A DNA stretch of 64,000 bases from an uncultured Ectothiorhodospiraceae bacterium (GTDB taxonomy: Bacteria > Pseudomonadota > Gammaproteobacteria > S012-40). The translations under genes were made by a program, and so were the position numbers. The notes under the pieces were generated by a model that was given only the letters and a program-made list of their open reading frames with translations, was not told the DNA's origin and ran no database searches. This document shows positions 1 to 64,000 of this stretch, piece after piece; the first letter of the stretch is position 1; each line of letters starts with the position of its first letter. The stretch covers positions 24,367 to 88,366 of the forward strand of contig CALZJE010000008.1 of assembly GCA_945787715.1 (NCBI GenBank). The letters are read 5' to 3'.

Positions 1-42
1 AAGCGACAAGACTATGATCAATTTCTTGCATCGCGAAGCAGA

Positions 43-1050
43 GTGACTAAGACACAAGATATTCCAAGCAAGCAATTTGATCATAGTGACGATTCCGATA
101 CAGAAAGATTGAATATATCAGAAGATAATTCAACTGACCAAAGTGCATTTACTACGGCAAACAATTTAAATGCAAAATTGCATGAACGGAAACCCAAAAG
201 GTCACTTGTCATATCTTTATCAGTAATGTTGTTCGGTGGCTTGGTAGCAATTTATCTGTATCAGCCAGAGATGAAGAAGCTTATTGCTTTTGGAGGGGGG
301 GGAAGTGAAGTCAATGAATCATTGATTCAAACAGCTACTGAATCTGCCGAGCTGGAGAAAATTCTAGAGCCTGTTGAATCAAAATTAGATCCTAAAGTAA
401 ATACGCTTAAAGAAATAGCATCTGCAGTGGAAGAGACTTTTATAAAGAATAATGACAGTGATTTATTGACTGATGTTTCGAAATCGTTAACCTCAGAGTC
501 AAAGTCACCTGTAAAACAAATGCTGCAAGCGAGAATAGAACAAGCTCCTGAAACTGTTTTTGCTGGTGAAAAGGGGCATACGGTAGATATTAGTTCGCGA
601 GCAGTTCTCAGTGGAGAAAAGTCGGCGATGCTATCTACAGCGCCTGTGTCGGTAGTGAATAGTGAAGCTGTAAATAAGATTTCATATACTGAATTAAAAT
701 CATTTGTTACCGATTTTTCTATCGCTTACGAAGAAGGAAATTTAAATGATTTGATGCGTTTTTTCACTAAGAACGCAGTTGTCAACAACACCAAAAGTAA
801 AAAAGCAATTAAAGCGGATTATGCTTCTTTATTCTCTTCCACGGATATGCGTGTAATTGATTTGCATGGGGTAAGTTGGGAAATTAAGAATCAAAAAGCG
901 ATTGGTCAAGGCGAGTTTTTGATTACTGTATTAAAAAAGGGCGCGGAGACAATGAAAAACTTTTCTGGAACTATCAAGTTGGAAGTGACGAAGTCAAAGG
1001 GTAAAGTGCGGTTAGCGGGTATGAAACATACCTACAGTCTTGAGAATTAG
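43..1050 (+). CDS. Hypothetical membrane-anchored protein. One TM helix (SLVISLSVMLFGGLVAIYLY) after an acidic N-terminus. No in-frame stop lies upstream, so the gene may begin before the window.
   Basis: Long ORF on the ORF track with GTG at 43. Reading frame is open back to base 1. Single hydrophobic segment. No recognisable family. Confidence 0.45.
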   Translation: MTKTQDIPSKQFDHSDDSDTERLNISEDNSTDQSAFTTANNLNAKLHERKPKRSLVISLSVMLFGGLVAIYLYQPEMKKLIAFGGGGSEVNESLIQTATESAELEKILEPVESKLDPKVNTLKEIASAVEETFIKNNDSDLLTDVSKSLTSESKSPVKQMLQARIEQAPETVFAGEKGHTVDISSRAVLSGEKSAMLSTAPVSVVNSEAVNKISYTELKSFVTDFSIAYEEGNLNDLMRFFTKNAVVNNTKSKKAIKADYASLFSSTDMRVIDLHGVSWEIKNQKAIGQGEFLITVLKKGAETMKNFSGTIKLEVTKSKGKVRLAGMKHTYSLEN

Positions 1051-1067
1051 GAAGCTTTCTGTTGATA

Positions 1068-1099
1068 TAAAAAAACGGCCTAGATAGGCCGTTTTTTTA
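1068..1099. terminator. Bidirectional rho-independent terminator between convergent genes
   Basis: AAAAAACGGCC-tagata-GGCCGTTTTTTT. GC stem flanked by an A-run and a T-run, so it works on both strands. It sits between the stop at 1050 (+) and the stop at 1112 (-). Confidence 0.7.
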
Positions 1100-1111
1100 T
1101 GGTGGTTCAAT

Positions 1112-2614
1112 TTAGTGTTTAATCTCGGTTTTTGTTGTTTGAATAATCTCGCCATTATTATCAACAGTTTCCAATACAGTGCTAAAGCCCCACAGACGAG
1201 TAAGATGTTTTAATACCTCATCTAACGTACCAGCAAGTGGTTTCCGGTTATATTGGTAGTGGCGGAGCGTTAATGTCCTATCTCCTCGCACGTCCACATT
1301 ATATATCTGGATGTTTGGCTCTATGCTACCTAGATTGTATTGGTCAGCTAGAATATGCCTTACTTTTTGATAACCAGTGGTGTTGTGAATAGCATTGACT
1401 TCGATGTGAGCTTCATCGTCATCATCGTTGAGGCCGAATAACCGCATCTGTCTTATTATTCGAGGTGAGAGATATTGGGATATAAAACTTTCATCTTTGA
1501 AGTTTCTCATGGCAAAATCCATTGTTTCTAACCAATCTGTATCGACAAGCTCAGGAAACCATTCACGGTCTTCAGTTGTTGGATTCTCACAGATATTTCT
1601 TATATCGCTCATTACAGAAAATCCCAATGCATAAGGGTTTAAGCCATTATAGTAAGGACTATCGAAACCTGGTTGCTTAATGACATTAGTATGTGACTGG
1701 AGAAACTCTAACATATAACCATCGTTAATCAGTCCTTCATCATACATTTGATTAAGGATTGTGTAATGCCAAAAAGTAGCCCAACCCTCATTCATAACTT
1801 TTGTCTGTTTCTGTGGGTAGAAATACTGAGATATTTTTCGAACAATACGGATGATCTCACGTTGCCATGGCTCCAATAGTGGGGCGTTTTTTTCAATAAA
1901 ATAGAGTATATTTTCTTGAGGGTCTAATGGAAATCTCCTTTCAACTTCCTCAGTTTTTGTGTCGTAATAATTGGGAATTGTTCGCCATAATTCGTTAATT
2001 TGCTGTTGTAAATATGCTTCTCTATCTTTTTGGCGAATTTGCTCTTCTTTCATAGAGAGCTGTTCTGGTCGTTTGTACCGATCCACACCAAAGTTCATTA
2101 ACGCATGACAGGAGTCTAGTATATTTTCAACAGCATCAACACCGTATCGTTGCTCACATTCTTTGATGTAGTTCTTGGAGAAGAGTAAATAATCAATTAT
2201 TGCATCTGCTGATGTCCACTGCTCGAACAGATAATTACCCTTGAAAAAAGAGTTGTGTCCATATGCTGCATGCGCTATCACCAATGCTTGCATGAGCATG
2301 GTGTTCTCTTCCATTAAGTAGGAGATGCAAGGATTAGAGTTTATGACAATTTCATAGGCTAATCCCATTTGCCCTCTACGATACTTTTTTTCAGTATCCA
2401 TGAAGTTTTTGCCATATGACCAGTGGTGATAACCGATAGGCATACCTGAAGAAGCGTAAGCATCCATCATTTGCTCAGCACTGATAACTTCGATTTGATT
2501 AGGATAGGTATCGAGTTTGAAGTTTTTAGCAATTCTTGCTATTTCATGATCATACGTATCAAGAAGCTCAAAAGTCCACTCAGAAGAAGTAGATAACGGT
2601 TTTCTTTTTTTCAT
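1112..2614 (-). CDS. ycgB: SpoVR/YcgB family protein
   Basis: 500 aa. N-terminus and overall length match the SpoVR family. Last gene of the prkA-yeaH-spoVR triad. Confidence 0.85.
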   Translation of the reverse strand: MKKRKPLSTSSEWTFELLDTYDHEIARIAKNFKLDTYPNQIEVISAEQMMDAYASSGMPIGYHHWSYGKNFMDTEKKYRRGQMGLAYEIVINSNPCISYLMEENTMLMQALVIAHAAYGHNSFFKGNYLFEQWTSADAIIDYLLFSKNYIKECEQRYGVDAVENILDSCHALMNFGVDRYKRPEQLSMKEEQIRQKDREAYLQQQINELWRTIPNYYDTKTEEVERRFPLDPQENILYFIEKNAPLLEPWQREIIRIVRKISQYFYPQKQTKVMNEGWATFWHYTILNQMYDEGLINDGYMLEFLQSHTNVIKQPGFDSPYYNGLNPYALGFSVMSDIRNICENPTTEDREWFPELVDTDWLETMDFAMRNFKDESFISQYLSPRIIRQMRLFGLNDDDDEAHIEVNAIHNTTGYQKVRHILADQYNLGSIEPNIQIYNVDVRGDRTLTLRHYQYNRKPLAGTLDEVLKHLTRLWGFSTVLETVDNNGEIIQTTKTEIKH

Positions 2615-2629
2615 CTGCTTACCTATTTT

Positions 2630-3910
2630 TTAGGATGCTGATTTCAATTCGTCTTTTTTCTTAAACAAATTACGTAGCACTGGGAATATGTCCGAAACTT
2701 CAACAATTTTTCTCATCGCAAAGTTTGAAAAGCTCTGTTCTACTTTTTCATATTCATGCCATAAGCTTTGATGGTTATCAGGTGTGATTTCTACGTAAGA
2801 ATAATATTGCACAAGCGGCATTATTTTCTCTGAGAGAATTTCTCTGCATGCGGGAGAGTCATCATACCAGTTGTCACCATCCGAGGCTTGAGCAATATAA
2901 ATATTCCAGTCATTGGTCGGGTAGCGGGTTGAAGCAATCTCATGCATAAGCTTTAGCGCGCTTGAAACAACCGTGCCGCCTGTTTCACGGGAGTAAAAGA
3001 ACTCTTGCTCTGTGACTTCTTTGGCCGTGGTATGATGGCTGATAAAAACTAACTCGATTTTTTCATAATTACGAGTGAGGAAAAGGTAGAGCAGAATGAA
3101 AAAGCGTTTTGCGATCTCTTTTTTCGATTGATCCATGGAGCCTGAAACATCCATGACACAAAACATAACAGCTTGAGTCGTAGGCTTCGGTACGTCAACA
3201 TGATTGTTGTAACGTAAATCAAATTCATCAATATAGGGGACCGATTTGATTTTTTTTTCGAGGAAAACAATTTGTTCTTTAAGAGCTTCAATCTTGGCAG
3301 TGTTGCTTGAAGTGTCTTTTAGAAGTTCCTCTAAATCCTCCTGACATTCTTTCAACTCTCGCTTATAGGGCGTCCTCAGTGCAATGCGTCGTGCATGCGC
3401 GTTTCGCAGGGAGCGTACAACATTAATGTTAGCAGGGATGCCATTTGCTTTAAATCCGGCTCTTGACTTCTTTTTATCATATATGGTGGTAACCTGTGTT
3501 TTTACCAGATTAGGGAGTTCCATATCTTCAAAAAAGAAATCCATAAATTCTTCTTTGCTGATTTCGAAAACAAATTCGTCTTGACCGTCTCCCGAATCTG
3601 ATGCTTGATTCCCTTGGCCCTTTCCGCTTTTTTGTTGGGGACGCTTGATTTTATCACCAGGAACAAACTCTTTATTCCCAGGGTGGATCATTTCACGTTT
3701 CCCACCCTGGCCATGATAGATTATCGGTTCAGATATATCTTTCGCAGGTATAGAAATAGATTCTCCACTTTCTATATCGGTGATGCTGCGGTTAGATATG
3801 GCATCGGTTACCGCTTTCTTTATTTGCGATTTGTAACGTTTTAAGAAGCGCTGACGATTAACCGCACTCTTGTTCTTTGCGTTAATACGCTTGTCTATTA
3901 GTCGAGTCAT
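2630..3910 (-). CDS. yeaH: YeaH/DUF444 family protein (vWA-like)
   Basis: 426 aa with a basic N-terminus (MTRLIDKRINAKNKSAVNRQRFLKRYK...). Typical DUF444 partner located between PrkA and SpoVR. Confidence 0.85.
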   Translation of the reverse strand: MTRLIDKRINAKNKSAVNRQRFLKRYKSQIKKAVTDAISNRSITDIESGESISIPAKDISEPIIYHGQGGKREMIHPGNKEFVPGDKIKRPQQKSGKGQGNQASDSGDGQDEFVFEISKEEFMDFFFEDMELPNLVKTQVTTIYDKKKSRAGFKANGIPANINVVRSLRNAHARRIALRTPYKRELKECQEDLEELLKDTSSNTAKIEALKEQIVFLEKKIKSVPYIDEFDLRYNNHVDVPKPTTQAVMFCVMDVSGSMDQSKKEIAKRFFILLYLFLTRNYEKIELVFISHHTTAKEVTEQEFFYSRETGGTVVSSALKLMHEIASTRYPTNDWNIYIAQASDGDNWYDDSPACREILSEKIMPLVQYYSYVEITPDNHQSLWHEYEKVEQSFSNFAMRKIVEVSDIFPVLRNLFKKKDELKSAS

Positions 3911-3925
3911 ATTACAACCCTTCTA

Positions 3926-5848
3926 TTATGAAGATTTTCTAACGCGCAAATACCATTCACAAAGTAATCTGACTTGCTTAGCTGTGTAGCTTTTACCTTT
4001 CATGCGGTTGATAAAGTCTTCGTGTTTTTTCTTATCATCTGTAGATGATTTTGCATTGAACGAGATAACCGGAAGCAGTTCCTCTGTATTTGAGAACATT
4101 TTCTTCTCAATAACATTGCGAAGTTTTTCGTAACTGCTCCAAACTGGATTTTTACCTTTGTTATTTGCCCTAGCACGGAGCACAAAGTTTACGATTTCGT
4201 TACGGAAGTCTTTGGGATTGCTGATGCCCGCTGGCTTTTCAATTTTCTCAAGTTCTTCGTTTAATGAAGCACGACTAAATATTTCACCCGTATCTGGGTC
4301 GCGGTAGTCTTCATCTTGAATCCAGTAATCTGCATAAGTAACATAGCGATCAAAGATGTTTTGACCATATTCTGAGTAGGATTCAAGATATGCTGTTTGA
4401 ATTTCTTTACCAATAAATTCAACATATTGTGGAACCAGGAATCCTTTAATGGAGGATAAGTATTTTTCTTCGAGTTCCGGTGGAAACTGTTCTTGCTCTA
4501 TCTGTTGTTCCAGTACGTAGAGAAGATGAACTGGATTTGCTGCCACTTCAGAACTGTCATAATTAAAAACACGTGAAAGAATTTTAAATGCAAAACGGGT
4601 AGATAGACCATTCATGCCTTCATCGACACCAGCGTAATCGCGATATTCTTGATAGGATTTTGCATTCGGGTCAGTATCTTTCAGGTTTTCACCATCGTAT
4701 ACCCGCATTTTGGAAGTTAAGCTTGAGTTTTCTGGCTCTTTCAAACGCGATAGAACGGCAAATTCTGCCATCATTTTTAGTGTGTCAGGTGCGCATGGAG
4801 CATTAGATAAAGAACTGTTTTTTAGTAATTTTTCATATATTTTGACTTCGTCAGAAACACGTAAACAATAAGGGACTTTAACAATATAAATCCTATCTAA
4901 AAATGCTTCGTTGTTTTTGTTGTTTTTAAAAGTCACCCATTCTGATTCGTTAGAGTGAGCGAGAATGACTCCATCAAATGGAATGGCAGAAAGACCTTCA
5001 GTGCCTTTGTAATTGCCTTCTTGTGTAGCAGTTAGTAGAGGGTGAAGCACTTTGATTGGTGCTTTAAACATCTCTACAAACTCTAGTAGGCCTTGATTAG
5101 CAAGACAAAGGCCGCCAGAATAACTGTAAGCATCGGGGTCATCTTGAGAAAATTCTTCAAGTTTTCGGATATCAATTTTACCTACGAGCGACGAAATATC
5201 CTGATTATTTTCATCACCTGGTTCAGTTTTAGCGATAGCAATTTGCTCAAGAACAGAGGGACGAATTTTTACAACTTTGAATTTAGTGATGTCTCCATTG
5301 AATTCGTGAAGACGTTTTACTGCCCATGGGGACATTAGTCCGGTTAAATAGCGAGACGATATTCCGTAATCTTCTTCTAATATTTGAGCATCTTCTGAAG
5401 GGGAGAATAGACCTAACGGTGATTCATGGACAGGGGAGTCTTGTATCGCATAGAACGATTCTTTTTGCATGAGTGATTTTAGCTTTTCGGCTAATGAAGA
5501 TTTTCCTCCACCAACGGGGCCGAGAAGATAAAGAACTTGTTTCTTCTCTTCCAATCCTTGCGCGGCATGTTTAAAGTAAGAGACGATCTTTTCGATTGTG
5601 TCTTCCATTCCATGGAAATCTTTAAACGCAGGGTAGCGTTTAATTATTCGATTGGAGAACAAGCGACTGTAACGTGGGTCTGTTCTTGTATCAAAATGCT
5701 CTGGCTCTCCGATGGCTTTTAACATGCGTTCAGCAGCTGAAGCATATACATCGGGGTTGCTCTTACAAAGCTCTAAATACTCTTGGATGCTCATCGTTTC
5801 TTCTTGAGAGTCATCAAAACGTTCTTTGTATTGTCTGAATATGCTCAT
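3926..5848 (-). CDS. yeaG: PrkA family serine protein kinase (YeaG)
   Basis: 640 aa. Walker A motif LLGPVGGGKSS. Canonical PrkA N-terminus MSIFRQYKERF. Confidence 0.9.
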   Translation of the reverse strand: MSIFRQYKERFDDSQEETMSIQEYLELCKSNPDVYASAAERMLKAIGEPEHFDTRTDPRYSRLFSNRIIKRYPAFKDFHGMEDTIEKIVSYFKHAAQGLEEKKQVLYLLGPVGGGKSSLAEKLKSLMQKESFYAIQDSPVHESPLGLFSPSEDAQILEEDYGISSRYLTGLMSPWAVKRLHEFNGDITKFKVVKIRPSVLEQIAIAKTEPGDENNQDISSLVGKIDIRKLEEFSQDDPDAYSYSGGLCLANQGLLEFVEMFKAPIKVLHPLLTATQEGNYKGTEGLSAIPFDGVILAHSNESEWVTFKNNKNNEAFLDRIYIVKVPYCLRVSDEVKIYEKLLKNSSLSNAPCAPDTLKMMAEFAVLSRLKEPENSSLTSKMRVYDGENLKDTDPNAKSYQEYRDYAGVDEGMNGLSTRFAFKILSRVFNYDSSEVAANPVHLLYVLEQQIEQEQFPPELEEKYLSSIKGFLVPQYVEFIGKEIQTAYLESYSEYGQNIFDRYVTYADYWIQDEDYRDPDTGEIFSRASLNEELEKIEKPAGISNPKDFRNEIVNFVLRARANNKGKNPVWSSYEKLRNVIEKKMFSNTEELLPVISFNAKSSTDDKKKHEDFINRMKGKSYTAKQVRLLCEWYLRVRKSS

Positions 5849-6450
5849 AATAGGCTACCTCTAAAGTTGCTAGCCGAATTGAAAAACGTACGACTAATTT
5901 TTGTAGATTCAACACAGTTTACGGAGCAATAACCAAGCCAGAAGAGTGTGTGTTTGAATCTAATGCTACAAAACAAGGTGACTGATTTTGTTGCATTTTT
6001 GTACCTGTTTATTAGACATTGATGCAAGAGGTATGTTTCTCTAAAAGATTGAAATATTGATGAAATGGGATAGTAAATGGTGAAATATCTCTCATTTTTC
6101 AAACGTGAACTTCAATGCGTTATTAGAAATAATTACCTGATAAAAATGAATATTCAAAAGAGAAAGAGTGTCTTAAATGATTTGCGATGTATTGAATTGC
6201 GCTTACCCAAATAAAATTAATGAGGGTGAATAAATTTTCATATTTGCGCTGAGCTTTAATTTATTCTTGAATAGTAAATGCAGGAGAGGAATGAAGAGTG
6301 AAATTTCACTAATTAATGTTATTTCAATTAATCTTAAAAATGCTGTTGGTTTTCTTTTAAAAATTTTTCAGACAAATTCTTCGCCATCTTGCAATGTGTT
6401 TTGTCAATAGATTGTCACAAAATTAATCCCTATAAGCAGAGGAGGATAGT

Positions 6451-6900
6451 GTGAAAATACCGTTGCAAATATCTACTCGAAAACTTTCACTTTCAAATGT
6501 TGCATTAAATGTAATCAGATCAAAATCGAAAAAGCTAGAAAAATTTTATGACCAAATAATCGCTTGTCGCATTATGGTTGAAGCTCCACACAAGCATAAA
6601 TCCCAAGGTTCACTCTATAATGTAAGCATCGATATTTCAGTTCCTGGTGCAGATTTGGCGGTAAAAAGAGAAGCAAACGAAGATGTTTATATAGCAATTC
6701 GTGATGCTTTTGATTCTGCTCGACGTCAATTATTACACTATAGTCGAAGAAAAAATAAAAAACATATGGTTAATTCAAGAGAGTATTCTACTACCTCTAT
6801 TTCCGTTGTTGATAAAGAGTTAGAGATGAATTTTTTGAGCAATATGGAAACTATCTCTATTTCTGATGTTGAGTACGATAAAGTAGCACACAATTATTAG
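6451..6900 (+). CDS. hpf: Ribosome hibernation promoting factor / RaiA (sigma-54 modulation protein) family
   Basis: The KLEKFYDQI and VYIAIRDAFDSARRQL motifs align with E. coli HPF (KLEQYFDRI, MYAAIDGLIDKLARQL). GTG start with GGAGG Shine-Dalgarno upstream. Confidence 0.65.
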   Translation: MKIPLQISTRKLSLSNVALNVIRSKSKKLEKFYDQIIACRIMVEAPHKHKSQGSLYNVSIDISVPGADLAVKREANEDVYIAIRDAFDSARRQLLHYSRRKNKKHMVNSREYSTTSISVVDKELEMNFLSNMETISISDVEYDKVAHNY

Positions 6901-7164
6901 TGGTTTGGTATTGAAACCAAAATAAGTTAATTGACATGTTCCCGAGGAGAGTTTCTTGCTCTCCTCAAACTTTTTGCCACAAAAACCAATCTTAGTATTT
7001 TGCAAGAAAACTCCTTTGTATAACGCAAAAGTCTCTTGTAAATTCAATATTAATTCGAAAACTCTCTTCAAGTGATTAATAACATTATCTATTCCGAATT
7101 GGTTAAAGTTAACGCATGAATTTGTCGAAATGTTAGCAAGCAAGGCAATAAATGGCAGTTCATA

Positions 7165-7893
7165 ATGGCAAGTAATCCCTATAAAAACGTGAGATCTGAT
7201 GAATCAGATGCGATGATTGTAAAACATGCACCTTTAGTAAAAAGAATTGCATACCATTTAATGGCACGACTCCCTTCCTCAGTTGTTGTTGATGACTTGA
7301 TTCAAGCTGGCATGGTGGGTTTGCTCGAAGCTTCTCGAAATTATAAACCAGATTTAGGTGCGAGTTTCGAGACATATTCAGGAATTCGTATTCGTGGTGC
7401 TATGCTAGATGAGCTACGGCGAAACGATTGGGCGCCAAAATCAGTGCATCGTAAAACACGGGAAATGGCAAAAGTTGTGCGCGAAATAGAAGCACGTACT
7501 GGTCGAGATGCGAGGGATGATGAAGTAGCGAAAAAGATGGAAATCACAATCGATGAATATTATAAAATATTACAAGACTCCAGTAACACAAGAATATATG
7601 GGTTGGAAGAGCTCGGGGTGGATGATGATGCGATCGAGCTGGGATTGACTGACCGAAATACTGGTCCGTTTGAATCAATTTCCAGCGAGAGGTTTAAAGG
7701 TAAATTAACAGAAGCGATTGCAGGCCTTCCTGAAAGAGAAAAAATGGTTGTTACTTTATATTACGACTCTGAATTGAATTTGAGAGAAATTGGCTCTGTG
7801 CTAGGTGTTAGTGAATCAAGAATCAGTCAACTGTTAAGCCAGGCGATGATTCGCTTAAGGGCTCGTATGAAAGAGTGGATTGGCAGGGAATAG
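7165..7893 (+). CDS. fliA: RNA polymerase sigma-28 factor FliA
   Basis: 242 aa. Sigma-70 regions 2, 3 and 4 are recognisable (DLIQAGMVGLLEASRNY...; LNLREIGSVLGVSESRISQL). Size and motifs are typical of FliA. Confidence 0.85.
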   Translation: MASNPYKNVRSDESDAMIVKHAPLVKRIAYHLMARLPSSVVVDDLIQAGMVGLLEASRNYKPDLGASFETYSGIRIRGAMLDELRRNDWAPKSVHRKTREMAKVVREIEARTGRDARDDEVAKKMEITIDEYYKILQDSSNTRIYGLEELGVDDDAIELGLTDRNTGPFESISSERFKGKLTEAIAGLPEREKMVVTLYYDSELNLREIGSVLGVSESRISQLLSQAMIRLRARMKEWIGRE

Positions 7894-8194
7894 AACGTTC
7901 TATTGATTATACGCCATTATCGATTTCAAATTATGTGCTTCTAATCTCTCATGTCGTATTTTGGTAAAGTCAATGAAAGTGAGAAATATATTTGCATACC
8001 AAAATAAAAAATAAATTTCTGGTGTAAAATGCAATATTCTGGTTGGAAAATTGCGTACATAAATGCCCTGAGTGTTTATGATAGCACTCACATTTTTCGA
8101 ATTAAAAAGATATTATTTTTGTAAATGATGCGTTAAAATTATTACCCTTCCTAATTTAATTTATAGAAGAATTTTGTGATTGTTTCGGTTAGAT

Positions 8195-8638
8195 ATGATT
8201 AATATACACAAAGAAAATTCTCAAGAATTATACGAAGATAATTTCTTGCGTATTCGTACACTATTGCCTGACTTACAAATATTTGAACACGTGACTTTAT
8301 CAAGCGAAGATCACTACGTTCAGCTATGTGTTGATGTGTTAGAGCGTACGCCGTATACAATGCTTCTCAGTTTTTCATCACGTTATGGTGCGCAATATCA
8401 GCATGTGCCGGAAACGAAAATTCAAGTCAGGATGTATTATGATGCGGAGGTGGCTGAAGTGTTAACCGTGCAGGGTCATCGTCATATTAGACCTCATTAT
8501 AAATATCCTAACACAAGGATGTATGTTCCTGATGAGAAAAAACAGGGCAATCATTTACTCACTGAAATGTTGCTTTTCTGTGTTAAGAATAATTATAAAA
8601 AATCCTACCTGGATCAGCCCATCGTTATGAACAATTAA
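8195..8638 (+). CDS. DUF1249 (YqiB-like) protein
   Basis: The motifs LRIRTLLPDL, VRMYYDAEVAEV and YKYPNTRMYVPDEKKQ resemble YqiB family blocks. Start taken at the first ATG (M6 of the track ORF, which begins at a TTG). Confidence 0.5.
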   Translation: MINIHKENSQELYEDNFLRIRTLLPDLQIFEHVTLSSEDHYVQLCVDVLERTPYTMLLSFSSRYGAQYQHVPETKIQVRMYYDAEVAEVLTVQGHRHIRPHYKYPNTRMYVPDEKKQGNHLLTEMLLFCVKNNYKKSYLDQPIVMNN

Positions 8639-9089
8639 TTGTTATTCAAACAATTAACCACCTCTAGTTGTGATCTTTTTAGTAATAATATCGTCGTACT
8701 GATTCCTTAGCTTCTTATATGTAAATATCCATTGGACACACACGCCTGTGTCGCCTATAGCATGTACTATTGGTGTTTTTGGTTGATAGTTCCAGATGCA
8801 ATCTAACGTTTATATCAGTATAAACGTACCTGCGCGCATCTTAAGGTTGGACCGTGTTATAAACATTTTACGTTTAATTATATTGGATAATCTCTAATTT
8901 CTGTCGGTATCCTCCTTAATACTGAGATTTGATTGGTACAAAGAAAGATCATCAGTTGGCTGTATAGATGTTTCACTTTGTATTGTGAATGATTTCACGT
9001 TTTTTCTGTTGTGCGTTCTAAAATAAGATATAGGAGGGACGTAAAAGGTTGTAAGTAACAGTGTTACGAAACTTGTAATCGGGAGAATA

Positions 9090-9284
9090 ATGATGGGTAG
9101 GGTTTACTATAAAGATGGTCCTAATGGTGTTCCAAATGAACATCTGACAGCTGAAGATACACAATATAATGATCCAGCGTCTTTACATATTACGGAAGAG
9201 TGGGACACCATAATGGAAGATTTTTTGGATGATTTTGATGATTATCAAGATGTGAATTTTCCTGCATCTGATGATGATATTTGA
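9090..9284 (+). CDS. Small acidic hypothetical protein (64 aa)
   Basis: GGGAG Shine-Dalgarno 8 nt upstream of ATG. Very acidic C-terminus. No family recognised. Confidence 0.3.
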   Translation: MMGRVYYKDGPNGVPNEHLTAEDTQYNDPASLHITEEWDTIMEDFLDDFDDYQDVNFPASDDDI

Positions 9285-9316
9285 AAAATGAGCGCATAGT
9301 TATTTAACGATTGAAA

Positions 9317-10213
9317 CTATGCGCTTTCTTTGTTTTTTATTTCGTTGAGTAGGCTCATCATGGCTAACGCTGCATTTGAAGCTGTGCGTTGTCGATGTTG
9401 CACATAACCAAGCTTACGAGATAACGAGAAATGCGGAATATCTAATACCGTTAAATCTTCGTCTATCATTGTACATGGCAATACACTCCAGCCTAAGCCC
9501 ACAGACACCATCATCTTAATTGTTTCCAGATAATTTGTTGATAACTTGGTTGTAACAGTTAAGCCAGTGTCGAGAAATAGCTTATCAATAATTTGATAGG
9601 TATATGTGCCTTTTTCTGGTAATAATGCGTTGAATTTGGTGAGTGCCTTCAGATCAATATTTTTCTGTGCTGCTAATGCATGATTATTTCCAACCACCGC
9701 TCGCATATCATCTACCCAAATTAACTTTGTTATTAGGGCATCTGATGAGGAGAGTGGGAGAGTGATAATTCCCATATCCAATTCCGCTTGTTGTACTTTT
9801 TCACAAACTTGCTCCGAACTCATAAAATGGAGTTCTAATTCTACATTGTTATGGCGTTGTCCAAACTCACGAAGAACTGGCGGCAAATGGTGTAGCCCAA
9901 TATGATGGCTTGTTCCCAATCGAAGAATACCTTCGATTTTTCCTCCAATATTGTTAGCTAGAAGTGCTGCTTCTTCAATCGTCTCAAGTATGTGTTTGCA
10001 TTTAGGTAATAGAATCTGGCCTGTTTCTGTCAGAATGATTTTCCTTCCTAGGCGATCAAACAGCTTTTCAGATAAGTTTTCTTCAAGTATTGCGATGCGT
10101 TTGCTTATTGCGGGTTGAGTAATACGGAGGGATTCAGCTGCTTTACTAAAAGAACCATATTCCGCAATGCTTGTGAAAGCTCTTATGCTTGGGATGTCAT
10201 CAAAGGGGAGCAT
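9317..10213 (-). CDS. LysR family transcriptional regulator, divergent from leuC
   Basis: N-terminal HTH (FSKAAESLRITQPAISKRIAILE) followed by a LysR substrate-binding domain. 298 aa. Confidence 0.85.
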   Translation of the reverse strand: MLPFDDIPSIRAFTSIAEYGSFSKAAESLRITQPAISKRIAILEENLSEKLFDRLGRKIILTETGQILLPKCKHILETIEEAALLANNIGGKIEGILRLGTSHHIGLHHLPPVLREFGQRHNNVELELHFMSSEQVCEKVQQAELDMGIITLPLSSSDALITKLIWVDDMRAVVGNNHALAAQKNIDLKALTKFNALLPEKGTYTYQIIDKLFLDTGLTVTTKLSTNYLETIKMMVSVGLGWSVLPCTMIDEDLTVLDIPHFSLSRKLGYVQHRQRTASNAALAMMSLLNEIKNKESA

Positions 10214-10445
10214 AATATTAGATATTCCAATTTAGCATGTGACTTATTAATAATATGAATTTGAGTTATGTGAGTCAACTGTTTAGACTCTTAGTTGCTT
10301 AAGTTTCGGAGTTCAAATTTTCTTAAATAGCTGCAATAAACATGGTGTATGTACAATATGAAAGCATCGGCAGCATGGATGCTGCCGTCGAGCTTACACG
10401 GAAGTATTCACAGCGAGCTAGTTAGAATTAACGATAGAGGACATT

Positions 10446-11852
10446 TTGATGGCAGGAAAAACATTATACGACAAGTTATGGGATTCTCATGTTGTGCGGA
10501 AAGAGGAAGATGGGACAACATTATTATATATCGACCGTCAACTTGTCCACGAAGTGACTTCTCCCCAGGCATTTGAAGGATTACGTATCGCAAATAGAAA
10601 GCCGTGGCGAAAAAGCGCTAATTTAGCCACTGCGGATCATAATGTTCCTACTACAGGATTAGATAAGGGCATTACTGATCCGGTGGCGAAAATCCAGGTG
10701 GAGACGCTTTCCAAGAATTGTAAAAGCTTTGATATTCAAGAGTTTGGTATGGGAGATGTGCGTCAGGGTATTGTTCATGTCATGGGCCCGGAGCAAGGTG
10801 CGACGCTTCCTGGAATGACGGTAGTTTGTGGTGATTCACATACCTCAACTCACGGTGCTTTTGGGGCATTGGCGCATGGAATTGGAACATCAGAAGTTGA
10901 ACATGTTTTGGCCACTCAATGCCTGATTCAGAAAAAATCCAAAAACATGCTAATTGAAGTCAATGGAGAGCTTAATCCAGGAGTGAGCGCCAAGGATGTT
11001 GTGTTGGCTATTATTGGAAAAGTTGGTACAGCAGGTGGAACAGGATATGCCATTGAATTTGGCGGCTCGGCAATTCGGTCTTTGAGTGTAGAAGGGCGTA
11101 TGACAGTGTGTAATATGGCTATAGAAGCTGGTGCACGCTCGGGAATTATCGCAGTGGATGATAAGACTATTGAGTATTTTAAAGATCGCCCCTTTTCACC
11201 TAAAGGTAGTGATTGGGCGAAAGCTGTTGACGCATGGATAGAGCTGCATAGTGATGTTGGTGCACATTTTGATCAAGTGATTAAAATGGATGCGAGCGAG
11301 ATTCAACCACAAGTTACTTGGGGTACATCGCCTGAAATGGTGGTAGATATTAATGCTTCGGTTCCTGATCCTGATAAAGAATCTGATCCTGTGAAAAAAG
11401 AGGGCATGAAAGCGGCGCTTGTCTATATGGGATTGGAAGCAAATACACCAATTTCTGAAATTGCAGTAGATAAGGTGTTCATTGGTTCATGCACAAACTC
11501 GCGTATTGAAGATTTGCGTGCTGCTGCAGAAGTGGCGAATGGCCGGAAAGTAGCAAAGAACATAAAATTGGCGATGGTTGTCCCTGGTTCTGGTTTAGTG
11601 AAAACGCAAGCTGAACAGGAGGGTTTGGATCAAATATTTATCAAGGCAGGTTTTGAATGGCGTGCTCCAGGTTGTTCAATGTGTTTAGCAATGAATGCGG
11701 ATCGATTGGAGCCAAAAGAACGTTGTGCCTCAACCTCAAATCGCAACTTCGAGGGGCGTCAGGGTAATGGTGGGCGCACCCATTTGGTAAGCCCTGCAAT
11801 GGCTGCTGCAGCAGCTGTCAATGGTCATTTTATTAACGTAAACGATTTATAA
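10446..11852 (+). CDS. leuC: 3-isopropylmalate dehydratase large subunit
   Basis: 468 aa. Aconitase-family motifs ([15 protein letters not shown]; [13 protein letters not shown]). Confidence 0.95.
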
Positions 11853-11864
11853 GGAGGGTTAAAC

Positions 11865-12506
11865 ATGAAAGCATTCAATACATTAAATGGAATTGTCGCT
11901 CCTTTGGATCGCGCAAACGTTGATACTGACGCAATTATTCCCAAACAGTTTCTAAAGTCAATAAAACGGTCAGGATTTGGGCCTAATCTATTTGACGAAT
12001 GGCGTTATCTGGATGAAGGTCAGCCAGATGCAGATAATTCTAAACGTCCTATCAACAAAGATTTCATTTTGAATCAAGATCGTTATCAAGGTGCCAGTAT
12101 TTTAATCGCACGGGATAATTTCGGTTGTGGCTCAAGCCGTGAACATGCGCCCTGGGCACTGGAAGATTATGGTTTTCGTGTGATTATCGCGCCAAGTTTT
12201 GCTGATATCTTCTTTAATAATTGCTTTAAAAACGGCTTGTTGCCGATTGTTTTGGCAGAAAGCACAGTTGATGAGTTATTCACTGAAGTGGATGTTAATG
12301 AAGGATATAAATTGACAGTTAATTTGCAAGAGCAAGTCATTGAAAAGCCAAATGGCAACTCAATCGCCTTTGAGGTAGATCCATTTCGTAAGCATTGCCT
12401 GATAAATGGATTAGATGATATTGGATTAACGCTACATCATGTGGAAGATATCAGGAGCTATGAGGAAAAGCGTAAGAAAGAGGCGCCTTGGTTATTCTCT
12501 TCCTAA
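11865..12506 (+). CDS. leuD: 3-isopropylmalate dehydratase small subunit
   Basis: 213 aa with the aconitase swivel domain ([16 protein letters not shown]). Starts 13 nt after leuC. Confidence 0.95.
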
Positions 12507-12681
12507 TTATTATAATCTCTTATAATTAGTGAATTTAATTTCTCGAATAGGAAAAACTTTTCCTATTCGAGTGCCATATTTTTCCCCCACATTCTGATAA
12601 AATATCAGGTCTATTGTGTATTTATAATTTGTGTTTAAAAATTCGGTAAGTCAGACACAATAAAAACGACAGGAAACAACA

Positions 12682-13839
12682 ATGACGAAAAAAATTGCGG
12701 TTCTTCCAGGTGACGGAATTGGGCCAGAAATAGTTGCGGAAGCAGTAAAAGTATTGGAATGCCTAAAGCGCGATTATGGTTTCAGCTTTGAGATTGAAGA
12801 GGGATTGATTGGCGGCGCTGCTATTGATGAAACTGGCGGCCCCTTACCCGAAAGTACACTAAAATTAAGTAAAGATGCGGATGCGATAATTCTTGGCGCT
12901 GTCGGTGGTTACAAATGGGAGTCACTCGATATTTCCATTCGTCCAGAAAAAGGATTGCTAGGTTTGCGATCTGAATTAAGCCTTTTTTCAAATCTTCGTC
13001 CTGCAATTTTATATCCTCAGCTTGCTGCGGCATCAACGTTAAAACCTGAAGTGGTTTCTGGATTGGATTTAATGATTGTTCGCGAACTCACAGGTGGTAT
13101 TTATTTTGGTCAGCCTCGCGGTGTAAGAACGTTAGATAATGGGGAAAAACAAGGCTATAACACGCTTATCTATAAAGAGTCAGAAATAGAACGAATTGGT
13201 CGTTCAGCATTTGAAATAGCACAAAAACGAAATAGAAAGCTTTGTTCAGTGGATAAAGCCAATGTACTTGAGTGTACAGAGCTTTGGCGTGAAACGATGA
13301 CCGAGCTTAGCAAAGAATATCCAGATGTTGAGTTGAGTCACATGTATGTGGACAATGCTGCAATGCAGTTAGTACGAGCTCCCAAGCAGTTTGACGTTAT
13401 GGTCACAACCAACATGTTTGGTGATATTTTGTCGGATTGTGCCGCTATGTTGACAGGTTCAATTGGAATGTTGCCATCTGCGTCTCTTAATGCGCAGAAT
13501 CAGGGAATGTATGAGCCTATCCATGGATCTGCTCCTGATATAGCTGGTAAGGGAATTGCTAATCCAATTGCAACCATTTTATCTGTCTCAATGATGCTGC
13601 GTTATTCGTTAGATGAGCCAGGCCTTGCAGATAATATCGACAAAGCAGTTAATGACGTGTTAGATAAAAACTTGCGCACAGCAGATATATACACGGAAGG
13701 TTCAAAAAAAGTTGCAACCGAAGAGATGGGTGATGCTATTGTTGCTGCGATGAAGAAAAACATGTGGGATTCTGCTGGTGGCATAGGCAACCCCGAAGAG
13801 TGCGCGCGAAGTGGCGGAATGAGCAACGACGAATATTAA
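12682..13839 (+). CDS. leuB: 3-isopropylmalate dehydrogenase (with an apparent C-terminal extension of about 25-30 aa)
   Basis: The IGPEIV and NMFGDILSD motifs place it in the isocitrate/isopropylmalate dehydrogenase family. 385 aa is longer than the usual 355-365 aa. Confidence 0.9.
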
Positions 13840-13853
13840 GGGAAAAAAACTCA

Positions 13854-14879
13854 ATGAGTAAAAAATATAATGTAGCTGTCGTTGGCGCGACGGGCGCAGT
13901 TGGCGAAACAATAATCTCCATATTGGAGGAAAGAAAATTTCCTGTCGATAAATTATACCTGCTCGCCAGTGAACGTTCGGCAGGTAAAAGAATTCAATTT
14001 AATGGTAAGCATATTGTGGTTCATAATTTGGCTGATTTCGATTTTAGCCAAGTTCAAATAGGCCTATTTTCGGCCGGAGGAAGTATTTCAAAGGAATATG
14101 CGCCGAAAGCCGCAGCAGCTGGCTGTGTGGTAATTGATAACACATCTGAGTTTCGTTACGACGATGATGTTCCTTTGGTGGTTCCTGAAGTAAATTCACA
14201 CGCAATTGCTCAGTACAAAAACCGAAATATTATTGCCAACCCAAACTGTTCAACCATTCAAATGCTTGTGGCTCTGAAGCCAATTTACGATGCGGTCGGA
14301 ATATTGCGTATCAATGTCGCAACATATCAAGCAGTCTCGGGGACTGGCAAAGAAGCGATTGAAGAGCTTGCAGGTCAAACAGCTGCGCTTTTGAATATGA
14401 AGGATATCAAAACCGAAGTATATCCCAAGCAAATTGCTTTTAATGTCTTGCCTCAAATTGATATGTTTATGGATAACGGTTATACGCGTGAAGAGATGAA
14501 GATGGTTTGGGAAACCTGCAAGATATTTGAAGACCCTGATATTCAGGTGAATCCAACAGCAGTTCGTGTTCCTGTTTTCTATAGTCATTCAGAAGCTATA
14601 CATATAGAAACCAAAGAGAAAATCACAACCCTAATGGCACGAGATTTACTTGAAAATGCACCGGGAGTTTCTTTGTTGGATGAACGCAAGGATGGTGGTT
14701 ACCCAACTGCTGTAACAGAATCAGCAGGCAAAGATCCCGTTTGGGTAGGTCGAATACGGGAAGATATCTCTCACCCAAAAGGCTTGAATTTATGGGTAGT
14801 GGCGGATAATGTGAGAAAAGGTGCAGCACTTAATAGTGTGCAAATTGCCGAAGTACTTATCGAAAAACATCTGTCGTAA
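13854..14879 (+). CDS. asd: Aspartate-semialdehyde dehydrogenase (short, about 340 aa type)
   Basis: VAVVGATGAVG Rossmann motif, then NCSTIQ catalytic Cys region. Start chosen at the ATG at 13854 (MSKKYNV...) rather than the upstream-extended track ORF that overlaps leuB. Confidence 0.85.
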   Translation: MSKKYNVAVVGATGAVGETIISILEERKFPVDKLYLLASERSAGKRIQFNGKHIVVHNLADFDFSQVQIGLFSAGGSISKEYAPKAAAAGCVVIDNTSEFRYDDDVPLVVPEVNSHAIAQYKNRNIIANPNCSTIQMLVALKPIYDAVGILRINVATYQAVSGTGKEAIEELAGQTAALLNMKDIKTEVYPKQIAFNVLPQIDMFMDNGYTREEMKMVWETCKIFEDPDIQVNPTAVRVPVFYSHSEAIHIETKEKITTLMARDLLENAPGVSLLDERKDGGYPTAVTESAGKDPVWVGRIREDISHPKGLNLWVVADNVRKGAALNSVQIAEVLIEKHLS

Positions 14880-15274
14880 ATAATGTGTGGAATTAGGGGG
14901 TGATCTAATCATCCCCCTCAATGTTAAAGAGTGCACTGTGAGCTATTCAGAGTTTTAAAAGCGGTAGATGATTACAAGTTGAATATTTGGAAGCTCATTT
15001 TATACTCTGCTATTGTGGCTTTCCCTTTCAACAGGTTTTCTACAATAAATAGTGTTCGAAATTAATTGCAGCGCCAACATGAGTCGTATTTTTATGTAAA
15101 TATATTAATAACATTTTGATTGCTTTTAAATCATCGATTGTAACAATAGATCTATTTGTATGATTACCGCACAAATTGCAAAGCTCGTTATTATTACATC
15201 GTAAGTTCTAAATAAATTAATAAGAACGCTCGATAATAATGAAGAATCAATTACTTGAATGAGTTTTAACTATC

Positions 15275-18112
15275 ATGAAGTGGCAGAATATCGCTCATAA
15301 CATAAAAACAATAAAAATTAGCGCGATTTTCGTCTTGCTACTTTTCCTTTTCTTTTCTTCAAACTCATTCGCATTGGGTATTGGTGGTATTAAATTAAGT
15401 TCTACACTTGATAAACCTCTTGATGCAAATATTGAATTACTTGATGTTAGTTCTGACGAATTGTCAGAAATTGGAGTTAAGCTAGCGCCAAATGCAATTT
15501 ACGAACGAATGGGAATTCAGCGTAGTGCGCTTGTTAATCAGCTTATATTTACCATTCAAGAGCAAGATGACGGCAAACATGTCATCCACATCTCTACTCA
15601 AGGCCCTGTTACTGAACCGTTTCTTAATTTTCTCATTGAAGTTAATTGGCGTAATGGACGTTTGTTGCGTGAATTTACCGTTCTTTTAGATCCCCCCATT
15701 TGGCTAGAAGAACAAGCATCACTAGTTACCGCACCAGAAACTGAATTACCTCCAACCTTTAGTGAGAGAACTCAGATCGAAGAAGAGCCTGAAACTGTGC
15801 CGCCGCTGGTTGAAGTCTCTCCCATTGACGAAATGGAAGAATTTGAGTCCTCTGCACCCAAGAAGACAATTCCTGCAAGCGACGTTGCTCCGGTATCAGA
15901 TAGTGCAGATACTCAGGGTGTCGCAGATTTGTCATCGATGGTGCATACCGTACAAAAAAATGAATATCTGTGGAAAATTGCGAACGAAATGCGACCGCAA
16001 AATATCAGTGTGGATCAGATGATGCTCGCCCTGCAAAGAGCAAATTCGGAAGCGTTTTTTGGGGATACTGTTTCTCAATTGAAGACTGGCGCAATTTTAC
16101 GAATCGATAATGTCGCTTCACTTAATAGTATTAGTGTTTCTGATGCGATTGCTGAAATTGCACGACAAAACCAGAAGTGGTTAGCTTATAAGCGAGATCG
16201 TCAGGCAAGAAATGCAGTATCTGCTGAATCAGCAGAAATTGAAATCACCAATGGTGAGCAAACAAATAGTTCGGTTGAGGAAAGTCTTGTATCAGTACTA
16301 GCGGAAGAAACTTCGTTACTGAAACTTGTGTCTCCCATAAACGAGCAAAGTGATTTAAGTGAAGCCACGCAAACCAATGCCACACAAACCAATGCCACTC
16401 TGGAAGCCGGTGAATCCTCACTTGAAAACTTAAGCGTTGAATTGGCTATGGCATCAGAAGATATGGAAGCTAAACGGCTTGAGAATGAAGATTTAAAAGA
16501 TCGACTATCTTCTCTTCAAGATCAAATGAGTAAAGCGAAAAATCTGATTGAGTTAAAAGATAATGAGCTGAAACAATTTGAGACCGGTGTCGAAGATGAA
16601 GTAATTTCTCAAATTCTACCTTCCGTAGAACTTAATGAACAAACTGATATAGCATCTGAGAATATTCCACCCGTCAAAGCCAATACAGATGAGGTGGATC
16701 AAAAGAAATCGAAAGCTGAATATTGGAAAGATCCTGTCATACTTGGAACTACTGCAGGCGCTGCACTACTATTGCTTCTTACCATTATTGTTGTTAAACG
16801 CAAGCGAAAAGAGAATCAGGTAGAACAAGAACCTGAAGCCATTGATCATGAAGATGCTTCGTTAGAAGAGTTGTTTGCAGAGTCTGAAGGATCCAATAAT
16901 GATACACAGGTTATCAAGTTTAATGATAGTTTTTTGGGAGAAGAAGAATCAGACATTTCACTTGAGCCATTGACTGAACTTAATTTTGATACAAATGAAA
17001 ACGAGCTACTTGAAAGTAGAGAGCCGTTTCTTGATCCGATCGCTGAAGCCGATGTTTATTTAACCTATGAGAAGTATGGCAAAGCTGAATTGTTGTTAAA
17101 TGATGCCATACAATCAGAACCCGACCGCCAGGAGCTAAAACTTAAGTTACTTGAAGTGCACGCGCTTTCTCATAATGTTGGTGCTTTTAATAATGCTGCA
17201 GATATCTTATATGCATCTATTTCAGGTGACGATCAGCATCCTATTTGGCAACAAGCAATTTCACTAGCGATGGATATTGGGTCTGAAAGTCCTCTATTTG
17301 CCAAAAGTGAAGCGAACGTAGCTGAATTAATAGATAAAGAAATACAAAAAGAGAATGTAGATCTTCCCTTTGGAGATGAAGAAATTCTCGCCGGAAAAGA
17401 CAATGATGCACCATCATTTGATGCGAATTCTCCAGGAAAAACTTCTGATATAAAAGAGAATTTCTCGGTTGCTGACAATAGGTTTGACGAATTACTGGAT
17501 AGTGAATTGTTTGAGAGTTTCTCGGCTAACTCTGATGAACTCAAGGCTGCTGAGCTAGAGAAGCTAAATCTCGATTCATCAGAGTCTATTACGGAAGTAC
17601 TGGAATTTACAGATTTTGATGAGATACAAACTGAAAATGAATCCGAAGTTAGCAATATATTATCAGAACGGGAAGACGTTAATGATGTAGAACCAAAAAG
17701 CATACTCTCGATTAATGAATTAGGGCTAGATTATGATGAAGATCTGGAGTTAAAACCAGAAAAGGTGACCGGAAACGGAAATAAAGAGGCTTACAAAATT
17801 GTCGAAAAAAATATTGCTGACATTACAGAAATCGATACATATGAACTCCCTGATGATGAGCAATCAATTACAGTAGACGATGTATTTGATCCGGTAAGCC
17901 ATCCAATTTCTGCCGGATTAACAAATGAAAAAGAGTTTACAGACACATCCTTGTTCTTACTCTCTGATGAAGTAGGGACTAAGCTGGATCTGGCTAAAGC
18001 TTATATGGAGATGGGTGATTATGATGGAGCAAAAGATCTGCTCTCTGAAGTTATGGGAGAAGGAAATAGCAAGCAACAAGCGGAAGCTATGGAGTTACTC
18101 GAAACCACTTAA
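15275..18112 (+). CDS. fimV: FimV-like peptidoglycan-binding membrane protein
   Basis: Conserved FimV N-terminal domain, LysM (VHTVQKNEYLWKIANEM), a central TM helix (ILGTTAGAALLLLLTIIVVKRKRK), a long acidic region, and the FimV C-terminal motif (DLAKAYMEMGDYDGAKDLLSEVMGEG). Position after asd matches Pseudomonas/Legionella synteny. Confidence 0.8.
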   Translation: MKWQNIAHNIKTIKISAIFVLLLFLFFSSNSFALGIGGIKLSSTLDKPLDANIELLDVSSDELSEIGVKLAPNAIYERMGIQRSALVNQLIFTIQEQDDGKHVIHISTQGPVTEPFLNFLIEVNWRNGRLLREFTVLLDPPIWLEEQASLVTAPETELPPTFSERTQIEEEPETVPPLVEVSPIDEMEEFESSAPKKTIPASDVAPVSDSADTQGVADLSSMVHTVQKNEYLWKIANEMRPQNISVDQMMLALQRANSEAFFGDTVSQLKTGAILRIDNVASLNSISVSDAIAEIARQNQKWLAYKRDRQARNAVSAESAEIEITNGEQTNSSVEESLVSVLAEETSLLKLVSPINEQSDLSEATQTNATQTNATLEAGESSLENLSVELAMASEDMEAKRLENEDLKDRLSSLQDQMSKAKNLIELKDNELKQFETGVEDEVISQILPSVELNEQTDIASENIPPVKANTDEVDQKKSKAEYWKDPVILGTTAGAALLLLLTIIVVKRKRKENQVEQEPEAIDHEDASLEELFAESEGSNNDTQVIKFNDSFLGEEESDISLEPLTELNFDTNENELLESREPFLDPIAEADVYLTYEKYGKAELLLNDAIQSEPDRQELKLKLLEVHALSHNVGAFNNAADILYASISGDDQHPIWQQAISLAMDIGSESPLFAKSEANVAELIDKEIQKENVDLPFGDEEILAGKDNDAPSFDANSPGKTSDIKENFSVADNRFDELLDSELFESFSANSDELKAAELEKLNLDSSESITEVLEFTDFDEIQTENESEVSNILSEREDVNDVEPKSILSINELGLDYDEDLELKPEKVTGNGNKEAYKIVEKNIADITEIDTYELPDDEQSITVDDVFDPVSHPISAGLTNEKEFTDTSLFLLSDEVGTKLDLAKAYMEMGDYDGAKDLLSEVMGEGNSKQQAEAMELLETT

Positions 18113-18345
18113 TTTCCAATTTAAAAACAGACGTGCAGAACCTCTGATATTTATTACCCTAGTGATGAATGAATACAGAGGTTTTTTTTATGTTCACTGA
18201 CAGGGTAGCCTGCTAGGCCTAATCTAGGCGTAATGCTATCAAAAACATACTAAGCGGATAATTAGCCATTGAATTAGGCTGTACATTTGTGAGTTAGGAT
18301 ATAGAATAACGCCCAATAATTTATGTATTTCACAGGACTGTATAT

Positions 18346-19743
18346 ATGACAATCAAGACTCGCTTTGCCCCCAGCCCAACAGGGTATTTGCATGTGGGTG
18401 GTGCTCGCACGGCGTTATTTTCATGGTTACACGCACGTAAGCATGGTGGTAAATTTGTTTTGCGAATCGAAGATACAGATAGAGAGCGCTCAACACAAGA
18501 GTCTGTTAACGCTATTCTGGAAGGGATGACGTGGCTTGGGCTCGATTATGATGAAGGGCCGTTTTATCAAACTGAACATTTTGAGCGTTATGATGAGATC
18601 ATTGAACAGCTACTCAAAGAAGAGAAGGCCTACCATTGTTATTGCAGTAAAGATGAGCTTGAAGCAATGCGCGAAGCTCAAATGGCGAATAAAGAGAAAC
18701 CTCGTTATGACGGCCGATGCAGACATCGAACTGAACCTAAGGAAGGGATTGCTCCTGTCATCCGGTTTAAGAATCCGTTAGAAGGTAGTGTTGTTGTAAA
18801 AGATCTTATACGAGGTGAAGTGACATTTAATAATAAAGAGTTGGATGATTTAATCATAGCTCGATCAGATGGCACGCCAACTTACAATCTCACCGTTGTT
18901 GTTGATGACATGGATATGGGGGTCAACTGCGTAATTCGTGGAGATGATCATTTAAATAACTCTCCTCGTCAGATTAATATATTAAATGCTCTCAATGCAG
19001 AGGCCCCGCAATATGCGCACGTACCCATGATTTTGGGGGATGATGGCAAGCGTCTTTCAAAACGGCATGGTGCTGTGAGTGTTATGCAATATAAAGAAGA
19101 GGGATTTTTACCTGAAGCTTTATTGAATTACCTAGTAAGACTCGGTTGGTCTTATGGGGATAAAGAAATTTTCTCAATTGATGAGATGATTGAATTTTTT
19201 AAAACTGAAGATGTTAATAAAGCTGCATCTAGCTTCAATACTGAAAAGTTGTTGTGGATAAATCAAGAGTATATTAAAAGCTCTTCGCCCGAACATATTG
19301 CACGCCATTTATCTTCACACTTAGCTGATGTAGCTGTGGACCCCACAATAGGTCCTGATATCCATCGCGTAATTTCGATTCACCAAGAACGTGTTAAAAC
19401 CTTAGTTGAGTTAGCGCAAAGTATCGTCTATTTTTATAAAGATTTTGACGAATTTGATGTGAAAGCTGCGAAGAAGAATTTTAAAGATGCCGCTTTGATT
19501 CCTCTGGAGAGGTTGCTTGCAGAATATAGTCAGCTGGAAATTTGGAAAGCTGAAGATATTCATAAAGTCGTTACCTCTGTGTCAGAGCAGCTGGATTTAA
19601 AAATGGGGAAAGTAGCTCAACCGTTGCGCGTTGCAATAACGGGTGGTGCAGTTTCTCCCTCCATTGATATTACCGCGGAACTCATCGGAAGAGACAGAGT
19701 CCTTGAACGCATATCTAAAGCAATAATGTATATTAAAGAGTAA
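18346..19743 (+). CDS. gltX: Glutamate--tRNA ligase
   Basis: Class I aaRS motifs: HIGH-type [19 protein letters not shown] and KMSKS-type KRLSKR. 465 aa. Confidence 0.95.
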
Positions 19744-19950
19744 CTCTGGAAGCTAGTGTTATCTGAATATAAATATATAGTCGGATAGTCTTGATCGCTA
19801 TTTTATGCTCATTGCCGTCAATTTATAATCAAAGTCTTACTGTTATGAGGTCGCTGGAGAATTAGGCTGATCCATGAAAAATATTCTAAAATAGTATAAA
19901 TATTTTCTTGACGATATAACTCTCTATCCGTAGAATGCGCAACTCCTTTC

Positions 19951-20026
19951 GGGGCTATAGCTCAGCTGGGAGAGCGCTACACTGGCAGTGTAGAGGTCGG
20001 CGGTTCGATCCCGCCTAGCTCCACCA
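19951..20026 (+). tRNA. tRNA-Ala (anticodon GGC)
   Basis: 76 nt. GGGGCTATAGCTCAGCTGGGAGAGCG...CCACCA with the anticodon loop CTGGCAG. Cloverleaf is readable by eye. Confidence 0.85.
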
Positions 20027-20073
20027 GGGTTTAAAGTAAATAGCACCGACTGCAAGATTTGAAGGTTAATTAT

Positions 20074-20149
20074 GTCCCCTTCGTCTAGTGGCCTAGGACA
20101 CCGCCCTTTCACGGCGGTAACAGGGGTTCGAGTCCCCTAGGGGACGCCA
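20074..20149 (+). tRNA. tRNA-Glu (anticodon TTC), copy 1
   Basis: GTCCCCTTCGTCTAGTGGCCTAGGACACCGCCCTTTCACGGCGG...GGGGACGCCA. Near-identical to E. coli tRNA-Glu. Confidence 0.9.
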
Positions 20150-20158
20150 CTATTCTAA

Positions 20159-20186
20159 GGCTTAGCTAAGGCTAAGCCTTTTTTAA
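20159..20186 (+). terminator. Rho-independent terminator after tRNA-Glu copy 1
   Basis: GGCTTAGCTAAGGCTAAGCC followed by TTTTTT. Confidence 0.6.
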
Positions 20187-20306
20187 TGACCAAGTTTACT
20201 TGGTGTTAATAAAAGTAATACCGAATAAGTAGTAATCTCGTACATTATTTGTTCGCAAGGTAAGCAGTAAAATATTTGTAGTACACTGAGAATTGAAGGT
20301 TTATAT

Positions 20307-20382
20307 GTCCCCTTCGTCTAGTGGCCTAGGACACCGCCCTTTCACGGCGGTAACAGGGGTTCGAGTCCCCTAGGGGACGCCA
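20307..20382 (+). tRNA. tRNA-Glu (anticodon TTC), copy 2
   Basis: Identical 76-nt sequence to copy 1. The leader is also duplicated (GAAGGTTnAnnATGTCCCC). Confidence 0.9.
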
Positions 20383-20391
20383 TACAAATCA

Positions 20392-20421
20392 AAGGTTTAG
20401 AAGAGATTCTAAACCTTTTTT
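20392..20421 (+). terminator. Rho-independent terminator after tRNA-Glu copy 2
   Basis: AGGTTTAG-aagagatt-CTAAACCT followed by TTTTTTTT. Confidence 0.6.
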
Positions 20422-20600
20422 TTATGCACCTAAATCCATAATTAGCCATTTCGCAGCACAGATTTAGCACATCTAGCCAACCTTTAAACAGGGCATTGCG
20501 CTCATCGCTAATTATTATTTCTTAACACCCGATATAATATATAACGATTATCGTCATATGTTGCATTGCGTTATATAATGGGTAGCGTTATAGTTCGATA

Positions 20601-20882
20601 ATGTTAAGGTCTTTTAAATCAAGGGAAACAGAGAAAATCTGGAATGGCGATGTTTCCCGAAAATTGCCAACGGACATCCAGCAAATTGCACGTCGGAAGT
20701 TGCGCATGCTTAATAATGCAATCGAATTGAAAGATCTAAGAATTCCCCCCGCCAATCGCTTGGAAGCATTGAAAGGGGAAAGGAAAGGTCAATACAGCAT
20801 CCGGATTAATCAGCAGTGGCGAATATGTTTTAATTGGAAAAATGGTGATGTTCTGGATGTTGAAATTGTAGATTATCATTGA
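20601..20882 (+). CDS. higB: HigB-type toxin (RelE/ParE superfamily, 'plasmid maintenance system killer')
   Basis: 93 aa. Motifs KIWNGDVSRKLP...RLEALKGERKGQYSIRINQQWRICF are typical of HigB. TATAAT-like box and short repeats lie upstream. Confidence 0.8.
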   Translation: MLRSFKSRETEKIWNGDVSRKLPTDIQQIARRKLRMLNNAIELKDLRIPPANRLEALKGERKGQYSIRINQQWRICFNWKNGDVLDVEIVDYH

Positions 20883-20891
20883 GGATTAAAT

Positions 20892-21185
20892 ATGAAAAAA
20901 CTCGAAAATATTCATCCAGGCGAAATACTGCTAGAAGAGTTCCTTATCCCAATGGAAATTAGTCAAAACCGACTTGCTCGGGAAATTAGTGTGCCTCCAC
21001 GTAGAATTAATGAGATTGTTCTTGGAAAAAGAGGGGTCACAGCAGATACCGCTTTACGCCTAGCGCGTTATTTTGGAACAACCGAAAAATTTTGGTTAGG
21101 ACTGCAAGATGACTATGATTTAGAGGAGGCAAGGATTGTGTTAGGCTCCGTTTTGGATAAGGAAATTAAGCCACATGCTGCTTAA
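20892..21185 (+). CDS. higA: HigA-type antitoxin (XRE-family HTH)
   Basis: 97 aa. HPGEILLEEFL...ISQNRLAREISVPPRRINEIVLGKRGVTADTALRLARYFGTTEKFW is the canonical HigA HTH. Starts 9 nt after higB. Confidence 0.8.
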   Translation: MKKLENIHPGEILLEEFLIPMEISQNRLAREISVPPRRINEIVLGKRGVTADTALRLARYFGTTEKFWLGLQDDYDLEEARIVLGSVLDKEIKPHAA

Positions 21186-21271
21186 GCCTCTGGAGTAAGC
21201 ATAAGTATTGATTAAACAATCGCTTAAATCTTAATCTTTCTTTAGTGTTTCATAACAGGATAATAGTCACT

Positions 21272-21293
21272 TCCCCTAGGGGACGCTACTATT
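21272..21293 (+). repeat. Partial 3'-end copy of tRNA-Glu (att-like direct repeat)
   Basis: TCCCCTAGGGGACGCTACTATT matches the last 18 nt of tRNA-Glu copy 1 plus 4 nt of its 3' flank (20132..20153, TCCCCTAGGGGACGCCACTATT) at 21 of 22 positions. Confidence 0.6.
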
Positions 21294-21389
21294 TAAAAAA
21301 CTCTGTTAGATTACTAGCTGAGTTTTTTTTCGCCTGCCAATTTATTTTCTGTTAGAAATAATATTCAATTTAAGGATTAGAAGTAATCT

Positions 21390-21878
21390 TTAATCCCTGA
21401 CCAGCCGCACAAACCACTCAGCTTGCTTATTGCTTAAATAGCTTTCCCCATGTAGGAAAAATACTATCATGGCATGGTATTTTGATGTGGAGTCTTCAGT
21501 TATGGTCCAGAACCCGGTAGATACTGTATTTGGAAATTTAGATTGATTTATTGCGGGTTGAAAACAACGTTTCTCGGTAATGCTTTCCAGTTCTTTCAGC
21601 GTTGGTAAACGCCAATTTTTTTTGCCGGCAAAGCCTTCATAATTATTAAAATAATTAGCGGCGAGAATTGCTTTTTGCCATTCCATTCGTTTGCTTTGCC
21701 CTATGCACATGGAATTTTCCCAAGTCATTCCATATGCACATTTCATCCAGGTTAGGCTTGTTTTTTCATCAAATATTGTTCCGTTACCGATATCTTTATA
21801 GTTTGTGTTTTCTGGAATACATTCCGCATTCAGGTTGGCTGTAATTAAGCTCAGGGATAAAACAATAAAGCGTATCAT
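21390..21878 (-). CDS. Secreted DUF1566 (Lcl C-terminal domain-like) protein
   Basis: N-terminal signal peptide (MIRFIVLSLSLITANLNA). WRLPTLKELESI motif is characteristic of DUF1566. Confidence 0.55.
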   Translation of the reverse strand: MIRFIVLSLSLITANLNAECIPENTNYKDIGNGTIFDEKTSLTWMKCAYGMTWENSMCIGQSKRMEWQKAILAANYFNNYEGFAGKKNWRLPTLKELESITEKRCFQPAINQSKFPNTVSTGFWTITEDSTSKYHAMIVFFLHGESYLSNKQAEWFVRLVRD

Positions 21879-22355
21879 GATAGTGCCGCCTAATTATTAT
21901 TACTTGAGTTTCCATTTTATAACTGAGCGTTTGTTATGTCTATGGTATCCAATTTGAAATTTCTACAACAATTTTCACTGTTAAGTTTGAATAACTGAAG
22001 ATATTTACGATTTTCTCATCAGATTAATTGGAATAGGTATTGCAGAAATGAGATGTGAAATATGTACCATTTTAAATTATCTCATCTATTAATCATCCAA
22101 TTTATATTTCCTTGAAATTTATTTTATCTGAGCTCCGTTACTTCCGTTACTACTATATATGGCTGAATAAATTTTGAGAGAAGTAAGAAATATTGTCTGA
22201 TCACCTTTTTTACGCTGGGCTTCATCTACTATACTTGCATTGACATTATCGAGAACTCTATTTTCCATTGTAAATGAAATTCAAATTTTTCTCTTGCCAT
22301 TGTCTTTCCGTTGAGTAATGATTCAATCAAATAACCAAGTAAAAGAGTAAATATT

Positions 22356-22820
22356 ATGTTGCAAGTAAATACCACCGCTCCCAACTTTACCTTACCCAGT
22401 CAAACAGGAGAAAATATTTCTCTTGATGACTATAAAGGTAATAAAAATGTGGTGCTCTATTTTTATCCAAAAGACGATACATCAGGCTGCACTCTTGAAG
22501 CTCAGCAATTCAGTGCATTGATTGACGCATTTGCCGCTGTGGAAACTGTTGTTATTGGTGTAAGCAAAGACTCCTGTGATAGTCACCAGAGTTTTATCAA
22601 TAAATATGGTCTGAAAGTTGAGTTGATCTCCGATACCGATGGTCAGCTCTGTGAAAAATACGGGGTATGGCAGGAAAAAGAGAAAAATGGCGTTAAAAAA
22701 ATGGGTATCGTCCGCTCTACTTTTATCATCGACAAGAAATGTAATTTGGTTGATGTAGAGTATGGAGTCACTGCCGATGGTCATGCGCAGGCGGTGTTGG
22801 ATAAAGTTAAGTCACTGTAG
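22356..22820 (+). CDS. bcp: Thiol peroxidase Bcp (peroxiredoxin Q/BCP family)
   Basis: 154 aa. YFYPKDDTSGCTLEA active-site motif. Confidence 0.9.
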   Translation: MLQVNTTAPNFTLPSQTGENISLDDYKGNKNVVLYFYPKDDTSGCTLEAQQFSALIDAFAAVETVVIGVSKDSCDSHQSFINKYGLKVELISDTDGQLCEKYGVWQEKEKNGVKKMGIVRSTFIIDKKCNLVDVEYGVTADGHAQAVLDKVKSL

Positions 22821-23057
22821 TAAACAGGTGATAGCGAGCTGAGTTCGAAAATTCATCTTCTGCCCTAGTGAGCCATGCCTATTATGAAATTTATTTGCGT
22901 AGAAACTGCCAATGCCGCTGATGATGTGGTTGAAGTTCCGGCCGGCAGTGAATGAAAGTCGCTTAGTGGCAACTTGCTTGAGATTGGGTCACTTGAGATT
23001 GGGTTCCTTGAGATTACTCAACGACTCTTTGAATTAAATGTCCCAGCTTTTTGAATC

Positions 23058-24644
23058 CTACCTTTCACTCAACTTCCCAAACTTAGCGGGAGGTTTACGA
23101 TGAAGAGTCGCTTGCTCATATGCATATGCATATTGAAAAAGTTTTCCTTCAAAAAAAGGTTTCCCCAAAAATTGCAGTCCAGTGGGTAATCCATCTGATG
23201 TGAATCCCATGGGTACTGTGATAGCGGGTTGGCCTGTGTGTGGTGCAATCTTGGGGCTGTTGTTGCCATGCGGTGATTCATCGTCGCCAATATTTCTTGG
23301 TGGGTTTGACCAGGAGGGGTAGATGATTGCATCAATACGTTGATCTTGCATGGCTTGCATTACAGCGTCTTTTAATACCTTTCTTCTTGGATCGTTTTCC
23401 ACATCAACGCAAGGTGGTTCTTGTCGGTCTGGGGTGGTGTCTACATTCATCGCCCACAACATGGCGCCGTTGATTTTTTCATTAAACAATTTTTTGTCAT
23501 AGACTTCCTTGAGATTTTTTACTGGGGCTTTGTCACCTAATGTTTTTAAATATTCATCGATGTCGTATCTAAAGCGACTACAGAACCCGGTTGCTTTTGA
23601 GAGCTTTTCAAAATTTGGAACGGTAAAGTTATCGATAATTATTGCACCTTGATTTGATAGGTCTTCGATAGCTGATTCCATCAATACGATTGTTTCAGGA
23701 TCTGCGTCGTCTGACATGAATAATTCTCGCATAACGCCAAGACGAGCATTGATAAGTCCACGTTTATCCAGATAACGATGGTAGCTTTTCTCAATTTTAC
23801 CTTTGGATGCTTCTGTTCCTGGATCAGCTCGATCATATCCCGCAATCACTTCAAATACTCTTGCAGTATCTTTTACATTGCGCATCATTGGCCCAGCGAC
23901 ATCGCGATTATAGAGGAGTGGTATGACACCATCGCGACTAATTGCCCCAATAGTTGCTCGTATGCCCACTAAAGAGAGATGGGAAGCTGGGCCGCGAATA
24001 GAGTTGCCGGTATCGGTTCCCATACCGATAATGCCATAGTTAGCTGCGACGGCAGATGCAGTTCCACCGCTGGAACCCGCGGGTACGCGATTTTGATTGT
24101 AGGCGTTTCGTGTTTCACCGTGAGTGGAGCTGATGGTTTTATATGGGCTGAATGCCCACTCGGCCATATTGGATTTTGCTACGATTATTGCTCCCGCTTC
24201 GCGCAATTTTTTTACTACAAATGCATCATCAGGAGGAATGGAATCTTTTAGTGCAATGGAGCCAGCCTCGGTCGGCATATCTGCGGTATCAAAGTTGTCC
24301 TTTAATATAATCGGTATGCAATGTAGTTTTCTCAACTTGCCGGTTTGTTGATACTCTTTATCAAGCTCTCGTGCTTTAAATTTGGACTTACGATTAATTT
24401 CGGTGATGGCGTTGAGTTTGTTGTAGTGCTCATAAGTTAGGATGCGCTCGATATAGCGCTCAACGAGTTGAAAACAGGTGATTTGGTTAGAAATTATCCC
24501 ATTATGAACATCATCAATAGTAGCTTCAATGATAGTAAAATCATCACTAAGTTTTTTGGGGAATAGTCCGCAGCCACTAATAAGTTGAATACATAATGCA
24601 ACAATTATAATGCGACAAATAATATAAAGCATTTGATCCTTCAA
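23058..24644 (-). CDS. Amidase-signature family amidase, predicted lipoprotein
   Basis: GGSSGGTASAVAANYGIIGMGTDTGNSIRGPAS amidase signature. N-terminal lipobox LISGC. Confidence 0.8.
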   Translation of the reverse strand: MKDQMLYIICRIIIVALCIQLISGCGLFPKKLSDDFTIIEATIDDVHNGIISNQITCFQLVERYIERILTYEHYNKLNAITEINRKSKFKARELDKEYQQTGKLRKLHCIPIILKDNFDTADMPTEAGSIALKDSIPPDDAFVVKKLREAGAIIVAKSNMAEWAFSPYKTISSTHGETRNAYNQNRVPAGSSGGTASAVAANYGIIGMGTDTGNSIRGPASHLSLVGIRATIGAISRDGVIPLLYNRDVAGPMMRNVKDTARVFEVIAGYDRADPGTEASKGKIEKSYHRYLDKRGLINARLGVMRELFMSDDADPETIVLMESAIEDLSNQGAIIIDNFTVPNFEKLSKATGFCSRFRYDIDEYLKTLGDKAPVKNLKEVYDKKLFNEKINGAMLWAMNVDTTPDRQEPPCVDVENDPRRKVLKDAVMQAMQDQRIDAIIYPSWSNPPRNIGDDESPHGNNSPKIAPHTGQPAITVPMGFTSDGLPTGLQFLGKPFFEGKLFQYAYAYEQATLHRKPPAKFGKLSER

Positions 24645-24785
24645 ATAGAATTATTTTTGGAAAATGAAAAAGCTTATTTTATTGTTGTTATATGAATACG
24701 CTATTTATGATTAGCTGTTTTAATTAGAACCAGAGAGTCTAATGCTATCATGTGACATTGCAAGCCTTTTGAGTGGATTTTATTC

Positions 24786-25088
24786 TTATTTCGGGTCAAT
24801 ATTGGATGGAGGAATAATTTTTTCGCTTTTCCCATTGAGTTGAAACACGAATGAGAGCACGACGGCAACAGCCTGATAGAGATTGGAGGGAATTTCTTCA
24901 TCAATTTCGATTCGTGAAAGTAATTTAACTAGCTCGCTATCTTGATAGAGCGTAACGCCATGCTCTTCTGCTATCTCAACGATTTTTTCTGCAATAATGC
25001 CGTCACCTTTTGCGACTACCTTGGGCGCGTTTTCAATATTGTATTTTAACGCGACAGCTTGAAGATTTTTTTTATCATCGTCGCTCAT
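24786..25088 (-). CDS. FlhB C-terminal domain-like small protein (EscU/YscU/FlhB-C family paralogue)
   Basis: 100 aa. AVALKYNIENAPKVVAKGDGIIAEKIVEIAEEHGVTLYQDSELVKLL aligns with the FlhB cytoplasmic C-terminal domain. Overlaps the upstream gene by 4 nt. Confidence 0.7.
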   Translation of the reverse strand: MSDDDKKNLQAVALKYNIENAPKVVAKGDGIIAEKIVEIAEEHGVTLYQDSELVKLLSRIEIDEEIPSNLYQAVAVVLSFVFQLNGKSEKIIPPSNIDPK

Positions 25089-26755
25089 GCTTTCAAATCC
25101 ACAAGATTACTAGAGTTAATTGTTTCATGGTTGTGAGAGAGAGGTGGTTTACCTTGGTGGCAAGCGATGTTTTCTGATTTAAATCCTGATTTTTGAAGGT
25201 TTTCTTGTAGCTTGTTAACATTTTGGCGGGTTATTTCATAGGTATCGTCTCTCTCAGCCCATAAAACCACGCCAATGTTTTCGCTAATCAAGGTGATTCG
25301 TGCATGTATAGGGCCGAGTGATTCCAGTTCAATCGCTAAATTTACCGTCACGACGGCATCAGCTTCCTGCTCAGTCGCTTGTTCTTTTTCGTAACGCATT
25401 TGTATGAGATGTATATCTTCACCATCTTGTGCTGGAATTTCCATGCTCCAGGCAAGTTTCCCATTATCTTGTTCTTGTAAGGTGTTGAGTTGATGAAGTT
25501 GAGTGCGGGAAATTGCGGAATCCACAGATTTAACAAGATTGTCAATCATATCTACCAGGCTTGATATGCGAGGTGTAACATTCGATTGTTTTGGATCTGT
25601 TTTAGTCGCAACAAAATCAAGTGCATGTTTAATATTACCGAATTCTTTATTGTAGGTAGGAACTGTTTTGCTAATTTGAGGCGTGTTTGTAATTGGCTGT
25701 TGAAGTAGTGATTGTACTAGTGGTTTTTGAGTAGTTACCTTAGTTAACTCTTTGGGAATTATTTTGTGCTGCTGGCTGATAACTTTTATTGCTTGCTGCG
25801 TTTGTTCAATCTTAATTTGTTGAGCAATGTTTTCAACAGATTTTGTTGTTGCTTGTGTAGTATTTATTGTTTTATTTTCAGAATTAGTTTTTATCTGTAA
25901 CGCCGCTTCTTGTTTTACTTGCTCTGTATTTTTAATAGTGTTGGTTTGTATTACTTGATTATCTAAAGGTGTTTTCGCTTGTGTATTTGAAATACTTGCT
26001 TTAATTAGAGGTTGTTGCGGGGGCAGTTTATTAGTCTGGGGCTGTTGCGTTAAACTGCTCTGAAGTTTTATTGTTTGTTGTGTCGAGCTGTTCTGTAATT
26101 TTGTTTCCTGTTGAATAGGGTTGTTTTGAAGTTTTGTTGTTTGCTGAGTTGTAGACTGTTCTTTACTCAATGCATTTTTAAAATTTATGAGTAACGACTT
26201 CAAATCTTTTTTAATTATCGAAGCTGTGTTATTTGTAATAATGTCCTTTAAGTTTTTTTCCAATAATAAACCTGAATTTTTAATGGCTGATTTGACGCCT
26301 TCAGCCGTTGATAACTGTTTGGTTGTTGGAAGTTGTTTTATAAAGCTCCTTGAAACTTGAACCAATTTTTGCGGTATTTGTAATGGTTTGGCGTGTTTGA
26401 TGACATTCTGGATCTGTTGAATAGCGAAACCAATCGGTTTTTGTTGAGGTAACGTTTGCCGCATCGCTTGCTCGGTCACTAGTGAGCTGATGAGCTTTTC
26501 GGGCAGTTGAAGTGTAATTTGTTTTCCGGTTTGAGCAACAAGGAGTTGCAATATTTGGTCGGTTTTCAGGGGCAGCGTCGTTTTTGCATTCAGTAGTGTG
26601 TTATTGATATTTAAAGTGACTTCGCCAGATGCTGAGTTAAGTGAAATGACTTTAGCGAGTAACTGCTGGCCTACGCTCAGGTTATTGGCAGGCATCTTCC
26701 CTGAAGAGACCGTGAGCGTTTGTAAGGCAGCGATTTGTGTTGGCGTGAGTTCCAT
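25085..26755 (-). CDS. FliK-like hook-length control protein homologue (Gln/Thr-rich and repetitive)
   Basis: 556 aa. Long Q/T-rich low-complexity middle with KLQ-type repeats. The C-terminal block (AWSMEIPAQDGEDIHLIQMRYEKEQ...VNLAIELESLGPIHARITL) resembles the FliK Flg_hook domain. Confidence 0.6.
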   Translation of the reverse strand: MELTPTQIAALQTLTVSSGKMPANNLSVGQQLLAKVISLNSASGEVTLNINNTLLNAKTTLPLKTDQILQLLVAQTGKQITLQLPEKLISSLVTEQAMRQTLPQQKPIGFAIQQIQNVIKHAKPLQIPQKLVQVSRSFIKQLPTTKQLSTAEGVKSAIKNSGLLLEKNLKDIITNNTASIIKKDLKSLLINFKNALSKEQSTTQQTTKLQNNPIQQETKLQNSSTQQTIKLQSSLTQQPQTNKLPPQQPLIKASISNTQAKTPLDNQVIQTNTIKNTEQVKQEAALQIKTNSENKTINTTQATTKSVENIAQQIKIEQTQQAIKVISQQHKIIPKELTKVTTQKPLVQSLLQQPITNTPQISKTVPTYNKEFGNIKHALDFVATKTDPKQSNVTPRISSLVDMIDNLVKSVDSAISRTQLHQLNTLQEQDNGKLAWSMEIPAQDGEDIHLIQMRYEKEQATEQEADAVVTVNLAIELESLGPIHARITLISENIGVVLWAERDDTYEITRQNVNKLQENLQKSGFKSENIACHQGKPPLSHNHETINSSNLVDLKA

Positions 26756-26791
26756 ATGAGTTTAGATTTATTACCCAACCAATAAGGAAAG

Positions 26792-26799
26792 TTATCGGC
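26792..26799 (-). promoter_or_regulatory. Candidate sigma-28 (FliA) -10 box GCCGATAA upstream of the FliK-like gene
   Basis: Perfect 8/8 match to the sigma-28 -10 consensus on the minus strand, 36 nt upstream of the ATG at 26755. The -35 match is weak (TTAAACAA versus TAAAGTTT). Confidence 0.4.
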
Positions 26800-26814
26800 C
26801 AATAAAAAAGTTGT

Positions 26815-27411
26815 TTAAACTTCAATTTCTGCAATCAGCGCGCCAAACGAGAAGGTTGTGTAGCGTTCAACTTTGATATTATTTGACCAATAATCAAAAG
26901 GTAAGCCAGCTTTTTCTTTCAAGTGGCGTAAAAAGTTTTTTGTATCCGGTATGCTCTCCCATACACTGGGTAAAAATGTGCCTCTTTGATAATCTTCAGA
27001 CAATATCAAACCATCAGTGCTGGGTCTGATTTTTTGTAGTAAATCATCCTCATTTTTGAATGAGATTGGTTCAGGCTCCGATAATATGGAAATATGAATA
27101 TCGAGATTACTAAATTCAACGCTTGAGAGTTTCGGAAAACGAGGATCGTTAAATGCGGCAGAGTATGCGTTTTCTGCTACATCTTCAGCGAGTGGTCGGG
27201 ATGCTAGTAATCGACCAATACAGCCTCGTAGTTGCTTATTAATCTCTAATGTGACAAAGGTTGCTCGAATGTCTGAAAGTGTGGGTGGATAGTGACTAAG
27301 TTCAATAAATAATGGATTATTATTTTTTAGGCCTGACTCAATGGATTTCGCTGCAATAGATAAAAGCAGAGTCTGTTCTTCCTGTGAATATGGGATATCA
27401 ATAGAAGGCAT
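26815..27411 (-). CDS. AMMECR1 domain protein (AmmeMemoRadiSam system protein A)
   Basis: LRGCIG motif. About 198 aa from the ATG at 27411. The longer track ORF (start 27507) would overlap the MEMO1 gene by 110 nt. Confidence 0.8.
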   Translation of the reverse strand: MPSIDIPYSQEEQTLLLSIAAKSIESGLKNNNPLFIELSHYPPTLSDIRATFVTLEINKQLRGCIGRLLASRPLAEDVAENAYSAAFNDPRFPKLSSVEFSNLDIHISILSEPEPISFKNEDDLLQKIRPSTDGLILSEDYQRGTFLPSVWESIPDTKNFLRHLKEKAGLPFDYWSNNIKVERYTTFSFGALIAEIEV

Positions 27412-28183
27412 ACGCACCGTATCCAACAACTCTGTTTTTATCACCTTCGGTGTCTCCAGAATTTCTAAGATCAAGGGTTTTACAATGCAAATTATGTTTT
27501 TTTGCAAATTTTAAAAGCCCATTAACTGGGTAAGTGCCACATGCCATCTCTCCTGTAATTGTGCCAAACTGGAGTTGCTCTATGGCAGTTGTTGTTTGTT
27601 GGTCAATTTCTTGTGCTGTTTTATAGTCATGAAAATGACTTAAATCAGAGCTGATAACAAAAAAAGTTGCTGGATCATCCCAAAATAAATCTAATACCTC
27701 CTCTACAGCGCTTGAAGTCATATCACCTACGGCTATCGGTACCAGGCTGAACTCATCTAATACAGTTTGTAGAAAAGGGAGGTGGACTTCTAAGCTATGT
27801 TCGTCCTGATGTGCCATATCGCTTAGTTGAACATTAGGATTTTTTAAGAGTGCTTGCACTGCATCCGTATCAATTGCTATATCACCTAAAGGGGTCCGGA
27901 AATAGTCTGCACTACTGACTGCGCAACCATGAACTGCTACGCGATGTGTTGGTCCAAGTAATACGACACGACGAATCTTTTCTCTTAATGGCTCTAATAG
28001 TTTATAAGCACTTGCAGCAATCTCACCTGAATAGATGTACCCAGCATGAGGAACAATTATCGCACGTGGCGTGATATTTCTAGCGGGCGCATTGTTGAGT
28101 ATATCATTCAACAACTCTTGCAAAACTTTTGCATTATTGGGATAAAAAAGCCCGGCAACGGCAGGTTCTCTTATAGTAGGCAT
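27398..28183 (-). CDS. MEMO1 family protein (AmmeMemoRadiSam system protein B)
   Basis: 261 aa. AGLFYP...PHAGYIYSG...LGPTH motifs are typical of MEMO1/extradiol-dioxygenase-like proteins. Confidence 0.8.
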   Translation of the reverse strand: MPTIREPAVAGLFYPNNAKVLQELLNDILNNAPARNITPRAIIVPHAGYIYSGEIAASAYKLLEPLREKIRRVVLLGPTHRVAVHGCAVSSADYFRTPLGDIAIDTDAVQALLKNPNVQLSDMAHQDEHSLEVHLPFLQTVLDEFSLVPIAVGDMTSSAVEEVLDLFWDDPATFFVISSDLSHFHDYKTAQEIDQQTTTAIEQLQFGTITGEMACGTYPVNGLLKFAKKHNLHCKTLDLRNSGDTEGDKNRVVGYGAYAFY

Positions 28184-28243
28184 TGTAATGTTCCCTTTTA
28201 AATACTACATATAAGTATATGGCTAATGTGTAATTTATCAATG

Positions 28244-28251
28244 TTATCGGC
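28244..28251 (-). promoter_or_regulatory. Candidate sigma-28 (FliA) -10 box GCCGATAA upstream of the MEMO1-family gene
   Basis: Perfect 8/8 GCCGATAA on the minus strand, 60 nt upstream of the ATG at 28183. The -35 is weak (GAATTCAT) and overlaps the start of the divergent radical SAM gene. Confidence 0.35.
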
Positions 28252-28262
28252 GAGGTGGTGAG

Positions 28263-29357
28263 ATGAATTCTGAATATCGGGCAACAAAGTATTGGCATAA
28301 GCTTGATGATGGAAGAATACAGTGTGATTTATGTCCGCGATATTGCAAGCTGCACGAAGGCCAGCAGGGATTATGTTTTGTTCGTGCAAACTTTGACGAT
28401 CAAATAGTGAGTACGACTTATGGTCGTTCCAGCGGGTATTGTATTGATCCTATCGAAAAAAAGCCGTTAAATCATTTTTTACCTGGCACACCCGTCCTCT
28501 CATTCGGCACGGCAGGGTGTAATTTAGCGTGTAAATTTTGTCAAAACTGGGATATGAGTAAGTCGCGTGAAATGGATACGCTTGCTGATCAGGCTTCACC
28601 AGAATTAATTGCGCAAGTTGCCGAACAGACCGGCTGCCGAAGTGTTGCGTATACCTACAATGACCCTGTCATATTTTTAGAATATGCTGTTGATACCGCA
28701 ATCGCATGTGCGGAAAAAAATATTAAATCTGTTGCAGTGACTGCGGGTTATATTTGTGAAGAACCCCGCAAAGAATTTTTTAAACACATGGATGCTGCCA
28801 ATATTGACCTAAAGGCGTTTACTGAACGTTTTTACCATAAAATCACTGGTTCACATCTCGGCAATATATTGGATACTTTGCAATATGTAAAACACGAAAC
28901 TAATGTGTGGTTAGAGATAACGAATTTATTAATTCCAGGAGAAAATGATTCCCCCGAAGAGTTGGAAAAAATGACCCAATGGGTTGTCGAAAAACTCGGG
29001 CCTGATGTACCCATGCACTTCACAGCATTTCATCCTGATTGGAAGATGCTAGATTATCCTCCAACCCCCATGAAAACACTCACCCAAGCAAGAGAAATCG
29101 CGATAAAGAACGGTGTTCGATATGTATATACGGGTAATGTTCACGATAAAAAAGGCGAGAGTACATATTGTCACTCATGTGGTGAAAGATTGATTGGTAG
29201 AGACTGGTATGTGTTGAGTGAGTGGAATATGGATAATAATGGCCATTGTCAAAAATGTGGGACTAAATGTAGCGGTGTATTTGAGAATCAAATGGGTACA
29301 TGGGGAGCAAAGCGGCAACCTATCAGATTGGCTGATTTCAGAGAGATTGTAGTTTAA
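28263..29357 (+). CDS. AmmeMemoRadiSam system radical SAM enzyme (PFL-activase-like)
   Basis: CNLACKFC is a CxxxCxxC radical SAM cluster motif. An additional N-terminal Cys cluster (CDLCPRYC) is present. GAGGTGG Shine-Dalgarno before the ATG. Confidence 0.85.
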   Translation: MNSEYRATKYWHKLDDGRIQCDLCPRYCKLHEGQQGLCFVRANFDDQIVSTTYGRSSGYCIDPIEKKPLNHFLPGTPVLSFGTAGCNLACKFCQNWDMSKSREMDTLADQASPELIAQVAEQTGCRSVAYTYNDPVIFLEYAVDTAIACAEKNIKSVAVTAGYICEEPRKEFFKHMDAANIDLKAFTERFYHKITGSHLGNILDTLQYVKHETNVWLEITNLLIPGENDSPEELEKMTQWVVEKLGPDVPMHFTAFHPDWKMLDYPPTPMKTLTQAREIAIKNGVRYVYTGNVHDKKGESTYCHSCGERLIGRDWYVLSEWNMDNNGHCQKCGTKCSGVFENQMGTWGAKRQPIRLADFREIVV

Positions 29358-29578
29358 GGGGGGTATGTCAGTTGAACGCGGCCAATATGTGAAACTTGGA
29401 ATTTGATTATAATCAGTTTAGAACGCTGTTTTTTAAGATAATTATTCTTCTATCGGTTAAAATTGCCATAAATAATCGCTTTTGTTACTGTGGGCAAATA
29501 TCATACAATCCCCATGTGGCTTTAAAGATACCTAACATACAAAACTAACAAACAAAATGAAGTACGGGGAGTACATTC

Positions 29579-31999
29579 GTGGTGGCAAAACATACGGGAA
29601 TTATCAGTATATCAGTGCTTTTTTTGGCGTTATTGTTGATAAGTTGTGTTCCTCAGGGCGATCTCAAACAAAAAGTCGATATTAACGTTATTGGAGGAAC
29701 TAACCTCGTTACAACGGAAGGCGGTTCTGAAACTTCTTTACTCATTTATCTCTCAACTGCACCGACCTCAGATGTTACATTTCCCTTTGAGAGTGGTGAC
29801 CCAACGGAAATCTTGTTAGGAAGCGACCAGTTACCGGCAGATCAACAAGGTAAAACCGTATTGTTAACATTTACACCAGAAAATTGGTCTAGCACTCAAA
29901 AATTGAAGCTTTATGGGCAGGACGATAAGGAGCTTGATGGCAATCAAGATATTACGGTGATTACTCATCCAGCACTTAGTAGCGATGTTAGGTATGAAGG
30001 ATTAGATCCCGGTGATTATAAAGTAACAAATGAAGATGATGATGAGGCGGGTATTCTTTTTTCAGGTATTACCTTAACAGATATTTCGCTGACAGATCTT
30101 ACTCTTGCCGACCTTGAATTAGGACGGCTTACCTTAGCAGATATTTTCCTGACCGACATTAAACTCACTGATGCCACTCTGACTGACGGTAAACTAACTG
30201 ATCTTGCTCTTACTGACCTGAGTTTGGGAGACCTTGCGTTAGCAGATGGTTCTTTGGGAAAACGTACTTTGGCGCACCTAACGCTGGAAGATATTACTCA
30301 AGCAAACTATGCGCTGTCAGACCTTACATTAACAGAAACTGCCCTGACAAAGTTTGATTTAAAAACGCTCACATTGAAAGACCATGTTCTGAAAGAAATA
30401 GTATTGAAAAACCGAATTCTTATAGATGTCGCAGCATATGACATCGCTTTAAATGACATTGTTATGAAAGATATAGTGTTGACAACGATAGATAATTTGT
30501 CAACTTCCGAGAGTGGTGAAACGACTGTGTTTAATGCCACGTTGAATACAAAACCTAAAGGAAATGTTGAATTTGATCTAATTATTCAATATGCAAGCGA
30601 GGGATTACTATCATTAAGCTCTTCTGTTAGTAGTGCAGTCAATGAATTAACAATGACGTTCACAGAAGCAAACTGGAATGTTCCACAGGCAATAAATGTA
30701 TTTGGTCAAGATGACTTCCGAGTTGATGGTGATCTAAGGCATGCCATAATCACATCACTACTCAGAAGTAGTGACTCTGATTATAATGACGTAGAGCCGT
30801 TGAATGTGACTGTCCAAAATATTGATGATGATATTGCTTCTTATACGGTATGTCCTAGCATGCCAATAGAGATAAGTGAATTTGAAAAAGTCTGTAATGA
30901 TAAATCATCACCTTTAATAATTTCCAATGAGGGCGTGAATACTTTTTATCTTTACCTTGATAGCATGCCTGCTCAATATTTGGAAATACCGATAACATCA
31001 AGTGATACTCAAATTGGTAAACTAAAATTGGCTGGAGATACAGCAGTATCCAAAGGCTCAGTATCTGTTGAATTTCCTCTCTCGGACTGGAATACACCAC
31101 AACCTGTTTCAATAATCAGGCAAGGTGAAGCATCGAATGACAGCGTATCGGAATTTTCTATCATATTTCATCCTGTTTTAACCAAAGACCAAAAATTTCA
31201 GAGAATAGTACAACCTGACCTTGAGGTTATTAATCTTGGAGATGCTCCAGGTGTATTTATTAATCCGATAAAAGATTTGATTACTTCAGAAGATGGTCAA
31301 GACGCTGAGTTCACCATACGTTTAACATCGGAGCCACAGTCTCCGGTTGAATTTTTACTAACTTCTGAAAAACCTGAAGAGGGATTGTTAATCGGTGGCG
31401 ATTCAGCAAATACTGAGGCGGCTGAAATAGAGATAGAATTCACACCTGATAATTGGTCAACGCAACAGCTCATCACTGTTAAAGGCCAGAATGATGACCT
31501 TGAGGATGGCAACCAGACGTATACAATTATTTCTCAAACAGTGACAAGTGACGATAGTGATTTTGGTGGATTAGTCCCGATAAATCCGGAAAATATTATT
31601 GTCACAAATATTGACGATGACAGCCCAGATTTTATATTCACCCCCATCTCATCGCTAGAAACCTCAGATTCTGGGAAAATAGCACAATTTTCATATTCGT
31701 TAACTACCCAACCTGATGCTGATGTTGTTGTAGATGTTTCTGTAAGTGATTCGTCTGAAGGGCAGCTATTGAAAAATTTAAGCAATAAGCATTCTTTTAA
31801 GTTAACAATGATATTTACACCGGTTAATTGGTCAATTCCTCAAGTTGTGTATGTCACTGGTATTGGTGATGATATTCTTGATGGCGATCAGCCCAATAAT
31901 ATTTCTATTGCTGTGAACAATACTTTAACCATGGATACGACCGGGTATGCAGATGTTAAATCAACGATTACAGTGACTAATATAGATGATGATTATTGA
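29579..31999 (+). CDS. Large lipoprotein with pentapeptide repeats and four Calx-beta-like domains
   Basis: Lipobox LLISC. A run of about 45 pentapeptide units (LTDISLTDLTLADLELGRLTLADIFLTDIKLTD...). Four repeated modules end in DGNQ...V(T)N(I)DDD. Confidence 0.6.
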   Translation: MVAKHTGIISISVLFLALLLISCVPQGDLKQKVDINVIGGTNLVTTEGGSETSLLIYLSTAPTSDVTFPFESGDPTEILLGSDQLPADQQGKTVLLTFTPENWSSTQKLKLYGQDDKELDGNQDITVITHPALSSDVRYEGLDPGDYKVTNEDDDEAGILFSGITLTDISLTDLTLADLELGRLTLADIFLTDIKLTDATLTDGKLTDLALTDLSLGDLALADGSLGKRTLAHLTLEDITQANYALSDLTLTETALTKFDLKTLTLKDHVLKEIVLKNRILIDVAAYDIALNDIVMKDIVLTTIDNLSTSESGETTVFNATLNTKPKGNVEFDLIIQYASEGLLSLSSSVSSAVNELTMTFTEANWNVPQAINVFGQDDFRVDGDLRHAIITSLLRSSDSDYNDVEPLNVTVQNIDDDIASYTVCPSMPIEISEFEKVCNDKSSPLIISNEGVNTFYLYLDSMPAQYLEIPITSSDTQIGKLKLAGDTAVSKGSVSVEFPLSDWNTPQPVSIIRQGEASNDSVSEFSIIFHPVLTKDQKFQRIVQPDLEVINLGDAPGVFINPIKDLITSEDGQDAEFTIRLTSEPQSPVEFLLTSEKPEEGLLIGGDSANTEAAEIEIEFTPDNWSTQQLITVKGQNDDLEDGNQTYTIISQTVTSDDSDFGGLVPINPENIIVTNIDDDSPDFIFTPISSLETSDSGKIAQFSYSLTTQPDADVVVDVSVSDSSEGQLLKNLSNKHSFKLTMIFTPVNWSIPQVVYVTGIGDDILDGDQPNNISIAVNNTLTMDTTGYADVKSTITVTNIDDDY

Positions 32000-32150
32000 T
32001 GGCTTGTTTCAGGCATCGAGTTGATCGTAATACATATTTAAAACTTTGTACTCATAAACTAATCTACTAGAGAGCTAAGCAAGACTATGAATGTATGGTG
32101 TAAATCTATTAAAAAAATCATAATACATTCGCAGTAAGCGCAATATCGTT

Positions 32151-32789
32151 ATGACTAAAAAAAATAGTGCAGACACAGTCGTGGTACTGGATTTTGAAAC
32201 AACCGGAATGTCTCCATCCATGGGAGATAGGCCAATTGAGGTTGGTGCGGTAAAAATTTCACAAGGCATTATTATTGAACGATTTCAGCAGTTGATGAAT
32301 CCTGGTTGTTTTGTTGACTCCTTTATCGAAGATTTCACAGGGATTACAAATAAGATGTTGAGAGATGCACCACCTTGTTATGAGGTAATGGAATCGTTTG
32401 CTCATTTTATCGAAGGTTACAATCTCGTTGCGCACAATGCATCTTTTGATAAACGTTTTTTAGATGCTGAATTTGAGAGAATTGGATGTCACTATTCAGG
32501 CCTGTTTTCCTGTTCAATGTTAGTTTCGAGAAGGCTCTACCAGAATGCATTTAATCATAAGCTTCATACTTTAGTTGAGTATAAGAATATTCCAACAGAT
32601 GGGGTATTCCATAGAGCACTTGCAGATGCGGAAATGACAGGCTTACTATGGGTAGCTATGCTAGAAGATATTGTTAATCAGTATGGAATTTACGAAGTTC
32701 CCTTTTCATTGATGAATAAGTTATCTCGAACGCCTAAGGCTACAGTGAATAAATTGTTATTTGAATATAGCATTGAGAATTCCAATTAG
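32151..32789 (+). CDS. DnaQ-like 3'-5' exonuclease (DEDDh family)
   Basis: VVLDFETTGMS Exo I motif, and HNASFDKRFL and HRALADAEMT Exo II/III motifs. Confidence 0.8.
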   Translation: MTKKNSADTVVVLDFETTGMSPSMGDRPIEVGAVKISQGIIIERFQQLMNPGCFVDSFIEDFTGITNKMLRDAPPCYEVMESFAHFIEGYNLVAHNASFDKRFLDAEFERIGCHYSGLFSCSMLVSRRLYQNAFNHKLHTLVEYKNIPTDGVFHRALADAEMTGLLWVAMLEDIVNQYGIYEVPFSLMNKLSRTPKATVNKLLFEYSIENSN

Positions 32790-32797
32790 GATTAACG

Positions 32798-33280
32798 ATG
32801 AAAGATAAAAAAATTATTGAACTTATTTGCGAAAAACTTCGAGAGGACCTCGCCGTTGCCTTAGATGCAGCTAAATTTGCTCATGAAACAGCGGCAGATG
32901 AAGAGAATATTCCAGACAATAAATATGATACTTTGAGTTTGGAAGCTGCATATTTAGCAGAAGGAGAAGCCAAGCGAGTAGAGGAAATTGAAGCGGCGTT
33001 AAAAGCTTATGAAGCTGTCGTATTAAGCGAATCTACTGGTCATCAAGAAGTAACACTATTTTCACTAGTAAGATTGGATAATAATAGTGGCGATCACATT
33101 ACGATATTTCTAGGGCATGAAGCAGGTGGAGTTAAAATTCGTTATATGAATGAGCCGGTGACTGTTGTTACCACGAAATCTCCATTGGGTAGTGTAATAT
33201 TAGGTACGAAAGTTGGGGATGTTGTAGAGATAAAGATAAATGATAAAATTACTGATTATGAAGTCATGTCTATTACTTAG
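32798..33280 (+). CDS. GreA/GreB family transcription elongation factor homologue
   Basis: 160 aa. Helical N-terminus followed by a C-terminal FKBP-like block (SPLGSVILGTKVGDVVEIKIND...YEVMSI) matching the GreA C-terminal domain. Confidence 0.6.
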   Translation: MKDKKIIELICEKLREDLAVALDAAKFAHETAADEENIPDNKYDTLSLEAAYLAEGEAKRVEEIEAALKAYEAVVLSESTGHQEVTLFSLVRLDNNSGDHITIFLGHEAGGVKIRYMNEPVTVVTTKSPLGSVILGTKVGDVVEIKINDKITDYEVMSIT

Positions 33281-33478
33281 ATTGTTGTCGGAGAATAGGA
33301 GCCGAAAGCATCCTATAAACTTTATTCCGAGCGATAATCAATAACAAGTTGATTTGTAGGATTGGACTCGTGTTGCCTGTTATTCCATTTCCAAATGTAT
33401 GTTTGCCATTAGTCGACATTGAAAAATAGCCAACAGTAAGTAAACTTAGGGTTTGAAATAGGAAATATTTGCAAAAAA

Positions 33479-34048
33479 ATGAACAATCAAAATAAGCTAC
33501 TCATTGGTGTTGTTACCGTTTCTGATCGGGCCAGTCACGGTGAATATGAAGATAGGGGAGGGCCAGCGATAGTGAGCTGGTTCGATAAAGCCCTGGTTAC
33601 TCCGTGGCATGCGGTTAAGCGATTGATACCTGACGAGCAACCGTTGATAGAAGAAACATTAAAGCAGTTGGCTGATGAAGAAAATTGTCATCTCATTGTT
33701 ACCACAGGAGGGACGGGGCCAGCACCGCGAGATGTGACTCCTGACGCCACCGAAGCCATTTGTGAGAAAATGATGCCTGGATTTGGTGAGTTGATGCGCG
33801 CGGAATCATTAAAAGTGGTTCCCACGGCTATTCTTTCCCGCCAGACTGCAGGAATTTATCACCAAAGTCTGATTGTTAACCTACCTGGAAAACCCTCCGC
33901 AATTGATGATTGCTTAAATGCTGTATTTCCCGCCATACCCTACTGCATTGATCTTTTAGACGGCACATTTATTGAAACAAATGAGCATGTTATTAAAGCA
34001 TTTCGACCAAAACATGCGTTGATGAAGCGTGATGGTAGTTTGAAATAA
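33479..34048 (+). CDS. mogA: Molybdopterin adenylyltransferase MogA/MoaB family
   Basis: LIVTTGGTGPAPRDVTPDAT motif. Confidence 0.85.
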   Translation: MNNQNKLLIGVVTVSDRASHGEYEDRGGPAIVSWFDKALVTPWHAVKRLIPDEQPLIEETLKQLADEENCHLIVTTGGTGPAPRDVTPDATEAICEKMMPGFGELMRAESLKVVPTAILSRQTAGIYHQSLIVNLPGKPSAIDDCLNAVFPAIPYCIDLLDGTFIETNEHVIKAFRPKHALMKRDGSLK

Positions 34049-34143
34049 TTATCTGACTTTAATCATAGTCTACGCAAAATATCCTCAATATATTATCGTT
34101 AGTCATTGATATAACGGTAAAGCATGATCTTTCGAGTGGATAT

Positions 34144-37100
34144 ATGAAACCTGTTGTTTCTCTGTGGTTTTTACTGAGTTTATTTCCACTATTGCTTGGT
34201 GGTTGTAGTGATCTATTGGGATATGGTTCTTCTGGAAAGAAAACTCAAGCTGACATTTCGCTAGATTTTAATGTGAACGAGGCAAAAACGGTTTTTATTC
34301 TCAATGAATTTACACCGCCAGACAATGATTCTAATCCAACATTTGTTTCAAGTCGACTTTATGCTGTAGATCACTCAGATGAAGTTTATCTGGCGCAAGC
34401 AGGCAGTGAGCCCCTTCCTTTAGTATTCACCACAGTGAATCCCGATGCTAACTATCTCTATGCGGCAATCGATTTGAGCCAGCTTAAGAGCAATGGTAGT
34501 GTTTATCGATTAATTGAGAAAAATAATTGTACAGTTTATAAAGTGTCGTTACAGGATAATTCAACTACCTGTGCGTTACAAGGTATTGCAATTGATCAAT
34601 ATGATACTAATCAATGGGAATTGATTGCTTCGAATGTTAAGCCGGTTCAATTTGATGATCACGGTGGTATCTATTTCTTAGGTAGATCTTTCGTTCTGGA
34701 ATGTTTTACAACCCTAAATTCAACCCGTTATAGTAATGGTGATAAAGTATGTGCAGATAATCAGCAAGACATTAAATATGGTGATTATTCCATGATTTAT
34801 CATGTTTCTATAGAAGGTGCTGTAGAAACTATCGCCAAAACGGATGAGACAATCACATCCTTTATTGTTTTCCCAAAAGGGGAGATAGCATATGTTTCGC
34901 TAAACTCCCAAACCGAAACTCTAAATTTAAAAACTAAAAATGGAATAATAGAAGTCAATAAAAAGCTGGGTAGCATTTCGAATTTCTCCATCTTCAACGA
35001 TCAAACAATGTTATGGAATACGACAGAGGTCGTTCATTGGAGTGATTTAGATGTGAGCTTTTCCTCAATTAATACACATCTTGTTCCTGAAGGTGAAGTT
35101 GCCATGGACCACGGACGTGTATATGTGAAAAGTGATGATTTGCTATTTCAACTATTACCACCCCAGGTAAAAGCAAAATCTTCTTTTTTATCGCCAAATA
35201 ATGTACCTGCGCTCGTTTCTCATGGCTATGCCATATATCTCAGAGAATTAGTAGAAAGTGAACTATTGAAACATCATATTGTTCTTTACGATATTGAAAA
35301 AAATAGCGAGACTCTATTGTTGGTCGATAAAAGCTGGCATGTAAATCAGTGGAGTATGGATGGAGGAAGATTAATATTTTCTGCCATAGATCAATTGAAT
35401 AATTCAATTGTTATCGGGGAAGTTTCGATGCTCAATCTGAATAAAACCGGAGACGAAAGTGATTTTCTGAAATCGAGTGTTATCTCTGATATGGGGAAAA
35501 ATCAGTTTTTGGTAGTCGATTTTGAATCGATAGCGAGTGTTGGGGAACCAAAGCTAAATCCAAAGTTACATCCAGAATTAAGTAGTGAAGCTCCTTATAT
35601 CTCTGAAATTCACATGTTGGCTGATAATCGAAATTCTATCAGTATAGATTTTTCACAATCTATGAATCCAACTTCGATTATTGAGAATCTTTCCCTTCAA
35701 GGCTCAACATTGTCAAACATAAACTATCTTCCATTATGGCAGGGGAATACACTTCATCTTATTATCGATACTGATGGTTTTACTAATAATGAGCTCGTGT
35801 TTCAGAATGATGAGTTTAAAGTCGTTAACCAACAACAACTTTTACCGGTCCAAGAACTAATGTTGAGTGTTAACGCTGCAGCACTTGCGGAAAATGGACA
35901 TAGTCTTGGGGGTTATATTGATATTGCCAACTATCCTCTCAATAAAACGTTTACAACAATTTCGGATGGCAAAACATACCTGGCAAATGCCGAGAAATTT
36001 AATCGAGAAATTGGTGATACTCCGTCTTCTTTGGTGGAAGGCGCAGTTTTGGCGCATGCGCCTTGTGTGAGTACTTGCAGCGAAAGTGAATATGATCTTG
36101 GGATTTTAGAAAAAGGAAATATTCGTCATGAGTTTTCTGTTAGTAGTAATAAATTTGAATTGACGCTTTGGAATAAAACAAAATACTCTGCATCTTATAA
36201 TGTTAATGATTCCCATGATCTACAAATTAAGTTTTTAGGCAATAAGATTATTATTTCGATAGGCGAACAAGAGGCAGAACTGGAATTAGCAGAAAACGAT
36301 TCTCGTTATTGGCTAAGTAAATCCAATATATGGCGTCGCTACCGCATCGATATGTATAATGAGAAACTTCAAATTTCTTACTCCATAGATAATAGTAACT
36401 ACACTGTTATTAATGAACTATTGTTAACCAATGTTCCGAATTATTCTACCTCAACCGATGAATATACTTGGCTGTTGAGTTTCTCAGGCGCGATAGATCA
36501 ATGGTCATCTTCTTCATTAACGATCAATAATACATTATTAAATTCTGCTGGTGACCTACTAAGTTTAACTTTCAATACTGATAGTGTTATACCAGGCGAT
36601 ACCGGGGAGGGTGATGAAATAGGATTTGACGATAATATTGCAGGTAGTTATCCCCTCACTGCCGGTCCAGGAAGCCCGGACGATTCTTTTGGGCTTAAAG
36701 GGGGAGTCTATTTTGGTGGTGTCACTGATTGGTTTGGTGATAGTAGTGCAATGACAATTGATGCGAGCGGACGTATTCTACTTGCGGCAAAAGTTATAAA
36801 CACTCAAGCCTTCGATATGGCCGTGTGGCGAATTACTGCAGATGGAGATCTTGATACAATGTTTGGTATTGATGGACTAACCACTCATCATAATGCTGCA
36901 GGTGGCAATAATCATGATGTTGCTGAAGCTGTTGTTGTTGATCCCAATTCAGGAATGATCTATGTAACGGGAGTGAGTTACAATGGTTTCGCTTATGATA
37001 TGACACTCTGGCGATTAACGGATGATGGTAAGTTAGATACTACATTTAATAATCAGGGGTATGTTACCTATACCACCACTGATACAGATAATAGTGGATA

Positions 37101-37896
37101 TGCAATAGCCATTGATTCAAACGGAAGAATAATTATTGCTGGTGAAAGCAGCTCTCGCCCAACGATTTGGGCTTATCTTCCTTCAGGCGACCTTGATACA
37201 TCATTCAATGGTACCGGCGTATTTTCGTATGGCAATACGTCAGGCAGATTGACCAGCGTAATTATTGATAATAACAATATTAGCAATGATAATAATATTA
37301 TTGTTACTGGCAATATGATTATTTCTGTAGGTGATACAGATATGCTGTTATTAAAGGTCTCTCAGCATGGTACTGAGATTTTTGGGAAGTTATATGATGG
37401 GGTGAACAATGGCGTGGAAAACAACGAAGGGAATGCAACCTACGGAGTTTCAGTCCAGTTGGATTACATGCAGAATTATGTCGTATTTGGATACGAATTA
37501 AACCTAACCGGTTATGATCTTGTTATGTGGCGGTTAGATGAGAATGGAATTCCAGATTCTGATTTTGCATCTGGAAGTGCGACTGAAGGTAGAATCCATT
37601 ATGATAGTAGTGACAATGATTTTGCATATTCGATGGCTATTGACAGAGATGGAAAAATTTATTTATTAGCGAGCTCGAGCACTCAGAATACTGGTCTCTA
37701 TGTTATTCGCTATGACATGGACGGTAATTATGATAATACCTTTGATGCTGATGGTGTGCTTTATCGAACGGGTTATAGCGGAAGAATTTTAACTCATATT
37801 GATGATAACAATGAAGAGAAAGTTTATGTAAGCGGGATGCGTGTTCTTGCCGACGGATTTGAAGGTGAGAGAGGTGTCTGGAGGATTAATCCTTAA
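34144..37896 (+). CDS. Giant lipoprotein with a C-terminal delta-60/beta-propeller repeat region
   Basis: Lipobox LLGGC. About 1250 aa. The C-terminal third has repeated WRLxxDGxLDTxF...G motifs typical of delta-60 repeats. Confidence 0.55.
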   Translation: MKPVVSLWFLLSLFPLLLGGCSDLLGYGSSGKKTQADISLDFNVNEAKTVFILNEFTPPDNDSNPTFVSSRLYAVDHSDEVYLAQAGSEPLPLVFTTVNPDANYLYAAIDLSQLKSNGSVYRLIEKNNCTVYKVSLQDNSTTCALQGIAIDQYDTNQWELIASNVKPVQFDDHGGIYFLGRSFVLECFTTLNSTRYSNGDKVCADNQQDIKYGDYSMIYHVSIEGAVETIAKTDETITSFIVFPKGEIAYVSLNSQTETLNLKTKNGIIEVNKKLGSISNFSIFNDQTMLWNTTEVVHWSDLDVSFSSINTHLVPEGEVAMDHGRVYVKSDDLLFQLLPPQVKAKSSFLSPNNVPALVSHGYAIYLRELVESELLKHHIVLYDIEKNSETLLLVDKSWHVNQWSMDGGRLIFSAIDQLNNSIVIGEVSMLNLNKTGDESDFLKSSVISDMGKNQFLVVDFESIASVGEPKLNPKLHPELSSEAPYISEIHMLADNRNSISIDFSQSMNPTSIIENLSLQGSTLSNINYLPLWQGNTLHLIIDTDGFTNNELVFQNDEFKVVNQQQLLPVQELMLSVNAAALAENGHSLGGYIDIANYPLNKTFTTISDGKTYLANAEKFNREIGDTPSSLVEGAVLAHAPCVSTCSESEYDLGILEKGNIRHEFSVSSNKFELTLWNKTKYSASYNVNDSHDLQIKFLGNKIIISIGEQEAELELAENDSRYWLSKSNIWRRYRIDMYNEKLQISYSIDNSNYTVINELLLTNVPNYSTSTDEYTWLLSFSGAIDQWSSSSLTINNTLLNSAGDLLSLTFNTDSVIPGDTGEGDEIGFDDNIAGSYPLTAGPGSPDDSFGLKGGVYFGGVTDWFGDSSAMTIDASGRILLAAKVINTQAFDMAVWRITADGDLDTMFGIDGLTTHHNAAGGNNHDVAEAVVVDPNSGMIYVTGVSYNGFAYDMTLWRLTDDGKLDTTFNNQGYVTYTTTDTDNSGYAIAIDSNGRIIIAGESSSRPTIWAYLPSGDLDTSFNGTGVFSYGNTSGRLTSVIIDNNNISNDNNIIVTGNMIISVGDTDMLLLKVSQHGTEIFGKLYDGVNNGVENNEGNATYGVSVQLDYMQNYVVFGYELNLTGYDLVMWRLDENGIPDSDFASGSATEGRIHYDSSDNDFAYSMAIDRDGKIYLLASSSTQNTGLYVIRYDMDGNYDNTFDADGVLYRTGYSGRILTHIDDNNEEKVYVSGMRVLADGFEGERGVWRINP

Positions 37897-37948
37897 TTAA
37901 AGGAATACGCGCGAGGCATTCACAACCTCACGCATATGTATTGCTAAT

Positions 37949-39910
37949 CTATGACTTCCCTTGAAGCTGATCCAGAATCGCTTCGTTTTCCAGTGTCGAT
38001 GTGTCTTGTGTAATTTCGTCACCACGCGCAATGACTTTCAATAAACGGCGCATAATTTTACCAGATCGTGTTTTTGGTAAATTATCAGCGTAACGAATAT
38101 CGTCAGGTTTGGCAATTGCACCAATCTGCTCACCAACCCAGCTGCGCAATTCTTTTGTTAATTCTTCGTTAATACCACTTTCTGGTCGTTCTTCTCGTAA
38201 CACAACATATGCAAAAATTGCCTCGCCTTTTACTTCATGAGGGCGACCAACAACAGCAGCTTCAGCAACACGTGGATGTGCAACCAATGCGGATTCAATC
38301 TCCATAGTCCCCAATCGATGTCCGGAAACATTTAGAACATCATCGGTGCGGCCCATAATCCAGAAATATCCATCTTCATCTTTACGGACGTTATCACCTG
38401 CCACATAGTATTTGTTATCGAACTCAGCCCAGTACGTTTTTTGGTAGCGGTCATCGTCACCCCAAACAGTCCGCACCATAGAGGGCCACGGTTTCTTGAT
38501 GACAAGAAATCCACCTTTATTGGGTTCGTCAATAATGTTTCCGTCATTATCAACAATATCAGCAGCAATGCCAGGGAGTGGAAGAGTGCAGGAGCCAGGC
38601 TTAGTAGCCATTGCACCTGGAATCGGTGCAATCATGTGTGCACCGGTTTCGGTTTGCCACCATGTATCTACAATTGGACATTTTTCTTTTCCAATCGTGC
38701 GGTGATACCACATCCATGCTTCAGGGTTGATTGGTTCACCCACCGTGCCTAATAACCGTAGCGAAGAGAGATTGTATGCATTAGGGAAATCATCTCCGGC
38801 TTTCATTAGCGCACGAATTGCGGTTGGCGCGGTGTAGAAGATTGTGACTTTGTGATCCTGGCAAACTTTCCAGAAGCGCCCCGCGTCGGGAACAGTAGGC
38901 GCACCCTCAAACATCAACATGGTTGCTCCTGTCGCTAGCGGGCCATATGCAACATAACTATGGCCGGTAATCCAGCCAACGTCTGCGGTACACCAGAAAA
39001 CGTCATTGTCTTGAATATCAAATACCCATTGCATGGTCACAATGCTGTTTAGCAGATAGCCGCCAGAAGAGTGTTGAATTCCTTTGGGTTTGCCTGTAGA
39101 GCCCGATGTGTAGAGAATAAACAAAGGGTGCTCGCTGTTAACCCATTCAGGTTCACAGCTCTCAGGCATTCCCTCTATCGCATCATTCCAAAATATATCT
39201 CGGCCGGTCTGCATCGTCACGTCGGTGTTTGTTCGTTGGTATACAATAACTTTTTCTACCGAAGCACAGCCTTTATCAAGAGCGGCATCAGCCGCTTTTT
39301 TCAAATCAATGACACCACCACCACGATTTCCACCATCAGCAGTAATGACAATTTTTGCTGCTGTGTCTTCAATTCTATCTTTTAATGATTCTGCTGAAAA
39401 TCCACCAAAAACGACTGAGTGAATGGCGCCGATTCGCGCACAGGCTTGCATGGCAATAACCGCTTCAGGAATCATAGGCATATAGATGATTACTCGATCG
39501 CCTTTTTTCACGCCCTGGTTTTTTAAAGCATTAGCAAAAACACAAACATTTTTATGCAGCTCAGAATAAGTTATATGTGTCGTATCACCTGGCTCACCTT
39601 CAAAAATAATGGCGGTTTTATCGCCGCGAGTACTTAAGTGGCGATCTAAACAATTATAAGAGACGTTTAATTCACCATCATCATACCAACTATAGTGTGG
39701 GGCACGATTGCTATTAAGAAGAGCGGCGAAGGGTTTGTGCCAGCTGATATGCTCTTTTGCGAGATCACCCCAAAAACCTTCGTGGTCTTCAGCAGCTGCT
39801 TTTCTTAAAATAGCGAGCTTTTCAGCATTAACAGTCGCTTTTGTAATAAAATCAGATGAAGCAGTGAACGTACGTTTTTCGTTCAAAGTGGAATCGATTG
39901 TTGTGCTCAT
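37949..39910 (-). CDS. acs: Acetyl-coenzyme A synthetase
   Basis: 653 aa. Acyl-CoA synthetase motifs ([11 protein letters not shown]; the conserved C-terminal Lys region SGKIMRR). Confidence 0.95.
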
Positions 39911-40349
39911 TATTTCCTCCCTTTGTAAATTGGATTTATTGAAAGAGTATAACTCTTAAGAGAATTCTCGTTGAAATTTATTGTGAACTCCTTGGGTAAT
40001 TTTGCTTTGCCATGTTGTTCAGGAAACCTCATAGCTAAAGTATGTTAGGGAATGTTCAAATACCCAGCATACACACTGTTTTTTCTCTTCATGGTCATTG
40101 CCAATTTGGAGCGCTTTTTTTGTGAGAAGACTATTTTTCATATAAACATGTCAGAGGGAAAAATAAGGTGTAAGGTTGTTTGTTTTGCCACCATTATTTA
40201 TTTAATAGTTTTAAAAAGTTAATCCGATTTATACAATTCTTATTATATTTTAGCTCAAATATAAGACTTAGAATTAAATTATTTTTAGTGCTTGCTCAAC
40301 TTTCGAAGTTTCAGAATCCAACAACAATGTTTGATATAATTCTCATCTA

Positions 40350-41000
40350 ATGAAGTTAATGGGAATTTTCATGACAAGTTTTGATACATCCTGTAGAGAA
40401 TGTAAACGATTAGCCAAATTTTTAGATGAGGTTAGGGCAGAAAAACCCGATTATTTTGCTTTACCCGTTCCTCCTTTTGGGGCTAAAAAAGCAAAATTAT
40501 TAATTGTTGGTCTAGCGCCAGGAATGCATGGTGCAAATCGAACTGGCCGACCATTTACTGGCGATCACGCAGGTATTTTGCTGTATGAAACTTTGCATGA
40601 ATTTGGTTTTGCCAGCAAACCTGAATCTGTTTCTGCAACAGATGGATTGAAACTGATTAATTGTCGTATTACCAATGCGGTAAAATGTTTACCACCACAA
40701 AACAAACCTATCGGTGCTGAGATTAATCAATGTAACAAATATCTAGCCGAGGAAATGGAAGAGTTGCCCAAAGGCAGTGTCGTTTTAGCTCTCGGGAGTA
40801 TTGCGCATAATGCAACGTTAAAAGCATTAGGATTAAAGCTGAGCGCATTTAAATTTGGGCATAACGAATTGCATAAGCTTGAAAATGGTAAATATTTGTT
40901 GGATTCTTACCATTGTAGCCGTTACAACACTCAAACCAAGCGTTTAACGACGCCGATGTTTAAAGCGGTTTTTCGAAAAGCAAAAAAACTAGTCGATTAA
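40350..41000 (+). CDS. Uracil-DNA glycosylase, family 4 (4Fe-4S type)
   Basis: GLAPGMHGANRTGRPFTGDHAG motif plus an N-terminal Cys pair. Start may be a downstream ATG (40359 or 40371). Ends 2 nt before uvrC. Confidence 0.7.
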   Translation: MKLMGIFMTSFDTSCRECKRLAKFLDEVRAEKPDYFALPVPPFGAKKAKLLIVGLAPGMHGANRTGRPFTGDHAGILLYETLHEFGFASKPESVSATDGLKLINCRITNAVKCLPPQNKPIGAEINQCNKYLAEEMEELPKGSVVLALGSIAHNATLKALGLKLSAFKFGHNELHKLENGKYLLDSYHCSRYNTQTKRLTTPMFKAVFRKAKKLVD

Positions 41001-41001
41001 C

Positions 41002-42846
41002 ATGAGCGATATTTTGGATTCAGAATTTGATCCTAAGGCTTTTCTAAAAACACTCACGACCAAGCCTGGTGTTTATCGAATGATAAACAAGGATGGTAAA
41101 GTTATTTATGTGGGTAAAGCTAAAAATCTAAAAAAACGAGTATCGAGCTATTTCTCTCGTTCGGATCAAACACCAAAAACAAAAATCATGGTGTCACATA
41201 TTGCCAATATTGAAATAGCAGTGACGCACACAGAGAATGAAGCACTTATTCTCGAAAGTAATTTAATTAAATCGCTCAAACCTCAGTACAACGTAACATA
41301 TCGGGATGATAAAAGTTACCCCTATATTTATTTGTCCACAGCACAAAAATTTCCACGCCTTGCTTATCACAGAGGATCTCGAAAGGCGAAAGGACGTTAT
41401 TTTGGTCCTTACCCTAGTGCTGGTGCGGTGAGAGAAAGCTTAAACCTTTTACAAAAAATATTCCCAGTTCGACAGTGTGAAGATACCTTTTTTAAAAACA
41501 GATCGCGCCCCTGTCTGCAATATCAGATAAAACGATGTACGGCTCCTTGTGTTGATTTAGTGAGTGAAGAGGCTTATCAGAAAGATGTACGCCATGCAGT
41601 TATGTTTTTGGAAGGGAAAAACAGCGCGGTAATTGATGAGTTGGTAAAGCAAATGGAGCAAGCGTCTGAATCATTGGAATTTGAGAGGGCAGTAGTTTAT
41701 CGTGATCAGATAGCCGCGCTACGTAAAGTGCAAGAGAAACAATACATCACTGGTGAGAATGAAACGAATCTTGATGTGATTGCAGGTATTATTCGTGGTG
41801 GCATGGGAAGTATTCAAGTTTTTAATGTTCGTGGAGGAATGAATTTGGGAAATAAATCATATTTTCCCAAACTCGTGGAGCATACTTCGGTTGATGAAAT
41901 GCTTTCAGCTTTTATTGCTCAATATTATATCGGTAAAGCAGGTGTGAGAATTTTGCCGCCGGAAATTTTACTCAACGAAATACCCCAGGATAATCAGTGG
42001 TTGGAAGATGTTTTATCAGAGCAAGCTAGTAGAAGAGTTAAGTTGAATGTTAATGTTAGAGGTGACCGTGTCCGGTGGGTTCGCCTTGCCTTGGCGAATG
42101 CAGAAACAGCATTGGACGCGCATCTTGCCGGCAAAGCTAATATGTTAGGACGTTTTGAGGCGCTTCAAGAAGCGCTTGGGCTTGATTCTCTACCTCAGCG
42201 TATTGAGTGCTTTGATATTAGCCACACTATGGGCGAAGCAACAGTCGCATCTTGTGTAGTGTGTGAACCTTCGGGTGCAATAAAATCTGATTATCGTCGT
42301 TTCAATATTGAAGGTATTACGCCAGGGGATGATTATGCTGCAATGTTGCAAGCACTGACTCGACGTTATAAGCGAATAAAGGAAGGGGAGGGCAAGTTGC
42401 CTGATATTTTATTAATCGACGGTGCTAAAGGTCAGTTATCACAAGCAGAGCAAGTGATGGAGGAGTTGCAAATTGACGGTGTTATATTAATCGGTGTGGC
42501 AAAGGGACCTGATCGTCGTGCAGGATTAGAGAAACTTCACTTGTCGGGAAAAGATAAACCTTTTTCTCTACCGCCCAATTCTCCCGCATTACATCTCATA
42601 CAATTTGTCAGGGATGAATCCCATCGCTTTGCAATAACAGGCCATCGTAATCGCCGAGGTAAAGCAAGACAAGAATCACCATTGGAAAATATTGAAGGTC
42701 TTGGGCCAAAGCGCAGGCAGTTGTTACTTAAGCAGTTTGGTGGTCTGCAGGGTATTAGTCGAGCAGGTGTGGAAGATATCGCCAATGTGAAGGGAATCAG
42801 CACGCCGCTAGCTGAAAAAATATATGCTGTTTTTCATGCAGATTGA
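41002..42846 (+). CDS. uvrC: Excinuclease ABC subunit C
   Basis: GIY-YIG N-terminus (GVYRMINKDGKVIYVGKAKNLKKR), UvrBC domain and C-terminal HhH. 614 aa. Confidence 0.95.
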   Translation: MSDILDSEFDPKAFLKTLTTKPGVYRMINKDGKVIYVGKAKNLKKRVSSYFSRSDQTPKTKIMVSHIANIEIAVTHTENEALILESNLIKSLKPQYNVTYRDDKSYPYIYLSTAQKFPRLAYHRGSRKAKGRYFGPYPSAGAVRESLNLLQKIFPVRQCEDTFFKNRSRPCLQYQIKRCTAPCVDLVSEEAYQKDVRHAVMFLEGKNSAVIDELVKQMEQASESLEFERAVVYRDQIAALRKVQEKQYITGENETNLDVIAGIIRGGMGSIQVFNVRGGMNLGNKSYFPKLVEHTSVDEMLSAFIAQYYIGKAGVRILPPEILLNEIPQDNQWLEDVLSEQASRRVKLNVNVRGDRVRWVRLALANAETALDAHLAGKANMLGRFEALQEALGLDSLPQRIECFDISHTMGEATVASCVVCEPSGAIKSDYRRFNIEGITPGDDYAAMLQALTRRYKRIKEGEGKLPDILLIDGAKGQLSQAEQVMEELQIDGVILIGVAKGPDRRAGLEKLHLSGKDKPFSLPPNSPALHLIQFVRDESHRFAITGHRNRRGKARQESPLENIEGLGPKRRQLLLKQFGGLQGISRAGVEDIANVKGISTPLAEKIYAVFHAD

Positions 42847-43042
42847 AATATATCTCAATGGCGTTCACAAATTTTGATTGAAGTTGTTTTGAGAAATTGA
42901 GTTGCAATAGACAAAAGCTTATTATCCGATCAATGCATATGTTAAAGTAGCTGTTGAAAAATGTTAGCAATTTGAATCATAAAGTATCTTCCTACTTCGG
43001 GGATGATTAAAAAATAATCGATATTTAAGTGTTAAAAGAAAA

Positions 43043-43597
43043 ATGAATAGCATTCCAACACTAATAACCTGGGGACGTATAGCACTGATACCAGTGTTTG
43101 TACTCTGTTTTTTTCTACCAGTTAGCTGGTCCAATGAAGCAACAGTCATCATATTTCTCTTGGCTGCTGTGACAGATTGGCTAGATGGTTATCTCGCCAG
43201 AGTACTTAATCAGACATCAAAGTTTGGCGCTTTTTTAGATCCTGTTGCGGATAAGTTAATGGTAGGTGTTGCGTTGGTGTTGATTGTTCAAGCAAATCCT
43301 TCACCCTGGATTGCAGTTGCTGCGGCAATTATAATCGGAAGAGAGATTGCGGTTTCCTCGCTTCGTGAATGGATGGCAGAGATCGGCGAGCGAGCAAGTG
43401 TTGCAGTATCTGCTGTCGGTAAAATCAAGACCACAGTGCAGATGCTTTCAATTTTAATGTTACTTTATCATGAGCCCTTTAAAGCGTTCTCTGCGTACGA
43501 AACAGGGGTGGTGCTGTTATATCTGGCTGCGTTTTTAACGCTGTGGTCTATGGCACTTTATTTGAAAGCTGCTTGGCCAAGTTTCCGGGATTCGTGA
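43043..43597 (+). CDS. pgsA: CDP-diacylglycerol--glycerol-3-phosphate 3-phosphatidyltransferase
   Basis: CDP-alcohol phosphatidyltransferase motif (DWLDGYLAR...GAFLDPVADK). 184 aa. Confidence 0.9.
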   Translation: MNSIPTLITWGRIALIPVFVLCFFLPVSWSNEATVIIFLLAAVTDWLDGYLARVLNQTSKFGAFLDPVADKLMVGVALVLIVQANPSPWIAVAAAIIIGREIAVSSLREWMAEIGERASVAVSAVGKIKTTVQMLSILMLLYHEPFKAFSAYETGVVLLYLAAFLTLWSMALYLKAAWPSFRDS

Positions 43598-43761
43598 TTT
43601 GTAGCTATACCAATTTACTGCTTTGATTATTCTATTTCTTTGATTATAAAGAGTAATTATTGACTTCCATGGAAAATGACATTAATAAATAAATATTAAA
43701 AAAGTTTAAGCTAATGCTTGACAGTAAAGTCTCAATGAGTAAAATAGCGCGCTCATTACAG

Positions 43762-43836
43762 GCGGGAATAGCTCAGTGGTAGAGCACAACCTTGCCAAGG
43801 TTGGGGTCGCGAGTTCGAGCCTCGTTTCCCGCTCCA
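43762..43836 (+). tRNA. tRNA-Gly (anticodon GCC)
   Basis: GCGGGAATAGCTCAGTGGTAGAGCACAACCTTGCCAAGGTTG...TCCA. Same position as glyW in E. coli. Confidence 0.9.
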
Positions 43837-43947
43837 AATTCTAGAGCCTCGGCTGTACAGTCGGGGTTTTTTAATTCTTAAAGTATGACTGAATAAATAA
43901 CAAATGATTCTGTTATTGAAGATTCTGTTATTATAGTAACGAGCATT

Positions 43948-44021
43948 GGCTGGGTGGCAGAGTGGTGATGCAGCGGCCTGCAAAGCCGTCAACAGCGGTT
44001 CGATTCCGCTCCTAGCCTCCA
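43948..44021 (+). tRNA. tRNA-Cys (anticodon GCA)
   Basis: 74 nt. Anticodon loop CTGCAAA. Acceptor stem GGCTGGG/CCTAGCC with one G-U pair. Confidence 0.85.
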
Positions 44022-44081
44022 TACAATTTGTATGTTGTGATTCTGACGCTTGGCAGCGTAGAATGTTAAAGCCATACCCTA

Positions 44082-44168
44082 GCCCGGGTGGCGAAATTGG
44101 TAGACGCAAGGGACTTAAAATCCCTCGAGGGAAACCTCGTGCCGGTTCGATTCCGGCCCCGGGCACCA
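44082..44168 (+). tRNA. tRNA-Leu (anticodon TAA), with long variable arm
   Basis: 87 nt. GCCCGGGTGGCGAAATTGGTAGACGCAAGGGACTTAAAATCCC...CACCA. Confidence 0.9.
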
Positions 44169-44454
44169 TCTTTTATCACTACAAATCCTTTTTTTCAAAT
44201 ACACATAATCGTTTATTTTTTTGATTATACCCTGTAAATTCTTCGTGTAATCTTGCATCTAGCGTGTTTATAAGTATTACCTGTATGATCCTGGTATTAG
44301 CTAACGTCTCTATTCAAATGTAAGTCGTTTTTCTATTCATCCCTAGTATTCATCCTTAGTACGACAGGCGCCTGACCGTTGTTTGGAAACAGACGACGTT
44401 TGCTTGATATTTTTAAGCTAAACTATCAAGCTAATATTCTATATCTATGTTCAC

Positions 44455-46413
44455 ATGAAATATAAACAAGCAAACGAAGCAGAGTTAAATTGGGATGATG
44501 GGCAGCCTCAAAGTGTTTTGTATGGGGATCCGTATTCTTCTATTGCTAATGGTTTGGCGGAAACAGAATATGTTTTTATAAAACATAATGGACTACCAGA
44601 ACGATGGGAAAATAAATCCAATTTTGTGATTGCTGAAACGGGTTTTGGTATGGGGCGTAATTTTCTTGTGACTTGTCAGCAATGGTTAGCTACAACTCAT
44701 ATATCTCAAAAGCTAACGTTCATTTCAGTGGAAATGCACCCATTGGCAATCGCAGACCTTCAACAAGCACTCGCAAAATGGCCAGAACTCAAAGAATATT
44801 CTCAAGAGCTGCTTGAGATATATCCAACAAACATTCCTGGATTTCATCGAATGGAGATGTTCGATGGGCGTGTTTGTTTGTTGCTTCTCATTGGTGATGC
44901 AACTGAAATGTATCAACAATTGATAGCGAAAGTTGACGCATGGTTTCTTGATGGCTTTTCTCCGGTAAAAAATAATGCTATGTGGTCGCCTTTATTGTTC
45001 TCTCAAATTTCTCGGCTAAGTGAACAAGGTTCAACGTTTAGTACGTATGCTGCAGCAGGTGATGTTCGTCGTTCGCTGCAGGCAGCAGGTTTCGATGTTA
45101 AAAGAAGCCCTGGTTTTGGGAAAAAGCGTGAGATGATCTATGGGGTTATACCTAAACCTTCAATCTCAAGAACTTCCAAACCATGGTTTAATATTTCAAA
45201 GGCCCTGTCAGATAATAAAAAAGAAATTTGTATTATCGGTGCTGGGATTGCTGGATTAACAACTGCTTATGTCTTTTCTAAAAGAGGATGGAAAGTAACC
45301 GTTGTTGATAAGCAGCCTGACGTCGCAGGTGGTGCTTCCGGGAATCCTGTTGGATTGATCATGCCGCGTTTTACTGCTGATATGAATCGCGGTGCTCGAT
45401 TCTATACGGAAAGTTTTTTAAATACGGTTCGTTGGTTAAACCTCTTGCAAAAACAAAACGATTTTAAACATTGGTATCAATCCGGTGTTCTGCATTTAAT
45501 GCCAGAAGATAAATTATCAAAGTTGCGAAAACTTAATTTTCCAGAAACCTTTGTTACTGAGTTAAGTATAGAAAAAATACAAGCAAGTTATAAAATTAAA
45601 GCCAGTACTGGTGGACTGTTAATCCACCAAGCAGGATATGTTGAACCCTTCAAACTTTGTCATTTTTTGTATGAATTGCTTAAAGATAATGTCGTCTTTC
45701 GGTTTTCAACGGAAGTCAGTGAGTTAGTCAAAGATGATCAGGTGTGGCAATTAAAATGTGATGATGGAGTAATAATTAATTCAGAAAATGTTGTTGTCGC
45801 CAATGCAAATGATGTCAGCCGTTTTTTTTCGGAAGATCTTGTTACTATCATTCCTGTACGAGGCCAAGTGAGTCAGGTGCCCAAAGCACAGCTGAAGTTT
45901 AATCTCGATTTTCCTATTGTTTGTGAAAACTACATTACACCTGAAGTCGATGGTGAAGTGGCACTCGGTGCAAGTTATGATAGGAAAAAATTGACGACTG
46001 AATTAAGCGAAAGAGAGCATTTAGAAATTGTGGCGCAAATGAAAACTGTTCTTGGTGATTTATTTAATGACGAAAAATTTACAAAAGGTCGGGCTTCAAT
46101 TCGTTGCACAACGCATGATCGTTTTCCTGTTATTGGTCCGGTTCCTGGTTGGGAGTATTATCGCAAGTCATATGCTGAATTAAAGCACGGTAAACCTATA
46201 GAAAATTTTCCTGACGGAGAATATCAGCCTGGCCTTTTTTTGAATACTGGTCATGGCTCAAGAGGATTAGTTTCAAGTTATAACGCGGCTGAATTGTTAT
46301 TTTCAATGATTTCAGGACTTCCTCTCCATTTTGAAAACGAAATTATAGAATCAATACATCCGGCGAGATTTATAATTAAGAAACTCAAGAGAGGAAGCTT
46401 AGTTTCTGATTAG
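44455..46413 (+). CDS. mnmC: Bifunctional tRNA 5-methylaminomethyl-2-thiouridine biosynthesis protein MnmC
   Basis: 652 aa. N-terminal SAM methyltransferase domain and C-terminal FAD oxidoreductase (ICIIGAGIAGLTTA). Confidence 0.9.
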   Translation: MKYKQANEAELNWDDGQPQSVLYGDPYSSIANGLAETEYVFIKHNGLPERWENKSNFVIAETGFGMGRNFLVTCQQWLATTHISQKLTFISVEMHPLAIADLQQALAKWPELKEYSQELLEIYPTNIPGFHRMEMFDGRVCLLLLIGDATEMYQQLIAKVDAWFLDGFSPVKNNAMWSPLLFSQISRLSEQGSTFSTYAAAGDVRRSLQAAGFDVKRSPGFGKKREMIYGVIPKPSISRTSKPWFNISKALSDNKKEICIIGAGIAGLTTAYVFSKRGWKVTVVDKQPDVAGGASGNPVGLIMPRFTADMNRGARFYTESFLNTVRWLNLLQKQNDFKHWYQSGVLHLMPEDKLSKLRKLNFPETFVTELSIEKIQASYKIKASTGGLLIHQAGYVEPFKLCHFLYELLKDNVVFRFSTEVSELVKDDQVWQLKCDDGVIINSENVVVANANDVSRFFSEDLVTIIPVRGQVSQVPKAQLKFNLDFPIVCENYITPEVDGEVALGASYDRKKLTTELSEREHLEIVAQMKTVLGDLFNDEKFTKGRASIRCTTHDRFPVIGPVPGWEYYRKSYAELKHGKPIENFPDGEYQPGLFLNTGHGSRGLVSSYNAAELLFSMISGLPLHFENEIIESIHPARFIIKKLKRGSLVSD

Positions 46414-46635
46414 TCGTTATTTGTGCAAAAACAAAGCAAATATTGATTGTGTTCATTATATTCAATCCGTAAAATTGAGTTTCTCTGGCGATATTGCCAT
46501 TTCCTTGAATGGATAAATAATATCTCTAAAATCCTGGAGGATTCAGGATGAGAATACTGAAAATATAAGCTGGAATCCCAATTATTCATCTCTAAACGGC
46601 AATGCCCGAAAGCTGTGTATAAAATAAATATTATT

Positions 46636-49600
46636 ATGAAAATCAAAACAATAAACTTGAGTGCCACACTATTCATCGCATTGATTTCGCTGATAAGCTG
46701 TAGCAGCGAAAACAATAAAGTTCCAGCAAAGAACGACAACCCCGCGTTTTCAAGCAAAAAAAATAACTTTATTCCTGCTGGAATTTCTGTAACAACAAAG
46801 AATGGTGTGGCAGAACTTTCTTGGCCAGAGTTTCCGGATGCAACGGCTTATCAATTATATTGGTCTACCTCTGCTGTAACTGATATTAAAACAGCGGAAA
46901 AAGTTAAACTTAGCTCACCGTTTTATCGTCATGAAAATATTATAAATGATGTTAATTACTATTATACCTATTCCGTAGTGATAAATGGCGTTGAAAGTTT
47001 ATACTCAAATGAAGTTACAATAACAGCGCTTTCTCCTCCAGTGGATGCTCCTACAGACGTGAAAATTATTCCTGGTGATGAGCGATTAACATTAATTTGG
47101 ACAGCGTCTAATAATAGTAATCTACCCAAAACAGATTTACTTTATCATGTGTATTGGAATACATCGGGTAATGTCACAAAAGATGATGAAAAATTAGTAG
47201 CTTCTGCGTCACCTGCTGTGCATCTTGGGCTTAACAATGGGGTGCAATATTACTATCGAATAGCCGCCGTTATCGATAGCCTCGAAGGAGGGTTGTCCAA
47301 TGAAGTTTCTTCTGCTCCACATACCCCGACGCTATTCGCACCTCTCAACGTTGTTGTTACAGCGGGTGTAAGTGAAAATCTGCTTGAGTGGCAAGCCGTC
47401 GAATTTGCAGACTCTTATTCGGTATATTGGAATACTTCAGGTGAAGTAGGATTGTCTGATCAGTTCTTTGAAGTATCAGAGCCAGTATTTACCCAAAAAA
47501 ACTTACGTAATGGTAATACATATTTTTATCGAGTAATGGCCCATAACTCATCTTTCAATAGTTCATTTTCAAGAGAAGTATCAGCCAGGCCAGCGACAGC
47601 GTTACCAGGCACCCCGCAAAGAATTTCCGTGGTTGCTGGCGTAGAGAAAGCTACAATAAATTGGAGTGCGGTGGAGAACGCCATACTTTATAACTTATAT
47701 TGGTATACCAATGGCGCCGTGACCAACGTTAATCCCAATGTGATCTCGCCTTTTAATCATAATAATTTGTCCTCGGATTTGGAAGTCAATTATCGAATAT
47801 CAGCCGTTGTAAATGGTGTTGAAGGTTTACCCTCCGCGCAAGTAACGGTTAAACCATTGCCACAGCCTGCTGCCGCACCTGCTGGAGTTGTTATTACCAA
47901 TTCTCAATCTCAAGGCGTTTTACTTACTTGGGAGCCGGATGAATCAGCAATTGCATATAACCTATATTGGAATACTACAGGAGACGTTACTACTGAAGAT
48001 GAAGTGATAAAAAATGTAACATCTCCTTACGCACATGTTGACGCAGAAAATGGCAAAACATATTTCTACATGATAACTTCCGTCAATAATGAAGGTGAAA
48101 GTTTGCCATCTAATGTCATTAAAGTAACCTTGGCGCCGAATGCCCCAAATGATATTAGGGCAGAAATAAATGAGAACGCTATCGGGCTTCAATGGGATGA
48201 GGTTAGTGGAGCAAAAAATTATCATCTTTATTGGTCGACGTCACCAGATATTGCCATTAAAGAACGTAATCATATTCCTACGGTCAACCCTGGATTTACC
48301 CATATTGACCTTGCTTATGGTCAAAAGTATTACTACATCATCACATCTGAAAACGAAGCGGGAGAGAGTGTAGGTTCCCAAGAGCTTGTTGTTAAGACTG
48401 ATGAAAAAACAATAATACCAGTAGCAGCGCCGACAGATATATCTGTATCTGTAGTGGCTAATGACATAGTGCTGAATTGGTCTGAAGTTCTCTATGCTAC
48501 ATCATATAAAATGTATCTCTCACCAAGTCCTATTATTTCCATTGATGGCTTGGATGGTATTCCAATAGAAGCTACTGAATATGTTCATCAATCGCCTGTT
48601 GTTAATCAACAATATTATTATCGCATTAGTAGTATCGGTTCTTCAGGAGATAGTACTGTTTCGGAGCAAGTGACAGCAGTTATCGAAGATAAATTAATAT
48701 CTGATGCATTGAAATTGATACCTGATCAAACATTCCGAAATTGCATTAGTTCAATGGCTTCTGAACATCAATGGATCAATGCCAGTGAAGTTTCATATTT
48801 GGAATGCAGCTCTGGTGAAGGTGGCTTTATTCAAAGTCTTGATGGTATTCATCAATTCCTATTCGTGACGGAGTTTACCTTTTTTGGGGGCAAAATACAA
48901 AATCTCGATGCTTTTTCGGGACTTTCATTTCCTGCATTAACACGTATCCAATTGGTGAATAATGGCATTGAGAATATTACTGGTCTTGGGGAGATAATAG
49001 CCCCTAATCTTTCTTATTTAATATTAGATCAAAATAAAATATCAGACTTGAATCCACTTTCTTCACTATCAAGTTTAATTGAACTATCTGTGTCTCAAAA
49101 CCAGGTGGTTGATGTCTCTCCAGCATCAAATTTAACAGCGCTTCGGAAGTTGGATTTCCATGCTAATAAGATAGGCGGAGTTAATATAGGCAATCTAAAT
49201 TCTTTGCTTCCATTAACATCGAGCGATACGTTTGAATATTTTAATGTCGATCAGAATATAGGTGTTGATTGTGCGGAATTAGAAATGGTACTTCATTCTC
49301 TTGGTGGCATAAAGATACCTGATTCTCCAATAAACGATATTAACTGTTCGGTAACTGAGAGCTCTCTACCGTTATCGCCAAAAAACATAGTCGCTAGAGC
49401 TGGAGCTGATTTTGTTCAGTTTCTTTGGGATGAATCATTAGGAGCAACTTCCTACACTGTATATTGGTCAAATGAATTCATTGGTTCTAGTTCTGGTTCT
49501 GGTGCTGAGGTGTTTGAGTTTCCTGAAGTTACACATGATTTTGTTCATCAACAACTGCAGAGTGGTTTGCCTCACTATTATCAAATATCAGCGAGTAATG

Positions 49601-50610
49601 CGAATGGTGAAAGTATCCAAACAAGTGAAATTTCTCTGACACCACTGCCTGTGTTGTTATCAGAAATGACAGTGCCAGATCCTGGCTTTCAAGAATGTGT
49701 CAACGATATTATCGATACAGGACCGTGGGTATATGCGCATGAAGTGGAAGTATTAAATTGCAGCCTTAGCAGTAATACATCGATTAATGATCTAACCGGA
49801 ATTCATCTTTTTTCAGGTGTTAGAAGTATCGATTTATCAGGGAAGGGTTTAGAGACTCTGGATGGATTTGACTTTTCTTACTTTCCTGACCTTGTTTCAT
49901 TGAATTTATATGGTAACAGTATTTATAGCGCTGAAGCACTTTCAACATCTATTGTGCCGCAGTTAAAGGATCTCGATATAAGTTCAAATAATCAACTACT
50001 AAGTGTAAAGCCACTAAATAGCCTGACTTCATTAACGTCGCTTAAACTAGTTTGGAATAGCTTAGTTGATTTACGAGAAATACCAGACTTGGTGAATCTT
50101 GAAGACCTCGATATATCTTCAATGTCATTTTTTAGTGGAATTAGTTTAAATATCGATGTGCTGAGTAACTATTCAAAATTGGTGGAATTGGATATGTCAT
50201 TTAATGTCATTACTGATTATTCAAGCTTGTCTGATTTAACCAACTTAGAACGATTGCTTCTTATAAATAATAAAATAGATGATATAAGTTTTATCACAAT
50301 ACCTTCATCGGTTCTTGAACTGAATTTATCTAATAATGAAATTAGTGATGTTACGCCATTATCAGGAATGACTCAGTTACAGTTTCTCAATCTTAATCGG
50401 AATGTTATTGGCAATACACCGGAAGAGAATATTATCAAATTAAACGCACTAACTTCTGCGTCTGAAATCTCCTTGATTGGGAATAGAAGTATGGAATGTA
50501 ATGAGCTTATACAATTAATATCGGATTTAGAAGTTGGTGTAGTAAAATTTAGTGATGGAAGTAGAGTTGTACCTGAACAAAACCTAGATTGCACTATTTA
50601 TAATCCCTAA
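46636..50610 (+). CDS. Giant lipoprotein: about 9 FN3-like repeats followed by internalin-type leucine-rich repeats
   Basis: Lipobox LISCS. Start taken at the ATG at 46636. Repeating modules of about 95 aa have a YxLYWxTS core. C-terminal half has 22-aa LRRs (LSYLILDQNKISDLNPLSSLSSLIELSVSQNQVVDVSP...). Confidence 0.65.
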   Translation: MKIKTINLSATLFIALISLISCSSENNKVPAKNDNPAFSSKKNNFIPAGISVTTKNGVAELSWPEFPDATAYQLYWSTSAVTDIKTAEKVKLSSPFYRHENIINDVNYYYTYSVVINGVESLYSNEVTITALSPPVDAPTDVKIIPGDERLTLIWTASNNSNLPKTDLLYHVYWNTSGNVTKDDEKLVASASPAVHLGLNNGVQYYYRIAAVIDSLEGGLSNEVSSAPHTPTLFAPLNVVVTAGVSENLLEWQAVEFADSYSVYWNTSGEVGLSDQFFEVSEPVFTQKNLRNGNTYFYRVMAHNSSFNSSFSREVSARPATALPGTPQRISVVAGVEKATINWSAVENAILYNLYWYTNGAVTNVNPNVISPFNHNNLSSDLEVNYRISAVVNGVEGLPSAQVTVKPLPQPAAAPAGVVITNSQSQGVLLTWEPDESAIAYNLYWNTTGDVTTEDEVIKNVTSPYAHVDAENGKTYFYMITSVNNEGESLPSNVIKVTLAPNAPNDIRAEINENAIGLQWDEVSGAKNYHLYWSTSPDIAIKERNHIPTVNPGFTHIDLAYGQKYYYIITSENEAGESVGSQELVVKTDEKTIIPVAAPTDISVSVVANDIVLNWSEVLYATSYKMYLSPSPIISIDGLDGIPIEATEYVHQSPVVNQQYYYRISSIGSSGDSTVSEQVTAVIEDKLISDALKLIPDQTFRNCISSMASEHQWINASEVSYLECSSGEGGFIQSLDGIHQFLFVTEFTFFGGKIQNLDAFSGLSFPALTRIQLVNNGIENITGLGEIIAPNLSYLILDQNKISDLNPLSSLSSLIELSVSQNQVVDVSPASNLTALRKLDFHANKIGGVNIGNLNSLLPLTSSDTFEYFNVDQNIGVDCAELEMVLHSLGGIKIPDSPINDINCSVTESSLPLSPKNIVARAGADFVQFLWDESLGATSYTVYWSNEFIGSSSGSGAEVFEFPEVTHDFVHQQLQSGLPHYYQISASNANGESIQTSEISLTPLPVLLSEMTVPDPGFQECVNDIIDTGPWVYAHEVEVLNCSLSSNTSINDLTGIHLFSGVRSIDLSGKGLETLDGFDFSYFPDLVSLNLYGNSIYSAEALSTSIVPQLKDLDISSNNQLLSVKPLNSLTSLTSLKLVWNSLVDLREIPDLVNLEDLDISSMSFFSGISLNIDVLSNYSKLVELDMSFNVITDYSSLSDLTNLERLLLINNKIDDISFITIPSSVLELNLSNNEISDVTPLSGMTQLQFLNLNRNVIGNTPEENIIKLNALTSASEISLIGNRSMECNELIQLISDLEVGVVKFSDGSRVVPEQNLDCTIYNP

Positions 50611-50683
50611 CGCTGCGTCGTTTGAAGATTACTAATACTGTAATCGGATAATATAAAAAGGATTATTTGTATGGCGCTCTTTT

Positions 50684-52315
50684 TTAGAATGCCAACTCCA
50701 TTCTAGCGCCAAAGGAAAGATTCTGGTTTGTTGTATAGCGTTGATCAAGAATAGTTTCATACATGATGAATGCGTTGAATCCGTGTGGTAATACTGCGGA
50801 TATACCAATGTTTGTTCTGAAATAATCTAAGTCAGGCCTATCAGTTTGAAAACTAAAACTAGTTGCATTAGCATCATCTACAAAGCTGCCTTTGATCGAA
50901 TCTTTTCCTGTACTAAATTCATGTACCCATGAAATATCGATTTGTGGAATCAAAACTCCCCATGTTTGACTAATAGGGTAGCTTAATTGAGAGCCAAGTT
51001 CACCGAGTGTTGATGCTAGATTTCGTTTATCGATAACAAGGTTTAATTCGTTTGCACCGGTTTCTTTATAACTTTCAATCGTTGAGTTCAAATGGTCAAC
51101 TTTACCGGTGAGGGTAACACTAAAGCCATTTTTCTGGTGGATGACATAACCTGCGCCAAGACTTATCGCATTTGATGAGCTTTTTGTATCACCTGTTGCT
51201 CTTTCACTGATACTGTTACCTGCTGCGTCGTAATTAATATTTCTTCGTGATGAATAGTCGTTGTTTCCGCGGGTGATTATGATGTCAACATATAAACTGT
51301 CAGCCAAATAATAAGTTCCGTATGCTGTTAAACTTAGTCCTTGTGCGTCAAGCGATCCACCGTTATCAGATATATCCAGGTCAGTATTTGCATAGCCTGT
51401 TGCTACACCTAAAATCATTTGGTGTGTTAATCGATAATCAGCACCAATTGTTAAACCTTGAGAGTCATAATTAAAACCGTCTTCTAACAATGTGTTCGAC
51501 CTACTACCTTCGCCAATATTGCCACTGGCAAATATTCCCAGCTTATTGCTCAATAATCCAAATGGTTCAGTGCCATCGCTGTTTTCACTATTATTGAAAA
51601 ATAGATGCGATTTATTCTTTTGGGATTGGTGCTTTTCGAGGAAGTTGAATGATAAATCACCCAAAGAGATTCCTCGACTTCCTTGGCGTAGCGCTGACAA
51701 GCGGCTACCAATATTTCTCAATTGATTTTGTGCGAATGTATTTCCCACTTTATTTTGTGTAGCGACTTCTTCTGGCGCAATTTCTCGCATGGCCTTTTCA
51801 ACTTCCTCTGGAGTTGCTTGACTTAATTCATTACAACGGATTGAGAAAGATTCATTGCTGGTTGATTGAGATGCACATATATCTTCAAGTACAGATGCAA
51901 TACTTTTTTCGATAGGGATCGATGTTTCTGTTGGAAGAGCGATAATTGAGCCAACAGTGATACTTATCACCGCATTAACTATTTCATTTTGATCGCCCGT
52001 AACAGAGTACGTAATTTGATCTACTCCTGTGTAATCTGTGTTTGGCGTATAAATAATGGAAAGTTGCTCCTCACTAACACTCGCTGTTCCATTGGAAGGA
52101 GGGGACGAAATTGAAATAGTAAGCGGACCGTCATTATCGATAGCTGAGATGCTACTACTTAAATCAATCGTAATGTTATTGTTTTGATTAGTATTCACAA
52201 ATATATTTGATGCAGTTAGTGCAAAACAATTATTAGCGATAAAAAAGAAGATCATCAGAAAAAAGAAGTTTCTAGCGGTTATTAAATGAGCAATTCGGTT
52301 TTTGTTGTGTAGCAT
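50684..52315 (-). CDS. Autotransporter (type Va) outer-membrane protein with a short passenger
   Basis: Signal peptide. C-terminal beta-barrel translocator domain ending in an aromatic residue (...GARMELAF) with alternating hydrophobic beta-strands. Confidence 0.7.
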   Translation of the reverse strand: MLHNKNRIAHLITARNFFFLMIFFFIANNCFALTASNIFVNTNQNNNITIDLSSSISAIDNDGPLTISISSPPSNGTASVSEEQLSIIYTPNTDYTGVDQITYSVTGDQNEIVNAVISITVGSIIALPTETSIPIEKSIASVLEDICASQSTSNESFSIRCNELSQATPEEVEKAMREIAPEEVATQNKVGNTFAQNQLRNIGSRLSALRQGSRGISLGDLSFNFLEKHQSQKNKSHLFFNNSENSDGTEPFGLLSNKLGIFASGNIGEGSRSNTLLEDGFNYDSQGLTIGADYRLTHQMILGVATGYANTDLDISDNGGSLDAQGLSLTAYGTYYLADSLYVDIIITRGNNDYSSRRNINYDAAGNSISERATGDTKSSSNAISLGAGYVIHQKNGFSVTLTGKVDHLNSTIESYKETGANELNLVIDKRNLASTLGELGSQLSYPISQTWGVLIPQIDISWVHEFSTGKDSIKGSFVDDANATSFSFQTDRPDLDYFRTNIGISAVLPHGFNAFIMYETILDQRYTTNQNLSFGARMELAF

Positions 52316-52619
52316 TTTTTGCCTGTTGGAAAAAGGTGTCTAAAGTATATTTTACAATTAAATAAGTATATTGAGCTAGTTTTAATCAGTGTGTTTTTTA
52401 AACGCAATAGGCTTTAGCCAGCCAGTTATGCGTAACACATAGAGAAAAATTAAAGAAATGGTGAATTGATTAGATATTTAAACTAAATCCCCTGCTACTT
52501 ACAGGGAGTACAAAATCCGTTGGAGTTTCCAAAGGGGAGAGCTTTACATATCCCCTTTGGTTGTCAACAGGGAGCGCTTCGTTGACGAAGTAAAAATTGA
52601 TGAGTAGAAATCTGCTGGC

Positions 52620-52802
52620 TTAATTTATAGTGTCTTCTTTATCTTCATCTTCCGATTTTTTAAGCCATTTATCGTAACAATCTAATCCGCAGAAATGCGC
52701 GACATAGTCAGAAGCTTCAGCATTTTTAGCTTCAGATAGCGGAACTTCTTTTAGACAGACATCACATTTAATTGTTTCGTCATTGTTGTCTTTGTCATTC
52801 AT
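52620..52802 (-). CDS. Small zinc-ribbon-like protein (60 aa)
   Basis: CDVC...HFCGLDC gives four Cys/His ligands. Acidic tails. Confidence 0.4.
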   Translation of the reverse strand: MNDKDNNDETIKCDVCLKEVPLSEAKNAEASDYVAHFCGLDCYDKWLKKSEDEDKEDTIN

Positions 52803-52858
52803 GCTAATTCTCTCCCTTCACTTAATTTAAGCTAACATTTAGCTTATCGGGCTAGTAT

Positions 52859-53086
52859 TCATTTAACATTTCTGTAATCTGCATCAAGCCAGCAGCGCGG
52901 TAAACTTTCACCAGATGGAAACTGAAGCTGATCTTTTGAAATACTTTCTTCATCCTGCAGTTCTTCCCCATGGTGAAAACGTGCAAGTATGCTATTTTTC
53001 ATGGGATCAACAACTGAAGAGATCTCCATAATCTCAACCAAATCGCCGCTTTGTTTGTGTTTCAAATACATGGTTTCGTCCTCCAT
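52859..53086 (-). CDS. Hypothetical small protein (70-75 aa)
   Basis: Compact ORF in a short intergenic block. Start may be M6 (53071). No family assigned. Confidence 0.3.
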   Translation of the reverse strand: MEDETMYLKHKQSGDLVEIMEISSVVDPMKNSILARFHHGEELQDEESISKDQLQFPSGESLPRCWLDADYRNVK

Positions 53087-53336
53087 CTAGGGAAAAAATT
53101 TATCGTATATAGTAAATTATGGTTTATTTTTTGAAAAAAGAAAGAAATATTAGGGATTAATAATCCTGTGGAATTTTGTCAAGTACAATACCATTTTAAA
53201 TAAATATCAATAATAACTTTAAAATGGATCGATGTCTCGACAGAATTGCTAAGACAAGCATGATGAGGTGATTATTACTTAATGAATGATTTAAAAAATA
53301 GAGAGGCAATAAGCACTTGGAAATGTTGAATGAGAC

Positions 53337-54476
53337 TTATTGGAAAGCAATGTCCAGAAGTGACATTATTTCAATCGCATGTTCGCTTTCTCTGATTTCA
53401 ACCTCTCTTGCACCTTTTTCTTCGAGCCACTGATCAAAGTTCTGGAGTTCTTGAACGCTTGGGCAATCACCTACGCCACCGATAGTTTTACAGGCAATTG
53501 CTGCCCAAAGTCGGCCTGTGCGAATAGACGTTTGAAATTCATCAAGTGTGAAGTTGGGTTTATTACAGAGATGAGAAACAACACCCGCCGCGAACGCATC
53601 TCCTGCACCTGTGGGATCAATAACCTCGTGCACATCGATTATCGGCCAGGCCAGAATAAATGAGTTTTGGCGTTTTTTGTGAATCCCCAAAGCACCAAAT
53701 CTATCCAGAGTGATTATTGCATTTATTTTCAATTGATGAATAACATCAACAATTTCCTTTAAGCTCTTCTTTTCACCATTTGAAGAAAAGAAACGCTTGG
53801 CTTCTTCGAGATTTAATTGAAAGACATCTATTTTTGGAAGGTCACTCTTCCAGAACTCGTATCCCAGGTTAATTTGACTTGAGCCAAAATTAGAAAATAA
53901 CTGGCTATTGCCAAAAAAATGATTGATAAGATATTTTGTACTTTCACCACAGTTTTTCGCATTGATATCTTTCCCGTCACTTTGTATATGTCCAATCATC
54001 ACTAAGTCCGGGCTGGCTTGTGCAATCTCTTCAGCATAAGCCACTCGATTTTTTAATTGTTTGATAAAATACGTTCCATTACGGAGTTTTTGAGTAAATA
54101 TTGTTCGGACGGAGCCATGAACAAGGATTGTTGTATTTGAGGTTTTTATGTCTGGATCTAGAAAGCTTGACGTTGCGTTGTCAGATTTAATAAATGCTAA
54201 AACACGTTCGCTAGCCGAGTTATTCTCGACTAAACAGGTGAATGTGAGTTGAATTTTTTTACCGACTTCATCGTTTCCAATTGTTAATATAGGAAATACA
54301 TCTAGGCCTGCGCAGAGTAGGCGCATAGCATAATTAACGGCACTTCCTCCGTAGAGCTCGGTAACTTCAGCAAAATGCTTATTGCCGAAGCTAATATCGT
54401 TTTCTACAGAAAGGATATTTTCTGAGTTACCACCACCGATGGCGAGAATGAGCGGTGTTTTCTTTTTAAGTGACAT
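53337..54476 (-). CDS. PfkB family carbohydrate/nucleoside kinase
   Basis: DPTGAGDAFAAG anion-hole motif near the C-terminus and a GG motif near the N-terminus. 379 aa. Confidence 0.7.
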   Translation of the reverse strand: MSLKKKTPLILAIGGGNSENILSVENDISFGNKHFAEVTELYGGSAVNYAMRLLCAGLDVFPILTIGNDEVGKKIQLTFTCLVENNSASERVLAFIKSDNATSSFLDPDIKTSNTTILVHGSVRTIFTQKLRNGTYFIKQLKNRVAYAEEIAQASPDLVMIGHIQSDGKDINAKNCGESTKYLINHFFGNSQLFSNFGSSQINLGYEFWKSDLPKIDVFQLNLEEAKRFFSSNGEKKSLKEIVDVIHQLKINAIITLDRFGALGIHKKRQNSFILAWPIIDVHEVIDPTGAGDAFAAGVVSHLCNKPNFTLDEFQTSIRTGRLWAAIACKTIGGVGDCPSVQELQNFDQWLEEKGAREVEIRESEHAIEIMSLLDIAFQ

Positions 54477-54800
54477 AAATTGTTTTTTTGATGAATTGTA
54501 AGTTAAGAATATGCTTAGCGGTAAACTGCTAGTGAGTGTTTTGGTTGAAAATTCTGCAATATGAGGGCCAGTCAGTGTTGTGGTTGTAAAATAAGCAGGT
54601 CAAATATAAGTCTGAATTGAGCGCTTAAATATTGATAAATATTTGTTTTAATTGGGTGCAGCACATAACTTCCTTTTGCTATCTTTTAATTTATCAATTT
54701 ATAATGAATTCTAACAGTGATGATAAAAAAACATCAAAAATATGTGTGTTTTTTGAGTATCAATCGTTATTCACTTATATCTAAAGTAGAGATTTAAAAG

Positions 54801-55577
54801 ATGGAAATAATTATATTATTTATTGTGCAATGGTACGTATCAGTATTTATGCAGAGTTTTTACCTGCATAGATTTGCTGCGCATGGAATGATGGAGATGT
54901 CGTTTTTCTGGTCACGAATCTTCTATTTAATAACCACTGTTGTGCAAGGTCCTTCATTTTTAAATCCTCGTGCGTATGCTATTTTACATACACTACATCA
55001 TGGATTCAGTGACACAGAGAAAGATCCTCATTCCCCGCACTATACAAACAATGCGCTGACTATGGTATGGGAAACCTTCAATATTTACACGGATATTCGC
55101 AAGCGTCGCATTCATCAGAATTTTCCAATCAAGCGTGAATGTGTTGATTGGTCTTTTTTTGAAAATATAAACAATACACGTTTGATGCGGATAGCGCTGA
55201 TTGGGCTCTATTTCGCGTTATATTGGAATTTTGCAACGTCTCCCTGGTTGTGGCTTTTATTTCCAGTTCATCTCTTCATTGGCCCCTTGCAAGGAGCATT
55301 GGTAAACTGGTTTGGGCATAAGTATGGTTATGTAAATTATGACGATGTAAAAGATCATTCCCGTAATACATTACTCGTTGATTTTCTCTGTCTAGGTGAG
55401 TTGTATCAAAACAATCATCATAAGTATCCTAAAGATATTAATTTTGCGCAAAAGAAAAATGAAAAAGATCTGAGTTTAATTTTTATAGAAATGTTTGAGA
55501 AAATGGGAATCGTTACTTTTGCTCGCAGAATAAGAACGACTGGCGAGAATGAAAGTAGGGTTAAACAGAGTACGTGA
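54801..55577 (+). CDS. Membrane fatty-acid desaturase family protein
   Basis: Histidine boxes HTLHHGFSD and NNHHKYP plus NWFGHKYGY. Start may be a downstream Met. Confidence 0.65.
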   Translation: MEIIILFIVQWYVSVFMQSFYLHRFAAHGMMEMSFFWSRIFYLITTVVQGPSFLNPRAYAILHTLHHGFSDTEKDPHSPHYTNNALTMVWETFNIYTDIRKRRIHQNFPIKRECVDWSFFENINNTRLMRIALIGLYFALYWNFATSPWLWLLFPVHLFIGPLQGALVNWFGHKYGYVNYDDVKDHSRNTLLVDFLCLGELYQNNHHKYPKDINFAQKKNEKDLSLIFIEMFEKMGIVTFARRIRTTGENESRVKQST

Positions 55578-55730
55578 CGTCAAATAAAGGCGTGAAATAT
55601 TTCTATGATGTATTGAGTCATGGTTAAGAAATGATAGCTGTTTAATAATTCTTGATTGAATAGTATTGTTCTTTGAAATCTTATCAATTATCACAATAAG
55701 ATAGTTTGATACGATATTGAATTTTTATGG

Positions 55731-57239
55731 TTAACCGATAAGTTTATTAATCCGCGGAATCAATTCTTCAATTTTTATGGGCTTCTCAATAAAGTCTGCA
55801 GCGCCTATTCCAAGTACATGCTCTCTGGTCGTAACCTTGTTATCTCCCGTAATAATGATCACCGGAACAGGCTCTGTTTTAGGGTTTTGTTTTATACGTT
55901 CAAGAATTTTTATTCCGTCAATATCAGGTAGCAAAACATCTAATATTAATAAATCTGGTAACGGACCTTGTGTTAACATCGTGAGTGCAGTATATCCATC
56001 AGGGACATCAAAAACTTCAACATCTAGGTCTTCTAATACACGTCTCACATATTGAACTATCGCTTGATCATCATCCACAACCATGATTTTTGGACGTATT
56101 TCAGGAAATTTAGCAATCATAGTCGTTTTTACCTCTGGTTCCGATTCTATGATTAAATTACCATTGTGTGCCAGCAATATCTCATTGCAGTGAGGTATTC
56201 CGATACCTGAGCCTTTTTCACCAGCAGTTCCTAGGGTAGATGTTTTTGTTTCCAGTGAAATTAAGTCAGTTATTTTTTCTTTGGGAATTCCCACTCCTGT
56301 ATCTTCAACAGCAACTGTAGATCCATCAGGAGAATAAATGCGTATTATTGAATTTTTATGGCTAAATTTAATGGCGTTACTTAAAAAGTTTTGTATGAGT
56401 TGATTTATCAGAACTTTATCTGAGTAGATGCGTGATTTTTTATTGACTTCATTTTTAATTTCAATTTCTTTTTCTTCTGCCATGAAGCTAAGTCGGTTAA
56501 CGACTTCATTAACGATGTAATAAAGATTGTTGAATGTACGTATTGGTTTAATGAATCCTTGTTGCAAGCGACTGAGGTCTAATAAATCTTCAACCATATT
56601 AAGTAATTGTTTTGATGAATTGAGAGCCAATGTAGTAAGTTTATCTTTTTCTTCCATTGGAATTGAAATATTCTCTTCTTTATTTGTTGCTAATGTCAAT
56701 GCACCAATAACAGCACCTAGAGGGTTTCTTAAATCGTGAGATACTAACGATACGTATTTGTCCTTTAATGCGGTTGCCATTTCGGCTTGTTCTTTTGCTA
56801 CTCTGAGCTGAGTTTCTTGTTGAAATCTGTGGTATGCATAGTTAGATTGGCGAATTAGTAGTTTGGGATATGTTTCATCTTTAAAGAGAAAGTTTTGCGC
56901 GCCCAATGCAATCGCTTCCATTCCCAGCTTCTCATCATTAATACCAGTTAACACAACTATTGCGATGTCATCACATTTTTTTCGGAAGTTTGTAATCGTC
57001 TCAAGTCCGGATGAATCCGATAGATTAAGATCTAGAAGTACGATATCAAAACTATTTTTTTTCACAGGGTTTGATAATGTGGAAAACGCTTCTTTAAGGC
57101 TTACTACATGTGTAATTTTCGCTTGGCCAAATTCTACGGGTGCACTGGAGAAAACAGAATTAACAATCATTGCGGATGATTGGCTGTCTTCTACTAATAA
57201 TACGTTTTTGACGGAAAAATAGGCAGTATCTGTTAACAT
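55731..57239 (-). CDS. Hybrid sensor histidine kinase with REC-HisKA-HATPase-REC architecture (no TM)
   Basis: N-terminal receiver (LLVEDS...LDLNLSDSSG), H-box LVSHDLRNPLGAV, G-boxes (DTGVGIP, GSGIGI), and a C-terminal receiver (MVVDDD...LLILDVLLPDIDG). Confidence 0.85.
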   Translation of the reverse strand: MLTDTAYFSVKNVLLVEDSQSSAMIVNSVFSSAPVEFGQAKITHVVSLKEAFSTLSNPVKKNSFDIVLLDLNLSDSSGLETITNFRKKCDDIAIVVLTGINDEKLGMEAIALGAQNFLFKDETYPKLLIRQSNYAYHRFQQETQLRVAKEQAEMATALKDKYVSLVSHDLRNPLGAVIGALTLATNKEENISIPMEEKDKLTTLALNSSKQLLNMVEDLLDLSRLQQGFIKPIRTFNNLYYIVNEVVNRLSFMAEEKEIEIKNEVNKKSRIYSDKVLINQLIQNFLSNAIKFSHKNSIIRIYSPDGSTVAVEDTGVGIPKEKITDLISLETKTSTLGTAGEKGSGIGIPHCNEILLAHNGNLIIESEPEVKTTMIAKFPEIRPKIMVVDDDQAIVQYVRRVLEDLDVEVFDVPDGYTALTMLTQGPLPDLLILDVLLPDIDGIKILERIKQNPKTEPVPVIIITGDNKVTTREHVLGIGAADFIEKPIKIEELIPRINKLIG

Positions 57240-57464
57240 ATCAATGATGGACTCGCTTAGATGTTGACGCTAACGGCAAATATTAAAATAAATTAAATGT
57301 AAAAACATTCTGATAAGCGATCAAAGACACTGATGTTCATGACTAAATGTCGGGAAATTATGTTTTAATCCAAGCGCAAAAAAGTGACTAAATTACTGGG
57401 GGTTTTCGTCAAGTTAATGGGGGATGTGGTTTTTGAATCGTGGCAACTGAAAGATTAATCGAAT

Positions 57465-58547
57465 TTAATAAACCAGCTCAGCGGTAAACATAAAAATGTC
57501 ACCCTCTAGGCCGCTGTTTTGGCTATAGCGTTCATACTTCACTTGAAATTGTGATCGACCTAGATATCGTGGTGTATAACCCAACTTAAGCCCATATAAG
57601 CGGGATGTAAAAGCCTTTAAGGAGCTGGATGATGTTAAATATTGCTCCATTCCAGTATAAGACGATTTCAAGAAGTCTGCTGAGTTTTGCTCATAAAATC
57701 GTATTTCGCCGCGGAGTTGCAAGCGTTTGCTTAATTTTTGATAGGCTTTTACCTCAATAGTATTTGAACTTAGCGCCCAATCATCTTGATAAAAACGATA
57801 ACCAAAATGTAAGGCGGTTTGTGTTGCTAGCCAATGAGCGTAACGAATTCCTACTGCTTGTCGAATCCGGTTGGAGGGTAAAAACTCATCAAAGATTAAA
57901 TTGTTTTCCAGCACAATCTGTCGATTCCCAGTGCTCAAATAACCTTTATTATTCTGTAGTGTATAACCCAGCTGCATGATTGAAGTAGGTGATAACACCT
58001 GAGTCAATGCCAGCGAATAATTGTCTACGTCCTTGGACTTTTTATTTTCCATGAATCGACCATTAACGGTATCGAAATTATGTGCATATCCCATACTTAA
58101 TGTTGTATTGCGTCGATTGAAATCTTTGGACAAACCAATGGATGGCGAAAAGGATTCATAATCCTTTTCTATACTTTGCAGGTAACCTGCGTTAAAGGTC
58201 CAGTCTCCTTTAATGTGTGAAATACCTGCCACATATTCCTGGCGGGTATCAACCGATGATTCCAGATCACCAGTGAATTGTGAGGCGCCTGAAATGGAAT
58301 CAATGCCGTCATAGTTTGTTTCAACCCGGTCTACAGTGAACTTGGCGTTAACTGTAGTCTGAAGGGATAAAATATTTTCGTAAGAGAGAATTGGTTTAGT
58401 AATAGTTAAGCCAGGCGTGAGGCTGTAATAGTGGGTCATTAAGCCGACAGTGCTGTCTGCGAACGCAGTCCATTGCATACTTAAGAGCAGTATTACAATA
58501 CCTGTTATGGAATAGCGTCGTCGACGAAATTTTGATAAAACAAACAT
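57465..58547 (-). CDS. DUF3570-like predicted outer-membrane beta-barrel protein
   Basis: Signal peptide (start taken at M10 of the track ORF). About 360 aa with alternating amphipathic strands. Family assigned from size, context and memory. Confidence 0.5.
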   Translation of the reverse strand: MFVLSKFRRRRYSITGIVILLLSMQWTAFADSTVGLMTHYYSLTPGLTITKPILSYENILSLQTTVNAKFTVDRVETNYDGIDSISGASQFTGDLESSVDTRQEYVAGISHIKGDWTFNAGYLQSIEKDYESFSPSIGLSKDFNRRNTTLSMGYAHNFDTVNGRFMENKKSKDVDNYSLALTQVLSPTSIMQLGYTLQNNKGYLSTGNRQIVLENNLIFDEFLPSNRIRQAVGIRYAHWLATQTALHFGYRFYQDDWALSSNTIEVKAYQKLSKRLQLRGEIRFYEQNSADFLKSSYTGMEQYLTSSSSLKAFTSRLYGLKLGYTPRYLGRSQFQVKYERYSQNSGLEGDIFMFTAELVY

Positions 58548-58551
58548 AGAT

Positions 58552-58755
58552 CTAGTTGCAGCCACAACCACCACCGCCTACGCCAAACCCACCTGTAGAG
58601 CCTTCCAGAGAATTCAGAAAGTGTTCTCGCGCGCCAATTTCAACTTTTTCCATATCAAACTGCATTTCCGGTTTGGAAAGGGTTTCGCGCTGAAAAGGTT
58701 GAACAGTTGTGCATGCGCTGATAAATAGTGTTAGAAATAGAATGATTACTTTCAT
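58552..58755 (-). CDS. DUF4266-like small lipoprotein with C-terminal GGGGCGCN tail
   Basis: Lipobox LFISAC. 67 aa from the ATG at 58755, which overlaps the TlpA stop as ATGA. Gly-rich CGC C-terminus. Confidence 0.55.
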   Translation of the reverse strand: MKVIILFLTLFISACTTVQPFQRETLSKPEMQFDMEKVEIGAREHFLNSLEGSTGGFGVGGGGCGCN

Positions 58756-59294
58756 TTTTTCTCTTGCAAAAGGCTTGAAACCTCTTGGCTCCATTTAATG
58801 GTGTCTTTTTCAGAATTAAAACCGTAGTGTTTGTAACGCACAATTCCGTTCTGATCCAGGATATATGATGAAGGCATGGCGACTGCACCAAAGCTCGAAA
58901 CAACATTTGTTTGTGGATCAAATAACACACGGCTTCTAATTTTATATTTTTCTAAAAACTGATTGGCATTTTCTATGTCACGGTCAATATTGATTGCTAA
59001 TACGACTAAGTTATCAAATTTATCCTGCAGTTGATCTAACATGGGCAGTTCTTTGCGGCAAGGAGTGCACCAGCTCGCCCAAAAATTTATGAAAACAATC
59101 TTGTCTTTAAAGTCGTTGAGTTGGTAACTATTATTATCTGCACCCTCAAGTTTAAAAAAAGGTGCTGGCTGGCCCACCGCAGCTGCGAGAGTGACGGTAG
59201 GCCAGGCCAGACAAAGTATCAGAAGTGTTTTCGTTAAGCGGGAGGAGCGAAATATCTTCTGGGGAGGGGAAGTAATTGTCATATTTACATCCAT
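58752..59294 (-). CDS. TlpA/ResA-like periplasmic thiol:disulfide oxidoreductase
   Basis: Signal peptide. FINFWASWCTPCRKELP thioredoxin CxxC motif. Confidence 0.8.
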   Translation of the reverse strand: MDVNMTITSPPQKIFRSSRLTKTLLILCLAWPTVTLAAAVGQPAPFFKLEGADNNSYQLNDFKDKIVFINFWASWCTPCRKELPMLDQLQDKFDNLVVLAINIDRDIENANQFLEKYKIRSRVLFDPQTNVVSSFGAVAMPSSYILDQNGIVRYKHYGFNSEKDTIKWSQEVSSLLQEKK

Positions 59295-59296
59295 TA

Positions 59297-60277
59297 TTAA
59301 TTATTTTTGGCGCCTTCAGCGATCCATTGTCGTATCGCTTTATAGTCCGCATCGTCTGTAGATCGCCAGGATGCGCCACCGCCATGTTGGGAGCCATACA
59401 TTGGCGTTGCCAACACCAAGCTGGCATCAGGATTGTTCAGATTAACGATATCTTGAATGCCTTTTTCTGAATTTTCATCTTTCTCAAAAGCGGATAAATC
59501 CAGGCCGCCACCATAAGCATATTTGGTTCCTTTGGGGTATTCAACCCAGGGTCTTGCTTTTTCTGGCAAATGACATGATTTGCAACGATTCTTCAATACC
59601 GGCATAACATGCTTTTTGAAACTCACACCGGTTTCCGGATAACTTGATAAGGTCGAAAAACCACTTGCCAACAAAGCCCCTCGGCTGTTCAATGGTGCGT
59701 GATGCATACCACAACTCATGCGAGAGGTTGTTGAGCTGCTACCACCAACACCGGGTATTGTCATCATCGCTGTAATCAAATCATCATTTTTCACCCAAGC
59801 TTTATATCGCCATGTGCTAGAACTGGCTCTATTCTCTGCTTCACTTTTATCCGGATTCCAGGCTTGAGGGTCCGAAGCAATTTTACTGTAAGTGAAAAAA
59901 TTACCCGAATCATTGGTGGTCATGCTGATTACATTGCCTTGCACATCTTCTAGAATAATTTCAGCACCGACCAATGGTTCACGAGCTGCTCTGTCTTTGT
60001 ACAATGTACCAGCCATGGTAAACACAGATTCATGAGCTTTTCCGGTTTCTGAATGACAGATTCCACAGTCTTCACCAGTCATATGAAATTCATTTCCGGC
60101 AGTTTCATCTGCTTCGGCTTCATCGCTCAATTCACCATTATCCTTGCCAGCCACATGACCACTTGGTGCTTCAGCCCACTGCATTCCTTTGGGGGTGAAT
60201 ACTCTATCTGTGGCACTGAGCTGACCAAAAAATAAAATACTGCTGATTAAAAATGTTAATTTTGTGCTGAGTCGCAT
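59297..60277 (-). CDS. Secreted dihaem c-type cytochrome-like protein
   Basis: Signal peptide. Two CxxCH motifs (CGICH, CKSCH). Third atypical CGMHH site. Central beta-rich region (GAEIILEDVQGNVISMTTNDSGNFF). Confidence 0.55.
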   Translation of the reverse strand: MRLSTKLTFLISSILFFGQLSATDRVFTPKGMQWAEAPSGHVAGKDNGELSDEAEADETAGNEFHMTGEDCGICHSETGKAHESVFTMAGTLYKDRAAREPLVGAEIILEDVQGNVISMTTNDSGNFFTYSKIASDPQAWNPDKSEAENRASSSTWRYKAWVKNDDLITAMMTIPGVGGSSSTTSRMSCGMHHAPLNSRGALLASGFSTLSSYPETGVSFKKHVMPVLKNRCKSCHLPEKARPWVEYPKGTKYAYGGGLDLSAFEKDENSEKGIQDIVNLNNPDASLVLATPMYGSQHGGGASWRSTDDADYKAIRQWIAEGAKNN

Positions 60278-60301
60278 TATCTTTCTCCCGATGTTCTTTT
60301 T

Positions 60302-61762
60302 TTAATGATGGCCTGCATGTGGGTCTTCTGTTGAGACATGTGATTCATGATCGTGATCAGCAATAACCACGTCACTGCCGCCGTGTAAGTCATTCAACGC
60401 CACGCCACCATCATGTTTGTTGGAGCCTGGCGAACCTGCAAAAACACTGTGTTCGTCACTCGCCACAAAAGCACCATATTCAGCACTGGATATATTCTGA
60501 GGGAAAGCTTTAACAGCTTCTGCCACAGTTAATTCTTTTGTGGCATCTTCAACCAATAAATCTTCACCATGGAATAGATATACGTTACCAGTGATCAGTG
60601 ATTTTCCATCTGCTCCGCCATCAGCCCATTTAGCACCCACGAGTATGTCATGCGTTCCGTTGCCATCTACATCGGGTAGAACTTTTATTGATGAGGCAAA
60701 TTTATCATTAGCAGTTGCACCTACAACTTTAACTAATCGATAATCGATATTGTCTTCAAAATATTCTGACGGAAGATCATCTCCACCTTTGAAAATATAA
60801 AAACTGCCGGTGTTATCATAAACCGTTGGAGCACTGCGACGAGGATTGCCTACAATAATATCGCCAAAACCGTCGCCGTTCATATCGCCTGCAAAAGCAA
60901 TCGTATATCCGAATCCGGAGCCGCCATGAGCCCCTCCATCGCTACGTATTTTTACATCAGGTGTTGGATCAGTTTCAATCTTGGTTTTAAGATTTGTGCC
61001 ACCATAATATATAAACACTTTGGCATGACCATCCATTATAATATCAGCAATCCCATCGCCGTTAACATCACCGGTATCCACTGCCTTACCGACACTGGCA
61101 TTGATCTTGTCACCCTGAATAATTACATCAGGTTGGTCTGAAAGTGTAGCTCCGCCAAAAAACACGTAAACAGCACCGGCTTGGAACTCTTCATGGAAAG
61201 TATAAGGTGCAGTAACGATGGCATCATTGATCCCGTCTCCGTTCACATCACCACCGGAAATAGCAAAACCAAATTTATCAAATGAATTTTCGCCTTTGAG
61301 TTTCGCCAGCAGATTAGGTGGGTTTTTACCACCTTGGTAGACATAGACGGCACCACTGATACTTGCTTGTCCTTCTGCATTGATTGCCCCTATGGCGAAG
61401 TCATCAATAGTATCACCATTGACATCACCCAAATTGGCGAACGAAAATCCGTAATAATCACCCGCATTTTCACCGGGTAAATAACTATTGATAGTTGCTG
61501 CTGGATTATTTGCATAATCAAGATAAATCAATGCTGCCCCAGATTTTTCACTGGAGGGTTTTGCTTCTGGTGCACCAACGATGAGATCCATCTTTCCATC
61601 TGCATTAATATCGATAATATCACCAGATGTTCCGGTGCGACTGGTTGTTAAATTAATAACACTGGATTTTGCCAGCGGATTACCATCTTCATTACTAGAA
61701 TCACTGTTGCAGGCAACGATAAGACTCGATAGCAAAATGCTTACACTGACTTGCTTGTACAC
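60302..61762 (-). CDS. FG-GAP repeat (integrin-alpha-like beta-propeller) lipoprotein with a His-rich C-terminal tail
   Basis: Lipobox LIVAC. Six or seven repeats of D/N-x-D/N-G-D-G-x-x-D calcium-binding FG-GAP loops (GDVNGDGINDAIV, GDMNGDGFGDIIV, ...). C-terminus ADHDHESHVSTEDPHAGHH. Confidence 0.7.
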   Translation of the reverse strand: MYKQVSVSILLSSLIVACNSDSSNEDGNPLAKSSVINLTTSRTGTSGDIIDINADGKMDLIVGAPEAKPSSEKSGAALIYLDYANNPAATINSYLPGENAGDYYGFSFANLGDVNGDTIDDFAIGAINAEGQASISGAVYVYQGGKNPPNLLAKLKGENSFDKFGFAISGGDVNGDGINDAIVTAPYTFHEEFQAGAVYVFFGGATLSDQPDVIIQGDKINASVGKAVDTGDVNGDGIADIIMDGHAKVFIYYGGTNLKTKIETDPTPDVKIRSDGGAHGGSGFGYTIAFAGDMNGDGFGDIIVGNPRRSAPTVYDNTGSFYIFKGGDDLPSEYFEDNIDYRLVKVVGATANDKFASSIKVLPDVDGNGTHDILVGAKWADGGADGKSLITGNVYLFHGEDLLVEDATKELTVAEAVKAFPQNISSAEYGAFVASDEHSVFAGSPGSNKHDGGVALNDLHGGSDVVIADHDHESHVSTEDPHAGHH

Positions 61763-62394
61763 GAATACCCCCTTTGCTATTTTGTTTAGAAATCATCCTG
61801 GAGCCTGCCCGAGAATAGAAGGACTCCTGGTTTTGGATTAAAAGTATTCTATTCTCAGAACAATAGGTTGTCGTGTGGCATATTGCCGCGCGTGACAATT
61901 TGCCGCATGTGTTTGTGCATTGAGCTCAATAACGCGAAAACTTATATCGTGTACAAACTTCAAGGTTATTAATCGTTAAATTTTGACTGAAACGTTTATT
62001 GAAAAAGAAGACTATTATTACGCCAGCAAAATGTTGATCACATTTAGATTGGAGTGAAATCAACAATAAATGCTAACAACGATTTTTCGCCAAAGGCTAA
62101 TATTTATGTATGGTTAGTATAAATGTTATATGCTTGAGCTGGTATTTATTTTAGAAATCAAGTTGTCGCTATTGCTGCTGATCCAGCAAAATCCAAGGGC
62201 AATCTTTCATATACAATGCTTGGGTAGATGAATGGTGCTGGATTTTGTGATTTAGATAAGGATATGGAGCTCAAAATATCAATTGATGTTTGATCAATAT
62301 CTTAAGTCGTTAAAGTTACTTTCAGTTGCTGGGCAAGTGTGCAATTGAACGCTAGAGTCCTCTAAGTACAACACTATTAGCTTGCTTGCCTCAT

Positions 62395-63936
62395 CTAAAA
62401 TGGAAATAAAGTTAAATCTACTGCAATAAAAAAATGTGCTCGCATGACAGAAATATCTCTATCACTTTCATCCTCCAATAGTTTTGGTGTGGCTGACACA
62501 CCAAAACCGATAATGCTTGGGCCGTTTAGATGAAATGTTCCATAAATCCCTGGTGATAGTAACTGCATAAGTTTGACTTTTTCCTGTGAGTCATAATCGC
62601 TAGATCGCCACGCGACGACCGTACCTAAATCGATAGCAGACAAAAAAACGCCTCCAGAGCGAAACCATTTATTGCCATCAGTAATGCCCATGCTCCTTGC
62701 TAACCAATTATTTTCTGGAAAAGGAATACTCATGTGTAAACCAAACGGTACAAAAATACTTCTCACTAAGCTTTTAGAGGCGTCATCAGATTGTCTATTC
62801 GTATAACGCTCCATTCCTATTGCTAGTCCAGCAAATGCTGTAAATGACGTCATTTTTCGTCTGAACTTCATTTTATAGCTACCGACAGGGGCAGCGGCGG
62901 CTTGAATAACTGTTGCTACTTCTTGTGTAGATTGTGCACTAGCAAGTTCTGTTATAAATGGAATTGAGGCCTTCACTACGTTCATGGATTTTTTATCAAA
63001 ATGAGGTGAAACAGAGGTTGAATTCAATATTTCCAAGCCTGCCATTGCCATTTCCACTCGATCATGTGTTAAATATGCAGAGCCAAAGCGAAATATTTCT
63101 CTTACCTTCATGGCTTTACCCGCTAACTCTGAGAGTTGCTCAGGAGTAGCATTAAATTTTAAGATGTTATCGTGTTGATAACGATTAAAGCGGCGGGTGA
63201 TATCAGCTATTAGAGTCAGCGTTTCTTCCAAGGCAACAGTGCGTGCAATGATACTTTGTTTTGGGTCAATAATTTTATTTTGAAAATCTGTTGATTCACC
63301 TTTCGCACTACGAGTCTGTTGAATAATTTCCACAACATGTGGAAAAAAATGTGAAATTTCACTTCCTAATGCTTCCAGTTCTCGATCCTCCAGGCATTGA
63401 TCCTTGGATGCACTACATACTATTGAAAGGCGAGGTTTACTATTTTTGCGGAATAAAAGTTGCTCATCTAATGTTAATAATGCACCTGCTAATTGGAATC
63501 CATGAGTTATATTGTCACTTTGTAGCGAAGTATTAGCCTCTACAGCGTGAATAATGACAGCTGCTGTTCGCATAAGTGCAACCATGTTTTCACATTCCTC
63601 ATCATCACCACAAAAATTCAGCATAGTAACCGCACGTATAAAATCTAATGCTGGTAATCCTCTGCGTGTTTCACGATAAGCTGCAAGAGCCACCCGAAAC
63701 CCATTGACACTTACATTATTGTGAATAAATTGCTTTTTTTGGGCATAAAATTCATCGTCTGGATTTTTTTCGTAAAATTTATAACTTAAATACGCATGGC
63801 GGAAGGCAACATCTGGAATGTTTTCTAGATCAATCTTGGCTGCTGTCCTTAAATATGAACCTACAGAAGTTAATGAAAAACCGTAAATTTGTGATTTAAA
63901 TACTTCACATAAATTTTCAAAATATTCCTTAACCAA
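62395..63936 (-). CDS. Large hypothetical protein (at least 513 aa), probably 5'-truncated by the window edge
   Basis: Long uninterrupted ORF. The track start is a TTG, and the frame stays open to base 64000. No recognisable domain. Confidence 0.4.
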   Translation of the reverse strand: MVKEYFENLCEVFKSQIYGFSLTSVGSYLRTAAKIDLENIPDVAFRHAYLSYKFYEKNPDDEFYAQKKQFIHNNVSVNGFRVALAAYRETRRGLPALDFIRAVTMLNFCGDDEECENMVALMRTAAVIIHAVEANTSLQSDNITHGFQLAGALLTLDEQLLFRKNSKPRLSIVCSASKDQCLEDRELEALGSEISHFFPHVVEIIQQTRSAKGESTDFQNKIIDPKQSIIARTVALEETLTLIADITRRFNRYQHDNILKFNATPEQLSELAGKAMKVREIFRFGSAYLTHDRVEMAMAGLEILNSTSVSPHFDKKSMNVVKASIPFITELASAQSTQEVATVIQAAAAPVGSYKMKFRRKMTSFTAFAGLAIGMERYTNRQSDDASKSLVRSIFVPFGLHMSIPFPENNWLARSMGITDGNKWFRSGGVFLSAIDLGTVVAWRSSDYDSQEKVKLMQLLSPGIYGTFHLNGPSIIGFGVSATPKLLEDESDRDISVMRAHFFIAVDLTLFPF

Positions 63937-64000
63937 ATTCCTATTATTATCAATGTTTATATTTTCAGTATCGCTTAGCTTTTTAGAGGTATATTGGACT

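Follow-up and report, generated by a model that had tools for sequence, protein, structure and literature searches.

A higBA toxin–antitoxin cassette of 906 bp inserted at the 3' end of a tRNA-Glu gene in a gammaproteobacterium

Staphylococcal pseudo-SCC elements are cassettes without a recombinase, located at the 3' end of a conserved gene and flanked by direct repeats; they form tandem stacks, and a recombinase acting in trans can move them. Their recombinase is the serine recombinase Ccr, their target is rlmH and their sizes go from kilobases to tens of kilobases. The CIMEs found in streptococcal ICE/IME accretions have kept attL and attR, without integration or transfer genes; they have been described as decay products of ICEs and IMEs and usually have several kb with gene remnants (PMC5704250). 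Chromosomal integrons also contain toxin–antitoxin cassettes, for example the higBA cassettes of the Vibrio superintegron (PMC13108822).

Chromosomal toxin–antitoxin (TA) loci are often described as small islets whose mobility is unclear. The locus studied here is a clear case: its borders are exact, the site is vacant in a close relative, the ends are conserved, sister copies have other neighbouring genes and there is an array of two cassettes. We call window the whole stretch of 64 kb which was analysed. Its main features in this region are given in Table 1. The order is a gltX-linked tRNA-Ala, two tRNA-Glu genes, higB-higA and a 22-nt repeat, at the positions given in an initial annotation made from the sequence alone; ARAGORN, Rfam, Pfam and a comparison of repeats agree with it. 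The two tRNA-Glu copies are identical, without any difference over 79 nt, and a leader of 16 nt is duplicated upstream of them (20055–20070 and 20289–20304, 88% identity). The Rfam search gave the three tRNAs and no other family. The composition of the islet is unremarkable (GC 0.39–0.42). A second assembly (GCA_945786995.1, contig CALZGR010000519.1) has 99.98% identity over positions 11982–26550 of the window and an identical structure, so that an assembly artefact is excluded.

Table 1. Position of the features of the tRNA-Glu locus and of the inserted cassette
Feature	Position	Strand	Remarks
Promoter of the tRNA-Ala/tRNA-Glu operon, sigma-70-like	19908..19936	+	TTGACG-17-TAGAAT, 10/12 match
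tRNA-Ala(GGC)	19951..20026	+	ARAGORN; Rfam tRNA 64.9 bits
tRNA-Glu(UUC) copy 1	20074..20149	+	ARAGORN (TTC); Rfam tRNA 60.7 bits
Intrinsic terminator of tRNA-Glu copy 1	20157..20186 (hairpin 20157-20180)	+	fold -15.9 kcal/mol
tRNA-Glu(UUC) copy 2, target gene, intact	20307..20382	+	ARAGORN (TTC); Rfam tRNA 60.7 bits
Left 17-nt repeat (attL core), TCCCCTAGGGGACGCCA	20366..20382	+	last 17 nt of tRNA-Glu copy 2
Inserted cassette, 906 bp	20383..21288	+	absent from L090; equally 20366-21271 by the usual ambiguity
Cassette-borne terminator, now ending tRNA-Glu copy 2	20391..20426 (hairpin 20391-20418)	+	-13.9 kcal/mol, z -5.2
higBA promoter/operator region	20526..20600	+	TCGTCA-17-TATAAT at 20551-20579; conserved 0.69 across cassettes
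higB, RelE-fold HigB-family toxin, 93 aa	20601..20882	+	PF05015 2.3e-22
higA, HTH antitoxin, 97 aa	20892..21185	+	TIGR02607 equivalog 110.3 bits (cut-off 47.7); HTH_3
Conserved right cassette end, TTTCTTT..ATAACAGGATAATAGTCACT	21237..21271	+	candidate recombinase-binding arm; absent from L090
Right 17-nt repeat (attR core), TCCCCTAGGGGACGCTA	21272..21288	+	16/17 match with the 3' end of the tRNA
3' flank (CTATTT) and terminator native to tRNA-Glu copy 2	21289..21332 (terminator 21295-21328)	+	directly 3' of copy 2 in L090 (8910-8952)

The closest relative, L090, has 94% identity in GltX and a gltX dS of 0.52. It has the same order as the window, leuB-asd-fimV-gltX...tRNA-Ala-tRNA-Glu-tRNA-Glu-Lcl_C-bcp-amidase, and the promoter sequence of the tRNA operon is also kept. 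Its tRNA-Glu copy 2 (8834–8909) is orthologous to copy 2 of the window; directly 3' of it we find CTATTTAAAAACTCTGTTAG..TTTTTTTTCG, the sequence which follows position 21288 in the window. Because copy 2 of L090 runs straight into this sequence, the insert can be placed at 20383–21288. It begins one base past the CCA of tRNA-Glu copy 2, which is still identical to copy 1. When the window is compared with L090 by BLAST, 20383–21271 are without counterpart and L090 8893–8985 aligns to 21272–21368. No cassette motif is present at the empty site. At the level of sequence these comparisons demonstrate an insertion with exact borders and an empty site. They bear out the proposal of the initial annotation that the islet had been inserted at the 3' end of a tRNA-Glu gene with repeats similar to attL and attR. 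A lack of any indel in related genomes would have spoken against it; a clean one is found in the closest relative. The annotation had also predicted an empty site with a single tRNA-Glu: the site in L090 is indeed empty, but it has two.

Other parts of that proposal need revision. The 22-nt repeat at 21272–21293 does match the 3' end of tRNA-Glu copy 1 and its flank (20133–20154) in 21 of 22 positions, and when the window was shuffled 100 times with its dinucleotides kept, the three matches observed with up to three mismatches were never reached (mean expected 0.00). However, attL is found at copy 2 and not at copy 1, where it had been placed. In L090 copy 1 (8600–8675) is followed by the same CTATTC..AAGGCTTAGC terminator as copy 1 of the window, and CTATT is found 3' of both tRNA-Glu copies; the five extra matching bases of the 22-nt repeat (CTATT) are just a native 3' flank common to both ancestral copies. 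The duplication of tRNA-Glu is not part of the event either: the pair is present in L090, and gltX-tRNA-Ala-tRNA-Glu-tRNA-Glu is found in at least 8 Methylococcales-type loci. They come from a GltX search of genome contigs, in which the relatives among the matches listed have at most 70% identity and in which L012, discussed below, was also found. The tandem pair is ancestral and older than the insertion.

Each tRNA-Glu copy had been credited with its own terminator. There is a hairpin 3' of each, but the one that follows copy 2 is a part of the insert, and the native terminator has been displaced 906 bp downstream. The fold of the latter has -12.8 kcal/mol in the window and -17.6 in L090. The terminator at the left end of the cassette (TACAAATCAAAGG..) differs from the native tRNA-Glu flanks of the window (CTATT..) and resembles the flanks found in three other loci described below, L082, L104 and L083: this resemblance points to a foreign origin of the cassette.

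The coding content of the cassette is limited to higB and higA, with no mobility gene. HigB matches PF05015 over its full length with 79.7 bits (cut-off 27); its best solved chain is PDB 6f8s_B (3.6e-26), and the HigB chains 4mct and 4px8 also match. HigA matches HigA chains, with 3trb_A at 7e-25. The gene higB is upstream of higA on the same strand with a gap of 9 nt, which is a toxin-first operon. TATAACG/CGTTATA palindromes overlap the putative higBA promoter and are conserved in the sister cassettes; the promoter and palindrome motifs are also found upstream of HigB in L012 and L105. HigB would be a toxin of the ribosome-dependent mRNA endonuclease family, and HigA its antitoxin and repressor. 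Comparison of the window higBA with the sister cassettes gives a dN/dS of about 0.03–0.05: such strong purifying selection suggests that both genes are functional.

We have found six further higBA cassettes, with HigB identities of 84–90% and a size of 825–860 bp where both ends are intact. Their settings are different. The L082 cassette is found after gltX-tRNA-Ala-tRNA-Glu, in a host with only 77% identity in GltX and 45% in FimV; in L104 it follows gltX and has MSHA genes downstream; in L083 it comes after araC-tRNA-Ala-tRNA-Glu. L086 has a degenerate left repeat and no tRNA, the L105 cassette is within an array, and L106 is a relative of L104. The repeats derived from tRNA-Glu match in five of these six cassettes; in the sixth, L106, the right repeat has decayed. 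Another copy, L084, is found after pgi-tRNA-Glu and is 100% identical to that of L083 from the first base of the tRNA: the assembly may have produced a chimera of L083 and L084 at this tRNA. When the cassette of the window is included, higBA is the only cargo in all seven, and those with both ends intact have 825–906 bp. The spacers have only 30–100 nt, no pseudogene remains are present and the conserved ends abut the operon.

A peculiarity of L105/L107 is that a vapBC cassette of 1007 bp and a higBA cassette of 825 bp are found in tandem. Their junctions have 83–131 nt in common (79–94% identity), among them a terminator and a 3' end similar to that of tRNA-Glu; the two cassettes thus have the same ends and a different cargo. 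The alignments thus define a cassette family with conserved ends, in which higBA and vapBC are present as cargo in one array. The 9.4 kb upstream of the L105 array contain a defence island (hsdR, AbiC-like, McrBC, UvrD-like) and neither an integrase nor a tRNA. Cassettes have two junction types, ACAGGATAA-N8-TCCCCTAGGGGA and GCCTGAGTACCCTTGGGNACGCCA plus terminator. A cargo-blind scan of JGI metagenome contigs with the first one as right-end motif gave just two loci, both already in our set; the family is therefore small as sampled. In viral contigs there was no match for the right-end motif or for the L105-type junction. The initial annotation had suggested plasmids and phages as places to look for the islet: BLAST against plasmids gave just partial matches of 67–78% in the higBA coding region, with no match to the ends, and against phages it gave none.

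In L012, a distant Acidihalobacter MAG, higBA is found directly after a gltX-linked tRNA-Glu. A HigB with 75% identity (P0021) adjoins an MmeI-type enzyme in unrelated contexts without tRNA-Glu in the 10 contigs checked, so the link to tRNA-Glu is limited to the closer clade and L012. The dS between sister cassettes is about 1–2; movement is therefore rare or old. Part of the distribution of cassettes at the gltX locus could be due to vertical inheritance.

The ends of the cassettes are better conserved than their interior. The cores have a mean pairwise identity of 0.95. The left end, which is the terminator, has 0.81 across five cassettes and the next spacer 0.30; the right end has 0.76 and the preceding 3' UTR 0.41. 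Third codon positions have 0.61–0.63, a value exceeded by both ends, while internal spacers remain at 0.30–0.41. The cassette ends are thus under selection. Terminator function alone accounts for the conservation of the left end, and the changes in the terminator stem of the window are compensatory (GGC/GCC to GGT/ACC). The palindrome at the end of the cassette is the tRNA-derived TCCCCTAGGGGA. The core is palindromic, TCCCC-TA-GGGGA; in L086 and L083 its arms are longer and reach 8 bp. Where L086 has G and C, the right arm of L083 has changed from C to A and its left arm has a T, so that the pair is kept. The right-end hairpin is significant in these two cassettes; in the window it is unstable (z -0.7). 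In L082 and L104 the repeat stretches to about 37–55 nt, because the downstream terminators are alike.

We have searched for an integrase which might be responsible for the insertion. The window has 36 ORFs of at least 180 aa: 32 were scanned with Pfam, leuD, leuB and asd were placed by synteny and one (10446–11852) by position. The latter is probably leuC, as it is located before leuD-leuB-asd. None of the 35 ORFs that were scanned or placed by synteny has PF00589, in agreement with the initial annotation. No integrase was found in any cassette-bearing locus, nor in 21.5 kb around the L105 array. Phages, however, do have integrases at this segment of tRNA-Glu, unrelated to the cassettes. The exact 17-nt core is present in 21 viral contigs, 12 of them with a partial tRNA-Glu fragment, and eight of the ten adjoining ORFs scanned are tyrosine integrases (PF00589). 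In the phage contigs these integrases adjoin an attP with the same 17–20-nt segment of tRNA-Glu; in viral L110 and L124 the identity blocks are GAG plus 17 nt, an extent equal to that of the cassette core. By analogy with these phages, the action of an integrase at this core would be feasible.

Our preferred reading, which we consider fairly probable, is that 20383–21288 is a self-contained, non-autonomous cassette which is kept by addiction and which an integrase specific for tRNA-Glu, inferred by us, has moved in trans. In order, it contains a replacement tRNA terminator, its own promoter/operator, higB, higA, a conserved right end of about 35 nt and a 17-nt copy of the 3' end of tRNA-Glu. 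Recombination within the 17-nt segment would have brought it into the second gene of the ancestral tRNA-Glu(UUC) pair; the tRNA-Glu is left whole, and its native flank and terminator are shifted 906 bp downstream. The cassette may circularise to give an attP formed by right end, core and left end. The predicted junction is ..ATAACAGGATAATAGTCACT-TCCCCTAGGGGACGCYA-TACAAATCAAAGG.., in a longer form TTTCATAACAGGATAATAGTCACT-TCCCCTAGGGGACGCYA-TACAAATCAAAGGTTTAGAAGAG, and the predicted restored attB is GGTTCGAG-TCCCCTAGGGGACGCCA-CTATTTAAAAAACTCTG. Assemblies show neither a circular junction nor a product of excision. Both integration and excision would be carried out by a tyrosine integrase encoded elsewhere, on a phage or island with the same core. 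The cassette would be retained because its loss would free the stable toxin.

Other explanations should be weighed. Spread without any recombinase, by homologous or homology-facilitated illegitimate recombination between tRNA-Glu loci and related genomes, for example after natural transformation, is unlikely. The 76-nt tRNA-Glu gene would be the left anchor, and the 17-nt repeat, with a similar terminator if present, the microhomology on the right. The tRNA-Glu gene is identical across hosts, the identity of L083 and L084 sets in precisely at the first tRNA base, the repeats of L082 and L104 are longer and there is no integrase near any cassette examined, all of which would be expected. However, no more than 17 nt of identity were available to the right crossover in the window, since the flanks diverge directly behind them; the conserved 35 nt to the left of the right core have no role in that model, and L086 and the L105 array keep the same junction design without a tRNA anchor. 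These last two cases, together with L083 and L084, are also settings without gltX or without any tRNA, and they make it very unlikely that we are dealing with an immobile ancient TA locus, inherited vertically at gltX-tRNA-Glu, with the site of L090 emptied by a precise deletion due to slippage between the 17-nt repeats. Such a locus would explain why the cassettes of the window, L082 and L104 are all at a gltX-linked tRNA-Glu, as is higBA in the distant L012, and why divergence is near host depth (window against L082, pS 0.60–0.70 in higBA and 0.82 in gltX). It leaves aside the terminator of the window cassette, typical of the tRNA-Glu flanks of other lineages, and the conservation of the ends above the neutral level, which needs a function.

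The initial annotation favoured a decayed island, with the addiction module as the only part left of a larger element. As a one-off CIME, the last remnant of an integrase-bearing island or prophage in tRNA-Glu, the islet would look as it does: a TA module between a whole tRNA and a partial repeat of it, without an integrase, is the expected leftover, CIMEs are defined exactly in this way (PMC5704250) and tRNA-Glu is a real site of phage integration. This origin is nevertheless quite unlikely, since seven cassettes in varied hosts and contexts contain higBA alone between conserved ends, with short spacers and no pseudogenes, and a vapBC cassette is found in tandem with one of them; it is improbable that independent decays all ended in an identical minimal unit. 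One ancient decay whose product then spread is compatible with our preferred reading and is no rival to it. We have also considered a non-autonomous single-strand transposon of the IS200/IS605 type (PATE-like), with an HUH transposase which would act in trans on subterminal hairpins and a short target at the tRNA end. The hairpin 8 nt inside the left end (20391–20418), the palindrome at the right end (21262–21293) and an insertion that always has one orientation, immediately 3' of ..GACGCCA, fit with it. Elements of this family neither make nor need a 17-nt direct repeat, which is present here. Furthermore the left hairpin, with its T-run, is a working terminator, that of the right end has little stability in the window copy and no TnpA-like gene was found among the window ORFs scanned. 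PATEs have subterminal hairpins, no direct repeats and a target of 4–5 nt: given the 17-nt repeat and the T-run terminator we have rejected membership, and this origin is extremely unlikely.

If cassettes are moved by a borrowed integrase, as we prefer, there would be a concrete mechanism for the scatter of TA systems through genomes and their gathering at tRNA genes and at the borders of defence islands, as well as a natural cassette of very small size for integration at tRNA-Glu. Our data suggest that a TA operon with about 100 nt of tRNA-derived ends suffices to act as a mobile element, with a borrowed integrase and addiction. If the spread were recombinase-free instead, the locus would show neatly how tRNA genes can serve as portable homology arms. 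A wider possibility, which we raise only tentatively, is an undescribed cassette system: sub-kilobase units with their own promoter, TA cargo (higBA, vapBC) and a junction of about 80–130 nt made of a tRNA-Glu 3' end and terminator, which would insert in tRNA-Glu and in each other's ends and stack at the edge of a defence island. It would have an integron-like economy, in which a tyrosine integrase specific for tRNA-Glu would act in trans and addiction would be the sole payload. TA cassettes flanked by tRNA-Glu are not described in the literature searched; such an absence is no proof.

The cassette shares with the tRNA islands and prophages of tyrosine integrases the insertion at a tRNA 3' end, a tRNA restored by sequence which the element brings, direct repeats of this end as attL and attR and a clean empty site in a relative. 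It differs by having only 0.8–0.9 kb, with no integrase, excisionase or other mobility gene, and by bringing a tRNA terminator. It fits the definition of CIMEs, attL and attR without mobility genes, and the L105 array shows tandem accretion at att sites; however it is a minimal, recurrent TA-only unit with conserved ends, found in Gammaproteobacteria, and scans of metagenome and viral contigs for the right end and junction and of the surroundings of L105 gave no parent ICE/IME or cognate integrase. Integron TA cassettes are also sub-kilobase, have a TA operon together with its promoter and an imperfect palindrome at the end, can form arrays and need a recombinase from another locus, as we infer here. 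In our case the recombination sequence is the 3' end of tRNA-Glu and the target is a tRNA gene. An integron cassette was rejected: there is no attC, and the boundaries ..GACGCCA/TACAAAT and ..GACGCTA/CTATTT (junction GACGCYA/CTATTT) have no GTTRRRY core. Nor is there an IntI/attI platform, as no ORF of the integrase family is found among those of at least 180 aa scanned or placed by synteny in the 64-kb window. Pseudo-SCC elements are similarly recombinase-less, bounded by repeats and arranged in tandem; they differ in recombinase class, target, size and host group. Finally, the toxin gene in first place, a PF05015 HigB, a TIGR02607 HigA and palindromes that overlap the putative promoter are features common to the HigBA and GraTA type II systems: the proteins are ordinary, and what is new is the vehicle and not the cargo.

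All the elements named in the initial annotation (tRNAs, terminators, higB-higA and a 22-nt repeat) are found in the window. The two tRNA-Glu genes are completely identical over 79 nt, with alike 16-nt leaders, and each has its own hairpin terminator downstream. The repeat at 21272-21293 matches 20133-20154 in 21 of 22 nt, and none of the shuffles gave as many such matches as were observed. An independent assembly (L081, GCA_945786995.1) has the same layout, with 99.98% identity over 14.6 kb.

Features of the higBA locus and of other regions in the window
Feature	Position	Evidence or description
tRNA-Ala(GGC)	19951-20026	Rfam confirmed
tRNA-Glu(UUC) copy 1	20074-20149	Rfam confirmed
tRNA-Glu(UUC) copy 2	20307-20382	Rfam confirmed
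Left border repeat	20366-20382	TCCCCTAGGGGACGCCA
higB (toxin)	20601-20882	PF05015, 2.3e-22
higA (antitoxin)	20892-21185	TIGR02607, 110 bits
Right border repeat	21272-21288	TCCCCTAGGGGACGCTA
Displaced native terminator of copy 2	21295-21328	-12.8 kcal/mol, internal mismatch
prkA-DUF444-spoVR trio (- strand)	1112-5848	
Very large predicted surface protein	34144-37896	1250 aa, DUF5122 beta-propeller repeats
tRNA-Gly(GCC)-tRNA-Cys-tRNA-Leu(UAA)	43762-44168	after pgsA
Very large predicted surface protein	46615-50610	1331 aa, fn3 and leucine-rich repeats
Autotransporter gene	50684-52315	opposite strand, after the 1331-aa protein gene

The source of the window is an uncultured gammaproteobacterium. 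Among species-representative genomes, the best GltX matches listed have only 70% identity and belong to Methylophaga and Methylococcales. A GltX protein search gave two much closer relatives, with 94% and 92% identity. The contig of the first one (L090, JGI Ga0316204_10001040) has the gene order of the window: leuB-asd-fimV-gltX, tRNA-Ala, two tRNA-Glu, Lcl_C/DUF1566, bcp, amidase; no higBA was found at this locus. Its second tRNA-Glu (8834-8909) is directly adjoined by CTATTTAAAAACTCTGTTAGTTTCGCTAACAGAGTTTTTTTTCG, which in the window comes right after 21288. By BLAST against this region window 20383-21271 has no counterpart, and none of the cassette-specific motifs looked for is present in L090. 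The insert is therefore 906 bp long and lies at copy 2. The repeat had been paired with copy 1 because of five extra matching bases, CTATT, which are the native 3' flank common to both ancestral copies. The empty site anticipated in a relative is clean, although it has two tRNA-Glu genes and not a single one. The tandem pair is also present in at least 8 Methylococcales-type loci, so that it is an old feature outside the inserted element, to which the duplication had been attributed; gltX followed by tRNA-Ala(GGC) and tRNA-Glu(UUC) is common among the Methylophaga and Methylococcales loci listed. Thus the core of the initial proposal, an insertion targeted to tRNA-Glu, is supported, while its target copy, duplication and remnant status are corrected.

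In L090 the terminator of the second tRNA-Glu (8916-8948) reaches -17.6 kcal/mol; the weaker displaced one in the window may have come under less constraint once the cassette supplied its own. A second indel, unrelated to the cassette, lies between gltX and tRNA-Ala: the three closest relatives, L090 (7365-8324), L091 and L092, have a gene of about 960 bp there for a regulator of the AraC family, which is absent from window 19744-19800, where the alignment resumes at its last bases. Elsewhere in the window, the prkA trio looks ordinary; it is a conserved operon linked to stress. LRR proteins are uncommon among free-living Gammaproteobacteria, and the one found here may be a hint of host association. 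The 3' ends of the tRNA-Gly-Cys-Leu cluster have no additional copies within the window, hence no insertion there.

HigB has many relatives, among which a tight group with 84–94% identity stands apart. We obtained the genomic context of six of its cassettes: higB and higA are the sole genes in each, and wherever the two ends have survived intact the span from repeat to repeat is 825–860 bp. Two follow gltX-tRNA-Ala-tRNA-Glu: L082 (its host shares 77% identity with the window in GltX and 45% in FimV) and L104, with MSHA pilus genes downstream. L083 follows araC-tRNA-Ala-tRNA-Glu; L086 has a degenerate left repeat and no tRNA body; L105 lies within a tandem array; the contig of L106, a relative of L104, begins just upstream of higB. 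An additional setting, pgi-tRNA-Glu, is found in L084: positions 2299-3099 are 100% identical to L083 5753-6553 over 801 nt (tRNA-Glu and cassette) from tRNA base 1, while the sequences upstream of it show no relationship. Either the cassette was inserted a second time very recently, or the assembly is chimeric at the tRNA. A distant Acidihalobacter MAG (L012 11561-12135, GltX 67%) has a higBA (HigB 66%) 114 nt past the tRNA-Glu linked to its gltX and shares the operator palindromes; its contig stops inside higA, before any right border.

All cassettes share a common plan: the core, TAYAAATCAAAGGCTTAGC..GCTAGGCCTTTTTT (terminator), a spacer that varies, a promoter carrying TATAACG/CGTTATA palindromes, higB, higA, a variable 3' UTR, TTCTTT..AAAACAGGATAATAGTnnCn and again the core. 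Averaged over all pairs of five complete cassettes, the identity is 0.95 in the cores, 0.81 in the left end, 0.76 in the right end, 0.69 in the promoter/operator, 0.61–0.63 in third codon positions, 0.41 in the 3' UTR and 0.30 in the spacer, so that both ends are under selection. The terminator role explains the left end, where the window copy has compensatory changes in the stem; the right end has no evident function for the host. In L106 (745-800), which is closely related to L104, decay has turned the right repeat into TCCTTAAGAGGACGCAC and no terminator is left beyond it: the host does not need this end. HigB and HigA are under strong purifying selection (dN/dS about 0.03–0.05), and the cassettes differ by dS of about 1–2, therefore the family is old.

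The array (L105 6788-8720, the same as L107 16150-18080) has a 1007-bp vapBC cassette (VapB NF040493, VapC NF010285) and an 825-bp higBA cassette (HigB 84% identity) head to tail. Its three junctions have 83–131 nt in common, with 79–94% identity, each with a tRNA-Glu-like 3' end (TACCCTTGGGGACGCCA), CTATTC and a terminator, in that order. Shared ends with differing cargo appear to be the mark of a cassette system. The array forms the right-hand border of a defence island (hsdR, an AbiC-like gene, McrBC, a UvrD-like helicase), with no tRNA or integrase within 21.5 kb.

As initially stated, there is no integrase among the scanned ORFs of at least 180 aa in the 64-kb window, nor was one found at any of the cassette loci. 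An exact copy of the 17-nt core is present in 21 IMG/VR viral contigs (L109-L129), in 12 of them as part of a truncated tRNA-Glu, a 3' piece 17 to about 50 nt long; on a viral contig such a partial gene is typical of attP. Eight of the ten ORFs scanned next to them are tyrosine integrases, and in L110 and L124 the identity block is GAG plus 17 nt, which coincides in extent with the cassette repeat. Integrases which recombine in exactly this segment thus exist, and phages frequently use tRNA-Glu(UUC) of this sequence for attachment. The core is palindromic around a central TA; in the right-end palindrome its arms reach 8 bp through a paired change in L083 (6639-6663, GCTTCCCC-TA-GGGGAAGC) and L086 (1837-1861, GCGTCCCC-TA-GGGGACGC). 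Such extended arms would be in line with a site bound by a recombinase dimer; the paired change, seen in few sequences, is anecdotal.

From the viral integrases and the palindromic core we favour a model in which a tRNA-Glu-specific tyrosine integrase, acting in trans, would integrate and excise the cassette, while the TA module would secure its retention. The main rival is a recombinase-free spread with the tRNA gene as homology arm, which would agree with identical tRNAs and the lack of any integrase found; against it, the right crossover in the window has 17 nt, the right end is conserved and there are sites without tRNA. The initial reading as the remnant of a larger, decayed island does not fit: the insert is a minimal cassette and its sisters are uniformly minimal.

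Our literature search turned up no account of TA cassettes flanked by tRNA-Glu sequence. The cargo is an ordinary HigBA module, GraTA-like. The vehicle resembles tRNA-targeted islands, but has no integrase of its own, so that in this respect it matches the definition of a CIME (PMC5704250). It is similar to integron TA cassettes (PMC13108822) in size, own promoter and stacking; it differs from them in having no attC, IntI or attI.

Follow-up and report, generated by a model that had tools for sequence, protein, structure and literature searches.

The class 3 sigma-28 promoter of Escherichia coli and Salmonella has the form TAAAGTTT-N11-GCCGATAA, the sigma-D promoter of Bacillus subtilis has the form TAAA-N15-GCCGATAT, and a sigma-28 promoter usually has its transcription start 7-10 nt beyond the -10 box. 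In enteric bacteria fliK is a class 2 gene located in the fliFGHIJK operon and is not a target of sigma-28. Pseudomonas putida has an operon of uncharacterised function that consists of PP_4328 (renamed fliK2) and PP_4329 (flhX) (bioRxiv 10.1101/2021.08.29.457346; PMC5026340). Its promoter, PfliK2, matches the FliA consensus, is stimulated by ectopic FliA and was assigned to the FliA class (bioRxiv 10.1101/2021.08.29.457346); in strain KT2440 its sequence is TCAAG...GCCGTTTA (PMC5026340 S4 Fig). In a fliA mutant of Legionella pneumophila, expression of lpp2634 was down to 0.23 and that of lpp2635 (flhB') to 0.30 (PMC5655016 Table 1, after Albert-Weissenberger 2010). The product of lpp2634 was termed 'similar to hypothetical proteins' (PMC5655016). 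That lpp2634 is FliK-like we infer from gene order only.

The stretch of DNA analysed here, to which we refer as the window (64 kb), carries a gene arrangement that fits this known kind (fliK2-flhX), the two being likened by domain content, gene order and promoter type. The genes used in the comparison are as follows.

25085-26755, minus strand: FliK-like gene, 556 aa, with a Flg_hook domain at residues 458-538 (Pfam PF02120, 54.5 bits, cutoff 29.8)
24786-25088, minus strand: flhX (flhB'), 100 aa, FlhB C-terminal domain only (Bac_export_2, 72 bits, profile positions 262-335 of 335)
26815-27507, minus strand: ORF of AMMECR1, AmmeMemoRadiSam system protein A (TIGR04335, 200 bits)
27398-28183, minus strand: Memo, AmmeMemoRadiSam system protein B (TIGR04336, 277 bits)
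7165-7893, plus strand: fliA (NCBIfam NF005413, 302.9 bits, cutoff 201; solved FliA structures in the PDB, 275 and 194 bits)

The FliK-like protein has an M-E-L start that is invariant among 30 homologs, and the stop codon of its gene is overlapped by the start of flhX by 4 nt (ATGA). Against TIGR00789 (flhB_rel) FlhX scores 89 bits, under the cutoff of 117, and its N-terminus (AVALKY...) begins just past the position expected for the NPTH cleavage site. The pairing of the two genes was kept in all related loci, also in distant ones. A preliminary description of this DNA had named the first gene FliK-like, which is correct as far as the FliK domain is concerned; the gene is half of a fliK-like/flhX pair, however, and not necessarily the canonical fliK. 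The same description had placed FliA at 7165-7893, and the profile and structure matches listed above agree with this. The radical SAM partner gene is divergent from Memo-AMMECR1, and the true start of AMMECR1 is probably further downstream than the start of its ORF.

Apart from fliA and the fliK-like/flhX pair, no flagellar gene was found in the window. The fliA gene is unlinked to other flagellar genes: in the region 6451-8638 this orphan follows an hpf-like gene (Ribosomal_S30AE) and precedes a DUF1249 gene, and the usual flhF-fleN or mot/che neighbours are missing. The genes prkA-DUF444-spoVR (1112-5848) are located on the opposite strand from fliA.

The elements that were considered in the gap between AMMECR1 and the FliK-like gene are as follows.

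26799-26792, minus strand: sigma-28 -10 element GCCGATAA, found by direct reading and exact pattern match, 8/8 including the CGA core
26817-26814, minus strand: TAAA as candidate -35 element, overlapping the TAA stop of AMMECR1 and separated from the -10 box by 14 nt

On the minus strand the gap region reads ...GAAGTTTAAACAACTTTTTTATTGGCCGATAACTTTCCTTATTGGTTGGGTAATAAATCTAAACTCAT-ATG. The AMMECR1-family ORF ends with its TAA at 26817-26815, the gap from there to the FliK-like ATG (26755) is 59 nt, and the distance from the end of the GCCGATAA box to this ATG, on the same strand, is 36 nt. A perfect -10 box with exactly these positions relative to the ATG and the AMMECR1 stop had been reported in the preliminary description, and all coordinates were confirmed. 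It had further called the -35 element poor. This underestimates the site, which has TAAA at N14 and is the sole 12/12 site in 64 kb.

Compared to the enteric class 3 promoters, the site has the identical -10 octamer and a TAAA upstream, and relatives of the window carry the sigma-D form GCCGATAT. It is unlike the textbook sigma-28 promoter in that its spacer is one base shorter, with TAAA at N14 rather than N15, and in that the 3' half of the -35 octamer is mismatched, the four bases after TAAA being CAAC versus GTTT in TAAAGTTT. As in P. putida fliK2-flhX, a protein with a FliK C-terminal domain is followed by a protein that has only the FlhB C-terminal domain, behind a sequence that matches the FliA promoter consensus. 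PfliK2 differs in having a weaker -10 and a Pseudomonas-type -35, whereas the window site has a perfect -10 and TAAA at N14. The P. putida-type pair is usually found at the edge of a flagellar cluster, whereas the pair in the window follows AmmeMemoRadiSam genes and has no flagellar neighbours. In the case of L. pneumophila lpp2634-lpp2635, the likeness consists of flhB' together with its upstream neighbour, both of which are FliA-dependent in Legionella and stand behind a predicted promoter in the window. No Pseudomonas or Legionella fliK2-flhX was found among the 120 matches listed for each of the FlhX single-sequence and profile searches, in a family having 7,953 matches.

As in Legionella, the window also encodes an Lcl_C-domain protein (21390-21878, minus strand). 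Two further proteins of the surface or host-interaction type are a 1331-aa LRR/fn3 protein (46615-50610, plus strand) and an autotransporter (50684-52315, minus strand). This set of translated products suggests a Legionella-like lifestyle of the window organism.

We consider that TAAA-N14-GCCGATAA (26817-26792, minus strand) is a functional FliA (sigma-28) promoter of the fliK-like/flhX pair, and we assign to this reading of the sequence a probability of roughly 0.7. It had been proposed in the preliminary description, and it now draws support from the exact -10 box, its uniqueness, its orientation, its conservation, the presence of a canonical FliA and the published FliA-dependent gene pairs. 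When both strands of the 64 kb were scanned for TAAA-N14-16-GCCGATAA, the only 12/12 site was the one before the fliK-like gene, compared to 0.05 sites expected in first-order Markov random sequences. This site occupies the sole gap of the window that precedes a flagellar-type gene.

The octamer by itself is not enriched. It occurs three times in the window versus 1.9 expected, and at least three copies were obtained in 27 of 100 shuffles; one of the copies lies in a PfkB-family ORF and one is unconserved. Such counts are what one would expect if the box before the fliK-like gene were a chance match, or a conserved site for a function other than sigma-28 (as the site of another DNA-binding protein, or as relic coding sequence). 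We regard this as very unlikely, since an exact match within the 59-nt gap has a chance of only ~8e-4 (~52 start positions at ~1.5e-5 per position and strand), and the chance is lower still when TAAA at N14-16 is included. The earlier statement that an exact octamer is improbable by chance in the gap holds for this position, but it does not extend to the window as a whole.

The other matches in the window can be described briefly. Nine weaker sites (7/8 with 3/4) are each within an ORF or without a downstream gene, and their count is at the level of chance. The third copy of GCCGATAA, at 53646-53639, is within the PfkB-family ORF and was rejected as a chance match. The same was concluded for GACGATAA with TAAC-N14 at 20555-20548, an intergenic site in a tRNA and toxin-antitoxin region that has no minus-strand gene downstream. 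This region (19951-21185) comprises a tRNA-Ala/Glu/Glu cluster followed by a pair of genes of 93 aa and 97 aa, which are of HigB/HigA toxin-antitoxin type by the look of their translations. The second copy of GCCGATAA, at 28251-28244 on the minus strand, is located 60 nt before the Memo ATG; as it lacks a TAAA at N14-16 and is kept in the nearest relative only, it was not accepted as a promoter.

In order to describe conservation we refer to the related loci by number. Relatives of the window proteins are metagenomic or MAG sequences only, labelled as Gammaproteobacteria. The order in which the radical SAM gene is divergent from Memo-AMMECR1-fliK-like-flhX was kept in 11 loci, which are the window itself (WIN), L001/L007, L006, L008, L010, L011, L012, L014, L020, L021 and L033, and among which FliK identity goes from 81% down to about 37-40%. 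In 10 of the 11, the motif GCCGATA[AT] occurs in the stretch from AMMECR1 to the fliK-like gene; the exception is L008, having ACCGATAC at the homologous box. In the deeper loci the gap between the two genes is unalignable apart from the box and varies in length from 52 to 223 nt, and in L020, L021 and L033 the box is 85-201 nt from the ATG.

The box has different relations to the upstream gene. It is downstream of the stop codon in WIN, L001, L006 and L010, it overlaps the TAG stop in L014, and in L011, L012, L020 and L021 it coincides with the last codons, CCG ATA TAA. The latter four loci, taken on their own, would favor a chance or relic coding origin of the box, and so would the -35 region, in which TAAA is missing from L010, L011, L014, L020 and L021, the deeper of the syntenic loci. 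In L001/L006 this region reads TAAC-N14. However, since the box was kept in coding as well as non-coding contexts, constraint at the level of DNA is a better explanation than constraint at the level of protein. The conserved core is also exactly the sigma-28/sigma-D -10 consensus, FliA control of the fliK-like/flhX pair is on record in other organisms, and the region has neither an Rfam match nor a stable structure; these points argue against a chance match or a site of some other function and are consistent with a FliA promoter.

When the 230 nt before the gene were compared, the 8-mer common to the most loci was GCCGATAT with at most one mismatch, present in 11/11 loci as opposed to a peak of 6-9 for shuffles, a control that overstates the significance because the upstream sequences share ancestry. 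L008 enters this count through GCAGATAT in a coding region; the homologous box of L008, ACCGATAC, has two mismatches. The second copy of GCCGATAA (28251-28244) serves as an internal control. It is intact in L001 only, reads ACCGATAA in L006 and is missing in L008, L010, L011, L014, L020 and L021; it was thus lost beyond the closest relatives while the nearby sigma-70 promoter was kept. This copy abuts the -35 hexamer of that promoter.

Outside the syntenic loci, the metagenomic locus L027 has TAAA-N14-GCCGATAT before its fliK-like gene, and L026, of a different upstream context, has TAAA-N15-GACGATAT. Not all FliK-like/FlhX pairs are preceded by a sigma-28 box, which is missing in L030 and L032. 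In L027 (480-3750), and also in L026, the fliK-like gene is divergent from genes for MCP, STAS-domain and REC-SpoIIE(PP2C)-HATPase_c_2 proteins, an architecture that resembles the Pseudomonas HsbA/HsbR partner-switch acting on FlgM. In locus L031 (2457-4279) the gene order resembles that of Bacillales, with lepB-type peptidase, GTPase, rnhB, X, flhX, sucCD, dprA and topA. The 515-aa gene preceding flhX there is without a Pfam match, and a weak sigma-D-like CAAA-N15-GACGATAA is found 35 nt upstream of it.

The fliK-like gene could also be transcribed from further upstream, where the following element was found.

28241-28214, minus strand: sigma-70-type promoter TTGATA-N16-TATACT of Memo-AMMECR1, the best site in the region (10/12)

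This promoter sits in the 72-105 nt that separate the Memo-AMMECR1 genes from the divergent radical SAM gene, and both of its hexamers were kept in all syntenic loci. From its sequence, it is a likely source of read-through into fliK-like/flhX. The minus-strand scan for a GC-rich hairpin followed by a U-run revealed no intrinsic terminator between AMMECR1 and the fliK-like gene. A hairpin at the AMMECR1 stop codon was considered as terminator or attenuator and rejected, its folding energy of -1.8 kcal/mol (z = -0.16) being no better than that of shuffles; the stop-codon hairpins of WIN, L001 and L006 range from -1.8 to -3.6 kcal/mol and are inside the shuffle range. A search of Rfam with positions 24500-28500 gave no structured-RNA match at E <= 1.

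The fliK-like/flhX pair might then depend entirely on the Memo-AMMECR1 sigma-70 transcript, at whose end it would lie, with GCCGATAA unused by FliA. The co-oriented genes, the gap of just 59 nt without an intrinsic terminator, the hairpin at shuffle level, the strong conservation of the sigma-70 promoter and the gene order kept in 11 loci are all in line with this. It leaves unexplained, however, why GCCGATA[AT] was retained as one element in diverged gaps, whether coding or non-coding, and the box is also present in L027, which lacks the Memo-AMMECR1 genes. Moreover, read-through and an internal promoter can coexist. We therefore find exclusive read-through unlikely. As there is no terminator upstream, the sigma-28 promoter is probably internal and additive to sigma-70 read-through.

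A different dedicated promoter would be given by the following motif.

26845-26831, minus strand: tentative sigma-54-like motif TGGCGCGCTGATTGC in the AMMECR1 3' end, 9/10, with GG and GC present

The pattern scored was TGGCAC-N5-TTGC, with GG at -24 and GC at -12. If TGGCGCGCTGATTGC were the promoter of fliK-like/flhX, its 9/10 match, the obligatory GG and GC, the correct orientation and the distance of 75 nt to the ATG would all be accounted for. PfliK, the promoter of the canonical fliK in the polar flagellate P. putida, matches the sigma-54 consensus as well (bioRxiv 10.1101/2021.08.29.457346), and sister loci carry a motif of this class, TGGCAYGAWTYTRGC, directly before the same gene. The number of 9/10 sites in the window is nevertheless at chance (two versus 2.3 expected), and no sigma-54 activator gene is among the annotated ORFs of the window. 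The motif is retained in L001 and L006. It is inside coding sequence, however, with its key bases set by the conserved codons for F-G-A-x-I-A, such that coding constraint explains the retention equally well. It is weakened in L008 (TGGTGC), and it is missing in the deeper syntenic loci L010, L011, L014, L020, L021 and L033, all of which retain the sigma-28 box. Taken together, we deem a sigma-54 promoter at TGGCGCGCTGATTGC quite unlikely. The only two 9/10 sites of the window (26831-26845 and 54556-54570, both on the minus strand) each precede the start of a gene on their own strand by 75-80 nt, the former that of the fliK-like gene and the latter that of the PfkB-family ORF at 53337-54476. 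Both are thus placed as a promoter would be, although their number is at chance.

Under the preferred reading, a FliA promoter at 26817-26792, FliA-RNA polymerase would recognise TAAA-N14-GCCGATAA, and transcription would start ~7-10 nt past the -10 box, near 26785-26782, as expected from the usual sigma-28 geometry. The predicted 5' UTR would have a length of ~27-30 nt and no obvious Shine-Dalgarno sequence. The resulting bicistronic mRNA would encode the FliK-like protein (26755-25085) and the translationally coupled flhX/flhB' (25088-24786). The promoter would be an internal one at the end of the Memo-AMMECR1 genes, its -35 overlapping the AMMECR1 stop codon, and late FliA-dependent expression would presumably be added to constitutive transcription that reads through from the promoter of sigma-70 type at 28241-28214.

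The sister loci L002/L016, L013, L017, L019 and L022 have a conserved sigma-54-type TGGCAYGAWTYTRGC, the end of which is only 12-16 nt away from the fliK-like ATG. Being so near to the invariant M-E-L start, it would give rise to an mRNA with almost no leader. Similar to P. putida PfliK, L002, L013, L017, L019 and L022 resemble the window in having a dedicated alternative-sigma promoter directly upstream of a FliK-domain gene, and in these sister loci the FliK-domain gene is also followed by flhX. These promoters differ in being of the -24/-12 GG/GC class, in place of which the window lineage has the sigma-28 box. In L002 and L013, GCCGATA[CT] overlaps the -12 element of TGGCAYGAWTYTRGC.

Judging from these upstream sequences, the alternative sigma factor used for the fliK-like/flhX pair seems to differ from lineage to lineage. 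One may speculate, although we hold this to be rather doubtful, that a promoter-class switch took place, with sigma-54 serving fliK-like/flhX in the sister lineages and sigma-28 in the AMMECR1-linked lineage that includes the window. If the FliK-like protein were the only hook-length controller of the cell, its dependence on sigma-28 would put hook-length control downstream of the very checkpoint that it triggers. In that case the system would be primed by basal sigma-70 read-through, with positive feedback coming from FliA.

The current understanding of sigma-28 promoters is not changed by the window site. In this uncultured lineage of Gammaproteobacteria, for which metagenomes are the only source, FliA and the operon structure described above would be the likely regulator and layout for FliK-like/FlhX. 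The contrast between sigma-28 in this lineage and sigma-54 in its sister loci may provide a small natural example of promoter-class turnover. For the gene pair itself, which is uncharacterised, phylogenetic footprinting would extend a FliA dependence whose experimental record is limited to P. putida and L. pneumophila. This agreement makes it more plausible that distant Gammaproteobacteria have fliK2-flhX as a late (FliA-class) flagellar module.

What the first reader, a model, noticed from the sequence alone, without database searches (positions are those of the whole stretch)
26815..29357. Complete AmmeMemoRadiSam triad (AMMECR1 + MEMO1 + radical SAM activase) in divergent arrangement
All three signature components are present: an LRGCIG AMMECR1 protein, a MEMO1-family protein, and a CxxxCxxC radical SAM enzyme of the PFL-activase type with an extra N-terminal Cys cluster. 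The function of this widely distributed triad is unknown. Here the AMMECR1 gene overlaps the MEMO1 gene by 14 nt, and the radical SAM gene is divergently transcribed from a shared 79-bp control region.
Basis: partly seen in the sequence, partly recalled or inferred. Interest (0 to 1): 0.55.

Follow-up and report, generated by a model that had tools for sequence, protein, structure and literature searches.

The report
Standard AmmeMemoRadiSam three-gene locus
The window holds an intact copy of a widespread three-gene system already in the databases (AMMECR1-like, Memo-like and a radical SAM enzyme); its chemistry is still unknown, and this copy is an ordinary one in the usual layout.

Summary
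amrA (AMMECR1, 26815..27411, -) overlaps amrB (Memo, 27398..28183, -) by 14 nt. amrS (radical SAM, 28263..29357, +) is transcribed divergently across a 79-bp spacer. All three pass the NCBIfam/TIGRFAM AmmeMemoRadiSam models by wide margins: 201 bits against a cut-off of 99, 277 against 26, and 664 against 220. The pflA model fails (60 against 232), and the window has no glycyl-radical motif.

The locus is not unusual. The same head-to-head layout occurs in 47 of 83 related loci. A public metagenome contig carries a 97% identical AmrS with the same layout, overlap and spacer.

New support for a single complex:
- Natural fusions occur in three domain orders.
- AmrS is far more conserved (about 73% identity across phyla) than AmrA and AmrB (about 54%).
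- No fourth gene is conserved next to the triad.

My proposed mechanism, which is inferred and not shown: AmrS makes a 5'-deoxyadenosyl radical that acts on a macromolecular substrate held by AmrA and AmrB, most likely an RNA base (about 0.35). The system is already known and of low interest.

The parts
26815..27411 (-). amrA: AmmeMemoRadiSam system protein A (AMMECR1 family), 198 aa from the ATG at 27411
   Evidence: TIGR04335 scores 201.1 bits against a cut-off of 99, covering model positions 2-174 of 175. Pfam AMMECR1 scores 159.8 bits. PDB sequence hits are 1wsc, 1zq7 and 1vaj, with E down to 1.7e-23. The same 198-aa gene call is made in L001.
27214..27231 (-). LRGCIG motif of AmrA (L61-G66; Cys64 is the proposed catalytic cysteine)
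   Evidence: Read from the sequence. G63, C64 and G66, and also D89, R91 and F92 (the DxRF motif), are conserved in at least 95% of 38 AmrA homologues (where ORF numbering is 32 higher). The motif was proposed as the active site by Balaji and Aravind 2007 (PMC2034487).
27398..28183 (-). amrB: AmmeMemoRadiSam system protein B (Memo family), 261 aa; its last 14 nt overlap the start of amrA
   Evidence: TIGR04336 scores 277.2 bits against a cut-off of 26, covering the whole model, 1-270 of 270. Pfam Memo scores 205.4 bits. Human MEMO1 (7kq8, 3bcz) matches at E 1e-32, with AmrB H46 aligned to MEMO1 H49, H80 to H81, D180 to D189 and H183 to H192. H46, H80, H125, E128, H129, D180, H183 and C215 are conserved in at least 95% of 38 homologues.
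28184..28262 (.). 79-bp divergent spacer between amrB and amrS
   Evidence: The spacer has the same length and nearly the same sequence in L001, and is partly conserved in L002, L004 and L007.
28214..28241 (-). Sigma-70-like promoter candidate for amrB-amrA (TTGATA, 16 nt, TATACT)
   Evidence: It matches 10 of 12 consensus positions. Both hexamers are conserved in L001 and L002. AGTATA, which is TATACT on the amrB strand, occurs in 11 of 48 homologous spacers against 3.1 in shuffles, with a maximum of 10 in 300 shuffles. This is only a consensus match; the region as a whole has no excess of such sites.
28263..29357 (+). amrS: AmmeMemoRadiSam system radical SAM enzyme, 364 aa
28323..28376 (+). 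N-terminal four-Cys set of AmrS (C21, C24, C28, C38)
   Evidence: Invariant in 38 close homologues. Present in 51-53 of 54 diverse family representatives. The metal bound there is not known.
28518..28541 (+). CX3CX2C radical SAM cluster motif (C86, C90, C93)
   Evidence: Invariant in close homologues and present in 50 of 54 diverse representatives.
29169..29258 (+). C-terminal CX2C...CX2C set of AmrS (C303, C306, C329, C332), resembling a zinc ribbon or an auxiliary cluster site
Evidence: Invariant in close homologues and present in 51 of 54 diverse representatives.

Best explanation
This is an intact, ordinary AmmeMemoRadiSam locus (amrA and amrB on one strand, amrS facing them) in an uncultured gammaproteobacterium with about 39% G+C.

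Shown here:
- All three proteins are full-length members of the three curated families and keep the conserved residues of each.
- The three gene products belong together.

Inferred mechanism:
1. The three proteins act as one complex.
2. AmrS binds a [4Fe-4S] cluster at C86/C90/C93, cleaves S-adenosylmethionine and produces a 5'-deoxyadenosyl radical. Its two extra four-Cys sites hold further metal centres, used for electron supply or for structure.
3. Because the AmrS core is built like pyruvate formate-lyase activase, which has an open barrel that accepts a macromolecule, the radical abstracts a hydrogen from a large substrate rather than from a small free metabolite.
4. AmrA presents or covalently holds that substrate in its inter-domain cleft through Cys64 of the LRGCIG loop.
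5. AmrB uses its His46/His80/Cys215 iron (or copper) site for a coupled redox or oxygen-dependent step.
6. The substrate I consider most likely is a base in a conserved RNA (tRNA or rRNA).

Likelihoods: identity as an Amr triad about 0.97; the three acting as one complex about 0.85; a macromolecular substrate about 0.6; RNA specifically about 0.35.
For: Identity:
- NCBIfam scores are far above the cut-offs, with full model coverage, and Pfam agrees.
- Gene calls are the same in the 97%-identical contig L001.

One complex:
- Natural fusions exist in three forms: AmrS-AMMECR1-Memo (P0122 from a Phycisphaeraceae bacterium, also P0126, P0139, P0140), Memo-AMMECR1-AmrS (P0181) and AmrS-AMMECR1 (P0137).
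- The head-to-head adjacency occurs in 47 of 83 loci from several phyla.

Activase-like core:
- The secondary NCBIfam hits are mostly glycyl-radical-enzyme activases, with NrdG and MoaA as well.

Strong constraint on AmrS:
- Identity is 70-80% to homologues from Gammaproteobacteria, Nitrospirota, Gemmatimonadota, Chloroflexota, Acidobacteriota and Opitutae.
- In the same loci the medians are 73.6% for AmrS, 55.0% for AmrB and 53.4% for AmrA.

Conserved residues and metal sites:
- AmrB H46 and H80 align with MEMO1 H49 and H81, which coordinate Fe or Cu together with C244 (PMC11081632). C215 is conserved in at least 95% of 38 AmrB homologues.
- The three Cys sets of AmrS are conserved family-wide.

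Lean towards RNA:
- AMMECR1 has two RAGNYA domains, a fold that typically binds nucleic acids, with the conserved Cys in a cleft (PMC2034487).
- Archaeal AMMECR1 genes sit next to NFACT and the Mut7-C RNase (PMC4075521).
- Here, RtcB RNA ligase, a PRTase and PolX/PHP lie directly downstream of amrS in 5 loci.

No fourth gene is conserved next to the triad. That fits a substrate that is a general cell component.
Against: - No experiment on any member was found, so every step beyond family membership is inference.
- None of the fusions examined carries a recognisable RNA-binding domain.
- The RtcB link is confined to five loci, two of them labelled Acidiferrobacterales or Sulfuricaulis and three labelled no more finely than Gammaproteobacteria or Pseudomonadota. 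It may reflect inherited gene order only.
- 18 loci with at least 2 kb on both sides carry amrS without amrA or amrB nearby, and an archaeal amrS is also alone. I could not test whether those genomes have A and B elsewhere.
- From my own knowledge, eukaryotes keep AMMECR1 and MEMO1 without an AmrS homologue, so A and B can work without the radical SAM partner.
- The AlphaFold2 model is only moderate (mean pLDDT 74, low around the cluster loops), and I had no coordinates to check the geometry of the Cys sets.
Confidence: 0.85

Rival explanations
1. AmrS is a true protein activase. It abstracts a hydrogen from, or post-translationally modifies, a residue of AmrA (for example in the Gly-Cys-Ile-Gly loop) or of AmrB. 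This would turn the A/B pair into a radical or modified-cysteine enzyme, as PFL activase does for pyruvate formate-lyase and as the anaerobic sulfatase-maturating enzyme does for its target cysteine.
For: - Most secondary NCBIfam hits are glycyl-radical activases.
- The three domains are fused in some bacteria.
- No other candidate substrate gene is conserved nearby.
- AmrA has an invariant exposed G-C-x-G loop (PMC2034487).
Against: - AmrS is much more conserved than its supposed substrates: 73.6% against 55.0% and 53.4%.
- LRGCIG is not the RVxG[FWY] glycyl-radical motif.
- From my own knowledge, aerobic eukaryotes keep the same AMMECR1 and Memo motifs without AmrS.
- 18 loci, and archaea, have amrS apart from amrA and amrB.
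- Two extra four-Cys sites are not a feature of simple activases such as PflA.
Confidence: 0.2
2. The triad modifies a lipid or another small molecule, such as an aliphatic isoprenoid or a cofactor precursor. AmrB would act as a LigB-type oxygenase-like enzyme and AmrS would supply radical C-H activation.
For: - From my recollection of its abstract, Burroughs et al. 2019 (J Biol Chem 294:10211; the paper is not held in the library) linked the genomic contexts of the Memo clade to aliphatic isoprenoid modification as well as to nucleotide bases.
- The Memo metal site closely resembles that of extradiol dioxygenases (PMC11081632).
- mogA (molybdenum cofactor biosynthesis) lies within 0.1-4 kb downstream of amrS in the window and in about 6 related loci.
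Against: - No isoprenoid or lipid gene was seen next to the triad in any of the loci examined.
- MEMO1 showed no dioxygenase activity on the standard substrates tried (PMC11081632).
- The PFL-AE-like open core and the RAGNYA fold of AmrA point to a macromolecule.
- The mogA neighbourhood is limited to related gammaproteobacteria.
Confidence: 0.2
3. The radical SAM gene is an ordinary pflA-type glycyl-radical-enzyme activase that merely sits next to an unrelated AMMECR1/Memo pair.
For: Some sources (JGI) label homologues 'pyruvate formate lyase activating enzyme'. The fold is closest to PFL-AE.
Against: - TIGR02493 scores 59.9 bits against a cut-off of 231.75, while TIGR04337 scores 663.8 against 220.
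- The window has no glycyl-radical motif in any frame.
- The adjacency recurs in 47 of 83 loci.
- Fusions of the three domains exist.
Confidence: 0.01

Closest known systems
AmmeMemoRadiSam system (NCBIfam/TIGRFAM TIGR04335 protein A, TIGR04336 protein B, TIGR04337 radical SAM enzyme; called amrA/amrB/amrS in this report)
   Same: All three models are passed with full-length coverage. The conserved motifs are present and the three genes are adjacent. The head-to-head layout matches 47 of 83 related loci.
   Different: Nothing of substance differs. The 14-nt amrB/amrA overlap and the 79-bp spacer are shared with the nearest relative L001. The flanking genes (FliK-like, FlhB-C-like, amidase, mogA) reflect local gene order shared with some related gammaproteobacteria.
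Pyruvate formate-lyase activating enzyme and other glycyl-radical-enzyme activases (PflA TIGR02493; PDB 3c8f)
   Different: - Identity in the structural alignment is only 17%.
- The pflA score is far below its cut-off.
- AmrS is about 120 residues longer, with N- and C-terminal four-Cys modules that the 245-residue PflA chain is too short to hold.
- No glycyl-radical enzyme is encoded nearby.
Human MEMO1 (PDB 3bcz, 7kq8) and the LigB-type extradiol dioxygenase superfamily
   Same: AmrB aligns with MEMO1 at E 1e-32. The metal ligands H49 and H81, and the nearby D189 and H192, are conserved. A conserved Cys (C215) stands where MEMO1 has C244; that equivalence is inferred.
   Different: AmrB is shorter, 261 aa against 297. 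It occurs with a radical SAM partner that eukaryotes lack. MEMO1 has no known enzymatic activity (PMC11081632).
Archaeal AMMECR1 proteins of known structure (PH0010 1vaj, ST0229 1wsc, MM0484 1zq7) and human AMMECR1
   Same: The family is the same (E 1e-18 to 1e-23). The LRGCIG and DxRF motifs are kept.
   Different: The archaeal genes are usually not next to amrS and sit in a context of NFACT and the Mut7-C RNase (PMC4075521). None has an assigned activity.

Membership tests
AmmeMemoRadiSam system protein A (TIGR04335 / Pfam AMMECR1) | Score above the curated cut-off with full-length coverage | tested here: met
   201.1 bits against 99, model positions 2-174 of 175. Pfam 159.8 against 25.
AmmeMemoRadiSam system protein A (TIGR04335 / Pfam AMMECR1) | Conserved RGChG cysteine motif and DxR-aromatic motif (Balaji and Aravind 2007) | tested here: met
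   LRGCIG at residues 61-66 and DPRF at 89-92. Both are conserved in at least 95% of 38 homologues.
AmmeMemoRadiSam system protein B (TIGR04336 / Pfam Memo) | Score above the curated cut-off with full-length coverage | tested here: met
   277.2 bits against 26, model positions 1-270 of 270. Pfam 205.4 against 27.
AmmeMemoRadiSam system protein B (TIGR04336 / Pfam Memo) | Metal-site residues equivalent to MEMO1 H49, H81 and C244 | tested here: met
   H46 and H80 align with H49 and H81. C215 is conserved in at least 95% of 38 homologues, but its equivalence to C244 is inferred, because the local alignment stops at residue 186.
AmmeMemoRadiSam system radical SAM enzyme (TIGR04337) | Score above the curated cut-off with full-length coverage | tested here: met
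   663.8 bits against 220, model positions 1-349 of 349.
AmmeMemoRadiSam system radical SAM enzyme (TIGR04337) | CX3CX2C motif plus the family's N-terminal and C-terminal four-Cys sets | tested here: met
   C86/90/93, C21/24/28/38 and C303/306/329/332 are all present. Each is conserved in 50-53 of 54 diverse representatives.
AmmeMemoRadiSam system (as a system) | All three components encoded together | tested here: met
   All three lie within 2.55 kb. The same adjacency occurs in 47 of 83 loci, and natural three-domain fusions exist.
AmmeMemoRadiSam system (as a system) | Reductive SAM cleavage by AmrS, Fe-S content, and physical association of the three proteins | not testable with these tools
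   This needs anaerobic biochemistry.
Pyruvate formate-lyase activating enzyme PflA (TIGR02493) | Score above the equivalog cut-off | tested here: not met
   59.9 bits against 231.75. PRK11145 scores 27.7 against 375.
Pyruvate formate-lyase activating enzyme PflA (TIGR02493) | A partner glycyl-radical enzyme encoded nearby | tested here: not met
   No RV[SACT]G[YFW] motif occurs in any of the six frames of the 64-kb window.

The most novel reading that the evidence does not exclude
The triad could be a self-contained radical machine. AmrS, which is unusually conserved, would start a so far undescribed modification of a conserved macromolecule (an RNA base, or a residue of AmrA or AmrB themselves) inside a tight S-A-B complex. 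If so, a gammaproteobacterial operon like this one would give a tractable route to the unknown biochemical function of human AMMECR1 and MEMO1. The evidence here does not exclude this reading, but it applies to the whole family and not to this locus in particular.
Probability: 0.3. Interest if true: 0.7.

Novelty: already known. Interest (0 to 1): 0.2.

Why it matters
AMMECR1 and MEMO1 are conserved from archaea to humans and are linked to disease. No enzymatic activity has been assigned to either, so the prokaryotic triad is the best handle on what they do. This locus adds no new component or layout.

The comparative results gathered here are useful constraints for anyone designing an experiment on the family:
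- fusions of the three domains in three orders;
- an AmrS core like PFL activase with two extra conserved four-Cys sites;
- AmrS about 73% identical across phyla, against about 54% for its partners;
- no conserved fourth gene.

Tried and rejected
1. An operator palindrome in the spacer. TATAC-N-GTATA looked conserved in five aligned spacers. Across 48 spacers it is not clearly enriched: 23 with two or fewer mismatches against 18.1 in shuffles, and 6 with one or fewer against 2.5. Only the TATACT -10-like hexamer on the amrB strand stands out (11 against 3.1), and the loci are not independent. I dropped the palindrome as an operator claim.

2. A conserved fourth gene. Clustering all ORFs of 83 loci plus the window found nothing beyond the triad in more than 8 loci. 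Pfam-annotated neighbourhoods of fused and distant members showed no recurring partner.

3. FliK-like and FlhB-C-like genes next to amrA. They recur in about 9 gammaproteobacterial loci, often 2-3 kb away with a pentapeptide-repeat gene in between. I treat this as shared gene order, not as part of the system.

4. A solved structure for AmrS. The PDB sequence search found none at E up to 0.01.

5. The literature. Six searches found no experimental function. Burroughs et al. 2019 could not be read.

6. A terminator between amrA and the FliK-like gene. None was found, so read-through cannot be excluded.

7. Not done: whether genomes whose amrS stands alone encode amrA and amrB elsewhere. The tools gave only local loci.
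Full report
**Observation**

The ORF list and the raw sequence confirm every coordinate in the finding.
- The AMMECR1 gene ends at 26815 on the minus strand. The mechanical ORF begins at a TTG at 27507, but the ATG at 27411 gives a 198-aa protein. That is the start JGI called in the nearest relative (L001).
- The Memo gene is 27398..28183 (-), 261 aa. The two genes overlap by 14 nt (ATGCCTTCTATTGA).
- The radical SAM gene is 28263..29357 (+), 364 aa, and lies 79 bp from the start of the Memo gene.
- LRGCIG (AmrA 61-66), CX3CX2C (AmrS C86/C90/C93) and the N-terminal Cys set (C21/C24/C28/C38) are all present.
C329-x2-C332.

Against NCBIfam:

| Protein | Model | Bits | Cut-off |
|---|---|---|---|
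| AmrA | TIGR04335 | 201.1 | 99 |
| AmrB | TIGR04336 | 277.2 | 26 |
| AmrS | TIGR04337 | 663.8 | 220 |
| AmrS | TIGR02493 (pflA equivalog) | 59.9 | 231.75 |

- Each Amr model is covered almost end to end. The other glycyl-radical activase models are further below their cut-offs than pflA.
- Pfam agrees.
- No glycyl-radical motif RV[SACT]G[YFW] occurs in any frame of the 64-kb window.

**How ordinary is the locus?**

*Family size*
The best is 97% identical, and several sources already name homologues 'AmmeMemoRadiSam system radical SAM enzyme'.
- In the library clustered at 50% identity there are 8587 representatives at E up to 1e-3, and 1922 at E up to 1e-30.

*Nearest relatives*
- L001 is a JGI metagenome contig. 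It has the same gene order from the peroxiredoxin to mogA, the same 14-nt overlap and the same 79-bp spacer.
- The best match among species-representative genomes is an uncultured Ectothiorhodospiraceae genome at 80%.
- The source of the window is therefore an uncultured gammaproteobacterium with about 39% G+C.

*Layout across 83 related loci*

| Arrangement | Loci |
|---|---|
| Head-to-head amrA<amrB <> amrS, adjacent | 47 |
| Head-to-head, amrB farther away | 1 |
| Convergent | 1 |
| amrS without amrA/amrB, at least 2 kb of flank on both sides | 18 |
| No amrB seen, but flank too short to judge | 16 |

The divergent arrangement is thus the standard layout of this clade and not a peculiarity of the window.

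**What the comparison adds**

1. *Conservation.* AmrS is 70-80% identical to homologues from Gammaproteobacteria, Nitrospirota, Gemmatimonadota, Chloroflexota, Acidobacteriota and Opitutae. In the same loci the medians are 73.6% for AmrS, 55.0% for AmrB and 53.4% for AmrA.
2. *Cys sets.* All three Cys sets of AmrS are family-wide. They are invariant in 38 close homologues. They are present in 50-53 of 54 diverse representatives down to 40% identity, a set that includes an archaeal member.
3. *Fusions.* They strongly suggest that the three act as one physical unit.
   - AmrS-AMMECR1-Memo, about 900-1150 aa. P0122 is from a Phycisphaeraceae bacterium.
   - Memo-AMMECR1-AmrS, 835 aa (P0181).
   - AmrS-AMMECR1, 704 aa, with Memo encoded just downstream (P0137).
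4. *Other AmrS variants.* Some copies are fused to a DsbD_2 + FMN_bind + Fer4_5 membrane redox module, which would be a plausible electron supply. One copy carries an intein.
6. *AmrB metal site.* H46 and H80 align with MEMO1 H49 and H81. In MEMO1 these bind Fe or Cu together with C244 (PMC11081632). C215, H125, E128, H129, D180 and H183 are conserved in at least 95% of 38 homologues.
7. *AmrA.* It matches the archaeal AMMECR1 structures and keeps G63-C64-x-G66 and D89-x-R91-F92.

**Genomic context**
- Clustering all flanking ORFs found no fourth gene in more than 8 loci.
- Five loci, two of them labelled Acidiferrobacterales or Sulfuricaulis, have a phosphoribosyltransferase, RtcB RNA ligase and PolX/PHP directly downstream of amrS.
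- About nine gammaproteobacterial loci share the FliK-like and FlhB-C-like pair beyond amrA. About six share mogA downstream.
- Fused and distant members have unrelated neighbours.
- The window's own neighbours are: a FliK-like protein, a FlhB C-terminal-like protein, an amidase, a peroxiredoxin, an 806-aa protein with no Pfam assignment, an RNase_T-type exonuclease, a protein with a GreA/B C-terminal domain, and MogA. None has an evident link to the triad.

**Regulation**
- One sigma-70-like site (TTGATA, 16 nt, TATACT; 28241..28214, minus strand) lies in the spacer and would drive amrBA.
- Its hexamers are conserved in L001 and L002.
- TATACT recurs in 11 of 48 homologous spacers, against 3.1 in shuffles.
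- The total number of promoter-like sites in the region is at chance level (13 against 15.5). An apparent palindrome is not significantly enriched.
- No terminator-like site separates amrA from the FliK-like gene.
- Shared control of the two transcripts is plausible but not shown.

**Mechanism**

No experimental function was found in the literature I could search. Earlier computational proposals are:
- an RNA base modification, with the AMMECR1 cysteine carrying a group (PMC2034487; PMC4075521);
- nucleotide-base or aliphatic isoprenoid modification (Burroughs et al. 2019, recalled from its abstract because the paper is not held).

I commit to the following model.
- AmrS, AmrA and AmrB act as one complex (about 0.85, based on the fusions and the adjacency).
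- AmrS cleaves SAM at the C86/C90/C93 cluster and abstracts a hydrogen from a macromolecular substrate (about 0.6). This rests on the PFL-AE-like core and the strong conservation of AmrS.
- AmrA's cleft cysteine binds or carries the substrate.
- AmrB's His/His/Cys metal site carries out a coupled redox step.
- The substrate is most likely an RNA base (about 0.35). This rests on the RAGNYA fold, the archaeal NFACT and Mut7-C context, and the RtcB link seen here.

Rivals:
- AmrS activates or modifies AmrA or AmrB themselves (about 0.2).
- The target is a lipid, isoprenoid or cofactor (about 0.2).
- Coincidental adjacency to a pflA gene is excluded.

**Verdict**

The finding is real and correctly interpreted. 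It is a routine instance of a curated, widely distributed system, and this locus has no distinguishing feature. The open question of what the triad does is a genuine one, but this window does not make it more testable than thousands of other loci do. Novelty: already known. Interest: 0.2.

Noticed in passing
window 32151..32789 (+): An RNase_T/DnaQ-type 3'-5' exonuclease gene (Pfam RNase_T, 113.5 bits) lies between the 806-aa gene and the GreA-like gene. The 97%-related contig L001 has no such gene in the 17 kb held (no tblastn hit), and there the 802-aa gene abuts the GreA-like gene. This is a recent gain or loss between close relatives.
   Followed up: partly
window 29579..31999 (+): An 806-aa protein with a hydrophobic N-terminus and a cysteine that resemble a lipoprotein signal. 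It has several repeated domains and an LTD/LAD-rich stretch resembling pentapeptide repeats. No Pfam family is above its cut-off. It is only 72% identical in L001, where AmrS is 97%, so it evolves quickly.
   Followed up: partly
window 24786..26755 (-): A FliK-like protein (Flg_hook domain, with a Q/T-rich repetitive middle) and a 100-aa protein matching only the C-terminal domain of FlhB (Bac_export_2) form a pair just beyond amrA. The pair recurs near amrA in about 9 gammaproteobacterial loci. No terminator-like site separates it from amrA.
   Followed up: partly
L013, L017, L024, L029, L030 (downstream of amrS at 8001..~9060 in L013, L017, L024 and L030, and at 3910..4965 in L029): RtcB RNA ligase lies downstream of amrS in all five loci, a phosphoribosyltransferase in three of them (L017, L029, L030) and PolX/PHP in three (L013, L017, L029). 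The loci are Acidiferrobacterales/Sulfuricaulis-labelled or less finely classified gammaproteobacteria. PolX also sits next to the lone amrS of Thiogranum longum (L003).
   Followed up: partly
proteins P0123, P0197, P0206 (homologues of AmrS): P0123 carries an intein with a LAGLIDADG domain, inserted near the CX3CX2C motif. P0197 and P0206 fuse AmrS to FMN_bind and Fer4_5 domains, and P0197 also has a DsbD_2 membrane domain. These fusions hint at how the cluster is reduced.
   Followed up: no
loci L004-L083: AmrS is 70-80% identical between distant phyla (Gammaproteobacteria, Nitrospirota, Gemmatimonadota, Chloroflexota, Acidobacteriota, Opitutae). AmrA and AmrB in the same loci are about 54% identical. 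The cause is either unusually strong constraint or horizontal transfer of amrS.
   Followed up: partly
window 19951..20379 and 43762..44165 (+): Two clusters of three tRNA genes each.
   Followed up: no
P0122 residues ~595-785: In the Phycisphaeraceae triple fusion, about 190 residues between the AMMECR1 and Memo domains match no Pfam family. The end of the stretch resembles the C-terminal part of AMMECR1, so it may be a degenerate second copy.
   Followed up: no

Follow-up and report, generated by a model that had tools for sequence, protein, structure and literature searches.

Genes for all three proteins of the AmmeMemoRadiSam system were found encoded together in the window, i.e. the whole 64-kb stretch of DNA analysed, each scoring above the cutoff of its model (TIGR04335, TIGR04336 and TIGR04337). 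The system is widespread, with AMMECR1 and MEMO1 conserved from archaea to humans; in our literature search the term AmmeMemoRadiSam occurred once each in 6 papers, in no case in the title or abstract. The radical SAM gene is oriented divergently from MEMO, and the order on the minus strand is MEMO, AMMECR1, a 59-nt gap containing a sigma-28 promoter-like sequence (box 1), a FliK-like gene, an FlhB-like gene and an amidase gene. The window, with a G+C content of 38.8%, also carries a gene for the sigma-28 factor. The relevant genes are located as follows.

28263..29357, plus strand: AmmeMemoRadiSam radical SAM enzyme, divergent from MEMO (TIGR04337, 664 bits)
27398..28183, minus strand: AmmeMemoRadiSam protein B, MEMO1 family (TIGR04336, 277 bits; PF01875)
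26815..27411, minus strand: AmmeMemoRadiSam protein A, AMMECR1 (TIGR04335, 200 bits)
25085..26755, minus strand: FliK-like protein of the fliK2 type, 556 aa (PF02120, Flg_hook, C-terminal residues 458-538)
24786..25088, minus strand: homologue of the FlhB C-terminal domain, flhX type, 100 aa (TIGR00789, PF01312)
7165..7893, plus strand: fliA, sigma-28 factor (NF005413, 303 bits against a cutoff of 201; TIGR02479, 264 bits)

The likely start of AMMECR1 is the ATG at 27411, giving a protein of 198 aa, and the gene calls of its relatives (L162-L170) range from 197 to 208 aa. A MEMO protein identical to that of the window is recorded in assembly GCA_945787255.1 (uncultured gammaproteobacterium). 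The FliK-like and FlhB-like genes overlap by 4 nt and form a gene pair of the fliK2-flhX kind. With fliA, the window encodes the sigma factor that a sigma-28 promoter would need; the product aligned to Pseudomonas aeruginosa FliA (PDB 9wsf/9wsm) with 275 bits. In the P. aeruginosa protein, S224 and Q228 read the -35 element (PMC12784957), and this Ser and Gln are both conserved in the FliA of the window. Besides fliA, the fliK2-like gene and the flhX-like gene, no flagellar genes were found in the 64-kb window, and none adjoins fliA.

The spacer between MEMO and the radical SAM gene is 79 nt long (28184-28262). Examination of its sequence revealed the following elements, among them an exact sigma-28 -10 octamer that we call box 2.

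28244..28251, minus strand: box 2, exact sigma-28 -10 octamer GCCGATAA, seen in the sequence and by pattern search
28252..28258, plus strand: Shine-Dalgarno sequence GAGGTGG of the radical SAM gene, abutting box 2, read from the sequence
28263..28270, minus strand: would-be -35 octamer of box 2, GAATTCAT, at the consensus 11-nt spacing
28214..28241, minus strand: predicted sigma-70-type promoter TTGATA-N16-TATACT (-35 at 28241-28236, -10 at 28219-28214)

A first-pass annotation had placed an exact sigma-28 -10 match on the minus strand, 60 nt before the MEMO ATG, and this was borne out: the plus strand at 28244-28251 reads TTATCGGC, i.e. GCCGATAA on the minus strand, within the stretch AATGTTATCGGCGAGGTGGTGAGATG (28240-28265), and its distance to the MEMO ATG (28183) is exactly 60 nt (28184-28243). 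The same annotation described the box as overlapping the radical SAM start, which holds in part only, since the octamer itself ends 11 nt short of the radical SAM ATG (28263), whereas the position of its would-be -35 does coincide with that ATG. The sigma-28 class 3/IV consensus is TAAAGTTT-N11-GCCGATAA (E. coli, PMC2859248; P. aeruginosa fliC, PMC12784957). Box 2 agrees with the -10 part at 8 of 8 positions, the CGA core included. No -35 element was found for it: the expected site is the radical SAM start codon, the plus strand at 28263-28270 being ATGAATTC (ATG-AAT-TC of that gene; reverse complement, GAATTCAT), and over spacings of 10-12 nt the octamers GAATTCAT, AGAATTCA and AATTCATC matched TAAAGTTT at 3, 3 and 2 of 8 positions, respectively. 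When TAAA alone was sought upstream of box 2 at spacings of 14-16 nt, the best site had 2 of 4 matches.

On the same strand, the -35 hexamer of the predicted sigma-70-type promoter begins 3 nt downstream of box 2. This promoter agrees with the consensus at 10 of 12 positions, and its spacer of 16 nt falls within the usual 16-18 nt. For the radical SAM gene, no plus-strand sigma-70 promoter with at least 9 of 12 matches was found in the spacer, and no sigma-28 box was found on the gene's own strand. Neither an inverted nor a direct repeat was detected around box 2, and an Rfam search of the spacer and its surroundings returned no RNA-element match at E <= 1. A Fur-box-like or direct-repeat operator, GATAA-N4-GATAA, was considered and rejected: its agreement with the Fur consensus, judged by eye, was 11 of 19 positions, the search for repeats was negative, and of the two GATAA copies just the second, which forms part of the sigma-70 -35 hexamer, is conserved.

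Exact octamers were not significantly frequent in the window as a whole (3 observed versus 1.88 expected, with 3 or more in 27 of 100 shuffles), the third copy being located inside a pfkB-kinase open reading frame:

53639..53646: third exact sigma-28 -10 octamer, within the pfkB-kinase open reading frame

When counting was restricted to gene-oriented non-coding upstream stretches (38 regions, 4,267 positions), 2 octamers were found versus 0.04 expected, with P(>=2) = 8e-4 and P(>=1) = 0.04 in this test, which was chosen post hoc. For the AT-rich 79-nt region upstream of MEMO taken alone, the probability of an exact octamer is about 7e-4. A weight matrix for FliA was built from 50 E. coli ChIP-seq motifs (PMC4183435, Table 2), and on this matrix, which is that of E. 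coli and not the clade's own, the full motif at box 2 scored 11.3 bits, made up of 15.3 bits for the -10 part (with the preferred following C) and -4.0 bits for the -35 part. Box 2 thereby ranked sixth in the 64 kb, where 8 sites reach 11 bits or more, and as a full sigma-28 motif it is inseparable from the background of the window. The other sites of at least 11 bits, apart from box 1, are not upstream of a gene that they face, most of them lying within open reading frames.

The top site of the window, with 19.7 bits against 11.95 bits for the next best, is box 1, defined by its matrix score and conserved core:

26792..26817, minus strand: box 1, sigma-28 promoter TAAA (26817-26814)-N14-GCCGATAA (26799-26792), upstream of the FliK-like gene

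The TAAA of box 1 overlaps the stop codon of AMMECR1. The five syntenic loci that were aligned, from four lineages, share an unchanged CCGATA core in box 1 despite diverged flanks; in L164/L165 a 12-nt insertion was found in this region. A sigma-28-like -10 is also present upstream of the FliK-like gene in L167, L168 and L170, the copy in L170 lying outside the aligned column. The sites upstream of this gene scored 15.2 (L162), 15.1 (L163), 14.6 (L167), 15.0 (L168) and 14.9 bits (L170), while the equivalent in L164 reached only 4.4-6.0 bits; 6 of the 7 lineages thus have a site scoring 14.6 bits or more. The -35 of these clade promoters is weak or variable (TAAC, TAGT, TGAG or TGGA), and at a distant locus, L064, the arrangement TAAA-N15-GCCGATAT was found with 18.8 bits. 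Judged from score and conservation, box 1 looks like a real sigma-28 promoter. The fliK2-flhX pair of Pseudomonas putida has a conserved match to the FliA consensus, and its promoter is FliA-dependent and stimulated by ectopic FliA (bioRxiv 10.1101/2021.08.29.457346). The window resembles P. putida KT2440 (flhX, PP_4329; same source) in having the same gene pair preceded by a sigma-28 match, a likeness that concerns box 1 and not box 2. Box 1 belongs to the already known fliK2-flhX promoter type, and no element seen in this region, box 2 included, is of a new kind. The two settings differ in that the pair is part of a flagellar cluster in P. putida and most Pseudomonas, whereas in the window it is located directly downstream of AmmeMemoRadiSam, 17 kb from an isolated fliA.

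Close relatives were found with the fast-evolving FliK-like protein as query (homologues 81, 80, 65, 52, 46 and ~45% identical), and their contigs were then compared with the window. All of these contigs show the radical SAM gene divergent from MEMO-AMMECR1-FliK-like-FlhB-like, and the amidase gene comes next in every sufficiently long contig, either directly or past two inserted genes. At 4-fold-degenerate sites, identity to the window was ~0.65 for L162 and L163; it was only 0.26-0.40 for L164, L168 and L170, in which these sites are therefore saturated. Box 2 was found to be exact in L162 and L163 only, whose whole spacers are ~94% identical to that of the window. These three sequences agree at 72 of the 79 positions of the spacer, those of box 2 included, indicating that the spacer is constrained as a whole and that box 2 is not singled out. 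In L164/L165 the box is removed by a 7-nt gap, and the corresponding position reads TCCGTTAC in L168 and GCCAAAAC in L170, the essential CGA being broken in both. The top sense-strand sigma-28 scores upstream of MEMO in these relatives were 2.5 (L164/L165), 1.1 (L168) and -0.9 bits (L170/L171), so that box 2 is not conserved at the orthologous position. Since the same comparison recovered a sigma-28 promoter at box 1 across the clade, it is capable of detecting one, yet none is conserved upstream of MEMO.

The predicted sigma-70-type promoter behaved otherwise. The window, L162, L163, L164, L168 and L170 all have TTGATAA and CATATACT unchanged, and the 16 nt between the hexamers are fixed in length and diverged in sequence across these six lineages. 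Conserved hexamers with a spacer of fixed length and diverged sequence are the footprint usual for a working sigma-70 promoter, and from this pattern it is the sigma-70 promoter, not box 2, that appears to have been kept by selection. Compact divergent sigma-70 promoter regions show the same conserved hexamers and fixed spacer, and in this respect the region in the window is nothing unusual.

For a wider view, a one-genome-per-species scan (radical SAM query) and a metagenome scan (MEMO query) together gave 160 distant loci, with radical SAM proteins at most 80% and MEMO proteins at most 59% identical to those of the window; their spacers are not alignable with that of the window and were thus used for enrichment statistics only. 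An exact octamer on the MEMO strand upstream of MEMO was found in 0 of 123 distant loci. In 124 such loci, sites of at least 11 bits upstream of MEMO numbered 3 on the sense and 2 on the antisense strand, none reaching 13 bits. With no sense-strand enrichment, the AmmeMemoRadiSam system is thus not generally controlled by FliA. The divergent layout of the radical SAM gene and MEMO was present in 90 of the 110 related loci in which both genes were seen.

Compared with known sigma-28 class 3/IV promoters, box 2 is similar in having the full -10/extended -10 octamer, on the sense strand and in a genome encoding FliA; it is dissimilar in that 1) it has no -35, 2) it is not conserved beyond very close relatives, and 3) the genes downstream are non-flagellar. 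At the sigma-28 promoter of E. coli aer, single point mutations in the -35 bring expression close to the FliA-independent level (PMC2859248). Among FliA-bound sites of E. coli having an exact GCCGATAA, 7 of 15 have a poor -35; three of these 7, at fliAZY, ves and ykfB, drive FliA-dependent expression, and ydcU, mutY, yqjA and rmuC are weak intragenic sites of low occupancy (fold-above-threshold, 1-3) at which expression of the host gene is unchanged upon fliA deletion (PMC4183435). It is to these exact -10/poor -35 sites (Fitzgerald et al. 2014, PMC4183435) that box 2 comes closest in its anatomy (GCCGATAAC, with at most 2 of 4 matches to TAAA).

From the sequences, scores and conservation observed, we infer the sigma factors and start sites of this region to be as follows. 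Positions 28184-28262 would constitute a compact 79-nt divergent control region, with the radical SAM gene on one side and the MEMO-AMMECR1 operon on the other. The sigma-70 holoenzyme would start MEMO-AMMECR1 mainly from TTGATA-N16-TATACT, at a predicted position near 28207 that would leave a leader of ~24 nt, and the sigma-28 holoenzyme would start fliK2-flhX from box 1, near 26785. No terminator-like site was found between AMMECR1 and fliK2, and read-through from the sigma-70 promoter therefore probably adds to the transcription of fliK2-flhX.

We lean towards this reading, in which MEMO-AMMECR1 would be driven by sigma-70 and fliK2-flhX by box 1, and box 2 would be a chance match, or a marginal FliA site at most, because it lacks a -35 and is confined to one shallow sub-lineage. 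Alternatively, box 2 could be a functional young, lineage-specific, -10-only sigma-28 promoter with a start near 28237, acting in tandem with the sigma-70 promoter, which we regard as unlikely; that FliA would consequently raise the expression of MEMO-AMMECR1 in the window, L162 and L163 late in flagellar assembly, and that of fliK2-flhX too by read-through, is likewise doubtful. The exactness of the -10 (8/8, 15.3 bits), the fliA gene in the same window and the position of the box directly upstream of, and on the same strand as, an apparently FliA-dependent operon all speak for such a promoter, as does the invariance of the octamer in three genomes with ~35% divergence at 4-fold sites, although the conservation among these close genomes extends well beyond the box. 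The low chance expectation (about 7e-4 at this location; 2 versus 0.04 upstream, P = 8e-4), combined with the precedents at fliAZY, ves and ykfB, which use an exact -10 with a poor -35, gives this possibility some weight; P. putida is known to have operons that receive both sigma-70/54 and FliA input (bioRxiv 10.1101/2021.08.29.457346), and since the conserved fliK2 promoters of the clade themselves have a weak or variable -35, a -10-only site might suffice. However, the full-motif score is at background level, the position of the -35 is fixed by the radical SAM start codon, and the partner gene on the other side has no such box. In addition, FliA dependence is nearly abolished by single -35 mutations at E. 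coli aer, and the residues that read the -35 are conserved in the FliA of the window. Moreover, the box was lost in L164/L165, L168 and L170/L171 though the sigma-70 hexamers and box 1 were kept there (the latter at only 4.4-6.0 bits in L164), and there was no sigma-28 signal upstream of MEMO in the 124 distant loci.

A reason other than sigma-28 may also explain why the three close genomes keep the octamer, which could be part of the leader or promoter of the radical SAM gene or an operator of the divergent pair. The box is located directly 5' of the radical SAM Shine-Dalgarno sequence, within a 26-nt block, CCACCTCGCCGATAACATTGATAAAT, that is invariant in the window, L162 and L163; the spacer, ~94% identical versus ~65% at 4-fold sites, must also house the promoter and leader of the radical SAM gene, for which no good plus-strand sigma-70 match was found. 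We nevertheless consider such a role improbable, as L164, L168 and L170 lack the block, no repeat surrounds the box, no Rfam family was matched and no candidate regulator was found. Least probable of all in our judgement is that, in this uncultured gammaproteobacterial lineage, a -10-only sigma-28 promoter has made AmmeMemoRadiSam part of the late flagellar (FliA) regulon and that the system is functionally coupled to the neighbouring FliK2/FlhX, for example by modifying or maturing an export-switch component. This proposal derives from one octamer and from the conserved gene order, the genes being adjacent in all close lineages.

It had been proposed in the first-pass annotation that the whole AmmeMemo/FliK-like block belongs to the FliA regulon. 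For fliK2-flhX this is supported by the score and conservation of box 1 and by the P. putida precedent; for MEMO-AMMECR1 it is on balance unlikely, box 2 being unconserved and without a -35 and the sigma-70 promoter being kept; and for the radical SAM gene, whose strand carries no sigma-28 box, it found no support. Because the relatives keep the sigma-70 promoter and not box 2, membership of the flagellar regulon can be claimed with any confidence only for the FliK-like/FlhB-like pair.

If box 2 did work as a promoter, it would provide the first regulatory context for AmmeMemoRadiSam and, in the link to late flagellar assembly, a lead that can be tested. The evidence points away from this, towards a conserved promoter of the housekeeping type with a sigma-28 box limited to a shallow lineage, and it illustrates that an exact -10 octamer by itself is weak evidence for membership of a regulon. 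The FliA-dependent unit of the cluster would be fliK2-flhX, which as an operon type is known from Pseudomonas. The gene order, with the radical SAM gene divergent from MEMO-AMMECR1-fliK2-flhX, has persisted in lineages that have diverged to saturation at synonymous sites, and AmmeMemoRadiSam and fliK2-flhX are linked in 7 of 64 distant loci as well, separated there by 2.4-2.7 kb and by one inserted gene, a divergent GYF/pentapeptide-repeat gene. This conserved linkage of AmmeMemoRadiSam with fliK2-flhX is the sole lead that appears worth keeping.

The gene order in which the radical SAM gene (rSAM) diverges from MEMO-AMMECR1-fliK2-flhX (window 24786-29357) was found to be common to all close lineages compared (loci L162, L163, L164/L165, L168/L169 and L170/L171), despite saturation of their 4-fold sites. 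In addition, 7 of the 64 distant loci carried an flhX-like gene 2.4-2.7 kb 3' of AMMECR1 and in the same orientation. The ORFs in between were readable in six of these seven, and each of the six had a divergent GYF/pentapeptide-repeat gene located between AMMECR1 and the flhX-like gene. Flagellar export-switch homologues are thus recurrently linked to AmmeMemoRadiSam, a system of unknown function.

Sigma-28-like sites were also observed in two distant loci. In L064 (2440-2520, minus strand), the fliK2-like gene was preceded by two tandem copies of the sigma-28 -10 sequence GCCGATATACTG, to which the FliA matrix gave 18.8 and 15.3 bits, and L080 had a sigma-28-like TCAGGCAT-N11-GCCGATAAT (16.5 bits) at about 2510-2520 on the plus strand of the locus, oriented toward the divergent GYF/pentapeptide-repeat gene and away from fliK2.

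The plus strand of the 79-nt spacer (28184-28262) between the MEMO and radical SAM starts yielded no convincing sigma-70-type promoter that could serve the radical SAM gene; therefore, the promoter of this gene may lie within the MEMO coding sequence. Sigma-28-related features elsewhere in the window were as follows:

28272-28280, minus strand, CCCGATATT, a weaker second sigma-28 -10-like sequence within the radical SAM coding sequence
53639-53646, minus strand, third exact GCCGATAA, within a pfkB-family kinase ORF (379 aa, 53337-54476)
7165-7893, plus strand, fliA (FliA, sigma-28), isolated gene

Since L162 and L163 have CCTTATATT in place of CCCGATATT, this sequence, 21 nt upstream of box 2 (the exact octamer at 28244-28251), is not conserved. 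The octamer at 53639-53646 had no -35 and is most simply regarded as a chance match. The fliA gene had an hpf-like gene (6451-6900) on one side, a DUF1249 gene (8180-8638) on the other and no flagellar gene next to it; a weak sigma-28-like motif upstream of it (TAAAGTTA-N12-GTCGAAAT, 7104-7131), ranked by the matrix below the top 25 hits, could be a sign of autoregulation.

Other genes in the window included:

1112-5848, minus strand, PrkA-DUF444-SpoVR operon
15275-18112, FimV homologue
29579-31999, lipoprotein-like repeat protein (806 aa), very large surface/secreted protein
34144-37896, 1250-aa protein, very large surface/secreted protein
46615-50610, LRR+fn3 protein (1331 aa), very large surface/secreted protein
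50684-52315, autotransporter, very large surface/secreted protein

Together with the low G+C content of the window (38.8%), these genes suggest that the lifestyle of the source organism is surface- or host-associated.
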